64,000 nucleotides of DNA, taken from positions 32,682 to 96,681 of the IMG/VR virus record IMGVR_UViG_3300042691_040495; one strand, 5' to 3'. Below, piece after piece: positions 1-64,000 of this stretch. The notes below the pieces were generated by a model. That model was not told the origin of the DNA. It did not search any database and worked only from the letters and a program-made list of their open reading frames with translations. The position numbers and the translations under genes are program-made. This DNA is from a virus. Every line of letters starts with the position of its first letter. Position 1 is the stretch's first letter.

Positions 1-3
1 TTG

Positions 4-48
4 AAGCAAAATGAAGCCAGCAATTATATTGTTGGCTTTTTGCTTTTT
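4..48 (+). terminator. Intrinsic terminator-like hairpin
   Basis: AAGCAAAA..AAGCCAGCAAT-TAT-ATTGTTGGCTT-TTTGCTT inverted repeat followed by a T-run, in the gap before the first ORF. Confidence 0.65.
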
Positions 49-56
49 AGTGTATC
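49..56 (+). promoter_or_regulatory. Variant of the recurrent GGTGTAW motif (AGTGTATC)
   Basis: One mismatch to the motif seen in other gaps; about 40 nt upstream of ATG 91. Confidence 0.35.
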
Positions 57-90
57 TAATTAATACCTCCACACATAAAGGGCATAAATT

Positions 91-411
91 ATGAGTGAAA
101 CCATAATTCACTTTTGGGAAAATATAGCAACTACTAGTATTGGTATTATTGTTACCATGATAGGATTTTGGATAGCTATTGGTAAAAACATGGCAACAAA
201 ATCTGAAGTTGCAGAAATGATAGAAACAAAATCTCCATATCTACATGATAGACAATTTATTATGGAAAGATTAGCAGTTAATAAAGAAACACAAGCAGCT
301 TTAACAAATATGCTACAGCGCAATACTGAAGTTATGAACGAACTCAAAATTCAAATAGCAACACTTGGTAAAACATTAGAAGCACTAGAAGAAAGAATAG
401 AAAGAAATTGA
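91..411 (+). CDS. Membrane-anchored coiled-coil protein (holin/XhlA-like architecture)
   Basis: One N-terminal hydrophobic helix (IGIIVTMIGFWIAIG) followed by a heptad-like C-terminus. Confidence 0.55.
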   Translation: MSETIIHFWENIATTSIGIIVTMIGFWIAIGKNMATKSEVAEMIETKSPYLHDRQFIMERLAVNKETQAALTNMLQRNTEVMNELKIQIATLGKTLEALEERIERN

Positions 412-418
412 GGTAAGC

Positions 419-610
419 ATGGCTACTGATATTGAATTAGCAAAATCTACTAATCCTATAAAAAATGGTACTAGTATTACTACTTGTTCATTTACTGGTA
501 ATTATAATACTATTAATACATATGTAAATAATAAACCAGTTATCGAAGATATAGAATATAAATATGATGAATTATTTGATGATATTACTTACTATGTATT
601 AGGTAATTAA
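419..610 (+). CDS. Hypothetical protein
   Basis: 63-aa ORF with GAGG SD, tightly packed between neighbours. Confidence 0.6.
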   Translation: MATDIELAKSTNPIKNGTSITTCSFTGNYNTINTYVNNKPVIEDIEYKYDELFDDITYYVLGN

Positions 611-611
611 T

Positions 612-1826
612 ATGTCTGATACAGTTCAAACTCAAGCTGCTTATAGATTTCCAACTGTTGATGCTAGTGGAAGACTAAGTAATATCCAACTACCAGAGAC
701 TATAGAAGCTAGACTATGTGTACTCAGCGATATAGATTCTGTATTATCTCAACAAGTATTATATGCTGGAGAATTAGCAGCACCAACAGATAAACTCTAT
801 TTACGCAGAGGGGACGGAATTACAGCAGGAGGAACAATACTAGCAAATGGAAATTGTTATATCGAAAATAGCGTGTTTTCTTCTCCAACAATTATTAGTT
901 TTACATCTTTGTCTGGAAGTGGGATGGCCTCTTTTGCTCCAATTTCTATTATTCCGAGTCAAAATCTTTATTTTCAAGTACATAATAGTGGAGAATTATT
1001 TAAATATGATGGTTTATGGACATCAACTCTCAATTTTACCGATAGTTCAAGTTCGGTAACTTCAATAACGGTAAATAGTGTTGTTGGAGCAGTTAGTATT
1101 AACTTTGGTAGTTATGCTAATTTAACATCAACATCCTTTTCTGTTTTAAAAATTTGCGCCGGAGACTTCAGAATCAATGGAGCATCAACCAATCAAACAA
1201 CCCTGGATTTACCTCAATTAGTAGTTATTGGAGGCAGCTTTAATCCGATAGGAAATAATATTACAACATTAAATATACCATTATTAAAAAGCATTGGATC
1301 ATCTTTTAGTCCAACAGCTATGACAAATCTTATAAATCTTAATATACCATCGCTAAGATATGTTATTGGTTCATTTAGTCCTGGTGGATCCATATCAAAT
1401 AATATGAATAGTTTAGTAACTATAAATGCACCTGTGTTAGAATATGCAGGATCTATAGTTCTTGGACTAATGTCTTCTTTAACAACAGTTAATCTTCCAT
1501 CTTTGGTTACAGTGAATGGAGCTATAACGATTACCTCATCAGCCACAGGATCAAATCTTACTGATTTTACATTAGGATCAAACTTAAAATATATTGGAGG
1601 CAACATTACAATAACCGGACAAAAATTAACATCATCATCAGTAGAAAATATATTAGTTAAACTAGCAGCGCTAGATGGTACCAATGGAACAACAACATAC
1701 GGAACTGGTCGAACAATAAATCTTAGCGGCGGAACCAGTTCCGGGATATCTGCTTTAACAACAAATGCAAGTAATGCTAGAACAACGTTATTAGCCAGAG
1801 GCGTAACAATAACCTTAAATGCTTAA
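612..1826 (+). CDS. Tail fibre/receptor-binding-like protein with L-domain/LRR-like solenoid repeats
   Basis: N-terminal LYAGELAAPTDKLYLRRGDGITAGG resembles fibre attachment segments; repeats LDLPQLVVIGGSF, LNIPLLKSIGSSF, LNIPSLRYVIGSF, VNLPSLVTVNGAI, LGSNLKYIGGNI. Confidence 0.6.
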   Translation: MSDTVQTQAAYRFPTVDASGRLSNIQLPETIEARLCVLSDIDSVLSQQVLYAGELAAPTDKLYLRRGDGITAGGTILANGNCYIENSVFSSPTIISFTSLSGSGMASFAPISIIPSQNLYFQVHNSGELFKYDGLWTSTLNFTDSSSSVTSITVNSVVGAVSINFGSYANLTSTSFSVLKICAGDFRINGASTNQTTLDLPQLVVIGGSFNPIGNNITTLNIPLLKSIGSSFSPTAMTNLINLNIPSLRYVIGSFSPGGSISNNMNSLVTINAPVLEYAGSIVLGLMSSLTTVNLPSLVTVNGAITITSSATGSNLTDFTLGSNLKYIGGNITITGQKLTSSSVENILVKLAALDGTNGTTTYGTGRTINLSGGTSSGISALTTNASNARTTLLARGVTITLNA

Positions 1827-1834
1827 GAGAACAT

Positions 1835-2020
1835 ATGAATAATAGCGAATCACAAAATAGCTGGAGACTAATTTACACAAATAATACTGTTTTGGATTTA
1901 TTTGAAAGCGAAGGAGTCACTTCTACCATATACAATTTATTTGTAGCAGAAAATAAACAGGAATGTTTGGACCATATATCTTCTTTAAACTTATACTATA
2001 ATAATGAAAATAATAGCTAA
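1835..2020 (+). CDS. Small hypothetical protein (possible fibre accessory)
   Basis: 61-aa ORF coupled to both flanking genes. Confidence 0.55.
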   Translation: MNNSESQNSWRLIYTNNTVLDLFESEGVTSTIYNLFVAENKQECLDHISSLNLYYNNENNS

Positions 2021-3206
2021 CACCACCAGTCCTAAAATGACTGTAACAAAAGCTTTTAATTTATTATCTTTAGAATATACCGCATATACTAGAGTTATAA
2101 ACTCAACAGGCTCTGTATCATATACAACAATTCAAGATAGAGTTTACACGTCCTATCCAACAGCAACATCTGTTACTGATTATCAAATGAATCTTATTAC
2201 GATAGGTCAAAAATCAAATATTGATGAAAAAATTATATGGTCTTCTAGTAATACATCAGTAGCAACTGTGAATTCCAATGGTTATGTTACCCATGTATCA
2301 GATGGTAATTGCAATATAACGGCATATATTGATGGAAAATCTTTATCTAAAACATTAAATTTTTCAACAACAAATATTGCCAGTACCTCATTTACTAGCT
2401 ATGCAAATTCTTCTTTGGCACAATATATTGTTGATACAATAAGTGCGAAGGTCTTAAATAAATCAGCATCGATAAGCAAAAATATTTTTTCATTACAAAA
2501 TCACTCTCAAAGTATTTATGTCAGAAATACCAGCTGTTGGGCATATGGACTAGATTTAACTTGTTTTAGTCCGTGGAATTCACTAGACGGACCACGCAGA
2601 GCCGGAACTCTTATAAGTCCTAGACACGTAATTTGCGCCCAACACTATCCTTTAACTGTTGGCACCACAATCAGATTCGTTCGTTTAGATAATACTATTG
2701 TTAATAAAACTATAACAGATATATATAATTTATCTAATGCAGATATACAGATAGCACTATTAGATTCTGACGTTGGACCCGGAGTGTCGTTTGCTAAAAT
2801 TTTACCAGAAAATTGGTTTAACTATCTTCCTTCAATATATTCAAACAGTACTACTCCTTATTGGAGAAATTATACTTTTGGATTGCCAGCTTTGTGTTTA
2901 GACCAAGAAGAAAAAGCTCTGATCCTTGATTTTGTCTCTTTCACTTTTAATACTCGAAATACTTCTTTCTCTATTCCTAATAATAGTAAAAATGCAGAAT
3001 TTTATGAAAATATTATTGTCGGGGATAGTGGTAATCCAGAATTTTTAATAATTAATAATACATTAGTCATATTATCTACTTGGTTAACCATAGGTTCTGG
3101 GCCATTTATAACATTCTATAAAACACAAATTAATGATGCTATGTCACAATTAGGAGGAAACTATCAATTAACAGAAATTGATTTGAGTTCTTTTAATACT
3201 TATTAA
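2004..3206 (+). CDS. Ig-like (Big_2) domain fused to a trypsin-like serine protease
   Basis: WSSSNTSVATVNSNGYVT..GNCNITA (Big_2); GTLISPRHVICAQH, ADIQIALL and GDSGNP give the H-D-S triad. Confidence 0.8.
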   Translation: MKIIANTTSPKMTVTKAFNLLSLEYTAYTRVINSTGSVSYTTIQDRVYTSYPTATSVTDYQMNLITIGQKSNIDEKIIWSSSNTSVATVNSNGYVTHVSDGNCNITAYIDGKSLSKTLNFSTTNIASTSFTSYANSSLAQYIVDTISAKVLNKSASISKNIFSLQNHSQSIYVRNTSCWAYGLDLTCFSPWNSLDGPRRAGTLISPRHVICAQHYPLTVGTTIRFVRLDNTIVNKTITDIYNLSNADIQIALLDSDVGPGVSFAKILPENWFNYLPSIYSNSTTPYWRNYTFGLPALCLDQEEKALILDFVSFTFNTRNTSFSIPNNSKNAEFYENIIVGDSGNPEFLIINNTLVILSTWLTIGSGPFITFYKTQINDAMSQLGGNYQLTEIDLSSFNTY

Positions 3207-3207
3207 T

Positions 3208-3215
3208 GGTGTAAA
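3208..3215 (+). promoter_or_regulatory. GGTGTAW motif (candidate phage promoter)
   Basis: GGTGTAAA in the gap, 29 nt before ATG 3237. Confidence 0.5.
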
Positions 3216-3236
3216 ATAATCTTATGGAGAAAACAT

Positions 3237-3560
3237 ATGATTAAACCTGGTTATAAAACAAGCGAATTTTGGTTTACTTTAGTAAGTTTTATATTTAGTG
3301 GAGCTTATTTGATTGGAATATTAGAAAGCTTTAGTCAAAAAGAAGACTTAATACAAGAAACAAGTAGGGGTATAGAAGCAGCAATATTGATTATTGGTCA
3401 ATTAACAGTATTATTTAAATATATTAAAGGAAGAACAGATCTTAAAAAGACTTGGTGGAGCACAGCAACACCAGAAGAAAGAAAAACCGCCAATAGGCGA
3501 AGCTCTAAATCCAAAACTAAAAAGAAAATTACAAAACCAATTCAGCCCAAAGTTGAGTAG
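3237..3560 (+). CDS. Holin-like membrane protein
   Basis: KPGYKTSEFW N-terminus, two hydrophobic segments, highly basic C-terminal tail; GGAG SD. Confidence 0.55.
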   Translation: MIKPGYKTSEFWFTLVSFIFSGAYLIGILESFSQKEDLIQETSRGIEAAILIIGQLTVLFKYIKGRTDLKKTWWSTATPEERKTANRRSSKSKTKKKITKPIQPKVE

Positions 3561-3572
3561 ACAAACTCTATC

Positions 3573-3582
3573 GGTGTATTAC
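3573..3582 (+). promoter_or_regulatory. GGTGTAW motif (candidate phage promoter)
   Basis: GGTGTATTAC in the gap, 45 nt before ATG 3618. Confidence 0.5.
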
Positions 3583-3617
3583 TATATATAGGGCTTCTTT
3601 TAGGAAAGGTATTATAT

Positions 3618-4058
3618 ATGCCAGATGCAGCGTCAATAGATTCTATCAAAGTACAAATTGATAATTTAATCAATCAAGTAAAATCTTCACTTGGAGATGT
3701 AAAATCTGTTGCTATTACCCAAGCATGGAAGATTTTGCAACTTGCTGTCGCCGAAACTGTTCAAGTTCTAGAACAAACTTCTGGAGATTTACCGGGATCA
3801 GATAAAAAAACCATGGCTATGGATTATTTATCAAAATTTTATGACAGTGTTTTTATTGTTATAGATATTCCTATGGTTCCTAGTTTTATGCAAATTATAA
3901 TTCGTAAATACATTAAAATATTCTTGATGGCATTAGTTAGTTCTAGCATTGATGCTATGGTAACAACTTTTAGACAAGTTGGAGTTTTCCCATCAAAAAC
4001 AACAGTAGTTTCACAATCAATTAAACCCAAGGCTAAAAAAACGAGGAAAAAGAAATGA
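3618..4058 (+). CDS. Hypothetical helical, probably membrane-associated protein
   Basis: 146-aa ORF, GSDKKTMAM..IDIPMVP segment, basic C-terminus; ATGA overlap with next gene. Confidence 0.65.
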   Translation: MPDAASIDSIKVQIDNLINQVKSSLGDVKSVAITQAWKILQLAVAETVQVLEQTSGDLPGSDKKTMAMDYLSKFYDSVFIVIDIPMVPSFMQIIIRKYIKIFLMALVSSSIDAMVTTFRQVGVFPSKTTVVSQSIKPKAKKTRKKK

Positions 4059-4438
4059 ATTACACAGAAAGTTTCGATCAATTTGCCAGCAGAGTAACAC
4101 CCACAGATTTGGCTTTATATGCTGGAGTAGGAATTGTTTTATGGATCTTGTTCAAAGACAGGCTTAGTCCTGTTCAAAAGTTTTTAGCAGATGTATTTGG
4201 TGGCTTAAAGTCAAAAATAAACCATGGATCATCCGTTGTTCCTGTTGTTGTTCCAGATGTTGCTCCTGTTGCAGTGTCCAAGGAAACTAAAGAAGATAAT
4301 TTTTTTAAGTTAATTGTTTCTTGGAAGCAAACCAGAGACCTAGCAGTTAAGAGCGGTTGTGATGAAGCTGTTAAGGTTGCTGATCAAATGTTTCCATTTT
4401 TAAGTCCCACAGTTTGCTCAAAGGAAAAAAGTGTATGA
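4055..4438 (+). CDS. Hypothetical membrane protein
   Basis: TM helix LALYAGVGIVLWILF and Val/Pro-rich linker; translationally coupled. Confidence 0.65.
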   Translation: MNYTESFDQFASRVTPTDLALYAGVGIVLWILFKDRLSPVQKFLADVFGGLKSKINHGSSVVPVVVPDVAPVAVSKETKEDNFFKLIVSWKQTRDLAVKSGCDEAVKVADQMFPFLSPTVCSKEKSV

Positions 4439-4935
4439 ATCCCAAACTTAAAACAGGTCTTTTAATATTTGCTCTTGCTCTATTAGGTATCGGAATACTT
4501 AAACCCGATTTGAGTTTCTTTAATAAGCCAGTATCACCATCAGCTGTTGTTGAATTGGACGTTAAAGAGCCTGAGTCACCAGAATTGAAAGAGAAAGCAG
4601 ACGCTGTGGTCAAAGCATTATCTGCTAACTCTGATCGTAAAACTGACGGATTACGATTAGCCTATCTGTATAATGACATGGCAACTTTAGTTGGCCTTGA
4701 CGGAAAAGATGAAGTTATTAAAAATACCGAAGAAATTAGACAAGCCAATAAATTAGTTGGTTTAATGCTAAGATTAGATATCAAAGGTAAGTACGAAGAC
4801 CTTCCAGAATCTGCTCAAGCTTTGGTATTAACAGCAATTGGAGACGATAATGTTTTATTAAACGATGATCTTAGAGCAAAAGCTGTTGAAGGTTTCAAAG
4901 CTTTATCCTGGGCCTGTTTACAAGGAAGCAAATAA
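4435..4935 (+). CDS. Signal-anchored/exported hypothetical protein
   Basis: ATG 4435 (ATGA overlap) preferred to TTG 4414; N-terminal KTGLLIFALALLGIGIL. Confidence 0.65.
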   Translation: MNPKLKTGLLIFALALLGIGILKPDLSFFNKPVSPSAVVELDVKEPESPELKEKADAVVKALSANSDRKTDGLRLAYLYNDMATLVGLDGKDEVIKNTEEIRQANKLVGLMLRLDIKGKYEDLPESAQALVLTAIGDDNVLLNDDLRAKAVEGFKALSWACLQGSK

Positions 4936-5861
4936 TGCCAAGATATTCACCACAAGAATTATACGATAATTATCGCAACGGTTTTAGCGGATGCTTGTGG
5001 GAACAGCACGTTTTCGACCATTTGATGGAAAATAGTAAATATCCTTTGTTTGGTGATGCTAGCAAAAAAATTAAAAGTAGTGGTAAGGGCAAATTATCAA
5101 CACCATATAAAAGTGTATTAAAATTTGAAAAAAGCCCTTATAATGAAAGACAAACAACAGGAGATTGTGTATCTCATGGAACACGAAATGCATGTGACGT
5201 TAGTAGAGCAGTAGAGATTGATGTAAATGGAGAGAAAGAAGCTTGGGTTGCTAAAGGAGCAACAGAAGCAATTTATGGTGCTCGCGGTCACGGCGGAGAA
5301 GGAATGAGTTGCTCAAGAGCTGCCGAGTTTGTTAGCAAGAACGGTGGCATATTATTACGCCAAAACTATAAAGGCGTTGTAGATTTTAGCAAATATAATG
5401 GTAATCTTGGTGCCGGATGGGGCGCGAGAGGATTGCCGGATAAAGTTATTGATCTAGCAAATGACCATCAGATCAGAACAACTAGTTTAATAAAAACAGT
5501 AGAAGAAGCAAGAGATGCTTTAGCTAATGGTTATGGTTTAGCAGTATGCTCTAATTATGGATTTAGTAACAAAAGAGATAAAAAGGGCATAGCTAATACT
5601 AGCGGTAGCTGGGGCCATTGTATGGCTTGGATAGCTTGTGATGATACTGGTAGCGAGCCACTATTCTTAGTACAAAATAGTTGGGGCAAATGGAATGATG
5701 GAGGTCATCCAGAATGGGGGCCTATACCTGACGGTAGTTTTTTAATACGAGCCGACGTAGCAGCAGGGATGCTTTCACAGAATGGAAGTTATGCGTTTAG
5801 TAATTTTGACGGATTCCCTGTACAAAAGCTACCATCTTACGGTTTTGAAGACTATCTATAA
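4935..5861 (+). CDS. Papain-like (clan CA, C1-like) cysteine peptidase
   Basis: Oxyanion Gln and catalytic Cys in QTTGDCVSH, His in WGHCM, Asn in VQNSWG. Confidence 0.85.
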   Translation: MPRYSPQELYDNYRNGFSGCLWEQHVFDHLMENSKYPLFGDASKKIKSSGKGKLSTPYKSVLKFEKSPYNERQTTGDCVSHGTRNACDVSRAVEIDVNGEKEAWVAKGATEAIYGARGHGGEGMSCSRAAEFVSKNGGILLRQNYKGVVDFSKYNGNLGAGWGARGLPDKVIDLANDHQIRTTSLIKTVEEARDALANGYGLAVCSNYGFSNKRDKKGIANTSGSWGHCMAWIACDDTGSEPLFLVQNSWGKWNDGGHPEWGPIPDGSFLIRADVAAGMLSQNGSYAFSNFDGFPVQKLPSYGFEDYL

Positions 5862-5891
5862 TATAGTGGCCTAAAAGCTAACCTTAAGTTT

Positions 5892-5901
5892 GGTGTATTA
5901 T
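5892..5901 (+). promoter_or_regulatory. GGTGTAW motif (candidate phage promoter) within an imperfect inverted repeat
   Basis: GGTGTATTAT 33 nt before ATG 5925; can pair with TATACC downstream. Confidence 0.5.
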
Positions 5902-5924
5902 ATTTATACCTTTAGGGTTATACT

Positions 5925-6119
5925 ATGAAACTTTTAGATAGAATTGCTTTAAACAATCTTTTACGAATAATAAGAGAACTTATTATACGAATGGTTGACT
6001 TTTTTGAAAAACAAAAAAAACCAGTCAAACCAACACCAAAACCTAAACCCGACAGACCTCGCCCTTTGAAAAATATTATAGACTTGATACCTGTTCCATG
6101 GAGAACAAAAGATGAATAA
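5925..6119 (+). CDS. Small basic Pro-rich protein
   Basis: 64 aa, amphipathic N-terminus, KPVKPTPKPKPDRPRP; overlaps next start. Confidence 0.6.
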   Translation: MKLLDRIALNNLLRIIRELIIRMVDFFEKQKKPVKPTPKPKPDRPRPLKNIIDLIPVPWRTKDE

Positions 6120-6459
6120 AATACTATTACCAATTTTAGCAGTTGCTATGATATTTGGGTCATATGGATATCATGGGTCAACAACTTCCGCAGTAACTCT
6201 TGTGGGGGGAATTGTTAAGGCTCAACATACTGAAAGTGTGAAAAAATACAAAAGAAAAGACTGTCCAATATGCAAAGGCAAAGGATACTATATTAGTGGT
6301 GATGGTATTGAAAAAGTTAACTGCGGATATTGTATTCCTGATAAGAGTGACACTCCAAAAAATCAATTACCAAACACATATCCAAAAGTTATTACTCATC
6401 CTCCAGTAACTATTCAACAAAATTGCCCAAATGGCGTTTGTCCAATTCCTAAAAAATAA
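6112..6459 (+). CDS. Exported Cys-rich protein with a DnaJ-like Zn-finger motif
   Basis: Signal-like N-terminus; CPICKGKG...CGYC; C-terminal CPNGVCP. Confidence 0.65.
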   Translation: MNKILLPILAVAMIFGSYGYHGSTTSAVTLVGGIVKAQHTESVKKYKRKDCPICKGKGYYISGDGIEKVNCGYCIPDKSDTPKNQLPNTYPKVITHPPVTIQQNCPNGVCPIPKK

Positions 6460-6470
6460 AGGTATAAAAA

Positions 6471-6869
6471 ATGGACGATAATCTTAGAGAAAAATTAAAA
6501 GCTATCGCAGAAAAAGTGTTAAAACAAGCCAATGTGCCAAATGATGAAAAATTTGGTAGTGTTATTGCTATACTAATGATGATTAGTATAATACTTACAG
6601 TAATTAGAGTATTACAAGAATGCAATAAAAATAAAACACAAGGCATGACATCAGAAAATAAACAATCTCTCTATGCTGAAAACATTAAATCTTATAGTAA
6701 AAAACGAGGTTGGTTTACTAGACTAAGAATAAAAAGAATTCTTAAAAGAGAACTGACCTCAGAAGAATATAATAAATACGGCATTAAATTAACAGAAGCA
6801 TTGTTAGATATAGGAGAAACCCTCAAGGATGATGAAGTCGCAACTCTAATGGAGGCAGCAAATGTTTAG
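6471..6869 (+). CDS. Hypothetical membrane protein
   Basis: TM helix VIAILMMISIILTVIRVL; AAGG SD. Confidence 0.65.
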   Translation: MDDNLREKLKAIAEKVLKQANVPNDEKFGSVIAILMMISIILTVIRVLQECNKNKTQGMTSENKQSLYAENIKSYSKKRGWFTRLRIKRILKRELTSEEYNKYGIKLTEALLDIGETLKDDEVATLMEAANV

Positions 6870-7113
6870 TATATTAATCTGGTGTGTATATGGTATTTTT
6901 GTTGGCAGCATAGCAAAAAGCATAGTTCCAGGAGAAGAAAATTTTGGTTTTGTTAAAACAGTAGCACTAGGAGTATGTGGCTCCTATATGGGTGGCGCAC
7001 TATTATATTTACTGGGTAAGTATGAATCGGTGTCTCCTGCTGGATTGTTCATGGGAGTCGCCGGTGCTGTTTTAGCATTGGTGCTTTATAACAAACTACA
7101 ATCATCAAAATAA
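6862..7113 (+). CDS. GlsB/YeaQ/YmgE (transglycosylase-associated) family membrane protein
   Basis: 83 aa, three Gly-rich TM helices: GIFVGSIAKSIVPG, TVALGVCGSYMGG, GLFMGVAGAVLAL. Confidence 0.75.
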   Translation: MFSILIWCVYGIFVGSIAKSIVPGEENFGFVKTVALGVCGSYMGGALLYLLGKYESVSPAGLFMGVAGAVLALVLYNKLQSSK

Positions 7114-9859
7114 ACTAGCAATAGTCTTATATTTATATTATACAGATTTATGGCCAGAGTTTAAACACTTATTAAGTCGTTTAGATCTGAACTATACTTT
7201 GTATTTAGGATTATGTAAAGATAATGATAATTCCGAAATCTTAAATGATCTTAACTCTTTAAAATGCCAAACTAAAATTAGTTATCATGAAAATTATGGA
7301 GCAGATATAGCTCCTTTTCTATCTCAACTTCATGATATAAAAGAACCTCTTTTCATTAAAATCCATGGTAAAAAAACAAACATAGGGACTCATAACCATG
7401 TGAATTGGAGATCCATTTTATTAAATGATTTGATTGGAGGATCTGATATAGTAGAATCAAATATTTTAGCACTTGAAGATAAATCAGTCGGTATGATATC
7501 CCCAAGACCTCTTTTATGGTCCAACTTAGAGGGATCCAATTCTTCCAAGATACAGCATCTATGTTCGGAACTAAATATAGATTACAATTCAGTGAAAGAT
7601 GGATATTTTGTTGCTGGATCTATGTTTATGTCTAGAACAAAAATTTTTAAAAGTATTTTTACAAAAAATAAAATAATAAAAATATTAGAACTACTTAGTG
7701 CAGAAACCAATAAAGTACAAGATATAGTCAATGGAACATATTCGCATTCTCTTGAAAGAATTTTTGGCTATATTATTAAATTCAAAAATTTTACTATTAA
7801 TTTTTTTAATCATAATTATATTTTAATTAAAAATACCGATACACAAAAAATATTTCATGGAATAAAATTATATACTAATTTTATGTATTTGTTAGAAGAT
7901 ATGAATGTTTATGGAAAAATATTAACAGAAACAGATGATACTAAACTAATTCAATGGTATCACTTGAATAGTCCAATAGATCAATTATATCATTTATCAG
8001 AAGATAACTATTTTATTTCTAATGGTAGTAATTCTAGTCTTCTAGATGATTCTAAAATTAATTTTCGATTTGAAACCCCTAGTAGCATATCGATATCTAT
8101 TCTTTTATTTTATCCAGAAGAGTTGTCTTTAAAATCTATCAATAATATATGTTCTATGTTATTTAATAAATGTCATGAATTAAATATACTAAAAATAATA
8201 CTAAATATTAGAAATAATTCATTAAATTATAATTCAGAAATTATTAAAAATAATATTCTAAATTTACAAGAATACTATGGTAATTTAAATAAATTAGATA
8301 TACAAATTAATTATTTTGAAAATTTTAATTATGGATATGGCCGTGGTCACAATGAAAATTTTAACATAGACTCGGATGCTGAATACTTTTTTGTACTAAA
8401 TGACGATATATTTTTTCCTAATCTTGATTGGATGAATAGATGCTTTAAAGAGTTTCATGAACAACAGGATTTGGCAATTATCGGATCAGAACAGTCTCCT
8501 CAATTTTTAGATAATTTAGCCAATGGAATACTGAGGCCTATAATCGAAACGAATAATCCAGATTATTCTGAGGGATCGATACTTCTGATAAAATCGGATA
8601 TTTTTAAACAGATTAATGGATTTGATACTTCTTTAGAATATTGTTATTATGAAGACGTAGATTTGTGTCTTAGGGTTAAGCAGCTTGGGTATAAGATTAA
8701 AAACATAACTATTAAACATCAGCATTTTAGATCAAGTAGTTCATCCAAACTTCCGATTATAGCAAGAGAATCTATAAGTGAATTAAATAGAGCAAAATTT
8801 TTATCTAAATGGGGTGGATTTATACAAGGGAAAAAAGAAAATTTATATAATAACATATTAATAGATATAGATTTTGATGGATTTGGTGATATTGTTGACT
8901 GTTATTATCCTATTAAACAATTATTATTGAATAATATAAATAATAATATATATATGTATATTCCATCTAATTTATTACATTTATATTTTTCTTTAATCTT
9001 TTTTCATCCAAATATAACATTTATAAAAAAAGAAGAAATTAATAATATAAATTATGATAGTATATATTCAACAAAAAATTTAAACCTATCTCCACCATAT
9101 CATACTATGGATATTATTGCTTCTCAATTTGGAGTGGTTGACTTTGACACTGATCCAACAGCCGTATGCTCTTATTATAAAAATAAATTAAAAAATTCAA
9201 CAATAATAAAACCAGATAAAAAATATATTGTTATCCATTTTGACTCTCAAAGAGAGGGTTTTGAGTCGAGGATGCCCAATCAAGAAATATTGATTTCTAT
9301 AACTCAAAAACTCAGTGAACACTATAAATTTATTATTTTAGGTAAACATTTAAAGATACCAAATATTGAATTTGAAAATCATATATCAATTTTAAAAGAT
9401 AATAATATAATCTATGATTATAGAGATTCAGGATCAATAGAGGATATGTTTATGCTAATTTCGGGATGCTTTATGTTTTTAGGAGTTGACTCGGGGCCGA
9501 GTCATATAGCTCAATTATTAAATATTCCAAGCTATATTATATATGGTCCTATCAATCCTGCAACTAAAATATACAGATATTATAATTCTGGTTGTTATTA
9601 TAATTTAAATCACGAGTCTGGTTCTGGAACCTATCACAGATGCTTAAGACCATCGTATCATTATGATATGAGAAGAGATGAAAACTGCATAAAAGAAATA
9701 GATAGTTCTTTTTTGACGACAGATATTGAAAAATTTATATCAAATAATTTTGTCTTTAATTGGATACCTATTTTTGATTCTCTAAGAAGAAATCAGAGAG
9801 AATCGATACTACTACAAATGCATAACCCATTATATAAAAATAAAATTTTGTTAAATTAA
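7088..9859 (+). CDS. Multidomain glycosyltransferase: RgpF-like + GT2 + GT9-like
   Basis: RgpF-like (KLAIVLYLYYTDLWPEF, ENYGADIAPF, KIHGKK, FVAGSMF, HSLER); GT2 (GYGRGHN, LNDD, YYEDVDLC); GT9 (GFGDIV, GVDSGPSHIA, IYGP). Frame is open from 7076; start is uncertain (ORF track TTG 7199, ATA 7088 proposed). Confidence 0.75.
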   Translation: MTNYNHQNKLAIVLYLYYTDLWPEFKHLLSRLDLNYTLYLGLCKDNDNSEILNDLNSLKCQTKISYHENYGADIAPFLSQLHDIKEPLFIKIHGKKTNIGTHNHVNWRSILLNDLIGGSDIVESNILALEDKSVGMISPRPLLWSNLEGSNSSKIQHLCSELNIDYNSVKDGYFVAGSMFMSRTKIFKSIFTKNKIIKILELLSAETNKVQDIVNGTYSHSLERIFGYIIKFKNFTINFFNHNYILIKNTDTQKIFHGIKLYTNFMYLLEDMNVYGKILTETDDTKLIQWYHLNSPIDQLYHLSEDNYFISNGSNSSLLDDSKINFRFETPSSISISILLFYPEELSLKSINNICSMLFNKCHELNILKIILNIRNNSLNYNSEIIKNNILNLQEYYGNLNKLDIQINYFENFNYGYGRGHNENFNIDSDAEYFFVLNDDIFFPNLDWMNRCFKEFHEQQDLAIIGSEQSPQFLDNLANGILRPIIETNNPDYSEGSILLIKSDIFKQINGFDTSLEYCYYEDVDLCLRVKQLGYKIKNITIKHQHFRSSSSSKLPIIARESISELNRAKFLSKWGGFIQGKKENLYNNILIDIDFDGFGDIVDCYYPIKQLLLNNINNNIYMYIPSNLLHLYFSLIFFHPNITFIKKEEINNINYDSIYSTKNLNLSPPYHTMDIIASQFGVVDFDTDPTAVCSYYKNKLKNSTIIKPDKKYIVIHFDSQREGFESRMPNQEILISITQKLSEHYKFIILGKHLKIPNIEFENHISILKDNNIIYDYRDSGSIEDMFMLISGCFMFLGVDSGPSHIAQLLNIPSYIIYGPINPATKIYRYYNSGCYYNLNHESGSGTYHRCLRPSYHYDMRRDENCIKEIDSSFLTTDIEKFISNNFVFNWIPIFDSLRRNQRESILLQMHNPLYKNKILLN

Positions 9860-9860
9860 T

Positions 9861-10661
9861 ATGATTAAAAATAAAATACATATTATATCATTTATTAAAA
9901 ATGAAAAAGAATTTATAGAAACTTTTATACGATATCATATAAACATTGCTGATAAAATAACTATAATAGATAATGGATCTACGGATAATACATTAGATAT
10001 AATCAATAAATACTTAAATAATAATATCTCTTTGATTATAGATAATAGTAATTTTGATTATAAAGGCGAGATATGCACAAAACATATTAAAAAATCTGAT
10101 GCCGATATAATATTTCCATTAGACTCTGATGAATTTTTACTATATGATAACGGGTCAATAATCAAAGATGATACAAAACTTATCAGAGAATATATTCAAA
10201 ATATACCAATAAATGGATATAAATATAAAATTAATAAAATCTATAACAAAATAGAAAATACTAATAATTATTCCATTGATCAAACGTATAATTCTAATAA
10301 AATTGTTTTTCCTAGATCAGGATTTATTGAAACAGATTGTGGTTTCCATTTTGGTAAAGTCTTATTAGATAAAGATAATATAATTAATAAGATAAACATC
10401 TCGTACCTTCATTTGCATTATTTTTCAAAGAACAGATGGCTTAAAAGCAGTAATCAGAAACTAAAAGCCAGACTACAGGATAAATTCAACGACTTAGATA
10501 GTATTGTAGGTTTAGCCAGCAGCCAAAATAAATCTAATCATATAGCCAAAGAAATGATTTATTACCTTGGTACAAACAACTGGCACAGACTAAAACATGA
10601 TGTGTCCTTTGAAACTCCCTTCTTGACTTCTTTGTTCCAAAGTGATATGATACCTTCATGA
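9861..10661 (+). CDS. GT-A fold (GT2-like) glycosyltransferase
   Basis: IKNEKEFIETFIRYH, IIDNGSTDNT, PLDSDEF (DxD), YLHLHY. Confidence 0.8.
   Translation: MIKNKIHIISFIKNEKEFIETFIRYHINIADKITIIDNGSTDNTLDIINKYLNNNISLIIDNSNFDYKGEICTKHIKKSDADIIFPLDSDEFLLYDNGSIIKDDTKLIREYIQNIPINGYKYKINKIYNKIENTNNYSIDQTYNSNKIVFPRSGFIETDCGFHFGKVLLDKDNIINKINISYLHLHYFSKNRWLKSSNQKLKARLQDKFNDLDSIVGLASSQNKSNHIAKEMIYYLGTNNWHRLKHDVSFETPFLTSLFQSDMIPS
10623..10651 (+). promoter_or_regulatory. Sigma70-type promoter, probably giving a leaderless mRNA
   Basis: TTGACT-17 nt-TATGAT with extended -10 TG; ATG 10658 lies 7 nt after the -10 box with no SD. Confidence 0.6.
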
Positions 10662-11125
10662 GACCATCATGGACTGATTACTTTTTAGGATTGGCAAAAG
10701 TTGTTTCTCAACGAAGCCACGACGCTCAAACTCAGCACGGCTGTGTAATTACGGATAACCATAATAGAATATTGGGTGTTGGTTACAACGGCTTTGCTCG
10801 CGGTCTTGATGATACTAAATTACCAAATATTAGGCCAGAAAAATATCCGTGGATGATTCATGCAGAAAGAAATGCTTTGTCTAATTGTATTGTTAGGCCA
10901 GATAATGGAGTAGCATATGTTACTGGCCAATGCTGCAATGACTGCATAATGGCATTATGGCAAGAAGGCGTAACTAAAGTATTTATGGCCGATGATCACG
11001 GAACAAAATTGTTTGACAGTGAAGCAAAAAATAGATTTGATACTTTTGTAGATATGAGTGGTATAGAAATTTTTTATATTAAGCCAGATCTATCTTGGCT
11101 CAAAGGGTTGTGTGGTGTATTATGA
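10658..11125 (+). CDS. dCMP deaminase
   Basis: SWTDYFLGLA..SQRS, GYNG, HAERNA, CCNDC zinc ligands. Confidence 0.9.
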   Translation: MRPSWTDYFLGLAKVVSQRSHDAQTQHGCVITDNHNRILGVGYNGFARGLDDTKLPNIRPEKYPWMIHAERNALSNCIVRPDNGVAYVTGQCCNDCIMALWQEGVTKVFMADDHGTKLFDSEAKNRFDTFVDMSGIEIFYIKPDLSWLKGLCGVL

Positions 11126-11259
11126 ATGCATTAGTATATTATATATCATGTGGGATATATTTCTACAACAGGTGGTTTAATGGTAGCTCAGAAACTACAG
11201 ATCTTTCTTTTCAAGCCACTGTCTTAATAGGCATAATTGTAATTTTAAATAGGAGATAA
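11122..11259 (+). CDS. Small hydrophobic hypothetical protein (45 aa, not in ORF track)
   Basis: MNALVYYISCGIYFYNRWFNGSSETTDLSFQATVLIGIIVILNRR; ATGA overlap with the deaminase and stop 1 nt before nrdJ. Confidence 0.55.
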   Translation: MNALVYYISCGIYFYNRWFNGSSETTDLSFQATVLIGIIVILNRR

Positions 11260-11260
11260 T

Positions 11261-13450
11261 ATGTCGGCACTTCAAGAACTTCAGAATTATACATTTGTTA
11301 GTAAGTATGCTCGTTGGATAGAAGATAAAAATCGTAGAGAAACTTGGAAAGAAGCTGTTGATCGCGTAAAAAGTATGATGCATATCCAGTATCCGCATAT
11401 TAAAGAAGATATTGATTGGGCATATGATATGATGTATAAGAAGAAAGTTCTAGGTAGCCAAAGAGCGCTTCAATTTGGTGGAGAGCCTATTCTAAAAAGA
11501 CATGCAAAAATATACAATTGCACTAGTTCTTATTGTGATCGTTTACGATTTTTTCAAGAGTGTTTTTGGCTATTACTCTGCGGCAGCGGAACAGGATTTA
11601 GTGTCCAAAAGCACCATGTTGCTAAACTACCAACATTAGAACATGATATTCCTGATAATAATGAAGGTATAAAATATGTAATTGAAGATAGTATCGAAGG
11701 GTGGGCAGACGCTCTTGGTGTTCTTCTCAGTTCATACTTTAGTAAACCAATTGAAGAATTCAAGATGTACAAAAATACTTATGTAGTTTTTGATTATTCA
11801 AATATTAGACCAAAGGGATCCTCATTAGCTAGTGGAGTAGGTAAAGCTCCCGGATTTGAGCCACTACAAAATGGACTAGAAAAAATTAGAATTCTGCTGG
11901 ATCGTTGTATTTCTAATGGCCAGAAAAAACTACGACCAATTGATGCATATGATATTGTGATGCACAGTAGTGATGCTGTTTTAAGTGGCGGAGTTAGACG
12001 CAGTGCTAGTCTCGCCTTGTTCAGTCACGATGATGAGGAAATGGCAAAAGCAAAAACCGGTAACTGGTATATGGACAATCCTCAAAGAGCAAGAAGCAAT
12101 AATTCAGCACTTCTGCTCAAAAATGAAACGACATTTGAAGAATTCCAAGAATTGATGGAGAGCGTTAAAGAATTTGGAGAACCAGGATTTATTTGGAGTG
12201 ATTCAACGGAGATGACTTTTAATCCTTGTGTAGAAGTAGGAATGTGGCCAGTAGATGAAGAAACTGGTAAGAGCGGATGGCAAGGATGCAATCTATCAAC
12301 TATTAATTGTTCATCTATCGAAGATGAAGATGATTTTTATGAAAGATGCAAAGCCGCTGCTATTATTGGTACTCTACAAGCAGGATTTACTAAACTAGAC
12401 TATCTTGGAGAGACTAGCTGTCGAATCTTTGAAAGAGAAGCTCTATTAGGAGTCTCATTAACCGGAACAATGGAAAAACATGATTTGGTACTGTCAGAAA
12501 AAGTACTACGCAATGGTGCAAAAATTGCTGTAGAAACTAACAAAGAAATTTCTAAAAAAATAGGCATTAATCAGGCTGCCAGAGTAACGTGTTTAAAACC
12601 AGAGGGAACAAGTAGTAGTATGCTAGGAACCAGCTCTGGTATCCATCCTCATCATGCCAAAAGATATATTCGTCATGTGCAAGCTAATGTACTAGAAGCT
12701 CCGTATCAGCATTTCAAGAAAGTTAATCCTCAAGCATGTGTTAAATCCTCATGGTCGGCTAATAACACGGATGAGGTTATAAAATTTCCAATTGAGGTAC
12801 CAGATGGTGCAAAATTAAAAAATCAATTGCCCGCTTTAGAAATGTTATCAGTTGTTAAAGATACTCAGAAAAACTGGGTTCAAAGTGGTAAAAATAGATC
12901 TTTATGCACACAAGATTATCTTAGTCATAATGTAAGCAATACTGTAACTGTTAAACCAGATGAGTGGGATGCTGTAACAAAGTATATTTATGACAATAGA
13001 AAATATTTTGCCGGAATCAGCTTGATTCCTCAAAGCGGAGATAAGGACTATCCGCAGGCCCCATTCACAACAGTTTACACCAGTAGAGAAATTGTTAAAG
13101 AATACGGAGACGCTGCTCTATGGTGTTCAGGATTAATTGAATTAGGATTAAATGCTTTCAATAATAATTTATGGGCAGCATGTGATTATGTCAGTTTAAA
13201 TCAAGCTAAAGATAATGATAGTCAAGAAAAGTTATTATTTATTACAAAAATGAAAAATTTTGCTGGAAAATATTTTGATAGTGATATTAGACGTTTAACA
13301 TATTGCATGAAAGATGTTTATAATTGGAAAATCTATTGTGATCTTTACAACAGCTTTAAGAAAGTAGACTACACACAACTTTTAGAGAACGAAGACAATA
13401 CTGCGGGCATAGAAGAAATTAGTTGTGCTGGTGGAGCGTGTTTATTATAG
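11261..13450 (+). CDS. nrdJ: Class II adenosylcobalamin-dependent ribonucleotide reductase
   Basis: YNCT, GGVRRSA, FNPCVEV (thiyl Cys), CNLSTIN, TCLKPEGTSS, C-terminal CAGGAC redox pair; no small-subunit gene nearby. Confidence 0.92.
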   Translation: MSALQELQNYTFVSKYARWIEDKNRRETWKEAVDRVKSMMHIQYPHIKEDIDWAYDMMYKKKVLGSQRALQFGGEPILKRHAKIYNCTSSYCDRLRFFQECFWLLLCGSGTGFSVQKHHVAKLPTLEHDIPDNNEGIKYVIEDSIEGWADALGVLLSSYFSKPIEEFKMYKNTYVVFDYSNIRPKGSSLASGVGKAPGFEPLQNGLEKIRILLDRCISNGQKKLRPIDAYDIVMHSSDAVLSGGVRRSASLALFSHDDEEMAKAKTGNWYMDNPQRARSNNSALLLKNETTFEEFQELMESVKEFGEPGFIWSDSTEMTFNPCVEVGMWPVDEETGKSGWQGCNLSTINCSSIEDEDDFYERCKAAAIIGTLQAGFTKLDYLGETSCRIFEREALLGVSLTGTMEKHDLVLSEKVLRNGAKIAVETNKEISKKIGINQAARVTCLKPEGTSSSMLGTSSGIHPHHAKRYIRHVQANVLEAPYQHFKKVNPQACVKSSWSANNTDEVIKFPIEVPDGAKLKNQLPALEMLSVVKDTQKNWVQSGKNRSLCTQDYLSHNVSNTVTVKPDEWDAVTKYIYDNRKYFAGISLIPQSGDKDYPQAPFTTVYTSREIVKEYGDAALWCSGLIELGLNAFNNNLWAACDYVSLNQAKDNDSQEKLLFITKMKNFAGKYFDSDIRRLTYCMKDVYNWKIYCDLYNSFKKVDYTQLLENEDNTAGIEEISCAGGACLL

Positions 13451-13477
13451 AACAATTTTTTAACTTATGCTTATAAA

Positions 13478-13509
13478 GGTGTATTATTAATGTAGTATTT
13501 TAATACTCC
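13478..13509 (+). promoter_or_regulatory. GGTGTAW motif with inverted repeat
   Basis: GGTGTATTA...TAATACTCC (1 mismatch), 54 nt before the phoH start. Confidence 0.5.
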
Positions 13510-13531
13510 TTATATAAGAAAAGGGCACACA

Positions 13532-14263
13532 TTGAGAAAAACTAATAAAAACTCAAAAAAGAAAATTAAAGTTATTGATGCAACAAATAATTTGGAACCA
13601 AAAGGAGCCGCTTATAGAAATCGATTAAAACCAAGAACCGACAATCAAAAAGAATACATAAGGACGATTGCAGAAAATACTATTACATTTTGTCAAGGTT
13701 TAGCTGGTAGTGGTAAAACACACATTGCTATTGGAATGGCTCTTGAATATCTTTTAGATGAAAAAGTTAAAAAGATTATTATCACAAGACCAATATTAGA
13801 GGCGGGAGAAAAAATGGGATATCTCCCAGGTTCCGCAGAAGAGAAGTTACATCCTTATTTATTACCTATACTAGATGAAATCGGGCATTTTATAAGTTCG
13901 GCCCACTATGCTTCTCTTAGACTGAATAATAAGGTTGAGGTTGTGCCATTAGGACTTATGAGAGGTCGTAATTTTCATAACGCTTTTATTGTTGCGGATG
14001 AGTGTCAAAACGCTTCATATGAACAATTAAAAATGTTAATAACAAGAACCGGGCAGTCTAGTAAAATGGTCTTAACTGGTGATGTTGCTCAGTCTGACTT
14101 AAGCAGACACCTACAAGGTGGTTTTAGTGATATGATATCGGCCCTTAATGGAGTTGAAAGTATAGGATATTCTAAATTAGAAGCCTCAGATATTGTAAGA
14201 AATCCAATTATCTCTAAAATCTTATATAGACTTGATGATTATGAGCAGCAAAGCCGAAAATAG
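13532..14263 (+). CDS. phoH: PhoH family ATPase
   Basis: GLAGSGKT, ITRP, GYLPG, MRGRNF, DECQN, GDVAQSD, VRNP; TTG start. Confidence 0.92.
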   Translation: MRKTNKNSKKKIKVIDATNNLEPKGAAYRNRLKPRTDNQKEYIRTIAENTITFCQGLAGSGKTHIAIGMALEYLLDEKVKKIIITRPILEAGEKMGYLPGSAEEKLHPYLLPILDEIGHFISSAHYASLRLNNKVEVVPLGLMRGRNFHNAFIVADECQNASYEQLKMLITRTGQSSKMVLTGDVAQSDLSRHLQGGFSDMISALNGVESIGYSKLEASDIVRNPIISKILYRLDDYEQQSRK

Positions 14264-14831
14264 TAAATGTTTATTATTGAATGCAGACTATGCCCCTCTG
14301 AGGATAATATCTTGGCAGAGGGCTATAGTTTGGTCTATTAGATATGAAAACAATAATAATTATGGTATTGAAATATTATCATATTATGAGGATAAACATA
14401 TACAAGGTTCTGCTGGAAAACAATATCCAGTTCCAGCAGTAGCCAAAACCTTAAGATATTTTAATCTCTATAATAGAAAGATTAATTTTTCTAGACATAA
14501 TTTATTTATACGAGATAATCATACATGTCAATATTGCGGCATTCAACTATGTTCATCACAACTAACATATGATCATATAATTCCAAAATGCAGATTCAAT
14601 GAGAATAAAAAATTATCAACCAATTGGAATAATATAGTTACTGCATGTAGACCATGTAATCATAAAAAGGGGAATAGAACCCCTAAAGAAGCAGGAATGA
14701 AACTAATAAATTCGCCAATAGAACCTAATTACTCTTTAGAGTACTTGCCCTGGTTTCAAGAAATCTCTACTATAAGGGGTGGACCTTCGTATGAATTGTG
14801 GAAACCCTTTATAAATATACAATATGCATGA
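14241..14831 (+). CDS. HNH endonuclease (McrA-like)
   Basis: LLLNADYAPL, RDNHTCQYCG, TYDHIIP, NIVTACRPCNHKKG. Confidence 0.88.
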   Translation: MSSKAENSKCLLLNADYAPLRIISWQRAIVWSIRYENNNNYGIEILSYYEDKHIQGSAGKQYPVPAVAKTLRYFNLYNRKINFSRHNLFIRDNHTCQYCGIQLCSSQLTYDHIIPKCRFNENKKLSTNWNNIVTACRPCNHKKGNRTPKEAGMKLINSPIEPNYSLEYLPWFQEISTIRGGPSYELWKPFINIQYA

Positions 14832-15231
14832 CTTTATTTTTAACGCTAAACCCTCTGATATACTAGAGATGTTTTATTGTTTGAAAGGCAAAGAAGATTT
14901 TATTGACTCTGATGGAAATCCAAGAGTATCCGACAAGGATTCTGATAGCATAGCGGCTAAATGTATACAAAACAAAAAAGCTAAAAGTTTTCAAGCATCA
15001 TCAAATAACTATAGTTACTATATCAGAACAACACCAAATGCAACATTATTTAATCCAATAGAAAAATTATCTCCAATTAAAGATAAAAGACAATTTGATT
15101 TCATAGATTCTACTTGTAAAGATAAGTGGATGTTTGTTGAAGTTAGTAAAATAACATTTGATAAGTATATAAAATTTTTAGTCACAAAAAATATATCTTG
15201 GCTAAAGGAAGCTAATAGAGATTTAAAATAA
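14824..15231 (+). CDS. Hypothetical protein, paralog of 15919-16296
   Basis: Shares DxFIFN, YCLxGxE, LFNP and YxxFLxTKNxSWL motifs. Confidence 0.7.
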   Translation: MHDFIFNAKPSDILEMFYCLKGKEDFIDSDGNPRVSDKDSDSIAAKCIQNKKAKSFQASSNNYSYYIRTTPNATLFNPIEKLSPIKDKRQFDFIDSTCKDKWMFVEVSKITFDKYIKFLVTKNISWLKEANRDLK

Positions 15232-15232
15232 T

Positions 15233-15577
15233 ATGCCGACATATTCTTATGATTGTGAAGCATGCTCTTGTGAATTTGAATTATTCTTCTATATTAAAGA
15301 TTACCAAGAACATCCAAAATGCCCAAACTGCAAGTCTTTGAAAACATATAGATTATGTGCAAAAGATGCACTAACTCAAAATACATCAGTTAAAAAATCT
15401 GATAGCGAGCTTAAAACGCTAGGAGATTTGGCCAATAGAAACAGAGATAAGATGAGTGAAGATGAAAAAATAGCTCTTCATAATAAACACAACTCATATA
15501 AAGAAGATCCACCAGTTAATGAACTTCCTAAAGGAATGAAAAGACTTAAGAAACAATCAAAAATTAAATGGACATGA
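15233..15577 (+). CDS. FmdB-family zinc-ribbon protein
   Basis: MPTYSYDCEAC...CPNCKS. Confidence 0.8.
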   Translation: MPTYSYDCEACSCEFELFFYIKDYQEHPKCPNCKSLKTYRLCAKDALTQNTSVKKSDSELKTLGDLANRNRDKMSEDEKIALHNKHNSYKEDPPVNELPKGMKRLKKQSKIKWT

Positions 15578-15578
15578 T

Positions 15579-15926
15579 ATGAAAGAAATAACACAAGAAG
15601 AAAAAGATAATATTCTGAATGCTCTAGATAACATTAAAAAACAATTGAGCGGCCATGATTTATCTGACTATATCTCAAAAGATAATGTTAAACTTATAGA
15701 ATGTAAACATGAAATAGTAATCAGTGTTATAGCAAGTGTTTTTGAAGAAAATGAAACTGGAGAAACAATAGGAGCTAAAGAGATAGCGAAGAAAAACTAT
15801 CATATACCAGTTCCATCCAATAAAAACTATCAGGAATATTTAAGTGGATTTTTTAATTTTCTAGAAAACTGTATGACATCGTCTGCACAAAATATGGAAA
15901 CAGAAGGAGAGACTGATAATGGATAA
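15579..15926 (+). CDS. Hypothetical protein
   Basis: 115-aa ORF packed within the operon. Confidence 0.65.
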   Translation: MKEITQEEKDNILNALDNIKKQLSGHDLSDYISKDNVKLIECKHEIVISVIASVFEENETGETIGAKEIAKKNYHIPVPSNKNYQEYLSGFFNFLENCMTSSAQNMETEGETDNG

Positions 15927-16296
15927 TTTCATTTTTAATCCAACTGATCGAGTTGATTTTACAGATACGGGCTATTATTGTCTTATCGGCTCAGAGAATT
16001 ACATAGATGGTGAAGGATATCCTAGACTTGAAAAAGATAGTAAAAAAGTATTAGCAAAAAAAATAATTAAAACAGATTCTCAGCCGCAATATTTTATTAA
16101 GATTTCTAATAATAATAAACTATTTAATCCATTAGGATCTGGTCTAGAGGATAAATCATACAGCATAGTAGATAATGTATGTAGGCCATCCGATAAATTT
16201 AGGGCTGTAAATGAAAAAGTATTTAATATGTATTTAAATTTTCTATCAACTAAAAACACATCATGGTTAACAAGAGCAGAAAGAGAGATAATCTAA
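15919..16296 (+). CDS. Hypothetical protein, paralog of 14824-15231
   Basis: GGAG SD; shared motifs with 14824-15231. Confidence 0.7.
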   Translation: MDNFIFNPTDRVDFTDTGYYCLIGSENYIDGEGYPRLEKDSKKVLAKKIIKTDSQPQYFIKISNNNKLFNPLGSGLEDKSYSIVDNVCRPSDKFRAVNEKVFNMYLNFLSTKNTSWLTRAEREII

Positions 16297-16622
16297 TGGC
16301 TAAACTAAACAAAACACAGAAGTATGCTATACAATGGTTAAATTCTACTGGTTATGCAAGTGAGGCTATTGCTAAAGAATTAAATCTAACAGTGGAACAA
16401 ATAGAGTCAATTATACCAAAAGTAGATACTCCAGTAGCAGATAATAAAGTCCAATCAATATCATCAGCAAAAGATTTAATGATTACACATACGTCTGGTA
16501 AAAAAATCAATTCGGTTGCTATAATGACAAAGGAAGCATCAGAAATTGTTGATACATCCAATAAAAATGCTCCAGTAATTAATATTGATAATAAAAAAGG
16601 AATTTTTAGACCTAAAAAATAA
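16296..16622 (+). CDS. Hypothetical protein with an N-terminal HTH-like motif
   Basis: TAATG overlap start; SEAIAKELNLTVEQIESII. Confidence 0.6.
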   Translation: MAKLNKTQKYAIQWLNSTGYASEAIAKELNLTVEQIESIIPKVDTPVADNKVQSISSAKDLMITHTSGKKINSVAIMTKEASEIVDTSNKNAPVINIDNKKGIFRPKK

Positions 16623-16623
16623 T

Positions 16624-17046
16624 ATGTATCCATCAAGATACTCTAATGGCAAAACCGTCTCTGCTGCTCAATATATTACAGAGCTAATATGTGAGCATAA
16701 GGCCCGTATAGAAAAATTGGATCTTCATTATAGATTTTGGACTAATAAGGAGTGGTCTAAATACTATAGAGATCAGATAGCAACAGCCAATAAGCTTTTA
16801 AAGAAGTATACAGCCAAAGCTATCATCAGAGCATTGAATGACAAAAAAGCAGAAAAAATCTATTCTTTGCGAGCGCCGCATCTAGTTGCTATTATAGACC
16901 ACCATGAGTCTATTTTAGGATCTGAGAACACGGACTTAACGGAGAATATAGACAGATCAGAAAAGAAAACTTTCAGACAAAAAACAAATACAAAACAGGG
17001 CATACTTTCTAGATTAAAGGAATTAGATGATGGCAACAACTCTTAA
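16624..17046 (+). CDS. Hypothetical protein
   Basis: ATG 16624 directly after the previous stop; overlaps recA start. Confidence 0.65.
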   Translation: MYPSRYSNGKTVSAAQYITELICEHKARIEKLDLHYRFWTNKEWSKYYRDQIATANKLLKKYTAKAIIRALNDKKAEKIYSLRAPHLVAIIDHHESILGSENTDLTENIDRSEKKTFRQKTNTKQGILSRLKELDDGNNS

Positions 17047-18049
17047 AGAAGATGTGATCAAAAATTTTGGAGATGAAATAATACTATCTGGTAATGCTCT
17101 AGTAGATAAAAAAGTATTAACTATTCCTGTGAGTCCAGCATTAGACATTGCTTTAAATGGTGGAATTCCAGAGGGAAGTTTCGTTGTTCTTACGGGTCAG
17201 CCAAAATGTGGTAAAACCACAACATCATTAGCTTTTTCAGCAACGGCACAACAAAAAGAATACGCTCATGGATCATTCAAAGATGGTCGCCAAGTGTACT
17301 ACCTTAACATTGAGGGTAGATTGAAAAAGAGAGATCTAGAAGGAATTCCAGGATTGGATCTCTCTAGATTTCATGTTATAGGAAGTCAACAAGGTAAAAT
17401 ACTTCATGGCGAAGAATATTTACAAATTGCTGAAAGAATTATTAATGAAGTCCCAGGATGCGTTCTGATCATAGACTCATATTCTGCATTATGTACAGAA
17501 GCTGAGATCACAAGTGATATGGATAAAATGCAAAGAGCAGATGGTGCTAAACTATTAGCTAAATTTTGTCGCAAGGTAGCAAACGTTATACCTGTCAATA
17601 GAAATATTGTAATCGGTATTACTCATCTTATGGGTAATCCAACAGGATATGGTGCAGAGTTTAAAGAAAAAAGCGGCCAAGCAATAGCATACCAGACTGA
17701 TATCAAGCTCAGGGCGAAAACATTTAAACCATGGGTGGTTGGGACCGATAATACTCAGATCGGGCAGGAAATCGAATGGCAAGTGGTCTGTTCGGCACTT
17801 GGACCACCAGGGGCAGTTACAACCAGTTTCATCAGATACGGACAAGGTATTGACAAATGTACAGAATTGATCAATTTAGCTTCTGATGTTGGTATTATTA
17901 ATAAAGGTGGCGCTTGGTATACCATAACCGTTCTCGAAGATAAGCCAAAATTTCAAGGAACAGAAAAAGTAAGAAATTTTCTATTAGAGAATAAAGAAGC
18001 ATACGAGTCTGTTGAAAAATCCGTTAAAGAGGTTTTGGGAATAAAATGA
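17027..18049 (+). CDS. recA: RecA/UvsX-like recombinase
   Basis: SPALDIALNGGIPEG, Walker A GQPKCGKT, Walker B LIIDS, SGQAIAY, GIINKGGAWY. Confidence 0.88.
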   Translation: MMATTLKEDVIKNFGDEIILSGNALVDKKVLTIPVSPALDIALNGGIPEGSFVVLTGQPKCGKTTTSLAFSATAQQKEYAHGSFKDGRQVYYLNIEGRLKKRDLEGIPGLDLSRFHVIGSQQGKILHGEEYLQIAERIINEVPGCVLIIDSYSALCTEAEITSDMDKMQRADGAKLLAKFCRKVANVIPVNRNIVIGITHLMGNPTGYGAEFKEKSGQAIAYQTDIKLRAKTFKPWVVGTDNTQIGQEIEWQVVCSALGPPGAVTTSFIRYGQGIDKCTELINLASDVGIINKGGAWYTITVLEDKPKFQGTEKVRNFLLENKEAYESVEKSVKEVLGIK

Positions 18050-18465
18050 ATATTGTTGATTTGGATGGAAATAATATTAATTGGAGTTTAACTGGTCATA
18101 TTTCAAAAGGCAGAATTAATGATAAATCTTCTTTTCATTTGGCTGCTAGGAAACTGTTAATAGAAAGTTTTCCAACACTACAAATTTTAGAAGAAGTTCC
18201 TATTCCTCTTAGAAGATCAGAGACTTTATATCTTGACTTTTATTTACCTCTTATAAAGAGAGTAATAGAAGTTCATGGAGAACAACACTATAAATTTATT
18301 CCATTCTATCATAGTTCTAAAATGAATTTCTTAAAAGCGGTAAAAAGAGATAATGAAAAAAAAGAATGGTGCGAAAAGAATGGTATAACACACACTATAT
18401 TACCTTATAATGAGTCAATAGAAACATGGAGAAAAATATTAGCTTATGAGTACACGAACAGCTAA
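18046..18465 (+). CDS. DUF559/Vsr-like PD-(D/E)XK endonuclease
   Basis: YLDFYLP, IEVHGEQHY, RDNEKKEWC. Confidence 0.75.
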   Translation: MNIVDLDGNNINWSLTGHISKGRINDKSSFHLAARKLLIESFPTLQILEEVPIPLRRSETLYLDFYLPLIKRVIEVHGEQHYKFIPFYHSSKMNFLKAVKRDNEKKEWCEKNGITHTILPYNESIETWRKILAYEYTNS

Positions 18466-18943
18466 AGAAGATCTACAACATTGGGATAATATTCTGGATG
18501 AATATGAATCATCAATATCTTTACCTAAATACGCGGCCCAATACGGAGTGTCAGAAAGCGAAATTAACCAATACTTAACAATGACACGTGATGAAATAGA
18601 AAAAATTTCACCGGAGGATTGTGCTCAAATATCTTACAGATTAGCTCAATTTGCATTTCATGTTCAAAGAACTATTAATAGAGAAATAGCCAGATTAAAT
18701 TGGTCAGAAGAAACAATTAAAGAAACTATAGCAGATGAAATAAATAACTATAAGGGATACGGATTTGTAGAAAAATCTTTACAAGCGATAAAACATAATG
18801 ACAAAGCATCGTCATTAAATAATATAAAAAAGTATGCTAAACAAAGAATTGATAGATTATCATATATCGCTAATAGTATAAAAAATCTATCTGATATTAT
18901 GATGGCTATCCAGAAAACAAAGGTGCAGCATGGATCCAAATGA
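18446..18943 (+). CDS. Helical hypothetical protein (possible UvsY-like mediator)
   Basis: Coiled-coil character and position near recA; function is inference only. Confidence 0.5.
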   Translation: MSTRTAKEDLQHWDNILDEYESSISLPKYAAQYGVSESEINQYLTMTRDEIEKISPEDCAQISYRLAQFAFHVQRTINREIARLNWSEETIKETIADEINNYKGYGFVEKSLQAIKHNDKASSLNNIKKYAKQRIDRLSYIANSIKNLSDIMMAIQKTKVQHGSK

Positions 18944-19373
18944 CCTATTAAAAGACCCTGAACAACTTAAGAGTTTAATTTCTTTATTGCAAGGACTCGT
19001 GGACCAAGTATCCGCAGATGATACACCCAAAGAAAAACCTCAAAATAAGAACGTGGCCCCTTCAAAACCATCGTCTACTATAAAGACGAAGGGTCGTCAA
19101 AAAGTAGGTGGCAACAATAATATAAAGTCAAAAAAGACACAGCCAGAAAATATCAACGAGTTTGAAAAAATGGCTGAGTTTAGAATGCATAAGGATGATT
19201 GTGCAATAGATAAAAAACTATGCTCAAATCCACCAGTAGCACGAATGAGAGATTTTGAGTTTGTTGATGTTACTTGCAGAGTTTGTGGCAAAAAAGAATC
19301 TATAGCCCCATCTCTGCTATTTGATACTCCTTCACGATACAAGTGTAATAATTGCTCAACCCAATCTGGTTAA
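18930..19373 (+). CDS. Hypothetical protein with C-terminal zinc ribbon
   Basis: CRVCG...CNNC; immediately upstream of dnaB. Confidence 0.65.
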   Translation: MDPNDLLKDPEQLKSLISLLQGLVDQVSADDTPKEKPQNKNVAPSKPSSTIKTKGRQKVGGNNNIKSKKTQPENINEFEKMAEFRMHKDDCAIDKKLCSNPPVARMRDFEFVDVTCRVCGKKESIAPSLLFDTPSRYKCNNCSTQSG

Positions 19374-19376
19374 AAT

Positions 19377-20846
19377 ATGATTTTGTGTGATCCATCAGCC
19401 GAAAGAGCTGTTCTTAGTGGTATATTAAAATACGGTGAAGATGCATACTTGGATATTGCTGATATCTTACAAGAATCATCATTCACAATAGATAGTAATC
19501 AAATAATATTCAAGTGTTTAAAAAATATTTGTGAAAAAGAACCAAAACCCAATATTGATTTGGCGTCAGTTTATTCGTCAGCACAAGAATTAGACTTATC
19601 AAACATACTATCAAAAAAAGAAGAAGCTCAACATTTAAGAGCCATCTTTGATTTTCCTGTTAATCTGGAAAATATTAGAAAATTTGCTTCAAAAATAAAG
19701 AAACTTGAAATAGCCAGACTCCTACACAAAGAGATGGATCAGGTTCAGGAAAGGTTACTTGATGTAACTGGAAGCGAATCTATATCTAATATTATAGGAA
19801 TAGCCGAAGAATCCATATTTAATTTTTCCTCATCATTATCTAACGATAGCGATGCTGCACCAGCCTTTATAGCTAACGATATTGATAATTATATCGAATT
19901 TCTACAATCTAATAAGGTTGATCAAATAGGAATATCAACTGGCTTTCCTGTTTATGATCAGGCTATCGGTGGAGGATTAAGAAAAGGAACCGTTAATGTT
20001 ATTGCTGCTCGACCAAAAGTTGGTAAAACCCTGTTATCAGATAACATGGGATATTATATAGCTAGTAAACTAAAAATACCAGTTTTGAATATGGACACAG
20101 AAATGACTAGAGAAGATCATGTTCATAGGATTCTTGCCATGTCATCTGAAATTGAGATCAATAAGATTGAAACTGGAAAATTTTCAGAAACCCCAAGCTC
20201 TTTTTCTAAAATACAAGCAGCAATTAAAGAACTAAAAGAAAGTCGTCTTTATCATAAAAGTATTGCTGGTAAACCATTCGAAGAACAACTATCTATAATG
20301 AGAAGATGGTTGGTCAAAGAGGTTGGACTTAACGATGATGGTACGGCAAAAGACTGTGTTATAATATATGACTATCTAAAACTGATGGATAGTACAGGTA
20401 TCAGTCAGGACATGAAAGAATACCAAGTACTAGGCTTTATGATGACAGCATTGCATAATTTTGCAATACAATATAAAGTACCAATTCTATCTTTTATTCA
20501 ATTAAATAGAGACGGAATAACTAAAGAAAGCACAGACACCGCAAGCGGATCAGATCGTATTATATGGTTATGCAGCAACTTCACCATCTTCAAAAGAAAA
20601 AGCGACGAAGAGATTGCGGAAGATGGACAGGATGCTGGTAATAGAAAATTAGTACCACTAATTAGTCGCCATGGAGGAGGACTAGACGATAATGATTATA
20701 TAAACTGCCACATGAAGGGATGGTGTGCAAAAATAACAGAAGGTAAGACAAGATTAGAATTAATGAGCGGATCTAATAAGCAAAAGGACGGATTTATAGT
20801 CGATGAAAACAACGATGAAGAAGCAGAAGAAATACCATTCATATGA
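19377..20846 (+). CDS. dnaB: Replicative DNA helicase
   Basis: AERAVL N-domain, GISTGF, ARPKVGKT, DTEM, IYDYLKLM, QLNR, SRHG. Confidence 0.92.
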   Translation: MILCDPSAERAVLSGILKYGEDAYLDIADILQESSFTIDSNQIIFKCLKNICEKEPKPNIDLASVYSSAQELDLSNILSKKEEAQHLRAIFDFPVNLENIRKFASKIKKLEIARLLHKEMDQVQERLLDVTGSESISNIIGIAEESIFNFSSSLSNDSDAAPAFIANDIDNYIEFLQSNKVDQIGISTGFPVYDQAIGGGLRKGTVNVIAARPKVGKTLLSDNMGYYIASKLKIPVLNMDTEMTREDHVHRILAMSSEIEINKIETGKFSETPSSFSKIQAAIKELKESRLYHKSIAGKPFEEQLSIMRRWLVKEVGLNDDGTAKDCVIIYDYLKLMDSTGISQDMKEYQVLGFMMTALHNFAIQYKVPILSFIQLNRDGITKESTDTASGSDRIIWLCSNFTIFKRKSDEEIAEDGQDAGNRKLVPLISRHGGGLDDNDYINCHMKGWCAKITEGKTRLELMSGSNKQKDGFIVDENNDEEAEEIPFI

Positions 20847-21966
20847 TCAATATCAGTTAAAGCATTTATCTGATTTGGTTTGTGACGATATAGAAAATTT
20901 ACTCATATCATTAGGTATAGACTCCTATAAGATATTGGATAAAATGGTAACCATGAGTTGTCCAATTCATGGAGGAGACAATGACTCTGCATTTAATCTA
21001 TATCATCAAGGAGATTCTTATAGAGGTAATTGGAAATGCAGAACACACCAATGTGAAAATGTTTTCAAATCATCCATCATAGGTTTTATTAGAGGATGCT
21101 TATCTAGTCAGCAAGGCTGGACAAAATCCGGTGATGACATGATCTCATTTAATGAGGCTCTAAAATTTGCTATAGATTTTGCAAATCATGATCCATCTGA
21201 TCATAAACAAACAAGAAAAGCAAAAGAGAAAAATAATTTCATCAATGCTATTAAAAACATTGCACCAGAACAAAATAAACCACAACTTGTATCTAGATCT
21301 TTGGTTATTAAATCTTTGAATATACCATCAAAATATTTTATGGACAGAGGATTCTCTAAAGACATATTAATCAAGTATGACGTCGGAGACTGTATAGGAC
21401 AAGGTAAAGAAATGAGTAATCGCGCTGTTGTACCAGTTTATGATAATGATATGAATGGAATGGCAGGATGCACAGGGCGAACAATTTTTGGAAAATGTAA
21501 TAAATGTTCATCTTTCCATAATATTAATCAAGAATGTCCCAGTGATAGAGATAAGTGGCTAAACTCTAAATGGAGACACAACAAAAATTTTAAAACACAA
21601 GAACATCTATATAATTATTGGTTTGCTAAAAAATTCATTCTAGAAACAAAAACCGTAATCATAGTTGAGAGTCCGGGAAATGTATGGAGACTAGAGGAGT
21701 CTGGTATTCATAATTCAGTAGCAATTTTCGGTTCTTCAATGAGCCATAAACAAAAAATGATTCTGGATGCTTCTGGAGCAATGAATATAATAACTATCAT
21801 GGATAGCGATAATGCTGGTCAAGAAGCGGCAAAACAAATAGAGATCAAATGTGGTAGAACTTACAATATTAAAAACATAAAACTGTCATATAACGATGTT
21901 GCAGATATGACTGCAGAGCAAATTAAACTCGAAATAGTTCCCCAAATACAGGATTATTTATGCTAA
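20803..21966 (+). CDS. dnaG: DNA primase (Zn-binding + TOPRIM)
   Basis: CPIHGGDNDS..WKCRTHQC, RAVVPV, GCTGR, IVES, MDSDNAG, DVAD. Confidence 0.85.
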   Translation: MKTTMKKQKKYHSYDQYQLKHLSDLVCDDIENLLISLGIDSYKILDKMVTMSCPIHGGDNDSAFNLYHQGDSYRGNWKCRTHQCENVFKSSIIGFIRGCLSSQQGWTKSGDDMISFNEALKFAIDFANHDPSDHKQTRKAKEKNNFINAIKNIAPEQNKPQLVSRSLVIKSLNIPSKYFMDRGFSKDILIKYDVGDCIGQGKEMSNRAVVPVYDNDMNGMAGCTGRTIFGKCNKCSSFHNINQECPSDRDKWLNSKWRHNKNFKTQEHLYNYWFAKKFILETKTVIIVESPGNVWRLEESGIHNSVAIFGSSMSHKQKMILDASGAMNIITIMDSDNAGQEAAKQIEIKCGRTYNIKNIKLSYNDVADMTAEQIKLEIVPQIQDYLC

Positions 21967-22691
21967 TATTAGGAATATCTGGACGAAAACAATCTGGAAA
22001 AAGTACGATAGGTAATTTTATTCTATCTTTATATTTAGCTAAATTAAACTATTGTGAAAAAATATACATGGATGAAGATGGTCAATTGTTGATATCTGAT
22101 ATTCTTGGAGATACTAGATTTGAAGGAATATTTAATCCTAGAAAAATGATGGAAGAATATAATGATCCAAGACTAGAACAAGCAATCAATAAATTGAATT
22201 CAAAAATTAAAGTATACAATTTTGCAGATATACTTAAAACCGATATATGCATCAATATTCTTGGCTTAACATATGATCAATGTTATGGTTCTGATACTAA
22301 TAAAAATGAAATGACAAATATAGTATGGGAAGATAAAAAATTATCAGCCAGAGACGTTATGCAAATTGTTGGTACAGATATTTTTAGAAAATTAGATACG
22401 AACGTATGGGTAAGAGCAACAATCAATAAGATAATAAGAGAGAAACCAGATCTTGCCGTAATAACAGACTGTAGATTTCCGAATGAAATTGATTGTATAA
22501 AAAATAGTGGTGGAAAAGTTATTAGGTTGACAAGAAATCCATTTGAGTCGGATCATCTAAGCGAAACGGTATTAGATAAAGATAATTATGATTGGACTAA
22601 TTTTGATTATGTGCTAGACAATTCGGACATTTCTTTATTAGATCAATTTACACAAGTTAAAAAACTATTAGAGGAGATACTCCCATTATAA
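21960..22691 (+). CDS. Deoxynucleoside monophosphate kinase
   Basis: GISGRKQSGKST, FADILK, RDVMQIVGTDIFR, ITDCRFPNE. Confidence 0.85.
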   Translation: MLILGISGRKQSGKSTIGNFILSLYLAKLNYCEKIYMDEDGQLLISDILGDTRFEGIFNPRKMMEEYNDPRLEQAINKLNSKIKVYNFADILKTDICINILGLTYDQCYGSDTNKNEMTNIVWEDKKLSARDVMQIVGTDIFRKLDTNVWVRATINKIIREKPDLAVITDCRFPNEIDCIKNSGGKVIRLTRNPFESDHLSETVLDKDNYDWTNFDYVLDNSDISLLDQFTQVKKLLEEILPL

Positions 22692-23728
22692 TTACATATT
22701 TTAGAAGCTCCTCATATAATACGCATAATATGTGTGAACAGCAGTATTTTTCAGAATACGTTCTAGGGTGGCGAGGGTTGAGCGGACAAAAGGCAGACAA
22801 AGGAACAATCTGTCACAAAGTTCTTGAAATTTTGGCAGTTATGAAAAAAGCAGAGCAGGATGGCCAGAGTACTATTAATGATGATTTGATTGGGGAATTA
22901 GATATTAATAATTATAATCTGGATATTATAATAGAAAAAGTATACTCATATTATACCCTTAATGCACAACATCATAAGTGGTCACCAAAAGACCATAAAG
23001 ACTGTAAAAGCTGGGTTTATAAAGCGATAGAATTTAATAATGGGATGTTTGATCCTAGGAATAGGAATATTTTATGTCCAGAACAGCATTTTGATTTTGA
23101 GATTAAAAAACCATGGGCCAAATATAATTACGATATTGGTAATGGTGAAAAATTAGAAGGTAATTTAGCATTAAAAGGCACCATAGATCTTATAACACTT
23201 GTTAATGACTCTACAATTGAAATAATAGATTGGAAAACCGGTCGTAGGCTAGATTGGGCTACAGGAGAAGAAAAAACCCAAGAAAAATTAGAAAAAGATC
23301 CACAATTAAAAATATACCATTATGCTATTAAACATTTATATCCTCATATTGAAAATATAATTTTTTCTATCTATTTCATCAATGATGGTGGTCCGTTTTC
23401 TATTTGTTTCCATGATTCAGATTTAAAATCGACCGAAGATATGTTAAGACAAAAATTTGAAGCAATTAAAAGTACAAAAAAACCTAGATTAAATAAAAGC
23501 TGGATGTGTAGTAAATTGTGTCACTTTGGCAAAACAACATTTGAGGGAACTCATATTCAACCAATAGAAGAATATAGGGACGGTCAGGTATGTAGAGTTG
23601 GTCAAACGATGACAAAGTGCGAGCAAATAAAACATGATCTTGATCTTTATGGTATCGACACTACAATGGGTTTGTACAAGAACAAGAATCATTCCTTTGG
23701 AAGTTACAAAGCTCCTGGATCACTATGA
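22685..23728 (+). CDS. PD-(D/E)XK (AddB/Cas4-like) nuclease, probable ATT start
   Basis: SSSYNTHNMC, GTICHKVLE, GTIDL, IIDWKTG, QLKIY, WMCSKLC; in-frame ATT 22685 lies 8 nt after GAGGAG. Confidence 0.82.
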   Translation: MIITYFRSSSYNTHNMCEQQYFSEYVLGWRGLSGQKADKGTICHKVLEILAVMKKAEQDGQSTINDDLIGELDINNYNLDIIIEKVYSYYTLNAQHHKWSPKDHKDCKSWVYKAIEFNNGMFDPRNRNILCPEQHFDFEIKKPWAKYNYDIGNGEKLEGNLALKGTIDLITLVNDSTIEIIDWKTGRRLDWATGEEKTQEKLEKDPQLKIYHYAIKHLYPHIENIIFSIYFINDGGPFSICFHDSDLKSTEDMLRQKFEAIKSTKKPRLNKSWMCSKLCHFGKTTFEGTHIQPIEEYRDGQVCRVGQTMTKCEQIKHDLDLYGIDTTMGLYKNKNHSFGSYKAPGSL

Positions 23729-25593
23729 CAAAAACATATTCTGTGCTTCATGCTCACTCCCACTATAGTCTTTTGGATGGGATTAGTAAGCCTTATCAAA
23801 TAGCCGATAGGTGCTATAATACCGGTATTAAGACCTGTGCTATCACTGATCACGGGACAATATCAGGATGCGTACAATTTTATCAAGCCTTAAAAGCCAA
23901 AAAAATAAAACCCATACTGGGTTGCGAATTATATATCTCTAATAGAGACTCACATATTAAAGAAAAAGACAACAATAATCTGAGTCACTTTCTGGTTCTT
24001 GCTAAAAATTTAGCTGGTTGGAAAACATTGGTTAAAATTATATCAGAAACAAACAGAGTTGAAAATTTCTATCATAAGCCAAGAATTAGTTTCGACAGAC
24101 TTGCACCAATGTTAGATGGTAATATCATCGGATTTTGCGGCCATCTTGGTTCTACACTTTCTGATATAGTAGAAGAAAATAGTTCAGACTATATTAGCAA
24201 ATCTTTGTCATTCATTTCGCACATGAAAGAAATCTTTGGCGAAAACAATTTCTTTCTAGAAGCTCAGTTGATGGATCAAGAATTTAATCCCAAACAAAAA
24301 GACATGACCGATATTATGAGATCTTTGGGAATAAAAAGTCAAACAAAAGTTATAGCAACTCCAGATGCTCATTATTGTGAAAAGAAAGATGCGATTGATC
24401 AAAGAATTCTATTGTGCAACAATTTAAAAACAACGCTTATTGACATAAATAAAAAACTGCTATCCAATGAGGACGTGCCAATGAGTTGTTTTTTCAAATC
24501 AGACAATTTTCATATACCAGATCCAGAAGAGATGATATCTTGGCACACAGCAGAAGAAATAGAAAATACACAATATATTGACTCATTATGTGAAGAATAT
24601 TCTATATTAAGCAAACCGCTACTTCCTGCTTTTAAATGTCCTAATGGCGACAATCCAGACGAATATTTAAGACAACTATGCAGAAATGGTTGGAGACAAA
24701 AGGTTATAAATCATATTCCAGAATCAGAGCATGAAAAATATGCTGACAGAATTAAATTTGAGTTGAGCATTTTACAGGGTGCTGGTTTATCCAGTTACTT
24801 TTTAATAGTTCAAGATATAGTAAACTATGTAAAGGAGAGCGGATGGCTTCCTGGTCCCGGCAGAGGAAGTGCTGCTGGATGCTTAGTATCGTACCTTATC
24901 GGAATAACAGATATTAATCCAATAAAATATAATTTGCTATTTGAAAGATTCTATAATGAAGGTAGAAATACAGCAGATCATATATCTATGCCAGATATCG
25001 ATGTTGACGTTCCTATTAACAAAAGAGAAAATATTATCGAATACATAAAAAATAAATATGGTTCTGATAAAGTATCTCAGATGATAACATTTAATACAAT
25101 GAAAGGTCGAGGAGCATTAAAAGAAGTACTAAGAGTTTATGACAATATTAGTTTTGAAGAAATGAATAGAATAACTAAATTTATACCAGATGAAGCAAAA
25201 ATTGCAGACGAACTTCAAGAGATGAAAGAAGATACAGGTGAGGCATCTATTATTAGATGGGCTTTAGAAAACAATGTTGACAAACTCAAAGAATGGTGCT
25301 ATATTAGTGAGGATGGCTCCCTGTCCGGTCCTCTTGCTAAGAGATTTGAGCAGGCAATCAGGCTTGAGGGAACTAAATCTAATCAATCAAAACATGCGGC
25401 TGGTGTAGTTATTAGTAGTGAAAATCTAAGTTCTGTATGTCCTATGGTATATGATTCAAAAAACAAACAATCAATAGCAGGGATGGAAATGCAAGACTTA
25501 GAAGGTTTGGGGTTAATCAAATTTGATATTCTTGGTGTTGCTATGCTTGATAAAATAATGACTATATCAGACATTCTATCTAAAGGAGAATAA
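23725..25593 (+). CDS. dnaE: DNA polymerase III alpha, N-terminal part (PHP + palm/thumb)
   Basis: HAHSHYSLLDG, TDHG, GCELY, DAHY, GPGRGSAAG, LLFERF, MPDIDVD, HAAGVVI, KFDILG, then a stop. Confidence 0.93.
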   Translation: MTKTYSVLHAHSHYSLLDGISKPYQIADRCYNTGIKTCAITDHGTISGCVQFYQALKAKKIKPILGCELYISNRDSHIKEKDNNNLSHFLVLAKNLAGWKTLVKIISETNRVENFYHKPRISFDRLAPMLDGNIIGFCGHLGSTLSDIVEENSSDYISKSLSFISHMKEIFGENNFFLEAQLMDQEFNPKQKDMTDIMRSLGIKSQTKVIATPDAHYCEKKDAIDQRILLCNNLKTTLIDINKKLLSNEDVPMSCFFKSDNFHIPDPEEMISWHTAEEIENTQYIDSLCEEYSILSKPLLPAFKCPNGDNPDEYLRQLCRNGWRQKVINHIPESEHEKYADRIKFELSILQGAGLSSYFLIVQDIVNYVKESGWLPGPGRGSAAGCLVSYLIGITDINPIKYNLLFERFYNEGRNTADHISMPDIDVDVPINKRENIIEYIKNKYGSDKVSQMITFNTMKGRGALKEVLRVYDNISFEEMNRITKFIPDEAKIADELQEMKEDTGEASIIRWALENNVDKLKEWCYISEDGSLSGPLAKRFEQAIRLEGTKSNQSKHAAGVVISSENLSSVCPMVYDSKNKQSIAGMEMQDLEGLGLIKFDILGVAMLDKIMTISDILSKGE

Positions 25594-25594
25594 A

Positions 25595-25774
25595 ATGAAA
25601 AAACAGTTTCATGAATTGGCTGTTGGTCAAAAGTTTACAGTTAATGGCGTAGAATATATTAAAACAGACGAGGTTAGAATTAGTTGTTGCAAAAGTATCA
25701 ATTGCTATGCTTCAGCCGATGCTAATCAAAAAGGACATTTTCCAGGAAATACAGAAGTAACAGTAGATGGCTAA
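25595..25774 (+). CDS. 59-aa Cys-containing hypothetical protein (not in ORF track)
   Basis: AAGGAG SD; MKKQFHELAVGQKFTVNGVEYIKTDEVRISCCKSINCYASADANQKGHFPGNTEVTVDG; fills the gap and overlaps next start. Confidence 0.75.
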   Translation: MKKQFHELAVGQKFTVNGVEYIKTDEVRISCCKSINCYASADANQKGHFPGNTEVTVDG

Positions 25775-26465
25775 TATACAAAAAATTTGCGTTTTTGATT
25801 TAGAAACGGACGGAGCAAACCCTGACCTCTGCAGTCCAGTTCAGATTGCAGCGGTCATGGTTGATCCGATGAAGTTAGAAATCATAGAAGATTCAGAGTT
25901 TAATATAACGGTTAAACCTCTTATATTAGAAGAAAAGCCCGACTATTCATACGCCGACTCTGACGTACTAGACTTTCATGCTAAAGTTAGAGGAAGTACA
26001 AAAGATAAAATATTAGAGTCTTGGAAAGAATACCAAAAACAAGAACATGGTTGGAATATGTTTATCTCATACCTAGAGATGTATCATATTCGATCAAATA
26101 GTAAAAAATCTTGTTTTAGTGCTCCAATAGCAGCAGGATATAACATTAATAGATTTGATCTCAGAATAATAGAACGTCTAAGTCAAAAGTATAACAATCT
26201 GAACAAAGAAGGACGCTCTTCATTATTTTATCCAAGAGATGTAATCGATATTATGAATCTTGTATTCTACTGGTTCGAAGGCAATAATGAACTGAAAAAT
26301 TATACATTAGATAATCTAAGAGACTATCTTGGTATAGATAAAGAGGGGTCTCACGATGCTCTTAAGGATGTTAAGGATACAGCTAATATATTAATTAGAT
26401 TTCTTAAACTACATAGAAATCTATCAAATAAAATTAAATTTAAATCATCATTTATTGGAACATAA
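25767..26465 (+). CDS. dnaQ: DEDDh 3'-5' exonuclease (Pol III epsilon-like)
   Basis: ExoI FDLETDG, ExoII GYNINRFD, ExoIII HDALKD. Confidence 0.85.
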   Translation: MANIQKICVFDLETDGANPDLCSPVQIAAVMVDPMKLEIIEDSEFNITVKPLILEEKPDYSYADSDVLDFHAKVRGSTKDKILESWKEYQKQEHGWNMFISYLEMYHIRSNSKKSCFSAPIAAGYNINRFDLRIIERLSQKYNNLNKEGRSSLFYPRDVIDIMNLVFYWFEGNNELKNYTLDNLRDYLGIDKEGSHDALKDVKDTANILIRFLKLHRNLSNKIKFKSSFIGT

Positions 26466-26471
26466 TTTATA

Positions 26472-28097
26472 ATGGGTCAGGTTTTTACATTTGAGTGTGG
26501 TTGCAAATTCCCTGTCATAGATAATAATGAAAAATTTCCTAAAATAGATTTTTCACCTAAGCTTTCTAACATTAGTCTAACTTGTCAAAAAACTTGGGAT
26601 TTAATATCTCTTGGAAATACCAAAGGGTGTTTTCAGCTTGAGTCCAGACTTGGACAAACAATGGCCAGGAAATTGAAGCCTCAAAATATAGAACAACTAT
26701 CTGGTCTTATTAGCATTCTTAGACCAGGATGCTTAGAGGCTATGAGAGATGGTAAAAGCGTATCTAATCATTATATTGATAAAAAAAATGGATTAGCGTC
26801 CATAGATTATTTCCATCCTGCTCTTGAGCCAATCTTAAAAGATACATATTCTGAGATGATATATCAAGAACAAGCCATGTCAATAGCCAAAGAATTAGCT
26901 GGGTTTAATCTGAAAGAGGCAGATGATCTTAGAAAAGCTATCGGCAAAAAACAAGCTGATAAGATGGCTAAGGTCAAAGAAAAATTTATTAATGGTTCAA
27001 AAAACAAAGGACTAATAAACGAACAAGAAGCTGAACAAATATTCGAATGGATTGAGAAAAGTCAAAGATATTTGTTTAATGCGAGTCATTCCATCAGCTA
27101 TGCCATGAATGCATATTTATCAGCATATGCTAAAGCTCATTTTCCACGAGTATTTTTTGCATCTTATTTAAGGTTTGCCAAAGACAAAATTGATCCTCAA
27201 CAGGAAATAAAAGAACTTGTGAGAAATGCTATTGAAATGGATATAGATATCAGAATACCTGATTTTAGAAATCTTAATGAGCTATTTATACTGAAAGATA
27301 AACAAATATTTTTTGGATTAACAGATATTAAAGGTGTTGGACAATCGGTTTATAATAAGATAATAAATCTGACAAAAGATCAAGACGTACAATCTATGTC
27401 ATGGCCACAAATACTATCAATTGTATTACTTAATATTAATTCGATAGCAAGCAAAGCATTAATTAGTTCTGGTGCATTTGATTATTTTAAGAAAAACAGA
27501 TCAGAATTATTATTTGAATATGAGATATGTAGTGGATTAACAAAAAAAGAATTGACATCTTTTAACGACTATGTTTCATTAAAGAGCGATGCTGGTGTTC
27601 TGGAAATTATGAGACATATTTATGATAATACTAAATTAATAAAAGGAAGAAAAGAAATAATAAATAATTGCATACAGTCATTGATGCGTCCGCCGTATTC
27701 TTTGGTCGATAAAATTGAATGGTTGTCCGATTCAGAAAATAGTCTACTAGGAGTAGGAATTACGTGCTCGAAATTAGATGTTTATGATGTTAGTTCAGCA
27801 AACTGTAATTGTAAAACTTTCAAGACTTCCTTGCTGAAAGAAAACATTATTCTAGTAGGAGAAATATCTAATATAAATGTGACAAAAACAAAAAATGGTA
27901 AAAACCCAGGATTAGAAATGGCTTTTGTGACTATAGAAGATCAATATGGAACTCTGGATACTGTTGTATTTTTTCCAGAAATATTTTCACAATATAGATC
28001 ATATTTATTTATAGGCAGCATACTGGTATTTGCTGGTAATCGCAGCAAAGCAAAGGATGGTCTAATTGTGGAAAAGTGTTTTAATCCTGTTTCTTGA
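26472..28097 (+). CDS. dnaE: DNA polymerase III alpha, C-terminal part (fingers, HhH, OB)
   Basis: GCFQLES, LRPG, IYQEQ, ADDLRKAIGKK, FNASHSISYA, GLTDIKGVG, MAFVTIEDQYG. Confidence 0.93.
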   Translation: MGQVFTFECGCKFPVIDNNEKFPKIDFSPKLSNISLTCQKTWDLISLGNTKGCFQLESRLGQTMARKLKPQNIEQLSGLISILRPGCLEAMRDGKSVSNHYIDKKNGLASIDYFHPALEPILKDTYSEMIYQEQAMSIAKELAGFNLKEADDLRKAIGKKQADKMAKVKEKFINGSKNKGLINEQEAEQIFEWIEKSQRYLFNASHSISYAMNAYLSAYAKAHFPRVFFASYLRFAKDKIDPQQEIKELVRNAIEMDIDIRIPDFRNLNELFILKDKQIFFGLTDIKGVGQSVYNKIINLTKDQDVQSMSWPQILSIVLLNINSIASKALISSGAFDYFKKNRSELLFEYEICSGLTKKELTSFNDYVSLKSDAGVLEIMRHIYDNTKLIKGRKEIINNCIQSLMRPPYSLVDKIEWLSDSENSLLGVGITCSKLDVYDVSSANCNCKTFKTSLLKENIILVGEISNINVTKTKNGKNPGLEMAFVTIEDQYGTLDTVVFFPEIFSQYRSYLFIGSILVFAGNRSKAKDGLIVEKCFNPVS

Positions 28098-28121
28098 CAC
28101 GGTGGTGGCCCAGTTTATAAT
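28094..28121 (+). promoter_or_regulatory. Consensus sigma70 promoter for ssb
   Basis: TTGACA-16 nt-TATAAT; AGGAG SD follows. Confidence 0.75.
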
Positions 28122-28162
28122 ATGGTAGTTGCGAGTTTTCTTTTTTACATAGGAGTTGATTT

Positions 28163-28534
28163 ATGAATATTACATTGCTAAAGGGTAATCTTGCTAGAGA
28201 TCCAGAATTACGAAATGTTAATACTGGCGGAAAGCAAACAGCAGTAGTAAATTTTACTGTTGCAGTATCACGCGAGTATACGAAGGCTAGCGGAGATAAG
28301 GATAAGATTACTTCCTTTATTAATTGCGAAGCTTGGGATAGCGGAGCCGAAATGATCGCTGAGTCATTCAAGAAGGGCGATCTTGTGATGGTAGAAGGAT
28401 CACTAAGAAATGATAGCTGGGAAAAGGATGGAGTTAAGCATAGTAGTCTTAAGGTAAGAGTTAATAACTTTTCTAAGATCACAAGACTATCTAAGAATTC
28501 CAAGCAGGATGCCCAGGAACCAGTAGCGTTCTGA
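28163..28534 (+). CDS. ssb: Single-stranded DNA-binding protein
   Basis: GNLARDPELR, FTVAVSR, CEAW, KGDLVMVEGSL, C-terminal EPVAF tail. Confidence 0.93.
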   Translation: MNITLLKGNLARDPELRNVNTGGKQTAVVNFTVAVSREYTKASGDKDKITSFINCEAWDSGAEMIAESFKKGDLVMVEGSLRNDSWEKDGVKHSSLKVRVNNFSKITRLSKNSKQDAQEPVAF

Positions 28535-28559
28535 TAAATATAGGATAACCCTTTTAAAG

Positions 28560-28592
28560 ATATGGGGGTGCTAATAACACCCCTATATTTTT
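28560..28592 (+). terminator. Intrinsic terminator after ssb
   Basis: ATATGGGGGTG-CTAATAA-CACCCCTATAT followed by a T-run. Confidence 0.75.
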
Positions 28593-28600
28593 ATCTTCTT

Positions 28601-30265
28601 ATGATGAAACAAAAACTTAAAATCTTGATGTGCTCCGAAGCCAGCTTTATCAATTCTGGTTTTGGAATTTATACTAAAGAACTTCTTAATAGATTATACG
28701 ATACAAATAAATACGATATAGCAGAATTTGCTTCGTATGGTTTTGTTAATGATCCTAGAGATGTTTCCATTAGATGGAAGTATTATGCCAATGCCGTTAA
28801 AGATACAGATCCAAGACACAAAGAATACACATCACGAGGAGATAACCAGTTCGGAAGATGGCGTTTTGAAAAAGTTCTTTTAGACTTTAAACCAGACGTT
28901 GTGATAGATATCAGAGATTACTGGATGACCGCCTACCAGAGAATATCCCCTCTGCGTAAATTTTTTCATTGGATATTAATGCCAACTGTAGATTCGTCTC
29001 CACAACAAGAAGAATGGATTGATACATTTTTAGATGCTGATGCTATTTTCACATATTCTGATTGGGGTGCCGAAGTATTACAGAACCAAGCTTCTGGTAA
29101 AATCAACTATATAGATACAACATCTCCGGGTGTTGATTGCAATATTTTTAGACCCAAAGATAGAACCTCAATTAGGTCGGCTTTTGGAATAGACCAAGAT
29201 AGTTTTATTGTTGGATCGGTTATGAGAAACCAAAAAAGGAAATTAATACCCGAACTTTTTGCATCATTCAGAATTTTGTTAGATAGGCTAGAGGCAGATA
29301 ACAACAAAGAATTAGCAAATAAAATATTCTTATATCTACACACCAGTTATCCAGATATGGGTTGGGACATACCCGAAATACTTAGACAAAATAGATTAAC
29401 CAACAAAGTACTATTCACATATTTATGTAAAAACTGTGGAAGAGTTTCCTGTTCAAAATTTCAAGGACCAAGCAAAGTTTGTGAACGATGCTTATCTAAA
29501 TCTAATAATTTTCCATCTGTTACTGAGGGTGTCAGTTCAGAAGATTTAAGCAATATATATAATATATTTGACTTATATGTACAATATTCTATTTGCGAAG
29601 GATTCGGGATGCCACAAGTCGAAGCTGGAGCGTGTGGTGTTCCTATTGCCACTGTTAATTATAGTGCTATGTGTGATATCGTAGATAAACTGAATGCTTA
29701 TCCAATAAAAATTAAATCAGCATTTAAAGAGTTAGAAACAAAAGCCATCAGAGTATATCCAGATAATGAAGATTTAGCAGAATATATCCTGAATATAGCT
29801 TCTCAACCCAAACCGGTTCTTGATAAAAAGCGATTTGAAACCCATGAATTGACACACAAATATTATGATTGGAATAATACTTTTAAGAAATGGGAAAAAT
29901 ATTTAGATAGTTTGGATTCATCTGGATACAGATCAAATTGGAATACTGGAGACTATTTACAGCCATTAACTGGCAATACTGATAATATTACTAGTAATAA
30001 TTTTGATAATGTGCTGCATATGTTAAATAATAATATGAAAAATGCATCAATGATTGGTAGTCAAAAAATATTAGAATTACTAAATAGCGCTGATTATGGT
30101 TTTGTTCAAAATGGACCAACTAGTATTATGGGATATAGTTTTAATGATCTTAAAGAATACATCAGAACATCCATAGATAATAATAATCAAGCAAAACAAG
30201 CAAAAGATAACAATGTTAAATTTGATGAAGATTTTATCTTATATTCAAGACTGAAGAATAAATAA
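28601..30265 (+). CDS. GT4 (GT-B) glycosyltransferase with inserted Zn ribbon
   Basis: SGFGIY, RNQKRK, EGFGMPQVE (Ex7E intact); insert CKNC..C..CERC. Confidence 0.85.
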   Translation: MMKQKLKILMCSEASFINSGFGIYTKELLNRLYDTNKYDIAEFASYGFVNDPRDVSIRWKYYANAVKDTDPRHKEYTSRGDNQFGRWRFEKVLLDFKPDVVIDIRDYWMTAYQRISPLRKFFHWILMPTVDSSPQQEEWIDTFLDADAIFTYSDWGAEVLQNQASGKINYIDTTSPGVDCNIFRPKDRTSIRSAFGIDQDSFIVGSVMRNQKRKLIPELFASFRILLDRLEADNNKELANKIFLYLHTSYPDMGWDIPEILRQNRLTNKVLFTYLCKNCGRVSCSKFQGPSKVCERCLSKSNNFPSVTEGVSSEDLSNIYNIFDLYVQYSICEGFGMPQVEAGACGVPIATVNYSAMCDIVDKLNAYPIKIKSAFKELETKAIRVYPDNEDLAEYILNIASQPKPVLDKKRFETHELTHKYYDWNNTFKKWEKYLDSLDSSGYRSNWNTGDYLQPLTGNTDNITSNNFDNVLHMLNNNMKNASMIGSQKILELLNSADYGFVQNGPTSIMGYSFNDLKEYIRTSIDNNNQAKQAKDNNVKFDEDFILYSRLKNK

Positions 30266-30269
30266 ACCA

Positions 30270-31268
30270 ATGAATATCTTATATATAGGGCCGTATAGAC
30301 AAAAGGGTGTGATCGGAATAACTTCTCTTTTCGTATTAGCCAATTTGTTGTCAAAGTCTAATACAAAAATTAGTGCAAGACCGATTTATCTGAATAATTG
30401 TGAACCAGTAGATATTGGTGATAGTTCCATTCTTGCTAGCGAAAAAAATAGATTTGACAATTATGATATGGTGATACAGAATGTCGATCCTAAAGAAGCA
30501 ATCAAAATTCATTCTGTTCCGAAAAATGTTATTATACCAATTTTAAATGAGAGAATATTGGATGAAAACACCATCAGTAAACTTTTGGATTTTGATTTGG
30601 TTTTAACAGATACAAAAAATGCTTATGCTAGAATTGCAAATACCAATCATAAATTATCAAATAAAACCAAAAATTATGATTATGACATCCCCATGTCTTC
30701 AATACCAAAGAATAAATTTAATATAGGTATTTTAGACAATACTAAAAAATTGTATTTTATTGGTAGTTATAAACATAATGTAACCAATATTAATTATCTA
30801 TGCAAGTCTTTCATCAGAAATACATTGAACAATGAATGTTCTTTGATACTGTTTTTATTTGATATAGACGCAAAAATTAAGAATGATATTGAAAGTATGA
30901 TATCTAAGATATATAATGAAAACGATATAAAACACACAATCAATAGAGTTATTGTTGCTCCTATAGACTCTACAATAGATAATATACTTGTTGCCCATCA
31001 AACGGGTGATATTTTCATAGACTTACAAGACGATAATACAAATACGTTAAATAACAAGTTGGCTACTATTCTTAACAAATCTATAGTTTCATTTACTGTA
31101 GATGATTATGAGTATAATTATGATAGAAATCATTGTATATACGAAACTGGCTGCTCTGGAGTGTCATATAAATCGATAGACACAAAAATCAAAAGAGCAA
31201 TATCAGATAAAACATATAGTGAAACTATAATACCATTTAAGAAACAACATATTAATAAAATTATATGA
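30270..31268 (+). CDS. Degenerate GT-B glycosyltransferase-like protein
   Basis: MNILYIGPYR, LYFIGSY, HQTGDIFI match the GT4 layout, but the RK and Ex7E motifs are absent. Confidence 0.6.
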   Translation: MNILYIGPYRQKGVIGITSLFVLANLLSKSNTKISARPIYLNNCEPVDIGDSSILASEKNRFDNYDMVIQNVDPKEAIKIHSVPKNVIIPILNERILDENTISKLLDFDLVLTDTKNAYARIANTNHKLSNKTKNYDYDIPMSSIPKNKFNIGILDNTKKLYFIGSYKHNVTNINYLCKSFIRNTLNNECSLILFLFDIDAKIKNDIESMISKIYNENDIKHTINRVIVAPIDSTIDNILVAHQTGDIFIDLQDDNTNTLNNKLATILNKSIVSFTVDDYEYNYDRNHCIYETGCSGVSYKSIDTKIKRAISDKTYSETIIPFKKQHINKII

Positions 31269-32143
31269 ACAACATTACTAATTCTATTTTAAATATAGCA
31301 TATGGTACACTAAATAATAGAATCAATATTCTTTATTCTCCTAGTTCTAGATTATTTGATAATATTATAAATGATATTGATGAGATAAATTTATTTTTTG
31401 ATGGAGATGAAGTATCTGACTATTACTATGATTGTTATTTTTCAAATAACTTTTTATTACATACAAACCAAACAAAAAAATTATCAAATCAGTCCCACCT
31501 AAAAGATATTATAGGATTCCATTCTCCTCCACCATCAAATTTCAAAAAAGAAGATCTGGCGCTATTACAAAATAATACCCAAAATATACATAAGATTTTT
31601 TTTAGTGAACATGTTTTACAATCGTGGGGGTATCCTAGAGATAATAAAACAAAACTAATAAACTATGGTATTCCTATCACAGAACAATCGATTACCAGAC
31701 ATAAAAATGTTTTAATATTCAATTTAGAGAATAATCCTCAAATAGAATCTTTATATAATACAATATCTTCACATATACCAAATACAGATATTGTTAAGAC
31801 TATCAATCCTAATATACCTATCAATAGTGTTGGAGAGTTTCTGTCTCAATATAAAGTTTGTCTGGATTTTGGTAATATAGTTAATACTATTTTTGCAATG
31901 TCTTGCGGAGTAGAATGCATTTCGCCCATAACAAATGACCAAGACAATCCTCTTATGCATAGCGTTAGGGATTTTAACGATATATTAACTTTATTAACAA
32001 ATATTCTATCAAATAATACAGATAATCAAATAAGACAAGAAGGTTCCAAACTAATCTATTCAAAATATGATTACGATACTTTTAAAAATAATATGGTAGA
32101 ATATATAACCAATCTTAAAAAGAATGAGATATTTTTATTATGA
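31265..32143 (+). CDS. Degenerate GT-B glycosyltransferase-like protein
   Basis: INYGIP, FLSQYKVCLD, IFAMSCGVECIS (the E of EAM is replaced by F). Confidence 0.6.
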   Translation: MNNITNSILNIAYGTLNNRINILYSPSSRLFDNIINDIDEINLFFDGDEVSDYYYDCYFSNNFLLHTNQTKKLSNQSHLKDIIGFHSPPPSNFKKEDLALLQNNTQNIHKIFFSEHVLQSWGYPRDNKTKLINYGIPITEQSITRHKNVLIFNLENNPQIESLYNTISSHIPNTDIVKTINPNIPINSVGEFLSQYKVCLDFGNIVNTIFAMSCGVECISPITNDQDNPLMHSVRDFNDILTLLTNILSNNTDNQIRQEGSKLIYSKYDYDTFKNNMVEYITNLKKNEIFLL

Positions 32144-32556
32144 ACAGACACTATAATATAACATATAAAAACTATGTACCGAATAGTTCTAATAATCTAA
32201 ATATAGATTTATCTGAACTAGATAAAATAATTAATCACTCAGCAGACGGCATCTATTGTTCCTGTTTAAACTATGTAAAAGTTGAAGAAATAGATAATAT
32301 TTTTAACACACTAATTAATAAGGTTAAACCTGGTGGAACAATATTATTTAGTATATTAGATATGAAAACTTACGCAAATAACTTTTTGCACAATAAGATA
32401 AGCGGACAAGAATTTTTAAAAATTAATAGTAATGTACAATCAATATTATCTACAGAAGATATTTATACTAAAATAGATACAAATACCTTTAAAATCAAAC
32501 AAGTTCTACAAGAAGGTGGCACAATTGACTTGGCTATGGAAAGGATAAAGATATGA
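32140..32556 (+). CDS. Truncated/degenerate class I SAM methyltransferase-like protein
   Basis: DGIYCSCLNYV..LINKVKPGGTILF; no GxGxG motif I. Confidence 0.5.
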   Translation: MNRHYNITYKNYVPNSSNNLNIDLSELDKIINHSADGIYCSCLNYVKVEEIDNIFNTLINKVKPGGTILFSILDMKTYANNFLHNKISGQEFLKINSNVQSILSTEDIYTKIDTNTFKIKQVLQEGGTIDLAMERIKI

Positions 32557-33308
32557 ATAACATTAATACATCCTGCAAGAAATGCTACTTTGCTCAAGAA
32601 GCATCCTCTGAAAAATCTTGTGAATTTTATATACCCGATGCAGTATCCAATGCTAAAAAAATAGAAATTATTGATAATTACAACTATATTCATAATTATT
32701 TATGTAAATACGGTATATCAAATGATAAGGCAAACGAGATCGAAACAAATAAAAATGATATTAATATAAAAGAATATGCAAAAAATAGAGTTGCGCCCAA
32801 GTACGATCTCTTTTATATAGCAGATATTACGGATGATATAGAAAATATCTGTAATCAAATTATAAAACTAGAGATAAAACCAGAATGTATAAATCTAGCA
32901 TTTAGAATGGGTCATGACATGGGAAAAATCCAATCAGTCTGTGACAGGATATTGGGTAAAAGTGTCGCTTGGAAATTGCATTACTTTTTAGAAGATAAAC
33001 AAGATTATGAAATTTTACAAATTTCTACCTCAACCGATGAGAGATTGTCATCTTGTCAATTTATATGGATAGTCAATAGAGAAATTTTAGAATTAGCTAT
33101 CAAAAAAGATAGTATAAATAGAATTAATTATATAGTAAATGTTGATCAACCAGATTTAGCTATACTAATGAGTCAATCATCTTCAGATTATTTTTATGGT
33201 ATATTTCTAACAATAGAAAATATGAATGGAATATATAAAAATATTAGTGCTAATTTAGGTGAAGCAATCAAAGAATCGTACATGGATAATATATCGTATT
33301 ATGATTAA
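32553..33308 (+). CDS. Hypothetical protein with Cys-rich N-terminus
   Basis: TSCKKCYFA..C..C; coupled to both neighbours. Confidence 0.55.
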   Translation: MNNINTSCKKCYFAQEASSEKSCEFYIPDAVSNAKKIEIIDNYNYIHNYLCKYGISNDKANEIETNKNDINIKEYAKNRVAPKYDLFYIADITDDIENICNQIIKLEIKPECINLAFRMGHDMGKIQSVCDRILGKSVAWKLHYFLEDKQDYEILQISTSTDERLSSCQFIWIVNREILELAIKKDSINRINYIVNVDQPDLAILMSQSSSDYFYGIFLTIENMNGIYKNISANLGEAIKESYMDNISYYD

Positions 33309-33978
33309 TGCTCTAATACTGGTACCTGAAATCACGAAAGGAATGAAATCCATAGGATCAAAATCCTTACTTGAGATTAAAAAAAAACTATCAGTATTAG
33401 ACTATCAAATACAATCAATCAAAAATATAGATAAAAGTATCAAAATATCAGTTTGTACAGGATTTGACTCCGAAAGAATCATTGATAATATTAATGACAA
33501 CCATTCGAATATTAGCTATGTATATAATGAGAATTATAAAACTACCAATCAAGCGTATTCCATCAAGATATATCTAGAACAAAATACAAACTGCGATCAA
33601 CTTCTTATTGTTTCTAATGGTGTTTTATTCAAAGATAAATGTATTACCAAGACTATGCTAAATAATGAATGCAAAGTATTTCTACTAAATAAAACTCGTG
33701 AAAATTTTAATCTTGGATGTTCAACACAGCACCATTTTGAATATTTATTCTATGATTTACCAGAACTATGGTCAGAATGTATCTTTTTGAACAAAGAAGC
33801 ATTGACAGTATTACGAAATTTATTTACAAGTAACTATACAACACAAATGTATCTTTTTGAACTAATTAATGAAATGATTAATCAAAAAATAGTATTTAAG
33901 AAACAATATATAGACAAAAAATCAATTATGAAAATTTGTAATTTAAAGGATATAGCTAAAGCCAAAAATTTTATATGA
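33301..33978 (+). CDS. Degenerate nucleotidyltransferase-like protein (LicC/GT-A fold)
   Basis: ALILVPEITKGMKSIGSKSLL (vs AAGxGxR..PK), VCTGF, YNENYKTTNQAYSI, IVSNGV (vs GD). Confidence 0.65.
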   Translation: MINALILVPEITKGMKSIGSKSLLEIKKKLSVLDYQIQSIKNIDKSIKISVCTGFDSERIIDNINDNHSNISYVYNENYKTTNQAYSIKIYLEQNTNCDQLLIVSNGVLFKDKCITKTMLNNECKVFLLNKTRENFNLGCSTQHHFEYLFYDLPELWSECIFLNKEALTVLRNLFTSNYTTQMYLFELINEMINQKIVFKKQYIDKKSIMKICNLKDIAKAKNFI

Positions 33979-34709
33979 AAACCTTATTAGTACAAAACTC
34001 TAAATCTAAATTCATACAAACCAGTATGTACTGCACCATCCCTGATACTAATATCGTGGGAGCTATTATTGACAATAATCTATACAAAACATATTATTCA
34101 TACAATCCAACACATGCTATATTTTGCGCAAATAAAATTACTGAAGAAATTATTCAATTTATATCTGATTTTTCTGCCACAAAGATTAAGTGTTTCATAT
34201 ATCATGAAAACTTATCTTTTGAAATTCTTGATCATCTCAAAGAACTATCAGTAACTCATATTAGCACCATCAAAATTAAACCAGAGTACAAATCCGTTTT
34301 ACTACCTAAAAATTTAGTTAATACTAAATTATTTTATAATGACGAGTCTATTATTAAAAATGAATCAATAGTGTGTTTCATAGACGGATACGAAACTATT
34401 CCAGAGACCATAAATAATTACTTATATCCTAAAACTACTATTCCGATAAAACTATTTAATAACTATAAGATCCAACACTATCAGAATCTTGGATTGCTAG
34501 ACGAGCCAAATAAGGGAAATGTCCTACAGTCAAACAAATATTATTTGTCTCTAGAAAATAATAAAAATGACTATTCTTTAGAAGCTAGTATATGTGGCAG
34601 TATCATTTTAGATATAGGTAATATACAAAACTATACAGAAGTGACGTACAAGGAGCCAAAAGATTACAAAGATTGCGCAACTTTTATCCAAGAAAGTATT
34701 TTAATATGA
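33975..34709 (+). CDS. Degenerate GT-B-like protein
   Basis: LVNTKLF, QNLG, SLEASICGS resemble a GT4 C-terminal domain. Confidence 0.5.
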   Translation: MKTLLVQNSKSKFIQTSMYCTIPDTNIVGAIIDNNLYKTYYSYNPTHAIFCANKITEEIIQFISDFSATKIKCFIYHENLSFEILDHLKELSVTHISTIKIKPEYKSVLLPKNLVNTKLFYNDESIIKNESIVCFIDGYETIPETINNYLYPKTTIPIKLFNNYKIQHYQNLGLLDEPNKGNVLQSNKYYLSLENNKNDYSLEASICGSIILDIGNIQNYTEVTYKEPKDYKDCATFIQESILI

Positions 34710-35161
34710 ATGATGTAGGCTTTGTATTGGTTAAAATTTTTAACGATGATGTACACGATACTATACTTTCTACTATTAAAGAGGTAGAAAAAAATAATCC
34801 ATATAATCAAACTGTTGTATTTAACAGTTATTGTGATAAGTCTAATGTATATAACTTACCGATACTGCATCTGAGTCAATCTCAATTTTTCAATGGAACA
34901 CTCTTTGTATTTGATTTACCCAGTGTTATACTTACTAGTAAATTTCCTAATCTAAAAAAGAGAATATTATATACTGGAGCATTACCTTGGGCAACCAATC
35001 CTGGTACAAGATACGACGAGTGGCGTTCTCTTTATGATCAAAATTCATTAGATATTTTAGTTAATGATATTGATACTTATAATATATACAATATATGCTG
35101 GAAAAAACCAATAGGAATATCTGAAAGGTTCAATTATGAAGAAGTCTCAAAATTCATATGA
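34706..35161 (+). CDS. Hypothetical protein (possible single Rossmann-like domain)
   Basis: ATGA overlap start; last gene of the sugar-enzyme-like cluster. Confidence 0.55.
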   Translation: MNDVGFVLVKIFNDDVHDTILSTIKEVEKNNPYNQTVVFNSYCDKSNVYNLPILHLSQSQFFNGTLFVFDLPSVILTSKFPNLKKRILYTGALPWATNPGTRYDEWRSLYDQNSLDILVNDIDTYNIYNICWKKPIGISERFNYEEVSKFI

Positions 35162-35933
35162 TAAATTATCTGATACCGATAAATTAAAACTTATAACTGA
35201 TCTTTATGTTAATGAAAAACATAGCTTTGCTGATATAGCATCTATGCATGGAACATATGCTAATAAAATAAGAAGAGATGCAAAAAAATTTAAATTAGAA
35301 ATAAGAGATAAATCAGAAGCGCAAAAAAATGCTTTAAAATCTGGTAAGCATACTCATCCCACCAAAGGTAAACAGCGCTCAGAGTTTACAAAAAGCCAAA
35401 TCGGCAAAGGCGTTATGCAGTCCTGGGATGAACTTACAGAAAAAGAACTTGCTGACAGAAAAAAGAAAGCAAAGTTAAATTGGGATCAACTAGATCACGA
35501 TAAGAAAATTTATATGCAGCAATCTGCTATTAAAGCAGTTAGAGAAACCAGTAAAACAGGATCAAAATTAGAAAAATTCATTCATAAAAAACTGTTAAGT
35601 ATTGGATACCAAGTTCAATTTCATAAAGAACAATCATTGGTAAATACAAAGTTGCAAATTGACATTTTCTTACCTAGTATAAATACGGCCATCGAAGTGG
35701 ATGGACCATCTCACTTTGAGCCAGTATGGGGAGAAAAAAGTTTGGCTAGAAATGTTGGATATGATCAAAAAAAGGAAGGATTAATCACAGGACGCGGATG
35801 GCATCTTATACGAATCAAGCAATTAAAAGACTATTCACCAACAAGAGCATCTGAAATTGTTAACAAGTTAATTCCGATATTAGATAATTTATCACAACAA
35901 AATGTGCCACAAAAAATTAATATAGAGGACTAA
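35136..35933 (+). CDS. Free-standing homing-endonuclease-like protein (HTH + Vsr/EDxHD-like nuclease)
   Basis: N-terminal SFADIASMHGTYANKIRR HTH, HPTKGKQRSE NUMOD-like segment, QIDIFLP, IEVDGPSHF. Confidence 0.7.
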   Translation: MKKSQNSYDKLSDTDKLKLITDLYVNEKHSFADIASMHGTYANKIRRDAKKFKLEIRDKSEAQKNALKSGKHTHPTKGKQRSEFTKSQIGKGVMQSWDELTEKELADRKKKAKLNWDQLDHDKKIYMQQSAIKAVRETSKTGSKLEKFIHKKLLSIGYQVQFHKEQSLVNTKLQIDIFLPSINTAIEVDGPSHFEPVWGEKSLARNVGYDQKKEGLITGRGWHLIRIKQLKDYSPTRASEIVNKLIPILDNLSQQNVPQKINIED

Positions 35934-35935
35934 TC

Positions 35936-36667
35936 ATGGCTAAAAAGGACAAAGTTGAAAAAATGGAAGAAGCAAAAATGGATACAGTGGAACAAAAAAA
36001 GATTCCAAATATGACCGATTTAGAATGGACCGATTATGTATTAAGTCTATTATCTGATGATGAAAAAATTAATGGTAATCCTACAACAGACGGATTAAGA
36101 AGAGTATTTGAAATAGCATTAAATTGTAAAGTTGTAGTATCAAGTTCCAATGTTGTTCAAACCCCTGATCCAAATAACGAAAAACGAGCAACCGTGGTTC
36201 ATACTCTGTGCTACCATTTAAATGGCGGGACTCCAGAGACTAGTCATTTAAATATGATAACTGTGGATGGCGCCGCGGACGTTTATTGGGGTAATTGCGA
36301 CAAGGTTTATAGGAACCATCCCGTCGCTGTGGCAGAAACACGAGCAGAGGGCAGAGCATTAAGAAGAGCTTTGAAACTGAGAAAAGTTGTGGCCGCCGAA
36401 GAATTGGCCAAAGATATTGAGGATAATCCAGATAATAGTAGCGTATCTAAAATTAGTAATAATCAGATTAATTTTATTGACGTTATGTCTCAAAGACTTA
36501 ATATAAATGTGGTTAAGTTATTCAAAAATAATCAATTACCCACAGATAATATCTACTCTATGTCTCATGACGATGCTGTTAATGTTATTAGATTATTGTC
36601 AAAATACCAACAGAATATATCAGAGATATCAGAAGATATTATGGGCTACTCTAGCGATTGGAAATAA
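35936..36667 (+). CDS. Rad52/Sak-like single-strand annealing protein (putative)
   Basis: RATVVHTL, GAADV, AVAETRAEGRALRRAL helix; C-terminal ISNNQINFI module; GAGG SD. Confidence 0.55.
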   Translation: MAKKDKVEKMEEAKMDTVEQKKIPNMTDLEWTDYVLSLLSDDEKINGNPTTDGLRRVFEIALNCKVVVSSSNVVQTPDPNNEKRATVVHTLCYHLNGGTPETSHLNMITVDGAADVYWGNCDKVYRNHPVAVAETRAEGRALRRALKLRKVVAAEELAKDIEDNPDNSSVSKISNNQINFIDVMSQRLNINVVKLFKNNQLPTDNIYSMSHDDAVNVIRLLSKYQQNISEISEDIMGYSSDWK

Positions 36668-36669
36668 TT

Positions 36670-36996
36670 ATGAAAGTTTTATATAAAGCAAGTGATAAGC
36701 TAACTTTTGAACTAGAAGGTTCTGGTCAAAAAGAGATATTTAAAGAACTAGCACTAATCCAAGAGATTTTTGCAGAAGAAAAATGTGGACTATGTGGAAG
36801 TACCAATCTAAGATTCATAGTAAGAAATGTTGAAGGCAACGATTATTATGAATTAAGATGTGCTGATTGTGGTGCTATTCTGGCATTTGGTCAACACAAA
36901 AAAGGTGGAACATTATTCCCGAAGCGCAAAGATGACGAAGGAAATAATCTACCTAATAAGGGTTGGCATAAATGGACAGCAAAAGATAAGAACTAG
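36670..36996 (+). CDS. Zn-finger hypothetical protein
   Basis: CGLCGS...YYELRCADCGA, LFPKRKD, GWHKW. Confidence 0.7.
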   Translation: MKVLYKASDKLTFELEGSGQKEIFKELALIQEIFAEEKCGLCGSTNLRFIVRNVEGNDYYELRCADCGAILAFGQHKKGGTLFPKRKDDEGNNLPNKGWHKWTAKDKN

Positions 36997-37316
36997 ATTT
37001 CTTTTTTCCATTTGCCAATAGGACACTCTTGGTTTTTGAAAAATAGTTTATTCTTAAACTCTGCATTACGAACAACTCTGCATCCGCATTGTGAACAAGA
37101 ATTTTCTATGAAGTATTCACAAGCTTGACATACTTTGTATCTTGATTCTATTTGTTCAGATGAACAGAATAAATCGGACTCTATATCCGGTTTAATCTCC
37201 GGTATATATGAACATATAAATGGCGGAGGCCCGTCATAAGACACAATTATCATGCCGCACTTTGAGCACTCGTATTCGTCCACACCTATCTGGATAAATT
37301 CACAAAGATTATTCAT
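36993..37316 (-). CDS. Small Cys-rich protein (DUF6171-like C-terminus)
   Basis: RYKVCQACEYF..CSQCGC..K..CPIGKW. Confidence 0.7.
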   Translation of the reverse strand: MNNLCEFIQIGVDEYECSKCGMIIVSYDGPPPFICSYIPEIKPDIESDLFCSSEQIESRYKVCQACEYFIENSCSQCGCRVVRNAEFKNKLFFKNQECPIGKWKKEI

Positions 37317-40300
37317 ATTCGTATGGTATTAATTCCCATGGGAAATGACTTGGTGCAACGCTCGCCTTATTTTCTATCTTATCAACACTACCAAAAAATG
37401 CCCTAAAGGTCATCTCGTTCTGTAATTTAAAAAAGTCCGGTAATGTTGCTGGTGCGAGCCTATTAAACTCGGTACCATCTCTTTGTAATGCTGTCCAAAT
37501 ATACAAACTATTGTTAATATTACCATAGACTTCTGTTAAATCAACCTCAAATGGTATTAGATCCATAGTTTTAGCAGAGTCGGGTCTGAATTCTGCTTTT
37601 GATCCATATCTATATATCGTTGAAAGTAAATCAGCACCTCTTAGTAGTCTTGGAACTCTTTTTACCATAACTGATAAGTCATTAACTTGATCCAAATTAA
37701 CTATATTCTGTATCCTTGTTGGTTTACCTACTCTTTTATCGCTTGATACAACAAGACCTTTTCCTGGTGGACTTCCTATATTTGTTTGGCATCCGGGCAT
37801 TCCTGGCAGAGTTAGAGTATCTCCAGATTGATCATTTCCTTGATTTTCATTGGTGAGTGGTACCCAATAGGTTTCTGTGGATTCTACTGTAACTTCTTGT
37901 CCTGGCCCTAATAACATATCCATAGTTTGATCACCATTAATATTAAACCATCTTTTTTTCTCAAATTTAGTCCAACCAGTAATAGCGGGATATTCAGATA
38001 CATATCTTGCTTTTTCTTGATCTATTTTATTAGTACTAATACTATAAGTATATTCATCAACAGATGAGGTTAAATTTTCATCATTACCAAAAACATAACT
38101 TATTTGCTGTCCTGGTTTGGTAGTAAAAAATGGACAAATATTATTATCTACATAAGCTGTAGTTTGAAGAAGTAAAGGATTCGCTTCTTGACATTTATAA
38201 GTTGTAGATATTAATACTTTAGGATTACTTTCAAAATCTTGAAAACAAGACTGTTTAGGATCTAAATTAATCCAATAATGATCTTCGTTTACTTTTCTAT
38301 AATAGATGTAAACAGGACCATATGACGTTCCGTCAATACCAGAGATTACTGGTTCTACTTTTGGTAAAATATTAGGAGATATTCTTCTCGGATCAGCTAT
38401 TGGTAAAGTAGATTTTAGTTTATATCCAGTAGGAGCAATTTTGATTGCTTGTTCTTCTAGTAATTGAATTATAGAATTGCGCTCATCATAAAGTTCTTTT
38501 ATTTTCTTATATGTTTTCTTTTTATTGCAGGCTCCTTGATTTGCTGGTGATTGAGTATAACAATCAATAGGATCTTCTTCTAGCTTATTATAGTGTTTTT
38601 GTATATACTCTAATTTAGAAGAATTTAATATTATTGATGTTCCACCAGCTGATCCTACTGATGATTCTAAATTAGTATCTATTCCCGTACTTTCTATTGT
38701 TGCTAATCTATTAACAATCCAAGAAAATTCTGTATCTGTTATAGATTTCATTGGCACATATTCGGTATAAACATTTTCTATTTCTAACTCTCCTTTTACC
38801 ACCTCTGCTGGAAGAATAGGATTTATACTTCCAAAGTTTTGGTGATCTGTTCTTATGATACAAAAATTATTTGGAATCTCATTATTACAAGAAGATTGTT
38901 CTATAGCATCTATAACTATTTCAGAATTTGCACTATCGTCTGTGTTTGATTCTATATAGAAAAAATCTTTATTGGTTCTTTCTTTTCTAAATCTAAGATT
39001 CAAACTATTAAACTCTTCTTTTGAATAGCTAAAACCATAACAATAAGTATTTGTATATTGGTTAAGATATGTTAAATTGGAATTAGTATCTTGAAAAATT
39101 TTAATATTATTGTGTTTTATTTTATCATTTTCTCTATTATTAAATACATCATATATACTTTGTAATGAATTAAAATGTAAATTATTTGATAACATATTTT
39201 TATTAACAAATAATGACATATCTCCATACGAACCAACAGAATGTGTGGTTGGGGCTATGCTAACAGTATCATCAAAAACATTATGATTAGCCGAGTCTAA
39301 TCCCCATATATTATATCCTTTAGATTTTTTATCTTGTATTGTAGTTTCATTTTTAAATGCTAAAAATAATACAATATCATTAGTTGGACATAATTTTTGA
39401 AATGATGACATATTATGATCCATTACAAATAATGAATAGTATCTATTATCTTTAAAGATTAATCCCTTTTTAACAATTTTAGATACTGATGTTATTGGAC
39501 TATCTGGATCATATAATCTATCATCTTTTTGGAAAATATCGTATGGTACTTTGCTAGGAATCAATATTGTAAATTTTTGACCAAAATCCCCATCATCTAT
39601 AATATTATCTTTTCCTAGCAATACATTATGTTGTAAAAAATGATTACTAGTTTGACATAATCGAGTTGCATCAGTCTCTAATGATGGCCATACTCCGCCA
39701 CTACCATTAACATCAGCAGAAATAGCGACATACGTATCATTTATAGTATCACATCGAACAATACCACTACCGGTTTTAGGATCAATTTTATCATTTGGAT
39801 TAATATTATTTAATTTTATTCTAACTATATCCCCTTCATGTATCATTACCCCTCTATATACCATTGGTAATATCATACCAGAAGGAAATTCTGGATCACC
39901 CGATTTTGATTCACAATCTTGTACTATTGTTTTAATGAATTTAGGATCAACCAAATCTTCATAAGAATTAACAATACTGAAAGAAAAATCTAGATTATCT
40001 TTAGACAATCTAAGAAATTTATATCTATCAGGTTTTAATATCGGAGTATTTTCATATTTAAATATGGAAGCTTCTGCACTATACCACAATGAATTTGGTT
40101 TTTTAAAATTGATTAACATTTTTTCAGGAGAACCAAAAGGATATTTGGCAAAACTCGGAGAGTATATTTGTCTACCCTGATTAGTTAATTCTTCTGAAAA
40201 TGCTGATTCTTTAAAATAGTCAAAAATAGCTCTATAAGCAGGATTATTTACCGCCATATCTAATCCCGCTAATGCTCCAACTAAAGTTCCTCCGGTTAAA

Positions 40301-43300
40301 GCTCCAAAGGCTGCCAATCCAGCGATTATCTGCACTAATGCATAAGTAGGGAATACTGGGGGTTGAATCATAACACCTTGTCCAGTAGGATCATCCTGTG
40401 ATGTTAAACATAAAGCAGAATCTGCTATGGAACAATATGGAGCATTATAGTTGGCTATTGGTAGTAAATGTTTTAGGTGCGTTAAATCGGCAATATAACT
40501 GTATCCAGGATAGGATGGATCTTTTTTATAATCTATTAACGATAATGCATCATTATTACCATAAGAGGCTAAACTTGGATTGGTGTTAGGAATAGGATCT
40601 CTAGTTGGGCCAACATGAAGAATTAACTCCCAATTGCATAGTGAATTATATAACAAATGCGATTTGCTTTTATTCTCTGTGGACTCAAGACCAGAAATAT
40701 ATTTGCTATTAATTGTTGAGTCTAACACATTCATGTCATCTTCTTCATCAAGAACCATAATATTTAATGTGAATGTTGTTTTTCCATCTAAATCTCCTTC
40801 TTTCTGTTTTGGTGCTCTTTCTGGACATGGCCCATCGGTTGGTCCTTTGTTTCTAAATAATGAGTTTGCAACAAACTTGCTAAAAGTAGCATTACCAACA
40901 TTTAATTTATTATGTCTTATAACTGAAGAATATTCACAATGTTGTCTATCAGAATATCCGGTAGATGCTATAGTAGGCAATAGCTCATCATTTGATCTGA
41001 TAATATTTTGTTCTCTATAAATTTGTGCGGTCATGTGATATTCGTGGCTTAATGGATGATCATACCCCGGTCCTAGCATATTCATATCAGATGCCGTATT
41101 AAACTTAGATGCATGATCTGAAAATTTAACACTAAAATTATAGTTATTATTTTGTAATGATTCCTGATTTAACAAAAATAACTTAAACTTACCGCCAGCT
41201 TGCTGTGAGTCTCCTGTTGGTGGACTATTCATACCAACTAAATCAGTTATATAATTTTCAATTTGACTATTATACAACGCCCCACTCAATGAAGCATGTC
41301 CTGGAGAATAATTGCCAAAAAATATCCTTGGATCAAGAGTTTGATCTAGGAATTCTTTATTATTTCTTAATGGAGACGACGGAACTGTAGAAGTAGAAGA
41401 GAAACGTGCTGCTTGCTCAGAACTAACTAAATCAACATCTAACCACACAACAATATTTTTCGTATTAACATAATTCAAAAAATTTAATTTTACTTCAATA
41501 TCTTTAATTCCGAATCCATTCACTCTCGGTATTCTGAAGTGTTTTCTTCCATCTCTTGATGCTATTTTTTCGGGAAGCGAATGAGGCCCGGTAACTGCAA
41601 AAGAATAAGAAAAATTTGTTTGTGTTTGATCAGTTAAAAATTCATCACTAACTATAGGATGATTATTGGTGGCTGGATACTCTATCGGTTTTGGTTTTCC
41701 TCCAGCTAGTATTCTATAGCCATGGTTAGAATTAGATCTATTTATTTGTATATCTACTAAATCTTTATGTTTCTGATTTTCATTATATAGTGTTGTGCTT
41801 CCACCTTCGGTAGCTGGGCCGCAATCACATTCTGGATCCCATTGTATATCTCTGGCTATTCCAAGAGTTATAGAGCTAGAAAAAACTTTAGGTTCTATAA
41901 CATTAGCCAGAGAATTCACTGATCCTGGTCGTAGTCTTGTTATTTGTGGACCAATAAAACTAAAAGAGTCCCTAGCTCCGGGGTTAAATTTTAAAACTCC
42001 ACACCTGTTAGCGTGAATAGCATAATCTGTTCCTCCAGAGCATGAAATCCAACCACTATTCGGATGCAAAACCCCCTTCTTGAACGGTATAACAAGTCCT
42101 GTTCCAGTAACAGTGACAGCTTTTTGATAGCAAACTTTCCAAGTTGATGGATCTACATTAGCTCTATAGTCTAATTTAAAACCAGTTATAGGAGGCAAAA
42201 TTGCTGAAGCACCAGAACCAGCTACAATACCATTATCTTGTGTTGACACATTAGGTTTGGTTAATCCATTAATATTTACTCCAATTGAATCGATAAAAGA
42301 TTTGCTGTATCCTCCATAATTTTTAATTTTTGGAGCTTTTGTTGTACTAATAGTTGGGAAATCAAAACCGCCATAATCAAGATTGCATTTTGCCATATTA
42401 CGAGCCGTATCCCATTCGTAATATCTTAAACTAAATCCTTCTGGATATTTATTGGCACGTATAGTCTTATTAAAATTGTAATTACTAGTATTTATAACAT
42501 TTCCCTGGCTATCTGTACTAGATATTTTTACATTAACTTTTCTACTTTTAAGCTTTGGAATGTACATACTAAAACATTGTGAGCATTCATCATTATTATT
42601 AGTTCTTATTTTTTCTAACCAAATTGAATGTAGTTTAATAGTGGTATTATTTGGTAAAAACTCTAACCTTAATGATCCCTGAGAATTATATTGATAATCA
42701 TTGGCAAAACTAAATATATAATCACTAGATAACGAGTATACCTCATCCTGTGCTAGATTACCAAAAGACCCGATATATTCTCTGACAGAAAAATCCGTCT
42801 TAACAGGATAAACCACCCCATGATAATTGCTAATGGCCAACTTATTAATTTTTGATGTATTAGATGTTACTTTATCTTTATCCAAGATTAGTGGTTCCAT
42901 TTCATCTAATAATAATCTATTATCTTTAGGCGGTGGATCTACCCATACTTTATATTCTTGATCCCAATATCTCAGATAAGAAACTACATTAGCCATCATT
43001 CCGCCATTTCCATCAGGAACCAATTGTCTACCATCAACAACATAAACTGTTTTTTGTTTTTTGAAAGTTCCGAATGGAGTCGCTACCATACATTGAAAAA
43101 TATATCTACCAGTATAGTTTGTATAGAATACAACTGAATTAGATGTGCCCGATAATAATTCATTTTTACCAAAAGTACCTTGAGGTCCAGATATTTGTTC
43201 CCAGAAAAAAGAGATTTGACCACTAAGGTATGACTCAAGAAGCAGCACAGAAAATTCATTATAAGAGCGCTCCACTCCTGCAAAAGTTATAGCATTTAGA

Positions 43301-45153
43301 GATATACCTTTTTCTAATAGAAAAGAACAATGTGATTTTTGTGGATCGGTAGAAAGTGAAGTCTCTACAAAATCATCTATTGGCGTACTATAAACGAAAT
43401 CATAAAAAGTCTTGTTATTTGACCTAATAGTATCATTAGCATTGTCATTATAATAACCTCCACTAGTTCTATATTGTCCTGGAATTTCTCCCTTATAAAC
43501 TAAACTCGGACACAGAAATGAAGACTCACCAGTACTAGAGTCATAATACAATGGCTTACCAGCATCATACAGAGGTATACTATTTTTTTTCTGATTATTA
43601 ACTAATATATTAATATTACTATTAAATTCATCTAATTTTGTTTCAAATTTTGTATTACTAAATGTTATGTTTTGATTATTATAAACTTTTTTATTGTTGA
43701 AAGTTTTATTACAGTATGAGTCCATTACTTGACTAATTACTATTCCAGTATTATCAAATTTTAAAATATCTTGTTTTGCAGAAACTGCTGCATTGGAGGT
43801 TATCAATAAATGAGCCCCATATTTTACAATTAATTTATTAAATAATTCTGATGCACTATGGATAATGTTATTATTGATAGTATGTGTATTAAATTTTGTA
43901 TCTAAATATAAAGATTTATTACTATTATCTGTTGTTGTATTTTGCAATAATCTACTAACATTCAATAATAGGAGTCTAAAATTTTTAATTTCTGTTGCTA
44001 TGGAAGAAGAATTTCCATTTGCGGTATCTCTTGTACTCTCTGATGATACATAATTTTTAATTAAGTTTCTTATTTCAGGATAATCTAGAGCCTCGATAGA
44101 GAAATTTCCAATAAATGGACTTGTACTTAAAGCATGCGCTATTCTTTTATAGTTTCTGGCTTTTCTTAGATTTTTACGGAAAAAAGATCTTTTTTCATCT
44201 AGTGTTAGTATTCGATATATAGCAGCGTATTTACTGTATAAACCTGATGAAATATATGATCTTGATGATATACCATTATTTAAAGCCTGTTCCTTATCTT
44301 GTTCACTATTATGATAAAAAAAGCAGTCACCATCTGGTATCCATAAAGTGACATCTGTATTTAAACTGCTACTAAAAATATTATTATTTTGTATAAGATA
44401 TCTTTCAGATTGATTATTGGAGGTATATTCAACAGAGTATCTGTCTGCTAATTGAAATACTGGATTAGATCCTAGATCAGAGACTTTGATATTGGTTGTG
44501 CCTTGCTCTGTGTTAAATACCCATGCTCCATTTGTTAGTGTTTTATTTTGAGCATCTACTCTATATAGAGTACTATCATCTACTTTTATATAGATGGCGC
44601 CATCCAAGGCATTCTTTTTTACTAGTCTTGTTCCTTTTGGAAAATAATCTATAGACATAGCAGCACCAGACGATCCATTACCCAATGTATTAGGATTTAA
44701 TTCATCGTTTTTCCTAAACCATCCGAGTATACCGTAATATACCGCATACGGAGTATTATCTCCGTTCAAAAACCAATCTATAGACATTACAGAGTTTGTT
44801 GCTGTCCAACTCTTAAATTGAGGAGTAAAAGATATAATATTTTCTATTCCCAATTTTCCACTAGTTAAATTAGTATTGCTATTATAACAACTACCATGAT
44901 TTGATAATAATTTATTATTTACATAAGTATCATTATCAATAAATAATGGTTGCCATATATCTTTATATGTTCCAGAAATCTGGACATCAACCATACTACT
45001 AAGGCTACTGGTATTATATGTAATGTTATATGATGAACCATTATCATATATTATACTGCCAGCATTTAATCTATAATTTACTAAATCATCTAATAAAGAG
45101 TGTTTAATAATATTACAATTACTAGTTTTGTCCACTATCCTTGAATTAAACAT
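37309..45153 (-). CDS. Giant virion/tail-tip protein (~2614 aa) with PKD-like and P-domain-like segments
   Basis: TAATG overlap start at 45153; FFWEQISGP..GRYIFQCMV (PKD-like); IKDIEVKLNF..WELILH (proprotein-convertase P-like). Confidence 0.65.
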   Translation of the reverse strand: MFNSRIVDKTSNCNIIKHSLLDDLVNYRLNAGSIIYDNGSSYNITYNTSSLSSMVDVQISGTYKDIWQPLFIDNDTYVNNKLLSNHGSCYNSNTNLTSGKLGIENIISFTPQFKSWTATNSVMSIDWFLNGDNTPYAVYYGILGWFRKNDELNPNTLGNGSSGAAMSIDYFPKGTRLVKKNALDGAIYIKVDDSTLYRVDAQNKTLTNGAWVFNTEQGTTNIKVSDLGSNPVFQLADRYSVEYTSNNQSERYLIQNNNIFSSSLNTDVTLWIPDGDCFFYHNSEQDKEQALNNGISSRSYISSGLYSKYAAIYRILTLDEKRSFFRKNLRKARNYKRIAHALSTSPFIGNFSIEALDYPEIRNLIKNYVSSESTRDTANGNSSSIATEIKNFRLLLLNVSRLLQNTTTDNSNKSLYLDTKFNTHTINNNIIHSASELFNKLIVKYGAHLLITSNAAVSAKQDILKFDNTGIVISQVMDSYCNKTFNNKKVYNNQNITFSNTKFETKLDEFNSNINILVNNQKKNSIPLYDAGKPLYYDSSTGESSFLCPSLVYKGEIPGQYRTSGGYYNDNANDTIRSNNKTFYDFVYSTPIDDFVETSLSTDPQKSHCSFLLEKGISLNAITFAGVERSYNEFSVLLLESYLSGQISFFWEQISGPQGTFGKNELLSGTSNSVVFYTNYTGRYIFQCMVATPFGTFKKQKTVYVVDGRQLVPDGNGGMMANVVSYLRYWDQEYKVWVDPPPKDNRLLLDEMEPLILDKDKVTSNTSKINKLAISNYHGVVYPVKTDFSVREYIGSFGNLAQDEVYSLSSDYIFSFANDYQYNSQGSLRLEFLPNNTTIKLHSIWLEKIRTNNNDECSQCFSMYIPKLKSRKVNVKISSTDSQGNVINTSNYNFNKTIRANKYPEGFSLRYYEWDTARNMAKCNLDYGGFDFPTISTTKAPKIKNYGGYSKSFIDSIGVNINGLTKPNVSTQDNGIVAGSGASAILPPITGFKLDYRANVDPSTWKVCYQKAVTVTGTGLVIPFKKGVLHPNSGWISCSGGTDYAIHANRCGVLKFNPGARDSFSFIGPQITRLRPGSVNSLANVIEPKVFSSSITLGIARDIQWDPECDCGPATEGGSTTLYNENQKHKDLVDIQINRSNSNHGYRILAGGKPKPIEYPATNNHPIVSDEFLTDQTQTNFSYSFAVTGPHSLPEKIASRDGRKHFRIPRVNGFGIKDIEVKLNFLNYVNTKNIVVWLDVDLVSSEQAARFSSTSTVPSSPLRNNKEFLDQTLDPRIFFGNYSPGHASLSGALYNSQIENYITDLVGMNSPPTGDSQQAGGKFKLFLLNQESLQNNNYNFSVKFSDHASKFNTASDMNMLGPGYDHPLSHEYHMTAQIYREQNIIRSNDELLPTIASTGYSDRQHCEYSSVIRHNKLNVGNATFSKFVANSLFRNKGPTDGPCPERAPKQKEGDLDGKTTFTLNIMVLDEEDDMNVLDSTINSKYISGLESTENKSKSHLLYNSLCNWELILHVGPTRDPIPNTNPSLASYGNNDALSLIDYKKDPSYPGYSYIADLTHLKHLLPIANYNAPYCSIADSALCLTSQDDPTGQGVMIQPPVFPTYALVQIIAGLAAFGALTGGTLVGALAGLDMAVNNPAYRAIFDYFKESAFSEELTNQGRQIYSPSFAKYPFGSPEKMLINFKKPNSLWYSAEASIFKYENTPILKPDRYKFLRLSKDNLDFSFSIVNSYEDLVDPKFIKTIVQDCESKSGDPEFPSGMILPMVYRGVMIHEGDIVRIKLNNINPNDKIDPKTGSGIVRCDTINDTYVAISADVNGSGGVWPSLETDATRLCQTSNHFLQHNVLLGKDNIIDDGDFGQKFTILIPSKVPYDIFQKDDRLYDPDSPITSVSKIVKKGLIFKDNRYYSLFVMDHNMSSFQKLCPTNDIVLFLAFKNETTIQDKKSKGYNIWGLDSANHNVFDDTVSIAPTTHSVGSYGDMSLFVNKNMLSNNLHFNSLQSIYDVFNNRENDKIKHNNIKIFQDTNSNLTYLNQYTNTYCYGFSYSKEEFNSLNLRFRKERTNKDFFYIESNTDDSANSEIVIDAIEQSSCNNEIPNNFCIIRTDHQNFGSINPILPAEVVKGELEIENVYTEYVPMKSITDTEFSWIVNRLATIESTGIDTNLESSVGSAGGTSIILNSSKLEYIQKHYNKLEEDPIDCYTQSPANQGACNKKKTYKKIKELYDERNSIIQLLEEQAIKIAPTGYKLKSTLPIADPRRISPNILPKVEPVISGIDGTSYGPVYIYYRKVNEDHYWINLDPKQSCFQDFESNPKVLISTTYKCQEANPLLLQTTAYVDNNICPFFTTKPGQQISYVFGNDENLTSSVDEYTYSISTNKIDQEKARYVSEYPAITGWTKFEKKRWFNINGDQTMDMLLGPGQEVTVESTETYWVPLTNENQGNDQSGDTLTLPGMPGCQTNIGSPPGKGLVVSSDKRVGKPTRIQNIVNLDQVNDLSVMVKRVPRLLRGADLLSTIYRYGSKAEFRPDSAKTMDLIPFEVDLTEVYGNINNSLYIWTALQRDGTEFNRLAPATLPDFFKLQNEMTFRAFFGSVDKIENKASVAPSHFPWELIPYEYE

Positions 45154-48100
45154 TATTTGATTGCCGTTAGTGTCCACTTTCCATTTATGAATGTAAATAT
45201 TGCTATAGCATTAGAAGGTGTTGTAAAACCCAAAGGATTATCAAAATTAACAGTCATGGTCGGAACCATTCCGGCTCTCCTTCCGGGAACATAATGCATA
45301 TCAATAATAGCTTGAGTAGCACTACTAATTTTCCCCTTAACAACTAATGATGGTTTGCTTACTGGTTCGTAAAATCCTGTTTTGCCATTGTATCTACAAA
45401 ATAGTTTTGTTCCTCTTGGTGCAGAATATCCTGTTTTATCTCTAATATATATTAGTCTTCTATATCCTTGTCGTAAAGGTTCATTGCTAAATTCAAAATC
45501 ATCTATATATGCTCTGGTAACATATGTTTCATCAAAATCAGGTTGTTTAATTAAATCCTCTTCTAGAGTAGCATATATCATTCTGTAAATATATTTTCTA
45601 GTACTTTTTTTATCTAAAAATGTCTTTAATGTGGTAATATCATTACTATTACTAAGAATATAGGGTGGATCAATTTCTTCTGAACCTCCTGCTGTCCAAA
45701 CCATTCTGGATTTGTCCCAAAATAAATCAATAGGACCAACTTTCCATAGGTCAGGTCTTTCTGCCCAATTAAGATAAAAGTCATTTAATTTGACCTTATC
45801 TGACCATCTTCCTCCATTCCTTTTTTGAGTTTTACCTATTATACTACCTTTAAAACCAGCAGTATAATTATTCGCTGCTCCAGGATCAAAGCCACCATCT
45901 GAGTTATAGTCATCTTCAATTTTTGTTGTTGTTACATCTGTTTGATTTATTTGATCACTTGTTAGATTATTCCAAGATTCAGGCAAGTTTTGGTAATTAA
46001 AAGTTTTGGCAAAAATATTAGTATTTCCAGAAATAGTAAATAATTCTCCTATAGATAATGTACCATATTTTTTAGTAGCTCCTGCTGTTACCTTAAGTTT
46101 AAATCTTTTGGGTCTCCCATAAAGATCATATGCTAACGGCTCATCTGCCGCATTTGGTACAGGGTATCCTTCGTCGTCATATCCCCATGAATGTAATGTT
46201 AATGGTCCTCTTAATCCAAAAAATCTTTGATTGGTTTCATATAACATATTCAATCCATCGCCCGCCTGATCTCTTATATTATATAAAGCAGAATCATAGT
46301 TATAATAATCTAAATTAGCTGGAGGAACTCCATTAGGATGATTGGTGTGTGCTCTTAAATTTCTACTAGTTTCTAAACTATAACTTATTTGATTCTGAGG
46401 CACCGAACCTCTTGCAACAATTTCTATACAGTGTCTTAGTCTATCTCTAAATGTTCTTTGTGTTACTCCATCTGGCAATACTGACATAGAAGATATATCA
46501 TCATGTAAACCCTCCGGATGCGCCCCGGCATAATTTTGACTATTAGAATTTTTAAATTCTCCATAGGGAACCACTATAGGATTTAGAGTTATAAGATTAA
46601 TTGGAATATCACTATCTGGTATTATTTTAGCATTTAATCTTTCTGATGGATTTCCGCATTTATCACAAACTATTGATGTTGTAGTTTCTTGTCTATTTCC
46701 ATTATTATTGTATCTTACAACTTTTAAACTTCTAACCTTAGAACCTCTACAAAATGGACAATTATTAGTATTGTGCAAAGAGAATGAAAAAGTAGAATTT
46801 TTAAATGTTGGATAAAAAGATATTGGTGATAATAATCCATCAAGACTCATGGCGGATTGCATTCCATAATTTTTATCTAATTGATTTTGTAATTCTTTTC
46901 TCTGAAATAATTGTACGGTGGACGTTACTCTTGCAATATTTTTTAAACTTGTTGATGAACTATCAGTTGTCAAATTACTAGACGGTTGACCAACATCAGA
47001 GCTAGGTACTAGTTGCCATTTTGTAGCGGCAGATGAACGTGTATTAAAATCGCCAGGACTACTCGATAAAGAGAAATCTTCTTTTATTGCTGGCGTCCTT
47101 GATGGCTCATTGATTAAAGGAGATGCTTGTCCAACAAGAACGGTACTAGGACTCCAGCTAAATAATTTGGATGATAAATCTGAGCTTCCAAATTGAGCTT
47201 TATTTAATCTTTCTTGTAATAACAATTCCCTTTCATTATGGCGTAAATTACTAATTTCTTGACTAATTTGAGCAATCTGTTTTCCTCGTTTAAGATTAAT
47301 AGCATTGGCTCTTTTAATTCTGTCTGTTTCTTCTTTATTGAATAATCCTAATTTTCTAGTATATGTTCTAAAAGCATATGTAGTAGATATGCCTTGTTGA
47401 CCAACACTAGTTTGTAAAGCTGTTATAATTGGTCCATCAAAAAAATAACTAGGATTTTTTAAATCTAAAATTGTGTAAATAATTGTTTGTTTATCAGTTC
47501 CATCTGATGAATTTACTATGCTAGCTCCTGGAATATATGACAAATCAACCACAGCAGTGGGTGGATTGTATTTGGCATCAGTATAAGCGTAACCACTAAC
47601 AACTATGTCATGTAGTAATCCTGTATTCGCTAATGCAAAATTACCACCTATATTAAATAATGGTAATCCTGGCATTTCTAATTGAGCTGTCTCTACAACA
47701 TTTTGATAATTTATTTTTGTTTGAGCTTCTTTGTATGCTACAATATCTAGCTGATGCATACCTCCATAATTCCAAGGAACTAAATCTTCATCAAAATCAA
47801 TAGCAATATTAGAAATAAGATTATTTAGTGCCTTATCAACTTCTATCTGTGTTGTTGAACGACTGCTATAGGAACAAGTAACAGGATATGTGCTTGACTG
47901 AGTTACTGTTTGTCCAGATGGATATATGCCTGTTCCTTCTAGGGCAGGATAATTTGTCCATGGTCCGTAAACAAATTGATTAGATTTTATAGGAATACCA
48001 GCAAAAAATGGGTGAGCAGCTTTTGGGGCCAATTCAACGTTATTTGCAGTATGATTGGATGATACTGTATATAGTCCTAGAAAATAAGGATTATCACTAT

Positions 48101-51100
48101 CATCAAACACCAAAGGACTTATATAATTTAACATGTATCTTATCCAATCAAAATCCCATGAACTGAATAAAGTGGTTTTTAGATATAGTATCAAATCTTC
48201 CGCCGCAATATTTGCAATAACTGTTCTGTTAGGATCTTTTGCATTTTCTTCGCTACTAATATTTAATTCCAAACCAGGAGAATCTACTAGTATTCTTGCT
48301 CCTTGAAGATTCACAGGATCTAAAAATACAAAATTTTCTTGCACAGATGTCGGTACGTATACTTTTGATCTTGGTAAAGATCCATTTGAATCAACCAATA
48401 ATTTATTCCAAGCATCATATGCGCCAACATTACCGTTTAGCGTGATATTAGTTAGATTCTCAAAACTAGTTAACGAGGTGGGTATACTGGAGCTTCCCTT
48501 TTTTTGATTCACAACCACATATTCATCAGATTGTAAAGATGCTATATTTAATGACGGAAATACATAACTATTAGCACAGTTAGTAGTTTTATATTCATTT
48601 AGTGTTAACCAACTATCAAAACTAAAATATGGATTAGCTTGTTCTTTAATAATCTCTTGCATAGGTGTGGTTTTACTAGCAGCAACACATTTTGCTTCTC
48701 TAATATAGTCATAATTAGAATTATTATTATATCCTAATATTGGTTTTATTTTACCGTATTCATCGCTCAAAACCATCCACTCCATTCCGCCAACAACCAT
48801 ACTATCATCAATTATATTTCCATATTCTTCCCAAGCTCCATCATTTGTTGGAGTATAATTATATCGTAAATTACCTCCACCATTAAAAATATATCCATAT
48901 CCTATATTGGTAGGAAAAGCATATGGTGTTAAATTTTCTTCTCTATAGGATCTTACTTGATCAGCAAAAACCATATATTTTTTACCATAATTTTTTGCAA
49001 TATCGGTAATAAACTTATGAATAATTTTTAGATCCTGTAATGCTTTTTCTTGAATATATTGACTACCATCATTTTTATCAGGATAAGCTGCTGTTGGATA
49101 AAGTTCATCTCCAGCAACGTTTGGCCCTAATAGCTTCCAGTACCAATCTGTTTCTTGTGCGGCTGCTTTGCTAGCCTCTGCAGCATCAAGTCCCATATTG
49201 TCTCGTAATTGATTTCGTGTTCTGATATAATATGCTCGTCTTACTAATTCTATTAAATCTGGTTTGTATGTTTTAGCCAATGAATATACTAAATAATTAT
49301 CAAATCCCGCAATAGCGGCTCTTATCTCGCTCTCTGTTAATACAAAATATTCTACAGGATCATACGATGATAATAGTCCTAAATTGTCGTAAGTTGTTGT
49401 TGGAGGATCTAGATTTGCGGTTTTGGGCAAATCGAAGCTAGCCCCTGACTCTAGATATGCTCGATTAATTGGTACATTTAATTTTGGGAGTTCGGATACT
49501 CTTATAATAATTGATATTTGAGCAGTCCATGTGTCGTACCAAACTGGTCGTATTCTTCTGAATTCTGTATTAGTATTATTATTTGCATCAACTTTTAATG
49601 CTACTTTATTATCTAAAACAAAACCAAAAAATGGACATATATTATCTAAATATAATGGAAACCATCGTCCATTAGCGCCGGATGCAAAATTACTACCATG
49701 ATTACGTTTTATTGATTTTTCATAATTACCATAATTTACAGATATACTATCTCCAAGTTCTGTAGTTTGCCATCCAAGATCTTCACTACTAAAATCTTTA
49801 TTCCCACCATTTTTTTGGATTTTATCTTCATCTTTTAAAATGTTAACATATGATGCTTCAACCCGATTGGCTGTTCCTAAATAGTCTGATATCATAGGAT
49901 TTCTTGAACTATTAAAATTAGGAAATCTGACTTTTCCGTGTCCGTATGGATTATTTAATGCTGGAAGAGCATTTCCCACGGAAGCTCCAGCAGACAAAGA
50001 ATAGTAATTAACAAATTTTTTAGTTCTAGGATTTAATATAAAATTATTTTGGCTATATGCTAATCTATAACTTTTAACTTGGTATAATCTTTGTTGATTT
50101 CCTCCAACTAATAAACATCTGCTAGGGGTATCATTTTTTTCTTTCCCTGTTGTATTAGATGTAATAGCATAATTATTGCATTCTAATAACTTTATAGTAT
50201 TTTCAATAATACTAGTACTTGGTTGTTTTAATCTAGATATTGCTTTTACTTTAATAATATGATATATTTTTTGATTATAAACTCGTGGTATCATTTCTAT
50301 ATTGAAATCACATCCTGCCCTATCTCCGATATCATTTAATAAATCTGTTATACTGAGAAATGGTCCTGGTATTTTTATTTTATCTGATAATCTTTTTGTT
50401 GTTCTGGTAGAATCTGTATATATAACATCATGTAAATCTAAAACAAATTGACACCTTGGACTACCTGTAGTAGATGCCGTCATAGCATTAAGAGCTTGTG
50501 GATATATTACTCCAAATTGATTGCATGCTGCATTTATTGGTTCGTATAAATTTTGATTATCCTCTCGTTGCATACACTTTGATATTATTCTGCCAAAAGG
50601 AGAAAATGCTCGCTTTACAGCATGGTCAACTCTATAATTTATAATCGTATCGAGTTTTGTTGTACTATTATCTGTAACAGATGTTAGTACCATTAGTGCA
50701 TCTAAAATAGAATTTATACTTACTCCTCTTTCATCTGGTCTAGCAACTCCAAAATTACCTTCTCCCAAGGATTCTAAAAATCCATATACATTAAAAATAT
50801 TAGGAATTGTTCCATTATTCAAATTTGTATCATCATAACTTGCTCCGGCGGATTTTAAATAATTTTTTGGTCCTCCTCTTAGAGATCCTGGCTCCCCTCC
50901 TACTGCTGCTGCTTTACTAAAAATAGCTCCAGCATATTTATCTACTATAACATAACAAGAATTCAAAATAGTTTGAGGTCCATTAACTACTACGGTGTAC
51001 TGTTTTCCTCCGCTGCTAACATTTCTGGACCATGATTGGACAAATCCTCCAAATTGAAACTGTCCCATTTTAAAATAGACAGGAGTATCAATAATATCAA

Positions 51101-51584
51101 ATTTGTAACCAGGATGAGTACTCTCGTTTGCTGAAGAGTATACTCCTTTTTCATTTATTCTTGTTTTATTGCCAAAAAATCCAGGATCAGGATCGTACCA
51201 ATATTTTGATACTAATCCAACAGTCTCTTGAAGTTCATAATATACTTTTCCAGGAATGATTCTATTTTCTATTGGTGTGTTAGCAGTTGCTACTTGTCCT
51301 GTATATTTATCAGCATAGCATCCGACACCATCGCAAGTATGATAATGGTTATCTGCAAAAGTACCCTTCGCGAACTGTTGATACATACTACCGTCATTTG
51401 GTCCGCTAATGTTAGGGGACGGATCGCAGCTATATGCTAATTCGTCTTCTACTAAATTTACTGTTAATTGCGAAGGTTGAGTGCCCCAACCAAGATTAGT
51501 ATTAAAACTAGCTACACTAGCTCCTAAGAATAATGTTTGCGCAATAGGTTTACTTTGTAAATTATTACATTCTGTTGTTGGCAT
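45153..51584 (-). CDS. Large virion structural (tail/baseplate) protein
   Basis: 2143-aa ORF; TLFLGASVASFNTNLGWG..QLTVNLVED hub-like N-terminus; CPFC..CDKC metal motif. Confidence 0.6.
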   Translation of the reverse strand: MPTTECNNLQSKPIAQTLFLGASVASFNTNLGWGTQPSQLTVNLVEDELAYSCDPSPNISGPNDGSMYQQFAKGTFADNHYHTCDGVGCYADKYTGQVATANTPIENRIIPGKVYYELQETVGLVSKYWYDPDPGFFGNKTRINEKGVYSSANESTHPGYKFDIIDTPVYFKMGQFQFGGFVQSWSRNVSSGGKQYTVVVNGPQTILNSCYVIVDKYAGAIFSKAAAVGGEPGSLRGGPKNYLKSAGASYDDTNLNNGTIPNIFNVYGFLESLGEGNFGVARPDERGVSINSILDALMVLTSVTDNSTTKLDTIINYRVDHAVKRAFSPFGRIISKCMQREDNQNLYEPINAACNQFGVIYPQALNAMTASTTGSPRCQFVLDLHDVIYTDSTRTTKRLSDKIKIPGPFLSITDLLNDIGDRAGCDFNIEMIPRVYNQKIYHIIKVKAISRLKQPSTSIIENTIKLLECNNYAITSNTTGKEKNDTPSRCLLVGGNQQRLYQVKSYRLAYSQNNFILNPRTKKFVNYYSLSAGASVGNALPALNNPYGHGKVRFPNFNSSRNPMISDYLGTANRVEASYVNILKDEDKIQKNGGNKDFSSEDLGWQTTELGDSISVNYGNYEKSIKRNHGSNFASGANGRWFPLYLDNICPFFGFVLDNKVALKVDANNNTNTEFRRIRPVWYDTWTAQISIIIRVSELPKLNVPINRAYLESGASFDLPKTANLDPPTTTYDNLGLLSSYDPVEYFVLTESEIRAAIAGFDNYLVYSLAKTYKPDLIELVRRAYYIRTRNQLRDNMGLDAAEASKAAAQETDWYWKLLGPNVAGDELYPTAAYPDKNDGSQYIQEKALQDLKIIHKFITDIAKNYGKKYMVFADQVRSYREENLTPYAFPTNIGYGYIFNGGGNLRYNYTPTNDGAWEEYGNIIDDSMVVGGMEWMVLSDEYGKIKPILGYNNNSNYDYIREAKCVAASKTTPMQEIIKEQANPYFSFDSWLTLNEYKTTNCANSYVFPSLNIASLQSDEYVVVNQKKGSSSIPTSLTSFENLTNITLNGNVGAYDAWNKLLVDSNGSLPRSKVYVPTSVQENFVFLDPVNLQGARILVDSPGLELNISSEENAKDPNRTVIANIAAEDLILYLKTTLFSSWDFDWIRYMLNYISPLVFDDSDNPYFLGLYTVSSNHTANNVELAPKAAHPFFAGIPIKSNQFVYGPWTNYPALEGTGIYPSGQTVTQSSTYPVTCSYSSRSTTQIEVDKALNNLISNIAIDFDEDLVPWNYGGMHQLDIVAYKEAQTKINYQNVVETAQLEMPGLPLFNIGGNFALANTGLLHDIVVSGYAYTDAKYNPPTAVVDLSYIPGASIVNSSDGTDKQTIIYTILDLKNPSYFFDGPIITALQTSVGQQGISTTYAFRTYTRKLGLFNKEETDRIKRANAINLKRGKQIAQISQEISNLRHNERELLLQERLNKAQFGSSDLSSKLFSWSPSTVLVGQASPLINEPSRTPAIKEDFSLSSSPGDFNTRSSAATKWQLVPSSDVGQPSSNLTTDSSSTSLKNIARVTSTVQLFQRKELQNQLDKNYGMQSAMSLDGLLSPISFYPTFKNSTFSFSLHNTNNCPFCRGSKVRSLKVVRYNNNGNRQETTTSIVCDKCGNPSERLNAKIIPDSDIPINLITLNPIVVPYGEFKNSNSQNYAGAHPEGLHDDISSMSVLPDGVTQRTFRDRLRHCIEIVARGSVPQNQISYSLETSRNLRAHTNHPNGVPPANLDYYNYDSALYNIRDQAGDGLNMLYETNQRFFGLRGPLTLHSWGYDDEGYPVPNAADEPLAYDLYGRPKRFKLKVTAGATKKYGTLSIGELFTISGNTNIFAKTFNYQNLPESWNNLTSDQINQTDVTTTKIEDDYNSDGGFDPGAANNYTAGFKGSIIGKTQKRNGGRWSDKVKLNDFYLNWAERPDLWKVGPIDLFWDKSRMVWTAGGSEEIDPPYILSNSNDITTLKTFLDKKSTRKYIYRMIYATLEEDLIKQPDFDETYVTRAYIDDFEFSNEPLRQGYRRLIYIRDKTGYSAPRGTKLFCRYNGKTGFYEPVSKPSLVVKGKISSATQAIIDMHYVPGRRAGMVPTMTVNFDNPLGFTTPSNAIAIFTFINGKWTLTAIK

Positions 51585-51585
51585 A

Positions 51586-53613
51586 TTAGTAATCTAAATA
51601 ATTCTTACTGTTTGTACATTGTTGATAGACCCATCCAACAGTTTTTGTATAACGGCCATTTGTAGGATCCCATGTTTGATTATCCGCTGTTACATAAACT
51701 TGTCCTTGAGCGTTATTATTTCCTCTATTAAAATTAGTATTTCCAAAGATAAAAGAAGCTCTATCTCCGAATGGTTTTAATCCTTCTATTATTCCTGTTA
51801 TTGTAGTATACACCGTGCCACCTGTCCACAATGGACAAGTATTATTTTGCATAAAAAAGCCTTGCATACTACTAGGAGGCACAACACCAACCTCTATTGT
51901 TACCGTTTTTTTAGTGGATGTTTTAGTTCCCAAGTTCTGTAAAACTGGCCCCAGTGATCTGCCCAAAACAAATGCTTCTCCGATAACGTCTGTTGGACCG
52001 GTTTCTTCAATATTAATACTCTCATATAAAGCACCACTTATAATAGTAAATTTATTATTAAATTCATAAGCATATGATATTGTTCCTTTTTTAGGATTAT
52101 GTGTTTCAGAAGTGCTGATTGGAATAATATTTAATGGACCATGCTTAGAATATATAGGATTATTTGGCGGCTTGGGTGGATTTTGTAGCGGTGGCACATA
52201 ACCCTTAGTTCTTTCTCTATTCATTGGTATGCAAGCTCTTCTATAAATATATGGTTTAACATCGTATATCCAACCACTAAGCGCATTCAAATATTTACTT
52301 TGTTTAATTGATATTACAGCAGAAGCAGCATTACTGTCAATAACAGAAGGAGATAAATTAACATTATCCAATAATCCTGATGAAGCAGCTAGGTCTAGCT
52401 TTATGGGACTTCCGCTGCCGCTAACATAAGGATATCCTGTTATAGTTGGACTACTAATATTTAAACCTATTATTTCTCCTTCAACTCTCACAGTATGTAT
52501 ATATTTATCATCCGTGCTCATTTGCAATGAATAATCTTCAATAAAATTAATTCCAGTAGGCATAGCCAACCAAGAATCTCTTATTTCATATTTTGCGCTA
52601 TGAATATCAAAATTAACAGAACGTAAATGGTTATAAAAATATCCAGCATACGGTGCTCCGTTAGCTCCACCACCGCCACCCATAAATGGTGACCATAATG
52701 CATTTCCGCTTTTTTTATCAAAAACAGATGATGATCTTTCTTCTACCCATTTTTTAGCATTTAGAAATGCTGATACTGCTAATGCAGGATATCTATCGAG
52801 ATCAATTTTTGATCCAGGAGCATTACAGAAACCGGTTCCAGAAGGAATTCCTATTGCACTAACTACTCTGGATACTTTAAACTGAGGAATACTTTGATAA
52901 TGTATATCTACAGAGCCTACAGAGGTACCTCCACTATTAGTTTGAGTGCCTGCCGGTTGTCCAGCGGTATCGCTAGGAGCTGTCGGTAATAGTTTAGGAT
53001 TATCATATTCACTTTTTTGAATAACATTAATTTTTCCTCTACTATATATATAATCCTCTAGTGGCTCAATAGTCCAATCATCGCTATATTGTTTTACATA
53101 CCATCCTGTATATGCTGGTTCCAAATATTCTAAAATAGCAGTATAGTCAGCAGTGTATATCCAATTATCACTACTTTTATTAACATCAAAACTTACTAAT
53201 CTAACACCATCAGCAACGAATAAATTAGTAGGTGTTTCGCTGGGTGATGTTTTACAATTTATTACGAGAGAACCACAAGTATTTTGCTTGAAAATTTGAC
53301 TAAGACCACTGATTGCTTGCATTACTGGTCCTATGCCGCTACCATTAGACACTTGTGTTGGAACTCCTCCTTTAGCAATTTTACCAGTTAGAGTTATACG
53401 ATTAGTAAAAACCAAAGGCTCTCCAGCATCATTTCGTTCAACTGATGTAGAAAAATCTATGAAAGGTGTTGGTCCAGCAATATCCTGAATACCACTTCCA
53501 TTAAAATATATCATAACAGCATGGCTAGGAACGGTACCTCCACCAACCGGACTTTGTATGGTCGCAAAATCAGAGTCTGAATTTAACGCTTCTAATGAAT
53601 AAACCATAATCAA
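51586..53613 (-). CDS. Virion structural (tail) protein
   Basis: 675-aa beta-rich ORF in the structural operon. Confidence 0.55.
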   Translation of the reverse strand: MIMVYSLEALNSDSDFATIQSPVGGGTVPSHAVMIYFNGSGIQDIAGPTPFIDFSTSVERNDAGEPLVFTNRITLTGKIAKGGVPTQVSNGSGIGPVMQAISGLSQIFKQNTCGSLVINCKTSPSETPTNLFVADGVRLVSFDVNKSSDNWIYTADYTAILEYLEPAYTGWYVKQYSDDWTIEPLEDYIYSRGKINVIQKSEYDNPKLLPTAPSDTAGQPAGTQTNSGGTSVGSVDIHYQSIPQFKVSRVVSAIGIPSGTGFCNAPGSKIDLDRYPALAVSAFLNAKKWVEERSSSVFDKKSGNALWSPFMGGGGGANGAPYAGYFYNHLRSVNFDIHSAKYEIRDSWLAMPTGINFIEDYSLQMSTDDKYIHTVRVEGEIIGLNISSPTITGYPYVSGSGSPIKLDLAASSGLLDNVNLSPSVIDSNAASAVISIKQSKYLNALSGWIYDVKPYIYRRACIPMNRERTKGYVPPLQNPPKPPNNPIYSKHGPLNIIPISTSETHNPKKGTISYAYEFNNKFTIISGALYESINIEETGPTDVIGEAFVLGRSLGPVLQNLGTKTSTKKTVTIEVGVVPPSSMQGFFMQNNTCPLWTGGTVYTTITGIIEGLKPFGDRASFIFGNTNFNRGNNNAQGQVYVTADNQTWDPTNGRYTKTVGWVYQQCTNSKNYLDY

Positions 53614-53634
53614 TATCCTTAATATCTTTTATTT

Positions 53635-56580
53635 TTAAGCTATATCAATCCAATTATAAGCATAACCAGTTCTTACTGTCCATGTTACACAATCAGTTGA
53701 AGTATAACTAATACTAGAATTTATTCCTATTAAAATAAATTTACTATTTTTATATATTGCTAAACTACCGTTAGTAAAATATGTTGGCGAAGCACTCGTC
53801 CAAGATGTTCCGTTTGATGATCTTAATATTGTGGATCCTGGTCCTGTAATTAAATATACTCCATTTCCATATGATATACTTTTGGGTGAAGATACGGATA
53901 CGATAGATGTAGATGTCCAATTAATTCCATCACTACTAACTAACACCACACTACCGCTATATGATGCATCAACTATCATAAATTGATTATTCACATACTC
54001 TAATACTCCCCAATTTTTGCTAACAGGAAGAGATCTTTGGGTCCAAGATACTCCTCCGTTATCAGAAGTAGCATAACTTGATGAATTTTCTGCTATTGCT
54101 ACTAGTAGATTATTTCCATATGAAACTAGTTTCCAGTTTGATGTTGCTGGTAAAGACGCATACGTGACAAGATACACGCTACCATTTATAAATTTGATAA
54201 TAGCAATTTCTGAACTAGTATTTGCAGTTAATATAAAATTATTATTAATTGGATCATATGTTGAGCTAACCCATAAAGGAATCAGTCCAACCAAATCATC
54301 GCTCATATCATATGATTGCCAAGTTATTCCATTATCATTAGAATAATTTATTACAAAACTATTATATGAAGCGGCTAAAAATATACCATTCCCATACGAT
54401 AGGGTTGTCCAAAGAGTATTAGAAGTTAAATTCTTTAAGCTCCAAGTGGTTCCTGTGTCAGAAGAAACCATAGTCTTATCAGAATTATACCCTAATGCAA
54501 CAGCATTAGGAATAGGAATAGGATTAGTTGTTGATGGCGTAACTGTAATGGTAGGAGTAACAGTAATTGTTGGGGTGACAGTTATAGTTGGAGTCATTGT
54601 TCTAGTTGGCGTTATGCTAGAGGTAACACTTATTGTGGGTGTTGTTGTCTTGGTTAAACTAGGACTAACTGTCGGAGTAACAGTTGAGGTTATGGTTGGA
54701 GTAACACTAACCGAAATAGTAGGAGTCGGAGTAGATGTTTCGGTTATTGTTGGAGTTATACTAATAGTTGGCGTAACGGTAATAGTAGGGGTATTGCTAT
54801 TAGTTGGAGTAACTGTTGGAGTATTTGTAACAGTATTAGATGGGGTTATACTTATAGTAGGTGTTATTGTTGCTGTAACTGTTGGAGTATTAGTAGGCGT
54901 TCGTGTTGGCGTCAAAGACTTCGTTGGAGTTGATGTTACCGTTGGTGTTGGACTACTTGTTGCTGTTAAACTTATTGTAGGAGTTATTGTAGATGTTATA
55001 GTTGGAGTTACAGATACTGATACTGAAACTGTTGGAGACGGAGATATTGTGGGTGTCAATGACACTGTTGATGTTGTAGTTTTAGTAGGAGTAATAGTTA
55101 AAGTATTGGTTATTGTTGGCGAAGGAGTAATAGTCGATGTTACAGATATTGTTGGGGTTACTGTTGGAGTAGCCGTATTTGATGGTGTTATCGTATGGGT
55201 TGGAGTTGGTGTCACATTAGGAGGCTCATACAATACCGCAACATTTGGTACTAATTTACCCTGTAATAAAAATCCTTTATATAAAATTTCTATATCGTCG
55301 CCAGCATAAATAGAATTTTGATAAATTAATTGACCAATATTGATTGGCACAACAAAACTTTTTGATGGAGTTGGTGTTATTGTGCTTGTTCTTGTTGGTG
55401 TTTTTGTTGTTGTTTTGGTGGGCGTTACAGTTTTTGTTGTTGTTGGGGTTATAGTAATAGTAGGAGTAATTGTGGGTGTAACTGTACGAGTTTGAGATAC
55501 TGTTTTGGTTATTGTTCTTGTTGGAGTACATGATTGTGTACTGGTAATTGATGGAGTTTGAGTTTTAGTTGCTGTTAGTGATTTCGTTGGAGTAACAGTA
55601 CATGTAACAGTTTTAGTAGGTGTTTTTGTTGGTGTTCGCGTTGGCGTTGTGGTTTTTGTTGGTGTTGGAGTAGGGGTTGCTGTATAGCATACGCTTTCTG
55701 GATTAGTTTTGTAAGCATCTCCACTATCGGTAACTACAACATAACTAGGAGCACTATCACTTTGAGTAGCGTATGTCCAATATCCGGCATTTGAACCATT
55801 GCCCTTATAATATGCTGCTTTATACCATTCATTCTCATTCGGTATCCAATAACTATTTTTATTAGCAGCAATTGGTTTTGATGTTCCTTCTATCATTCCA
55901 TTGAGGTTATAAACTCCGACTTCAATATTACTACTAGGCGTTGCTCCATTATGTAACCAGTTCACATATCTTGCGGCGCAAAACCAATTAATAAAATTAA
56001 CTGGCTTATTACCCATATCTGTTTTTACATAATGAGTAAATCCTGTTGATGAAGATCCTGTTCTATAGATGCCTCCTCTTGGATCATCAGACATTTCAGT
56101 AACCCACAACGATAAAGCAAAATTCGAAGAAGATGCTACAGAATTTAAGAATTCAACGTATTCTGTGTTGGTTATTGGATATTTTTTAATTTGGTAATTA
56201 TAAGTTACAGATCCGTAATTATTATTATCAGAATCTCCAGTATTATTGCTATCGGTTACTAAAGCATAATTTGTTGAGTCTATAGATGATGAAGTTTTTG
56301 CTATTCTAAAACCAATATCATTTCTTTTACCGTCAACATAATTAATATCAGAATAGTTTTTAGCTAATTGACCACTAGAACTTACAAAAGATCCGCCCCT
56401 AAATTTAGCATATCCATCAACTAAAGTATCCAGTATCTCATTAATATTGCCACTTTGATCATAGGTTCCATAGTAACTAGAGATCCCATTTAATCCTACT
56501 GTTGATAAATTACCATTAATTCCATTCCAAATAGTTTGACTATTATAATTTGAACTATTACAATTATTTAACATATTCAA
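53635..56580 (-). CDS. Fibre/adhesin: permuted FGE-sulfatase (CLec) domain + Thr/Pro stalk + Asp-box beta-propeller
   Basis: YGTYDQSGN, RGGSF, IGFR, ITNTEYVEFLN, PVNFINW, IPNENEWYKAAY; TPT repeats; SSDTGTTW, SNDNGITW, SDNGGVSW, SSDGINW. Confidence 0.75.
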   Translation of the reverse strand: MNMLNNCNSSNYNSQTIWNGINGNLSTVGLNGISSYYGTYDQSGNINEILDTLVDGYAKFRGGSFVSSSGQLAKNYSDINYVDGKRNDIGFRIAKTSSSIDSTNYALVTDSNNTGDSDNNNYGSVTYNYQIKKYPITNTEYVEFLNSVASSSNFALSLWVTEMSDDPRGGIYRTGSSSTGFTHYVKTDMGNKPVNFINWFCAARYVNWLHNGATPSSNIEVGVYNLNGMIEGTSKPIAANKNSYWIPNENEWYKAAYYKGNGSNAGYWTYATQSDSAPSYVVVTDSGDAYKTNPESVCYTATPTPTPTKTTTPTRTPTKTPTKTVTCTVTPTKSLTATKTQTPSITSTQSCTPTRTITKTVSQTRTVTPTITPTITITPTTTKTVTPTKTTTKTPTRTSTITPTPSKSFVVPINIGQLIYQNSIYAGDDIEILYKGFLLQGKLVPNVAVLYEPPNVTPTPTHTITPSNTATPTVTPTISVTSTITPSPTITNTLTITPTKTTTSTVSLTPTISPSPTVSVSVSVTPTITSTITPTISLTATSSPTPTVTSTPTKSLTPTRTPTNTPTVTATITPTISITPSNTVTNTPTVTPTNSNTPTITVTPTISITPTITETSTPTPTISVSVTPTITSTVTPTVSPSLTKTTTPTISVTSSITPTRTMTPTITVTPTITVTPTITVTPSTTNPIPIPNAVALGYNSDKTMVSSDTGTTWSLKNLTSNTLWTTLSYGNGIFLAASYNSFVINYSNDNGITWQSYDMSDDLVGLIPLWVSSTYDPINNNFILTANTSSEIAIIKFINGSVYLVTYASLPATSNWKLVSYGNNLLVAIAENSSSYATSDNGGVSWTQRSLPVSKNWGVLEYVNNQFMIVDASYSGSVVLVSSDGINWTSTSIVSVSSPKSISYGNGVYLITGPGSTILRSSNGTSWTSASPTYFTNGSLAIYKNSKFILIGINSSISYTSTDCVTWTVRTGYAYNWIDIA
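54530..55680 (-). repeat. Mucin-like Thr/Pro low-complexity repeats (coding)
   Basis: Dozens of TPT(I/V)T/TPTKT units in two blocks (about 54530-55220 and 55370-55680). Confidence 0.9.
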
Positions 56581-56589
56581 TAGTTTCTA

Positions 56590-59500
56590 TTAAAAAGCAG
56601 AAGGATCCACTGTTACTGTTATGGTTTTGGATGGTATATTCATCATAGAATATAATTCTGGATCAACTGATCCTCCGAGAGCGCTGCCCATAAAAGATGC
56701 GTATAATTTTATTTTATATGCCCCAGGAGATTGTGTTAAGGTATACGACTTTAAAGTATTTGGAATAGTATAATTCCCAAGAAATGTATCGCTTGAATCG
56801 TATAGTGCTAGATAATATCTATATAATGATAGGGTTGTACTTCCCAAACTATAGGCGGAAAATGGATGTTCCCATGTTAATGTGATTCGTTCATTATATC
56901 CATTCACAGAAGTAATATATGGAGCACAATCATTATTATCATTAGTATTAATAGTATATTTATACCATCCAGCATTAAATAATCCCCATGATGCAGATAC
57001 TGATGTCCTAGGGTCTTGATTATTACTTAATACTCCACTACTATATCTATCATAACTAGTGAATAGTCTCATAAATAAAGGACGAGTATTATAAGATGAT
57101 AGCTTCCAATTATTAATTAATCCAATTATATTTACAGGAACTCTAAATGTTGAATCTGTCGTGGGATTTGCTCGAATATTATTATAACTTGCTATCCAAA
57201 CACTATCACTAATAATACTATTAGATGTATTTCCAATATAGAAACCAATATGATACCATTGTGGCAGACTTACTATGCCATTAGGGGAATTAACTAATTG
57301 ATCAGAATTCACACCATCCCACTGTATAAAAACATTATTTTCATATGATTTTACCATATAATTTCTTGCTGCTCTTGTATCAAGAGTTAAAGCATAATTA
57401 GGAGTAATAACCTTTGTGGTGCTTGGTGTTATGGTAGTTGTTGTTGTTATTGTTGGAGTATTAGTTGGCGTATATGATGGACTAACAGTGACTGTTGGTG
57501 TGATAGTTGGAGTTATTGTATTTGTTGGAGTAATTGTTGGAGTTACAGTTATTGTTGGCGTTATTGTGATTGTTGGCGTTATTGTGGGCGTTGATGTGGT
57601 TGTTATTGTAGGAGTAATAGTTGTTGTTGGAGTAGTAGTAGTTGTCGGCGTATTTGTTGGAGTTATAGTAGGAGTATTTGTATTTGTTGGAGTAAATGAT
57701 GGTGATATTGTTGGAGTAACTGTTCTAGTCGGATACGGAGTTTTAGTAACTGTTCTTGTAACCATCGGAAGTCTTGTTGCTCCAATTTCACAGTCATTAC
57801 TAAGGCTATCGCATTTTACTACAGTATTATTTTCATAAAATACATGAGGAAGAGGAGTACTTGTCGTGTTGATTCCAAAAGTATTAGTATAATCTCCATC
57901 TAACCATGTATCGCTTACTGGAGGAGCAGGGTATAGCGGGTTAGTAATATAATACAGCGCATTTTCTCCACCAACTGCGCTTTTTTGAAAATTCCAATAT
58001 GTTGTATAAGGAACCTGCGCTAGATTAGTTAAACCAATTCTGGGATAAGAATTTTTACCATCTTTGCTATAAAAATATTTTCCATGAACATCAGTAGTTG
58101 TTGACAAATAATAAGTTCCATTTAATCCATCTTCTACTGCTTGCTGTCCAGTAACAATAATATCACAACCATTCATTAGTTTACTTGTTAATACTAGCAT
58201 CTTCATTGGCCAATATTTAGTAATTTGAACCATAATTTGCTCTGTTGTACTAGAAGCAACGAATGGTACCATAGGCTTGTCTATACTAGCAATATATGGT
58301 GAATTTTCACTTAGAGTAAAATAAGCAACATATTTATTACCAGGAATAAGATTAGTAAAAGTTACTAAATGTCCAACATTTTGAGGTTCTGGGCCATTTC
58401 CATAAGGATCAATATCAGAACATGATGGACGATTATTGCTTTGAGTAGCATAAATATAAAATCCGCTAGGTATAGCAGAATAGAAGTCGAATACTCCAGG
58501 ACTTTCAAAACTATTAGTTGATGTATTGAATATACCAGGAGAAATAGTTATATTAGTACTAGGATTGTTATAAGTTATCTCAGTAACAGTAGACCATGCT
58601 CCGTTTGTTAAAATTTTCCAACCAGTTTTTACTGGTGGTATACTCTCTAAATTTTCAATAGGTAGGGTTGACGAATCTTCGAATGGATTACTATTAGTAT
58701 AAGACCATTTTACCACATCATTAATATTATTTGAATAATAGGCTGCTTTGTGCCATTCTCTTCTGGATGGAATATAGTATCTAGAACTTGTTGTTCTTCC
58801 TATATCAAATTGTCCGTAAGGAGACAAATTTGTAAAATCGTATGCGCCAGTTGTACTGTTGGTTGTACGAGGATTATCAACTCTATTATGAAGCCAATTA
58901 CAATATCTCATTGCCATAAAAGCTGTGACATAATTAACTGGTTTATTTTCCATATTTTGTAATACAGAATATTTTGAACCATTAGGATTGTTATAATCAA
59001 ATCCAACACCGCCATAAGAAGTATTAGACATAACTGAATTATATAGCAATCCAGAATGTCTACTAGCTAATTGACCATACTCATTGTAATAATCTGTTTC
59101 ATCAGCCATAATACCTTCAGGATCAACAGCATTCAAAAAACGAACGTATTCTTTATTTGTAACTTCCAAAGCAGATATTTTATAGTTAGTTTCTATGGGT
59201 CTAATAGCAAATGATACGGGACCGGCGATATCTCTGAATCCGGGAGTTAAAAAGTCTGCAGATTCATCAGTACTAGCTATAACTTCTGTTATTTTAGCAA
59301 AATTTGCACTATTTATATTTTTATTTATTTTATACCATTTTTTTCTATCTCTATGATGACCATATAGTACTGATCCGTCATTATTAAAACTTAACTGTAA
59401 TATTGCTGGTGTATCAGAGCCAGTTAATTGAGCGTGTTTAATTAATGTTGGATTTCCTCCTGTTGCTGTTGGAGTTAAATCTAAAACATAAAGAGTATTT

Positions 59501-60402
59501 GTTGATACAGAGGCGTATAGTCTGCCTGTGTACTTATCTATTGCAATATCTCCAAATTTATTATCTTCTGGAGCAATAGGTAATGAAACGCTCCACGTTT
59601 CTTGGCCCGTGGCCGTCGGAATATTATCCGATCCAGAATAAGAGAATAACATCTTATTTAGAGTATTTGTTCCTTCTCTAAAATACCAGTATCCACTAGC
59701 ATAATATGCAGCATTCCCTATTGATGTTATTAAATATGATGATGATGAAGATATTTGTGAGAATATTGGACTTATTGCTGACATATTCCACCAGTATAGT
59801 CCGGATGGATTTGTCTCATCTCCATCATATGTCAAATAGAGCTGACTTTTATCGTAATTATATGCTAAAGCATTTGCTGGAGCTTTTCCCCAAATGGATC
59901 CTGTGGCAAATACCAGGGAAGATATGGTTTTTTTAGGTATAATTTCAAAGATACCATTTTCTTCAGATACGCCATAAAGTCTAGAATATGGTAAGATATC
60001 AGTAGCAGATGATCCTGTAACTGTGACAAAATTACTTAAATTTAATGGATTACTAGTTGATGCTACTCTAAATCCTATATCTTTTTTTAAAGTGAGTGAA
60101 TTATAACTATTTGCACTATGAATTCCAACATTATTATCTAAATCAAATCTGGATATAGATCCACTACTACTGGAAAAAGATCCCCCAAGAGTTAATTTTG
60201 ATACACTGTATAATCCACTACCGCCATATCCACTGAAACTAACTGAATTTTCAATCCATTCAGCAACATTGCCTCCTTGATCATAAGTGCCATAGTAGCT
60301 GGAACTACCATTTAATCCAACAGCCGTTACATTGCCAGTAACCCCATTCCATACTACACAATTATTATAATTTGCCTTATTAAGACCGGGTATATCCAGC
60401 AT
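56590..60402 (-). CDS. Fibre/adhesin: permuted FGE-sulfatase domain with inserted propeller, Thr/Pro stalk and FN3-like C-terminus
   Basis: YGTYDQGGNVAEW, IGFRVAS, EVTNKEYVRFLN, KPVNYV, IPSRREWHKAAY; insert NALAY..GDIAID..LSFNNDG; ITLTWEHP. Confidence 0.72.
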   Translation of the reverse strand: MLDIPGLNKANYNNCVVWNGVTGNVTAVGLNGSSSYYGTYDQGGNVAEWIENSVSFSGYGGSGLYSVSKLTLGGSFSSSSGSISRFDLDNNVGIHSANSYNSLTLKKDIGFRVASTSNPLNLSNFVTVTGSSATDILPYSRLYGVSEENGIFEIIPKKTISSLVFATGSIWGKAPANALAYNYDKSQLYLTYDGDETNPSGLYWWNMSAISPIFSQISSSSSYLITSIGNAAYYASGYWYFREGTNTLNKMLFSYSGSDNIPTATGQETWSVSLPIAPEDNKFGDIAIDKYTGRLYASVSTNTLYVLDLTPTATGGNPTLIKHAQLTGSDTPAILQLSFNNDGSVLYGHHRDRKKWYKINKNINSANFAKITEVIASTDESADFLTPGFRDIAGPVSFAIRPIETNYKISALEVTNKEYVRFLNAVDPEGIMADETDYYNEYGQLASRHSGLLYNSVMSNTSYGGVGFDYNNPNGSKYSVLQNMENKPVNYVTAFMAMRYCNWLHNRVDNPRTTNSTTGAYDFTNLSPYGQFDIGRTTSSRYYIPSRREWHKAAYYSNNINDVVKWSYTNSNPFEDSSTLPIENLESIPPVKTGWKILTNGAWSTVTEITYNNPSTNITISPGIFNTSTNSFESPGVFDFYSAIPSGFYIYATQSNNRPSCSDIDPYGNGPEPQNVGHLVTFTNLIPGNKYVAYFTLSENSPYIASIDKPMVPFVASSTTEQIMVQITKYWPMKMLVLTSKLMNGCDIIVTGQQAVEDGLNGTYYLSTTTDVHGKYFYSKDGKNSYPRIGLTNLAQVPYTTYWNFQKSAVGGENALYYITNPLYPAPPVSDTWLDGDYTNTFGINTTSTPLPHVFYENNTVVKCDSLSNDCEIGATRLPMVTRTVTKTPYPTRTVTPTISPSFTPTNTNTPTITPTNTPTTTTTPTTTITPTITTTSTPTITPTITITPTITVTPTITPTNTITPTITPTVTVSPSYTPTNTPTITTTTTITPSTTKVITPNYALTLDTRAARNYMVKSYENNVFIQWDGVNSDQLVNSPNGIVSLPQWYHIGFYIGNTSNSIISDSVWIASYNNIRANPTTDSTFRVPVNIIGLINNWKLSSYNTRPLFMRLFTSYDRYSSGVLSNNQDPRTSVSASWGLFNAGWYKYTINTNDNNDCAPYITSVNGYNERITLTWEHPFSAYSLGSTTLSLYRYYLALYDSSDTFLGNYTIPNTLKSYTLTQSPGAYKIKLYASFMGSALGGSVDPELYSMMNIPSKTITVTVDPSAF
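57415..57765 (-). repeat. Mucin-like Thr/Pro low-complexity repeats (coding)
   Basis: TPTITPTNT-type tandem units. Confidence 0.9.
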
Positions 60403-60421
60403 TATTAATTTCCTTTATTAT

Positions 60422-63130
60422 TTAGATGCACTCAGGGCCACATTTTATTGCAAGATAATCCATAGCCTCCAAGGCATTGCTAGTATTAGTTAGTTTAAAT
60501 TGTATAACGGCTTGATTTTGTGTTTTTAAATTAATGTTAGCAACAGTTAGCAAATTTGCTCTTCCGCTGCTTTGGAATACGACACTACCACTTTCTGGTG
60601 TTAGTACAATATCTGGTGATGCTGAGATAAATCTGTATGTATGATTATCTCCTGGCATAGCATTATTGATATCAACAGATAATAGTTTTGTTCCAGAACA
60701 ACAACCAACTGGTAGTGTTAGTACCGGAGCGCCAGAGAAAGAGACAATATAATCAGTAATTGGTAAGCAATTATTGCAGTTTAATGTAAAATCATTACTG
60801 TATATTACAGAATTAGAGCAAGATGTTTGTTGAACATTCATATTTAATGTAACAAATTTATTTTTTGATCCGTCATATAGAGAATTTTCTTTGTAAACTA
60901 GTATTGTATCTCTGTTATCGGCAGCACAAGATCCACTAGGATAACAGAATCCAATATCTGTTTTTATTGTTCTGGTATCAGTAGTTGCCAAGAATTCTCC
61001 AGACTGTCTTGATACAACAACTGGCCAATTGCTATCAACACGAGAAATAGTATACTTATAATTTTCTCCAGGAATTAAATTATTTAATCTAGAATTCAGA
61101 ATATAAGTATTATTGCCAACAGTATCAAGAACAGCATCAGCAGCTTGTACAATCTCTAACTTCTTTAAGCAATTATCACATGATACTCTGCACTCATTAC
61201 TATAAACAATAGCATCATTACATGAACTATCTTTAACTTGTAACTTAAATTTAACATTCTTATCAATACCAGCAAAATTCATTGCACAAGTCGGATCTAA
61301 TGAATATGTTAGCACATTAGCAGATCCATTCGGACATGATCCTGTTGATGGACAAAAAGTTAATCTGCTTGTTACCGATTCTAACGGGCCTGTAGCTTTT
61401 ACTACCCCGCTCATTGGATATAAGATAGCTGGCCAGTTGCTACTTACTCCTTGGAAAGAATAGGAGTAATCAGATCCTGGTATTAATCCATTAAGATCGG
61501 CGGTAATATCAACATAATTATTTCCATAACTTAGTGATAAGTTATTCGGTAAAGATGCTTGTAATGAAGGAATGCAGTTTTCACAGAAAGCAGTAAGTTC
61601 GTTACTATAAGCTGTAGGAGCGTCATAATTTATAGGATCAATCACTAATCTTAATTTAACATTTCTAGAAATATATCCCGCTTTGGTAGCACATGCAGAA
61701 TCTACCGTATAATCTAAAACATCATTATCAGAGCTTGGACAAATTCCTGTTGATCTGCAAAAAGATAATTTAACAGGGATTGATGCTGAAGTTGATGTTG
61801 GGCTTAGTATTCCGCTAATTGGAGAAATAGTAGATGGCCAATTAGCATCAATAGCTTCAAAGGTATACTGGTATATAGAATTAGGAATTAAATTAAGAAT
61901 ACTAGCATTAAAAGTATATTTATCATTACCTTCTGTTAATGTTACAGTATCAGGGATGCTAACTTTGGGTTTGGATATGCAATCATTACAGAAAATACTT
62001 AGTTCGTTACTGTATGATGAAATATCATTTGATAATTGTTTTAGTGTTAATTTAAGTCTAGCTGTTTTATCTAATAAGCCAAAATCGATATCAGCAGCAG
62101 CATTCGGTGTGTATGCTAATACTCCATTTGTTCCATTTGGGCATAGTCCTGTGGATGGACAGAATGTTAACTTTGCTGGTATAGATACTGTCTTATCAGA
62201 AGCAACAATAGTTCCACTCTGTGGATGGATTATTACTGGCCAATTAGCTTTTATACTATTAAATTCATAAGAATATTCTTGACCAATAATTAAATTCTCT
62301 AAAGAAACATCAAAACCACTATAAGTATCTCCAGCATTTAAATCAATAACAGACGGAATAGTTACCTTGGTTTTTGGTAAACAATCATCGCATAAAACAG
62401 AGAAGGAAGATGTTGCCCCACTTTGTATTGTGCTACTTATTGGATCAACGACTAAGTTAATAACAGAATAGATATCTTCTCTATCTATACTAGATGATGT
62501 ATCCACATAATTCAATACTGTTTCATCATTTTCTGAACATATATTAGATGATGAGCATAAAGAGACTAAACTTATTATATTAGTATACTCATTTGAGGTT
62601 TTTATAACACCTGAAATTGGAACTATTTTAACTGGCCAGTTACCTCCAGCGCTCTTAAACTCGTATTTGTATAATTGGTTGGGTACTAATCCATTAACTT
62701 CTGATGTTATTGTTACTGAACTGCCTTCGTTGCTATTAAAAGATACAGAGTCCGTTCTTAATGATAGTTGACTTAAGCATTCGTCACATTCAACAATACA
62801 TGGATGAGTATAGATAATTTCATTAGGATCATCGTATTCTGTAACAGATAATCCTAATACGCTATACAAACTCTTGGGTCCAACAGCTAATCCTGGATCA
62901 TAAACATTAGTTTGATGAGTATTAAAAAATACATTTGAGTCTGATGATGGGCATTCTCCAGTAGTTGAACAAAAATAAACATATGTTTTAACACGCGGAG
63001 GATAAAATACACCTGATAATGGAGTAACCCTAACTGGCCAATTGCCGCCATTATTTGTAAATTTAAATCTATATTTATTATTAGGATTTAATCCACTAAC
63101 ATCAATATCAATTGTTTTAATTGTTGACAT
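60422..63130 (-). CDS. Virion-type protein built from ~130-aa Cys-containing tandem repeats
   Basis: Six full repeats (LxP..YxYxF..NWP..PxSG..FCx5C..CxxC) and one degenerate repeat. Confidence 0.75.
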   Translation of the reverse strand: MSTIKTIDIDVSGLNPNNKYRFKFTNNGGNWPVRVTPLSGVFYPPRVKTYVYFCSTTGECPSSDSNVFFNTHQTNVYDPGLAVGPKSLYSVLGLSVTEYDDPNEIIYTHPCIVECDECLSQLSLRTDSVSFNSNEGSSVTITSEVNGLVPNQLYKYEFKSAGGNWPVKIVPISGVIKTSNEYTNIISLVSLCSSSNICSENDETVLNYVDTSSSIDREDIYSVINLVVDPISSTIQSGATSSFSVLCDDCLPKTKVTIPSVIDLNAGDTYSGFDVSLENLIIGQEYSYEFNSIKANWPVIIHPQSGTIVASDKTVSIPAKLTFCPSTGLCPNGTNGVLAYTPNAAADIDFGLLDKTARLKLTLKQLSNDISSYSNELSIFCNDCISKPKVSIPDTVTLTEGNDKYTFNASILNLIPNSIYQYTFEAIDANWPSTISPISGILSPTSTSASIPVKLSFCRSTGICPSSDNDVLDYTVDSACATKAGYISRNVKLRLVIDPINYDAPTAYSNELTAFCENCIPSLQASLPNNLSLSYGNNYVDITADLNGLIPGSDYSYSFQGVSSNWPAILYPMSGVVKATGPLESVTSRLTFCPSTGSCPNGSANVLTYSLDPTCAMNFAGIDKNVKFKLQVKDSSCNDAIVYSNECRVSCDNCLKKLEIVQAADAVLDTVGNNTYILNSRLNNLIPGENYKYTISRVDSNWPVVVSRQSGEFLATTDTRTIKTDIGFCYPSGSCAADNRDTILVYKENSLYDGSKNKFVTLNMNVQQTSCSNSVIYSNDFTLNCNNCLPITDYIVSFSGAPVLTLPVGCCSGTKLLSVDINNAMPGDNHTYRFISASPDIVLTPESGSVVFQSSGRANLLTVANINLKTQNQAVIQFKLTNTSNALEAMDYLAIKCGPECI

Positions 63131-63155
63131 GTATTTTACCTTTTATATTTTGAGT

Positions 63156-63953
63156 TTAACAACTACTTCCTTCAGTAATAGTAACACCTACTCCAACATG
63201 ACCACCAGTACTGGTGCAGTCTAAGCACCTTATATTGACTATATTGCTACGATAAATTATAGTAGAAAAATCAGGATCGGTAAGCAATAATCTAAATGAT
63301 GTTTCTGTTTTATACCAATTCTTAGTTCCAGCATTATTCTTTATAGAATACGGTATCACTCCAATTTGTCCATTTGGACACGATCCTGTTGTGGCACAGA
63401 AGCCTCCGTACAATGTTAATTTTTCTGTTTTATCGTGTGCAAAAATTTGTCCACTAGTAGAAGACAAAGAGAATGGCCAATCAGAACTTAATGGCTCTAT
63501 TGAATAATTATACAATTTATTTGGTGTTAAATTTTCTAAATTAATATCTATCTTGTGTTCTTTTTCTTTTATAATGCCAGTATTTGGAATCTCAATTTTT
63601 AAAACTGGAAAACATCCTGAGCATACTAGTCTAATAGCATCACTTTTATAAATATTTGTAGAATCATCAACAGAATAAAAAGATAATTGAATTTTACTAA
63701 ATGGATTATCTCCAACATTACATAAACAATCATTATATGGTAATAGTCCATCAGAATCTAAGCATCCGGTTCTTGATAAACAAAAATATACCGTAGCATC
63801 AATTCTGCCACTAGATGATGTTGCTGTAAATGTTCCACTTAAAGGATTTACTATTGTTGGCCAGTTTGATCCAATTCCATTAAAAAAATAGTTATATTTT
63901 TGATAGGGAATTAGACCGTTTATTTGTGCTGAAATATCTATAGGATTGGACAT
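63156..63953 (-). CDS. Paralogous protein with two copies of the same ~130-aa repeat
   Basis: GLIPYQKYNYFF..NWP..PLSG..FCLSRTGC..CSGC and NLTPNKLYNY..DWP..FCATTGSC..CLDC; AAGGA SD. Confidence 0.75.
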   Translation of the reverse strand: MSNPIDISAQINGLIPYQKYNYFFNGIGSNWPTIVNPLSGTFTATSSSGRIDATVYFCLSRTGCLDSDGLLPYNDCLCNVGDNPFSKIQLSFYSVDDSTNIYKSDAIRLVCSGCFPVLKIEIPNTGIIKEKEHKIDINLENLTPNKLYNYSIEPLSSDWPFSLSSTSGQIFAHDKTEKLTLYGGFCATTGSCPNGQIGVIPYSIKNNAGTKNWYKTETSFRLLLTDPDFSTIIYRSNIVNIRCLDCTSTGGHVGVGVTITEGSSC

Positions 63954-63984
63954 ATTATATCCTTTGTGGTATGGAACAACTGTT

Positions 63985-63992
63985 TATACACC
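63985..63992 (-). promoter_or_regulatory. GGTGTAW motif (candidate phage promoter) upstream of the - strand structural genes
   Basis: Reverse strand reads TGGTGTATAAA, 39 nt before the start at 63953. Confidence 0.5.
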
Positions 63993-64000
63993 ATTTGTGG

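Follow-up and report, generated by a model that had tools for sequence, protein, structure and literature searches.

Within the DNA-replication genes of an uncultured freshwater phage, 3' of ssb, lies a cassette of eight genes for sugar-enzyme-like proteins (28601-35161 of the window, i.e., of the whole stretch of 64,000 nucleotides that was analysed). This raises the question of how many of these proteins are active enzymes and to which acceptor they would transfer sugars. The preliminary description proposed a single active glycosyltransferase (GT) with dead enzyme folds around it, and DNA or virion/host glycans as possible substrates. The explanation that we favour, with a little better than even confidence, is that the cassette is fixed in the replication module of a large, uncultured lineage of aquatic phages and that it would encode a soluble, modular glycan-assembly line, in which two or three enzymes at the least are active and degenerate paralogs are retained, with an acceptor that is likely a protein.

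Layout and variation of the cassette

The features of the cassette and its boundary are the following:

g1, 28601-30265, + strand: canonical GT4 glycosyltransferase, 554 aa
CxxC..CxxC Zn-ribbon-like insert, g1 residues 276-297, 29426..29491, + strand: within the C-terminal domain
g2, 30270-31268, + strand: GT-B-like paralog of g1, RK and EX7E lost in the window clade
g3, 31265-32143, + strand: GT-B-like, N-domain conserved, C-domain without donor Glu
g4, 32140-32556, + strand: 138 aa, resembles only the C-terminal half of a class I SAM methyltransferase
g5, 32553-33308, + strand: N-terminal Cys4 module and GT-A fold, no conserved DxD
g6, 33301-33978, + strand: LicC/IspD-like nucleotidyltransferase, non-canonical lysine-based loop
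g7, 33975-34709, + strand: minimal GT-B glycosyltransferase, 244 aa, donor-site Glu-Ala retained
g8, 34706-35161, + strand: free-standing GT-B N-terminal domain, 151 aa
Boundary nuclease, outside the cassette, 35136-35933, + strand: phrog_559 (6e-14), overlaps g8 by 26 nt

The ORF of g1 opens at 28562; its relatives start with MMKQK, and hence 28601 was used. The tight packing of the eight genes described before was confirmed, six of the junctions being overlaps of 4-8 nt, but they are not the only genes between ssb and the annealase, as the nuclease gene brings the number to nine. This nuclease gene also weakly matches REase_MTES_1575 and other homing-endonuclease families. Operon companions of the cassette are genes for dNMP kinase, RNR, primase, helicase and Pol III, the base composition is 26-27% GC, and no transmembrane segments were found in any of the eight cassette proteins. 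All motif strings quoted earlier are present, i.e., RNQKRK (residue 209), EGFGMPQVE (333) and CKNCGRVSCSKFQGPSKVCERC (276-297) in g1, IFAMSCG in g3, and ALILVPEITKGM together with SNGVLF in g6. A Pfam cut-off is passed by g1 only (Glycos_transf_1, 45.3 bits vs. a cut-off of 26.4). Profile and structure searches place all eight genes in sugar-enzyme folds or fragments of these, in part by weak profile matches, in line with the sugar-enzyme-like layouts noted earlier.

Related loci were collected via g1 (69) and via the nuclease (44), with contigs shared between both sets and together ~70 distinct g1 sequences; the related viral contigs with the cassette number at least about 70. In every related locus spanning the interval it lies between ssb and the conserved nuclease, which is 40-81% identical and unchanged in position in the 44 nuclease-derived loci. 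Between relatives, the flanking genes are 60-98% identical and g2-g8 only 25-55%. Close pairs gave dN/dS values of 0.04-0.24 for each of the eight genes, which shows purifying selection and therefore that no cassette gene is decaying. Moreover, stops and frameshifts are absent from the window and from intact related loci, supporting the earlier argument against simple decay. The exception is L111, whose cassette is fragmented, probably by an assembly problem, because its flanking genes are fragmented as well.

Gene order, which had been suggested for comparison across related phages, is constant as to the position between ssb and nuclease but not as to content. A minimal cassette consists of g1, a g5-like gene, g6 and a small g8-like ORF; g2, g3, g4 and g7 are absent from it and are therefore accessory rather than parts of a fixed machine. 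The variable slots of relatives are filled by canonical GTs, epimerase/dehydratase and methyltransferase. As an example, the expanded cassette of L109 contains matches to Glyco_trans_1_2 (9e-24), Gly_transf_sug (3.5e-17) and epimerase/dehydratase (3e-40) as well as GT25, two GT47-like proteins and Methyltransf_11, and RgpF-like and DUF5672 proteins are encoded in the cassettes of L059 and L062.

GT-B paralogs and the donor-site glutamate

For g1, profile matches were obtained to Pfam Glycos_transf_1 (9e-12), phrog_2170 (2e-29) and PDB entries including BshA and Gtf1. R209, K214, E333 and E341 are invariant across 38 relatives, the identity to relatives (35-88%) is far higher than for g2-g8, and the acceptor-binding N-domain is conserved to the same degree as the donor site. 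g1 is the conserved anchor of the cassette and its probable priming enzyme. The Zn ribbon reported for g1 is present in the window, between the RNQKRK and EGFG motifs, but is not universal: C276 is invariant and all four Cys are retained in 31/38 sequences, while the L059-L067 clade has lost C279, C294 and C297 and still has the insert itself.

The GT-B assignment of g2 is based on profile comparison only, namely a full-length alignment with g1 (hhalign, probability 50%, E 1.7e-4) and PDB profile matches to GT1-family C-domains (2f9f, 1.1e-3). Among the 48 g2 rows, the 37 of window type are devoid of the RK/EX7E motifs, as had been noted for the window gene; g2 retains the invariant polar residues K160 and H243, and its dN/dS is 0.07-0.16 in close pairs. 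Orthologs reading GEGFSIPSFEAM and DRKN were identified by alignment in L051, L059-L064 and L067, and by a motif scan in L084 and L087. Similarly, the earlier observation that g3 has no donor Glu extends to its relatives, the canonical position being F/L/I/C/Y/V in 36/36 sequences. All invariant g3 residues (K94, K95, E96, D97, Y134, G135) are located in the N-domain, and short forms of 146-207 aa consist of the N-domain alone. The g3-slot homolog of L062 (327 aa) reads LEAMSCG and matches Glycos_transf_1 at 8e-15, and the g3-slot proteins of L104/105/108/113 carry TLEAM. The alignments demonstrate the loss from g2 and g3 of GT4 donor-site residues that are still present in orthologs of other lineages; the direction of loss is taken from sister lineages only, because the g1 tree was made by a quick method with midpoint rooting.

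An Atlas model of g7 (pTM 0.73) resembles GT4/CgeB-type GTs at TM 0.65-0.71 over residues 1-244. E203-A204, containing the second Glu of EX7E, is found in 34/35 relatives, and H168, Q170, N171 and K159 are nearly invariant. Therefore g1 is the sole gene with the full GT4 signature, as had been claimed, yet not the sole gene with a donor-site Glu. Over the window clade, to which 39 rows of the g1 tree belong, this Glu is present in 0/37 g2, 0/36 g3 and 34/35 g7 sequences. In the sister lineages L051, L084 and L087, g2 has the full EX7E and RK motifs and g7 reads Y/Y/D, and in L104-L113 it is the g3-slot protein in which TLEAM sits. The donor-site Glu rotates among the paralogs, which is a new result: it is held by g7 in the window clade, by g2 in sister lineages and by g3 elsewhere, and its loss from one paralog falls precisely in those lineages in which another has kept it. 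Some GT copies without the usual active-site residues are still held by selection, and the intact copy differs by lineage.

Fold fragments and divergent enzymes

The AF2 model of g8 (pLDDT 92.6) superimposes on PglA (8dvz) with a VIA Z of 13.6 over 145/151 residues (rmsd 2.5), and the top 40+ rows of its structure matches consist of GT4 enzymes, with the alignments covering the N-domain and the last helix. A search for a longer protein containing the g8 domain found none. The small last-slot ORFs of minimal cassettes are related to g8 (hhalign 95%), which is a universal core gene. For g4, a PDB profile search returned 19 weak matches, the majority SAM methyltransferases (best 4krh, 1.5e-3), aligned to one region C-terminal to motif I (post-motif I-III). 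Family members show scattered Pfam methyltransferase matches below threshold, and an upstream extension of the ORF is not possible. By these weak matches (E about 1e-3), g4 looks like the C-terminal half of a SAM methyltransferase, consistent with its earlier description as methyltransferase-like without motif I. A half GT-B (g8) and an apparent half methyltransferase (g4) cannot be self-sufficient enzymes.

The AF2 model of g5 (pLDDT 93.1) matches 6yv7 (6.5e-5) and other GT2s in Foldseek, with VIA Z 13.6-12 over residues 80-251. Its family comprises 286 representatives; among 134 wide relatives only the four Cys, T6 and W140/K141 are conserved, and the DxD site (175-177, NRE) is variable. The invariant polar residues of g5 include K141 and H143.

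EX7E is missing from GT-B families outside GT4, as is DxD from some GT-A families, and the lack of canonical motifs is no proof of lost catalysis. All eight proteins might be active, very divergent enzymes using new donors or chemistries, with no pseudoenzymes among them. Strong purifying selection, the invariant polar residues of each family (K160 and H243 in g2, FKKED in g3, K141 and H143 in g5) and the blurring of motifs by fast evolution at low GC would fit this, but it is quite unlikely given that g8 has no donor-binding domain, g4 misses the SAM-binding half, g3 is conserved only in the domain that other lineages keep alone, the wide g5 family conserves only its Cys4 module, and Glu loss in one paralog coincides with retention in another.

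In a PDB profile search g6 matches IspD (4kt7, 1.3e-3), 8/41 members match NTP_transferase below cut-off, and JGI names its relatives CTP:phosphocholine cytidylyltransferase-like, which agrees with the LicC-like assignment with an altered loop made before. Within the clade this loop, PEITKGMKSxGSK, hardly varies; distant orthologs read G-Y-R-M-K-S. g6 is a universal core gene present in every related cassette. The idea that g1 alone is active and that the other seven are dead folds building one multi-subunit machine around it could appeal to the single Pfam hit above cut-off, to g2 and g3 without donor-site residues and g5 without DxD, to the half folds g4 and g8, and to overlapping genes all under purifying selection. 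We regard it as highly improbable, since g7 retains Glu-Ala and other invariant polar residues, the basic loop of g6 is kept, minimal cassettes do without g2, g3, g4 and g7, and relatives carry canonical enzymes in the corresponding slots.

Acceptor and closest known systems

In the favoured assembly line, g6 would make or handle a nucleotide-activated donor and g1 would add the first sugar to an acceptor common to all these phages. Lineage-specific transferases would extend the chain, in the window g7 and perhaps g5, in relatives canonical GT4, CgeB-like, RgpF-like, DUF5672, GT25, GT32-like and GT47-like proteins, sometimes together with an epimerase and a methyltransferase. g2, g3, g8 and g4 are probably non-catalytic and may persist as acceptor-binding or adapter subunits, by analogy to GtfB beside GtfA. 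The acceptor would most likely be protein rather than DNA, e.g., the Thr/Pro-rich fibre proteins of these phages. Four Thr/Pro-rich proteins are encoded in this genome, and homologous fibre proteins in four complete relatives. The location of the cassette in the replication module, not adjoining structural genes, speaks against this explanation.

This location, between ssb and nuclease/annealase and in an operon with replication and nucleotide genes, would suit a sugar hypermodification of the phage DNA such as that of T4 or RB69/DLP3, as would the solubility of all eight proteins. An intein is inserted at the catalytic C-domain of g1 in several relatives, inteins being typical of DNA-metabolism genes. 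Furthermore, the RB69/DLP3 arabinosylation clusters of lytic phages are likewise set within nucleotide/replication genes and combine three GT4-like GT-B transferases, a LicC/MurU-like nucleotidyltransferase and a dNMP kinase (PMC13326640). However, those clusters also encode a ThyA homolog making 5-hydroxy-dCMP, a dCTPase, a sugar kinase, an isomerase and a phosphatase (PMC13326640), all absent here and in four complete relatives. Known pyrimidine sugar modifications need a pre-existing hydroxyl on the base (PMC13326640). No ThyA-family hydroxylase or hydroxymethylase was found in this genome or the four complete relatives, three of which have ThyX, and Tet_JBP gave no match in a search run without positive control. 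DNA is disfavoured as acceptor because searches of the four complete relatives revealed no ThyA-like or TET hydroxylase. In addition, expanded cassettes with nine extra genes (among them GT25, GT47-like and GT32-like ones) look like heteropolysaccharide synthesis, and the Zn-ribbon Cys are missing in one clade. DNA, one of the substrates suggested earlier, is decidedly unlikely.

Alternatively, the cassette might act on the host envelope at an early stage of infection, remodelling a glycan there (LPS, capsule or a lipid-linked intermediate) so that superinfection is excluded or re-adsorption to debris prevented. GT4, GT25, RgpF-like and GT32-like families are typical of LPS/polysaccharide pathways, the gene position suggests early or middle expression, and the rapid lineage-specific turnover resembles O-antigen clusters. 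This is nevertheless rather unlikely: membrane proteins of any kind are missing from the cassette, as are an initiating phosphoglycosyltransferase, a flippase and a polymerase (Pfam, transmembrane prediction), and phages of presumably different hosts share a highly conserved acceptor domain in g1, a pattern that better fits a phage-encoded or universal acceptor.

A protein acceptor is known from the accessory Sec islands of Gram-positive bacteria that encode GtfA/GtfB (PMC6973325, PMC7661464; PDB 5e9t/5e9u, 4pqg). In serine-rich-repeat protein glycosylation the conserved priming pair is GtfA/GtfB, of which GtfB is a chaperone, not a transferase; the extension GTs that come after the pair in these loci vary in number (PMC6973325). 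The phage cassette likewise has a conserved GT4-type, probably priming enzyme (Gtf1 being among its profile matches) beside a GT-B paralog, which in GtfA/GtfB loci is non-catalysing yet required, and extension GTs varying in number by lineage; all proteins are cytosolic. In contrast, no DUF1975 domain (Pfam) was found in g1 or g2, the cassette has no SecA2/Y2 genes, lies in a replication module, contains the extra half-fold proteins g8 and g4, and changes its catalytic paralog between lineages.

Mycobacteriophages and giant viruses have gene sets for virion glycosylation (Freeman et al. 2023, cited in PMC12619734), which adjoin structural genes and for which degenerate paralogs are not reported. 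Virus-encoded, lineage-specific soluble GTs are common to them and to the cassette. Among the structure/profile matches of g2 and g8 is PBCV-1 B736L (PDB 3oy2).

Split GT-B enzymes are Alg13/Alg14 and the bacterial Cps14F/Cps14G, which belong to the GT1/GT28 lineage and in which the obvious partner is a C-domain alone; such a C-domain-only partner was not found in the phage cassettes. As in these enzymes, the N-terminal domain exists as a separate small protein in g8 and the short g3 forms, but g8 resembles GT4 N-domains.

Genomic setting and maintenance of the cassette

The source record of the window (96.7 kb, about 70% complete), from an uncultured freshwater phage, carries a replication and nucleotide block that encodes class II RNR, PhoH, RecA, a DnaB-type helicase, primase, dNMP kinase, an exonuclease, a Pol III alpha split into two pieces that flank a DnaQ-like gene, and SSB. 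It is followed by eight plus-strand genes (g1 to g8, together the cassette), which are joined by one 4-nt gap and six overlaps of 4-8 nt, and by a nuclease gene that overlaps g8 by 26 nt, with the annealase gene next.

28601-30265, plus strand, g1, GT4-type glycosyltransferase
30270-31268, plus strand, g2, GT-B-like paralog
31265-32143, plus strand, g3, GT-B-like paralog
32140-32556, plus strand, g4, methyltransferase-related protein
32553-33308, plus strand, g5, Cys4 and GT-A-like protein
33301-33978, plus strand, g6, nucleotidyltransferase-like protein
33975-34709, plus strand, g7, GT-B-like protein
34706-35161, plus strand, g8, GT-B N-domain-like protein
35136-35933, plus strand, nuclease

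Scanning viral contigs with g1 resulted in 69 loci of 35-88% identity, and scanning with the downstream nuclease in 44 loci; the two sets overlap in contigs and together hold about 70 distinct g1 sequences. In the comparison of gene order across related phages that the preliminary description had proposed, the cassette lay between ssb and the nuclease in every locus long enough to span the interval. The flanking genes are 60-98% identical to those of the window and g1 is 55-88% identical, compared to only 25-55% for g2-g8. The GC content is 26-27% over 30001-34000 (g2-g7) and 30-35% in g1 and the flanks, the low-GC stretch coinciding with the fastest-evolving genes. Pairwise dN/dS values of close pairs (the window with L001 and L002, L001 with L002, L006 with L007; L numbers denote the related loci) range from 0.04 to 0.24 for all eight genes, with 0.04-0.05 for g1, showing that these genes are maintained and not decaying. 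As no stop or frameshift was found in any cassette gene of the window or of the intact related loci, the earlier view that simple decay is unlikely was borne out. Locus L111 (IMGVR_UViG_3300045125_000172) is fragmented into numerous short ORFs over the cassette and the flanking genes alike. This speaks for assembly errors rather than cassette decay; the likely cause is poor assembly quality or a different genetic code.

A blastn search of the cassette against cultured-phage records gave no match and tblastn of g1 found only distant glycosyltransferases of 22-25% identity in Synechococcus, Tetrasphaera and Microcystis phages, so the cassette has no cultured relative among these records. The 'Moraphages' were considered as the same lineage and rejected, since they use PolB (PMC12619734). 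Family searches with g5 and g6 resulted in 286 and 422 relatives, respectively, which would suggest many more relatives than the approximately 70 contigs in hand. Within these uncultured aquatic phages, a large group, the cassette is universal and evolves fast.

Next to the cassette, the nuclease gene is labeled HNH or homing endonuclease by PHROGs. It is in place in all relatives at 40-81% identity, and its C-terminal EVDG..H region weakly matches REase_MTES_1575, suggesting that it looks like a resident recombination-module nuclease rather than a mobile one. Downstream of the annealase, window positions 36658-36996 (plus strand) encode a 112-aa protein with a Zn-ribbon-like CxxC pair (CGLCGS..CADCG). 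It is among the best conserved of the region, being 64-97% identical to its counterparts in most relatives and 49-57% identical to those of the clade farthest away.

Predicted catalytic states of the eight proteins

The motifs quoted in the preliminary description were all found where it had placed them. Of the eight proteins, g1 alone scores above a Pfam cut-off (Glycos_transf_1, 45.3 bits versus 26.4; phrog_2170, 2e-29), and its profile search matches include BshA and Gtf1. Residues R209, K214, E333 and E341, i.e., the R/K pair and the EX7E motif of GT4 enzymes, are invariant in 38 sequences, invariant residues are equally abundant in the N-domain, and g1 is canonical in all lineages compared. 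Within the C-domain lies a CxxC..CxxC insert, the cysteines of which are kept in 31 of the 38 sequences. In L059-L064 and L067 three of the four Zn-ribbon cysteines are replaced by Thr or Ser while the insert (equivalent to window 29426-29491) is kept, suggesting that the metal site is dispensable for its role. Moreover, g1 of several relatives (L052:10001-12862, L053, L054, L068, L081, L096:5433-8297, L097) contains an intein of about 400 aa, recognized by Intein_splicing and LAGLIDADG_3 matches; it includes a LAGLIDADG domain and lies immediately ahead of the EGFG motif. To our knowledge, inteins in glycosyltransferases are unusual, and its presence suggests that the g1 enzyme is important to the phage.

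Over its whole length g2 aligns with g1 (hhalign probability 50%, E 1.7e-4), and its profile matches GT1-family C-domains in the PDB (2f9f, 1.1e-3). The window type of g2, present in 37 of 48 rows, has a DDNTNTLNNKLA-type sequence in which the RK pair and both Glu are missing; g2 of the window clade, which makes up 39 rows of the g1 tree, thus lacks the GT4 donor-site residues and is probably not active. Orthologs with GEGFSIPSFEAM and DRKN occur in L051, L059-L064 and L067, as seen in the alignment, and in L084 and L087, as found by a motif scan. For g3, the invariant residues are confined to the N-terminal half (FKKED 93-97, H86, W121), which is homologous (93%) to slot-equivalent genes of distant loci. 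The position of the donor-site Glu, the second Glu of EX7E, is occupied by F, L, I, C, Y or V in all 36 sequences and never by Glu, and g3 is for this reason probably not active; homologs in the g3 slot of L062 and L104-L113 do have this Glu (EAM). A PDB profile search with g3 found nothing meaningful, and Pfam searches run on all sequences aligned for g3 and for g7 gave scattered chance matches only. A reading of g3 and g4 as one frameshifted methyltransferase was rejected, since the g3 C-domain is GT-like and has AMSCG in common with L062.

The Atlas model of g7 matches GT4/CgeB-type clusters with TM scores of 0.65-0.71 over all 244 residues. E203-A204 is kept in 34 of 35 sequences, next to K159, H168, Q170 and N171, and we take E203 to be the EAM Glu of GT4. 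Window g7 has no Pfam match and could not be assigned to a family by profile; combining a two-Rossmann-domain fold with a donor-site Glu, it is probably an active glycosyltransferase. The g8 model (pLDDT 92.6) consists of a GT-B N-terminal domain and a returning C-terminal helix. It aligns with PglA (Z 13.6, 145 of 151 residues). GT4 enzymes fill the top rows throughout, with only their N-domain and last helix covered, so the two-domain GT-B fold is incomplete. A BFVD fold search gave only weak matches to full-length glycosyltransferases, a search for longer proteins with a g8-like domain found none, which is weak evidence, and PDB profile searches with g7 and g8 returned nothing meaningful. 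Judged from its model, g8 is probably non-catalytic with the donor-binding domain missing. That g7 and g8 form one frameshifted GT-B protein was rejected, because the domain order would be wrong and g7 already has the two domains.

The 138-aa protein g4 shows weak but consistent matches to the class I SAM methyltransferase region after motifs I-III. Both GxGxG (motif I) and the first, SAM-binding half of the fold are missing, the ORF cannot be extended, and no specific relation to the full-size Methyltransf_11 protein of L109 was found (hhalign 1.3%); g4 is probably non-catalytic. The g5 model (pLDDT 93) combines an N-terminal Cys4 module with a GT-A fold (Foldseek 6.5e-5; VIA Z 13.6-12, residues 80-251), and Atlas and PDB profile searches with g5 gave no usable or meaningful match. 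After strand 4 the window protein has NRE instead of DxD, and 134 wide relatives have N/D/K, A/S/P and G/N/S; only the four cysteines, T6 and W140/K141 are conserved among them, and the catalytic status of g5 appears ambiguous. Finally, g6 scores below the cut-off for NTP_transferase PF00483 (13.7 versus 21.2 bits), and its relatives are named CTP:phosphocholine cytidylyltransferase-like by the source pipelines. In the PDB its profile finds IspD at 1.3e-3 and other nucleotidyltransferases at about 1e-3, making a shared LicC-IspD-type fold likely. In the almost invariant loop PEITKGMKSxGSK, T-K-G-M-K takes the place of the canonical G-x-G-x-R; distant orthologs have G-Y-R-M-K-S, close to canonical G-x-G-x-R-M. 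With this conservation and these near-canonical orthologs, g6 is probably an active enzyme.

Lineage dependence of the donor site and modularity of the cassette

Donor-site states of g2, g3 and g7, with lineages grouped on a quick, midpoint-rooted g1 tree
Window clade (39 rows): g2 without EX7E and RK; g3 without Glu; g7 Glu-Ala kept
Sister lineages L087, L051, L084: g2 with full EX7E (e.g., GEAFCIPLAEGM) and RKN; g3 without Glu or undetected; g7 with Y, Y or D in place of Glu
L059-L067: g2 canonical (GEGFSIPSFEAM, DRKN); g3 N-domain only (146-207 aa), except L062; g7 absent
L062, g3 slot: 327 aa, LEAMSCG, Pfam Glycos_transf_1 8e-15
L104, L105, L108, L113: g2 without Glu; g3 a 320-aa protein with TLEAM; g7-like protein without Glu

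As judged from these alignments, which paralog has lost the donor-site Glu depends on the lineage, and the degenerate copies evidently are still under purifying selection. No other observation speaks as strongly for retained non-catalytic GT folds. The loss is apparently reciprocal among the paralogs; in L100 and L106 the Glu seems to be missing from g2, g3 and g7 alike. The preliminary description had regarded g1 as the sole active transferase among dead folds. Its observation of degenerate enzymes was confirmed and its interpretation is only partly supported, since the donor-site Glu resides in g2, g3 or g7 depending on the lineage, so that g1 would not stand alone as an active transferase. 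A conceivable but improbable reading has g2, g3, g7 and g8 as partners in one GT-B hetero-oligomer, of which only a single subunit would require a functional donor site. This site would have moved among g2, g3 and g7, with the others kept as specificity or acceptor-holding subunits. Such a complex might place a lineage-specific glycan, as an anti-defence coat, on a target linked to replication, either DNA or a protein bound to it. One gene family offers a natural experiment on degenerate GT folds across about 70 distinct phage contigs, making the role of such folds and the hopping of catalysis between subunits testable with few recombinant proteins.

Minimal cassettes (L085, L089, L095, L096, L110) contain only g1, a g5-like gene, g6 and a small g8-related last ORF. 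The expanded cassette of L109/L114 adds Glyco_trans_1_2, DXD-type Gly_transf_sug, GT25, two GT47-like proteins, an NAD-dependent epimerase/dehydratase and a Methyltransf_11 protein, and L059 and L062 encode RgpF-like and DUF5672 proteins. This suggests that the cassette is a glycan-assembly island with a fixed core of g1, g6, a g8-like and usually a g5-like gene, and with exchangeable extension enzymes. Sub-threshold Pfam matches to DraIII, CTD9 and DrmE_C were treated as chance.

Relation to known systems and candidate acceptors

Pseudo-glycosyltransferases are known from few cases such as GtfB. In GtfA/GtfB-type complexes a DUF1975 insertion mediates partner and acceptor binding; as a difference, DUF1975 was found neither in g1 nor in g2 (Pfam, E up to 0.1). 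The SRRP glycosylation island offers the closest working comparison: its conserved priming pair of GtfA and GtfB, the latter a GT-B protein with a chaperone-like role, precedes extension glycosyltransferases that vary in number (PMC6973325). Membership of the cassette in this type of system is not claimed. As a viral glycosylation gene set, the cassette represents an undescribed variant, distinguished by retained degenerate GT-B-like paralogs with a predicted lineage-dependent active member, by a universal free-standing GT-B N-domain protein and by a Cys4-GT-A protein without DxD.

Its product, be it on protein, DNA or the host envelope, likely matters for host range or defence evasion, and the strong conservation of the g1 acceptor domain suggests an acceptor common to all these phages. 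Sugar hypermodification of DNA would fit the position within the replication module and is paralleled by the arabinosylation clusters of RB69/DLP3, which encode three GT4-like glycosyltransferases, a LicC/MurU-like nucleotidyltransferase and a dNMP kinase (PMC13326640). However, the known phage pyrimidine sugar modifications start from a base hydroxylated via a ThyA homolog or a TET-type dioxygenase (PMC13326640), and searches of the phage's own genome and of four complete relatives, 175-244 kb in size, found neither enzyme: PF00303 (ThyA family) was absent from these genomes with control genomes positive, and PF12851 (TET/JBP) was absent in a search without positive control. ThyX (Thy1) is present in three of the four complete relatives (G002, G003, G004; loci L115-L117), whereas the 175-kb G001 and the phage's own 70%-complete genome lack it. 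Moreover, up to nine extra glycan enzymes per cassette appear too elaborate for base modification, and we regard DNA as an unlikely acceptor. The host envelope is somewhat more plausible and still doubtful: none of the eight proteins has a membrane segment, and an all-soluble cassette without phosphoglycosyltransferase, flippase and polymerase argues against a self-contained envelope-polysaccharide pathway. Other acceptors take the remaining share.

Our best guess, held tentatively, is a protein acceptor. Four proteins contain long Thr/Pro-rich tracts (TPT repeats) with more than 50% Ser+Thr in 60-aa windows:

53635-56580, minus strand, Thr/Pro-rich fibre protein
56590-60402, minus strand, Thr/Pro-rich fibre protein
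genome positions 123-2630, upstream of the window, Thr/Pro-rich protein
genome positions 2646-3596, upstream of the window, Thr/Pro-rich protein

These four are candidate O-glycosylation acceptors. Homologous fibre proteins are present in the complete relatives, with Thr/Pro-rich tracts among the matched parts.
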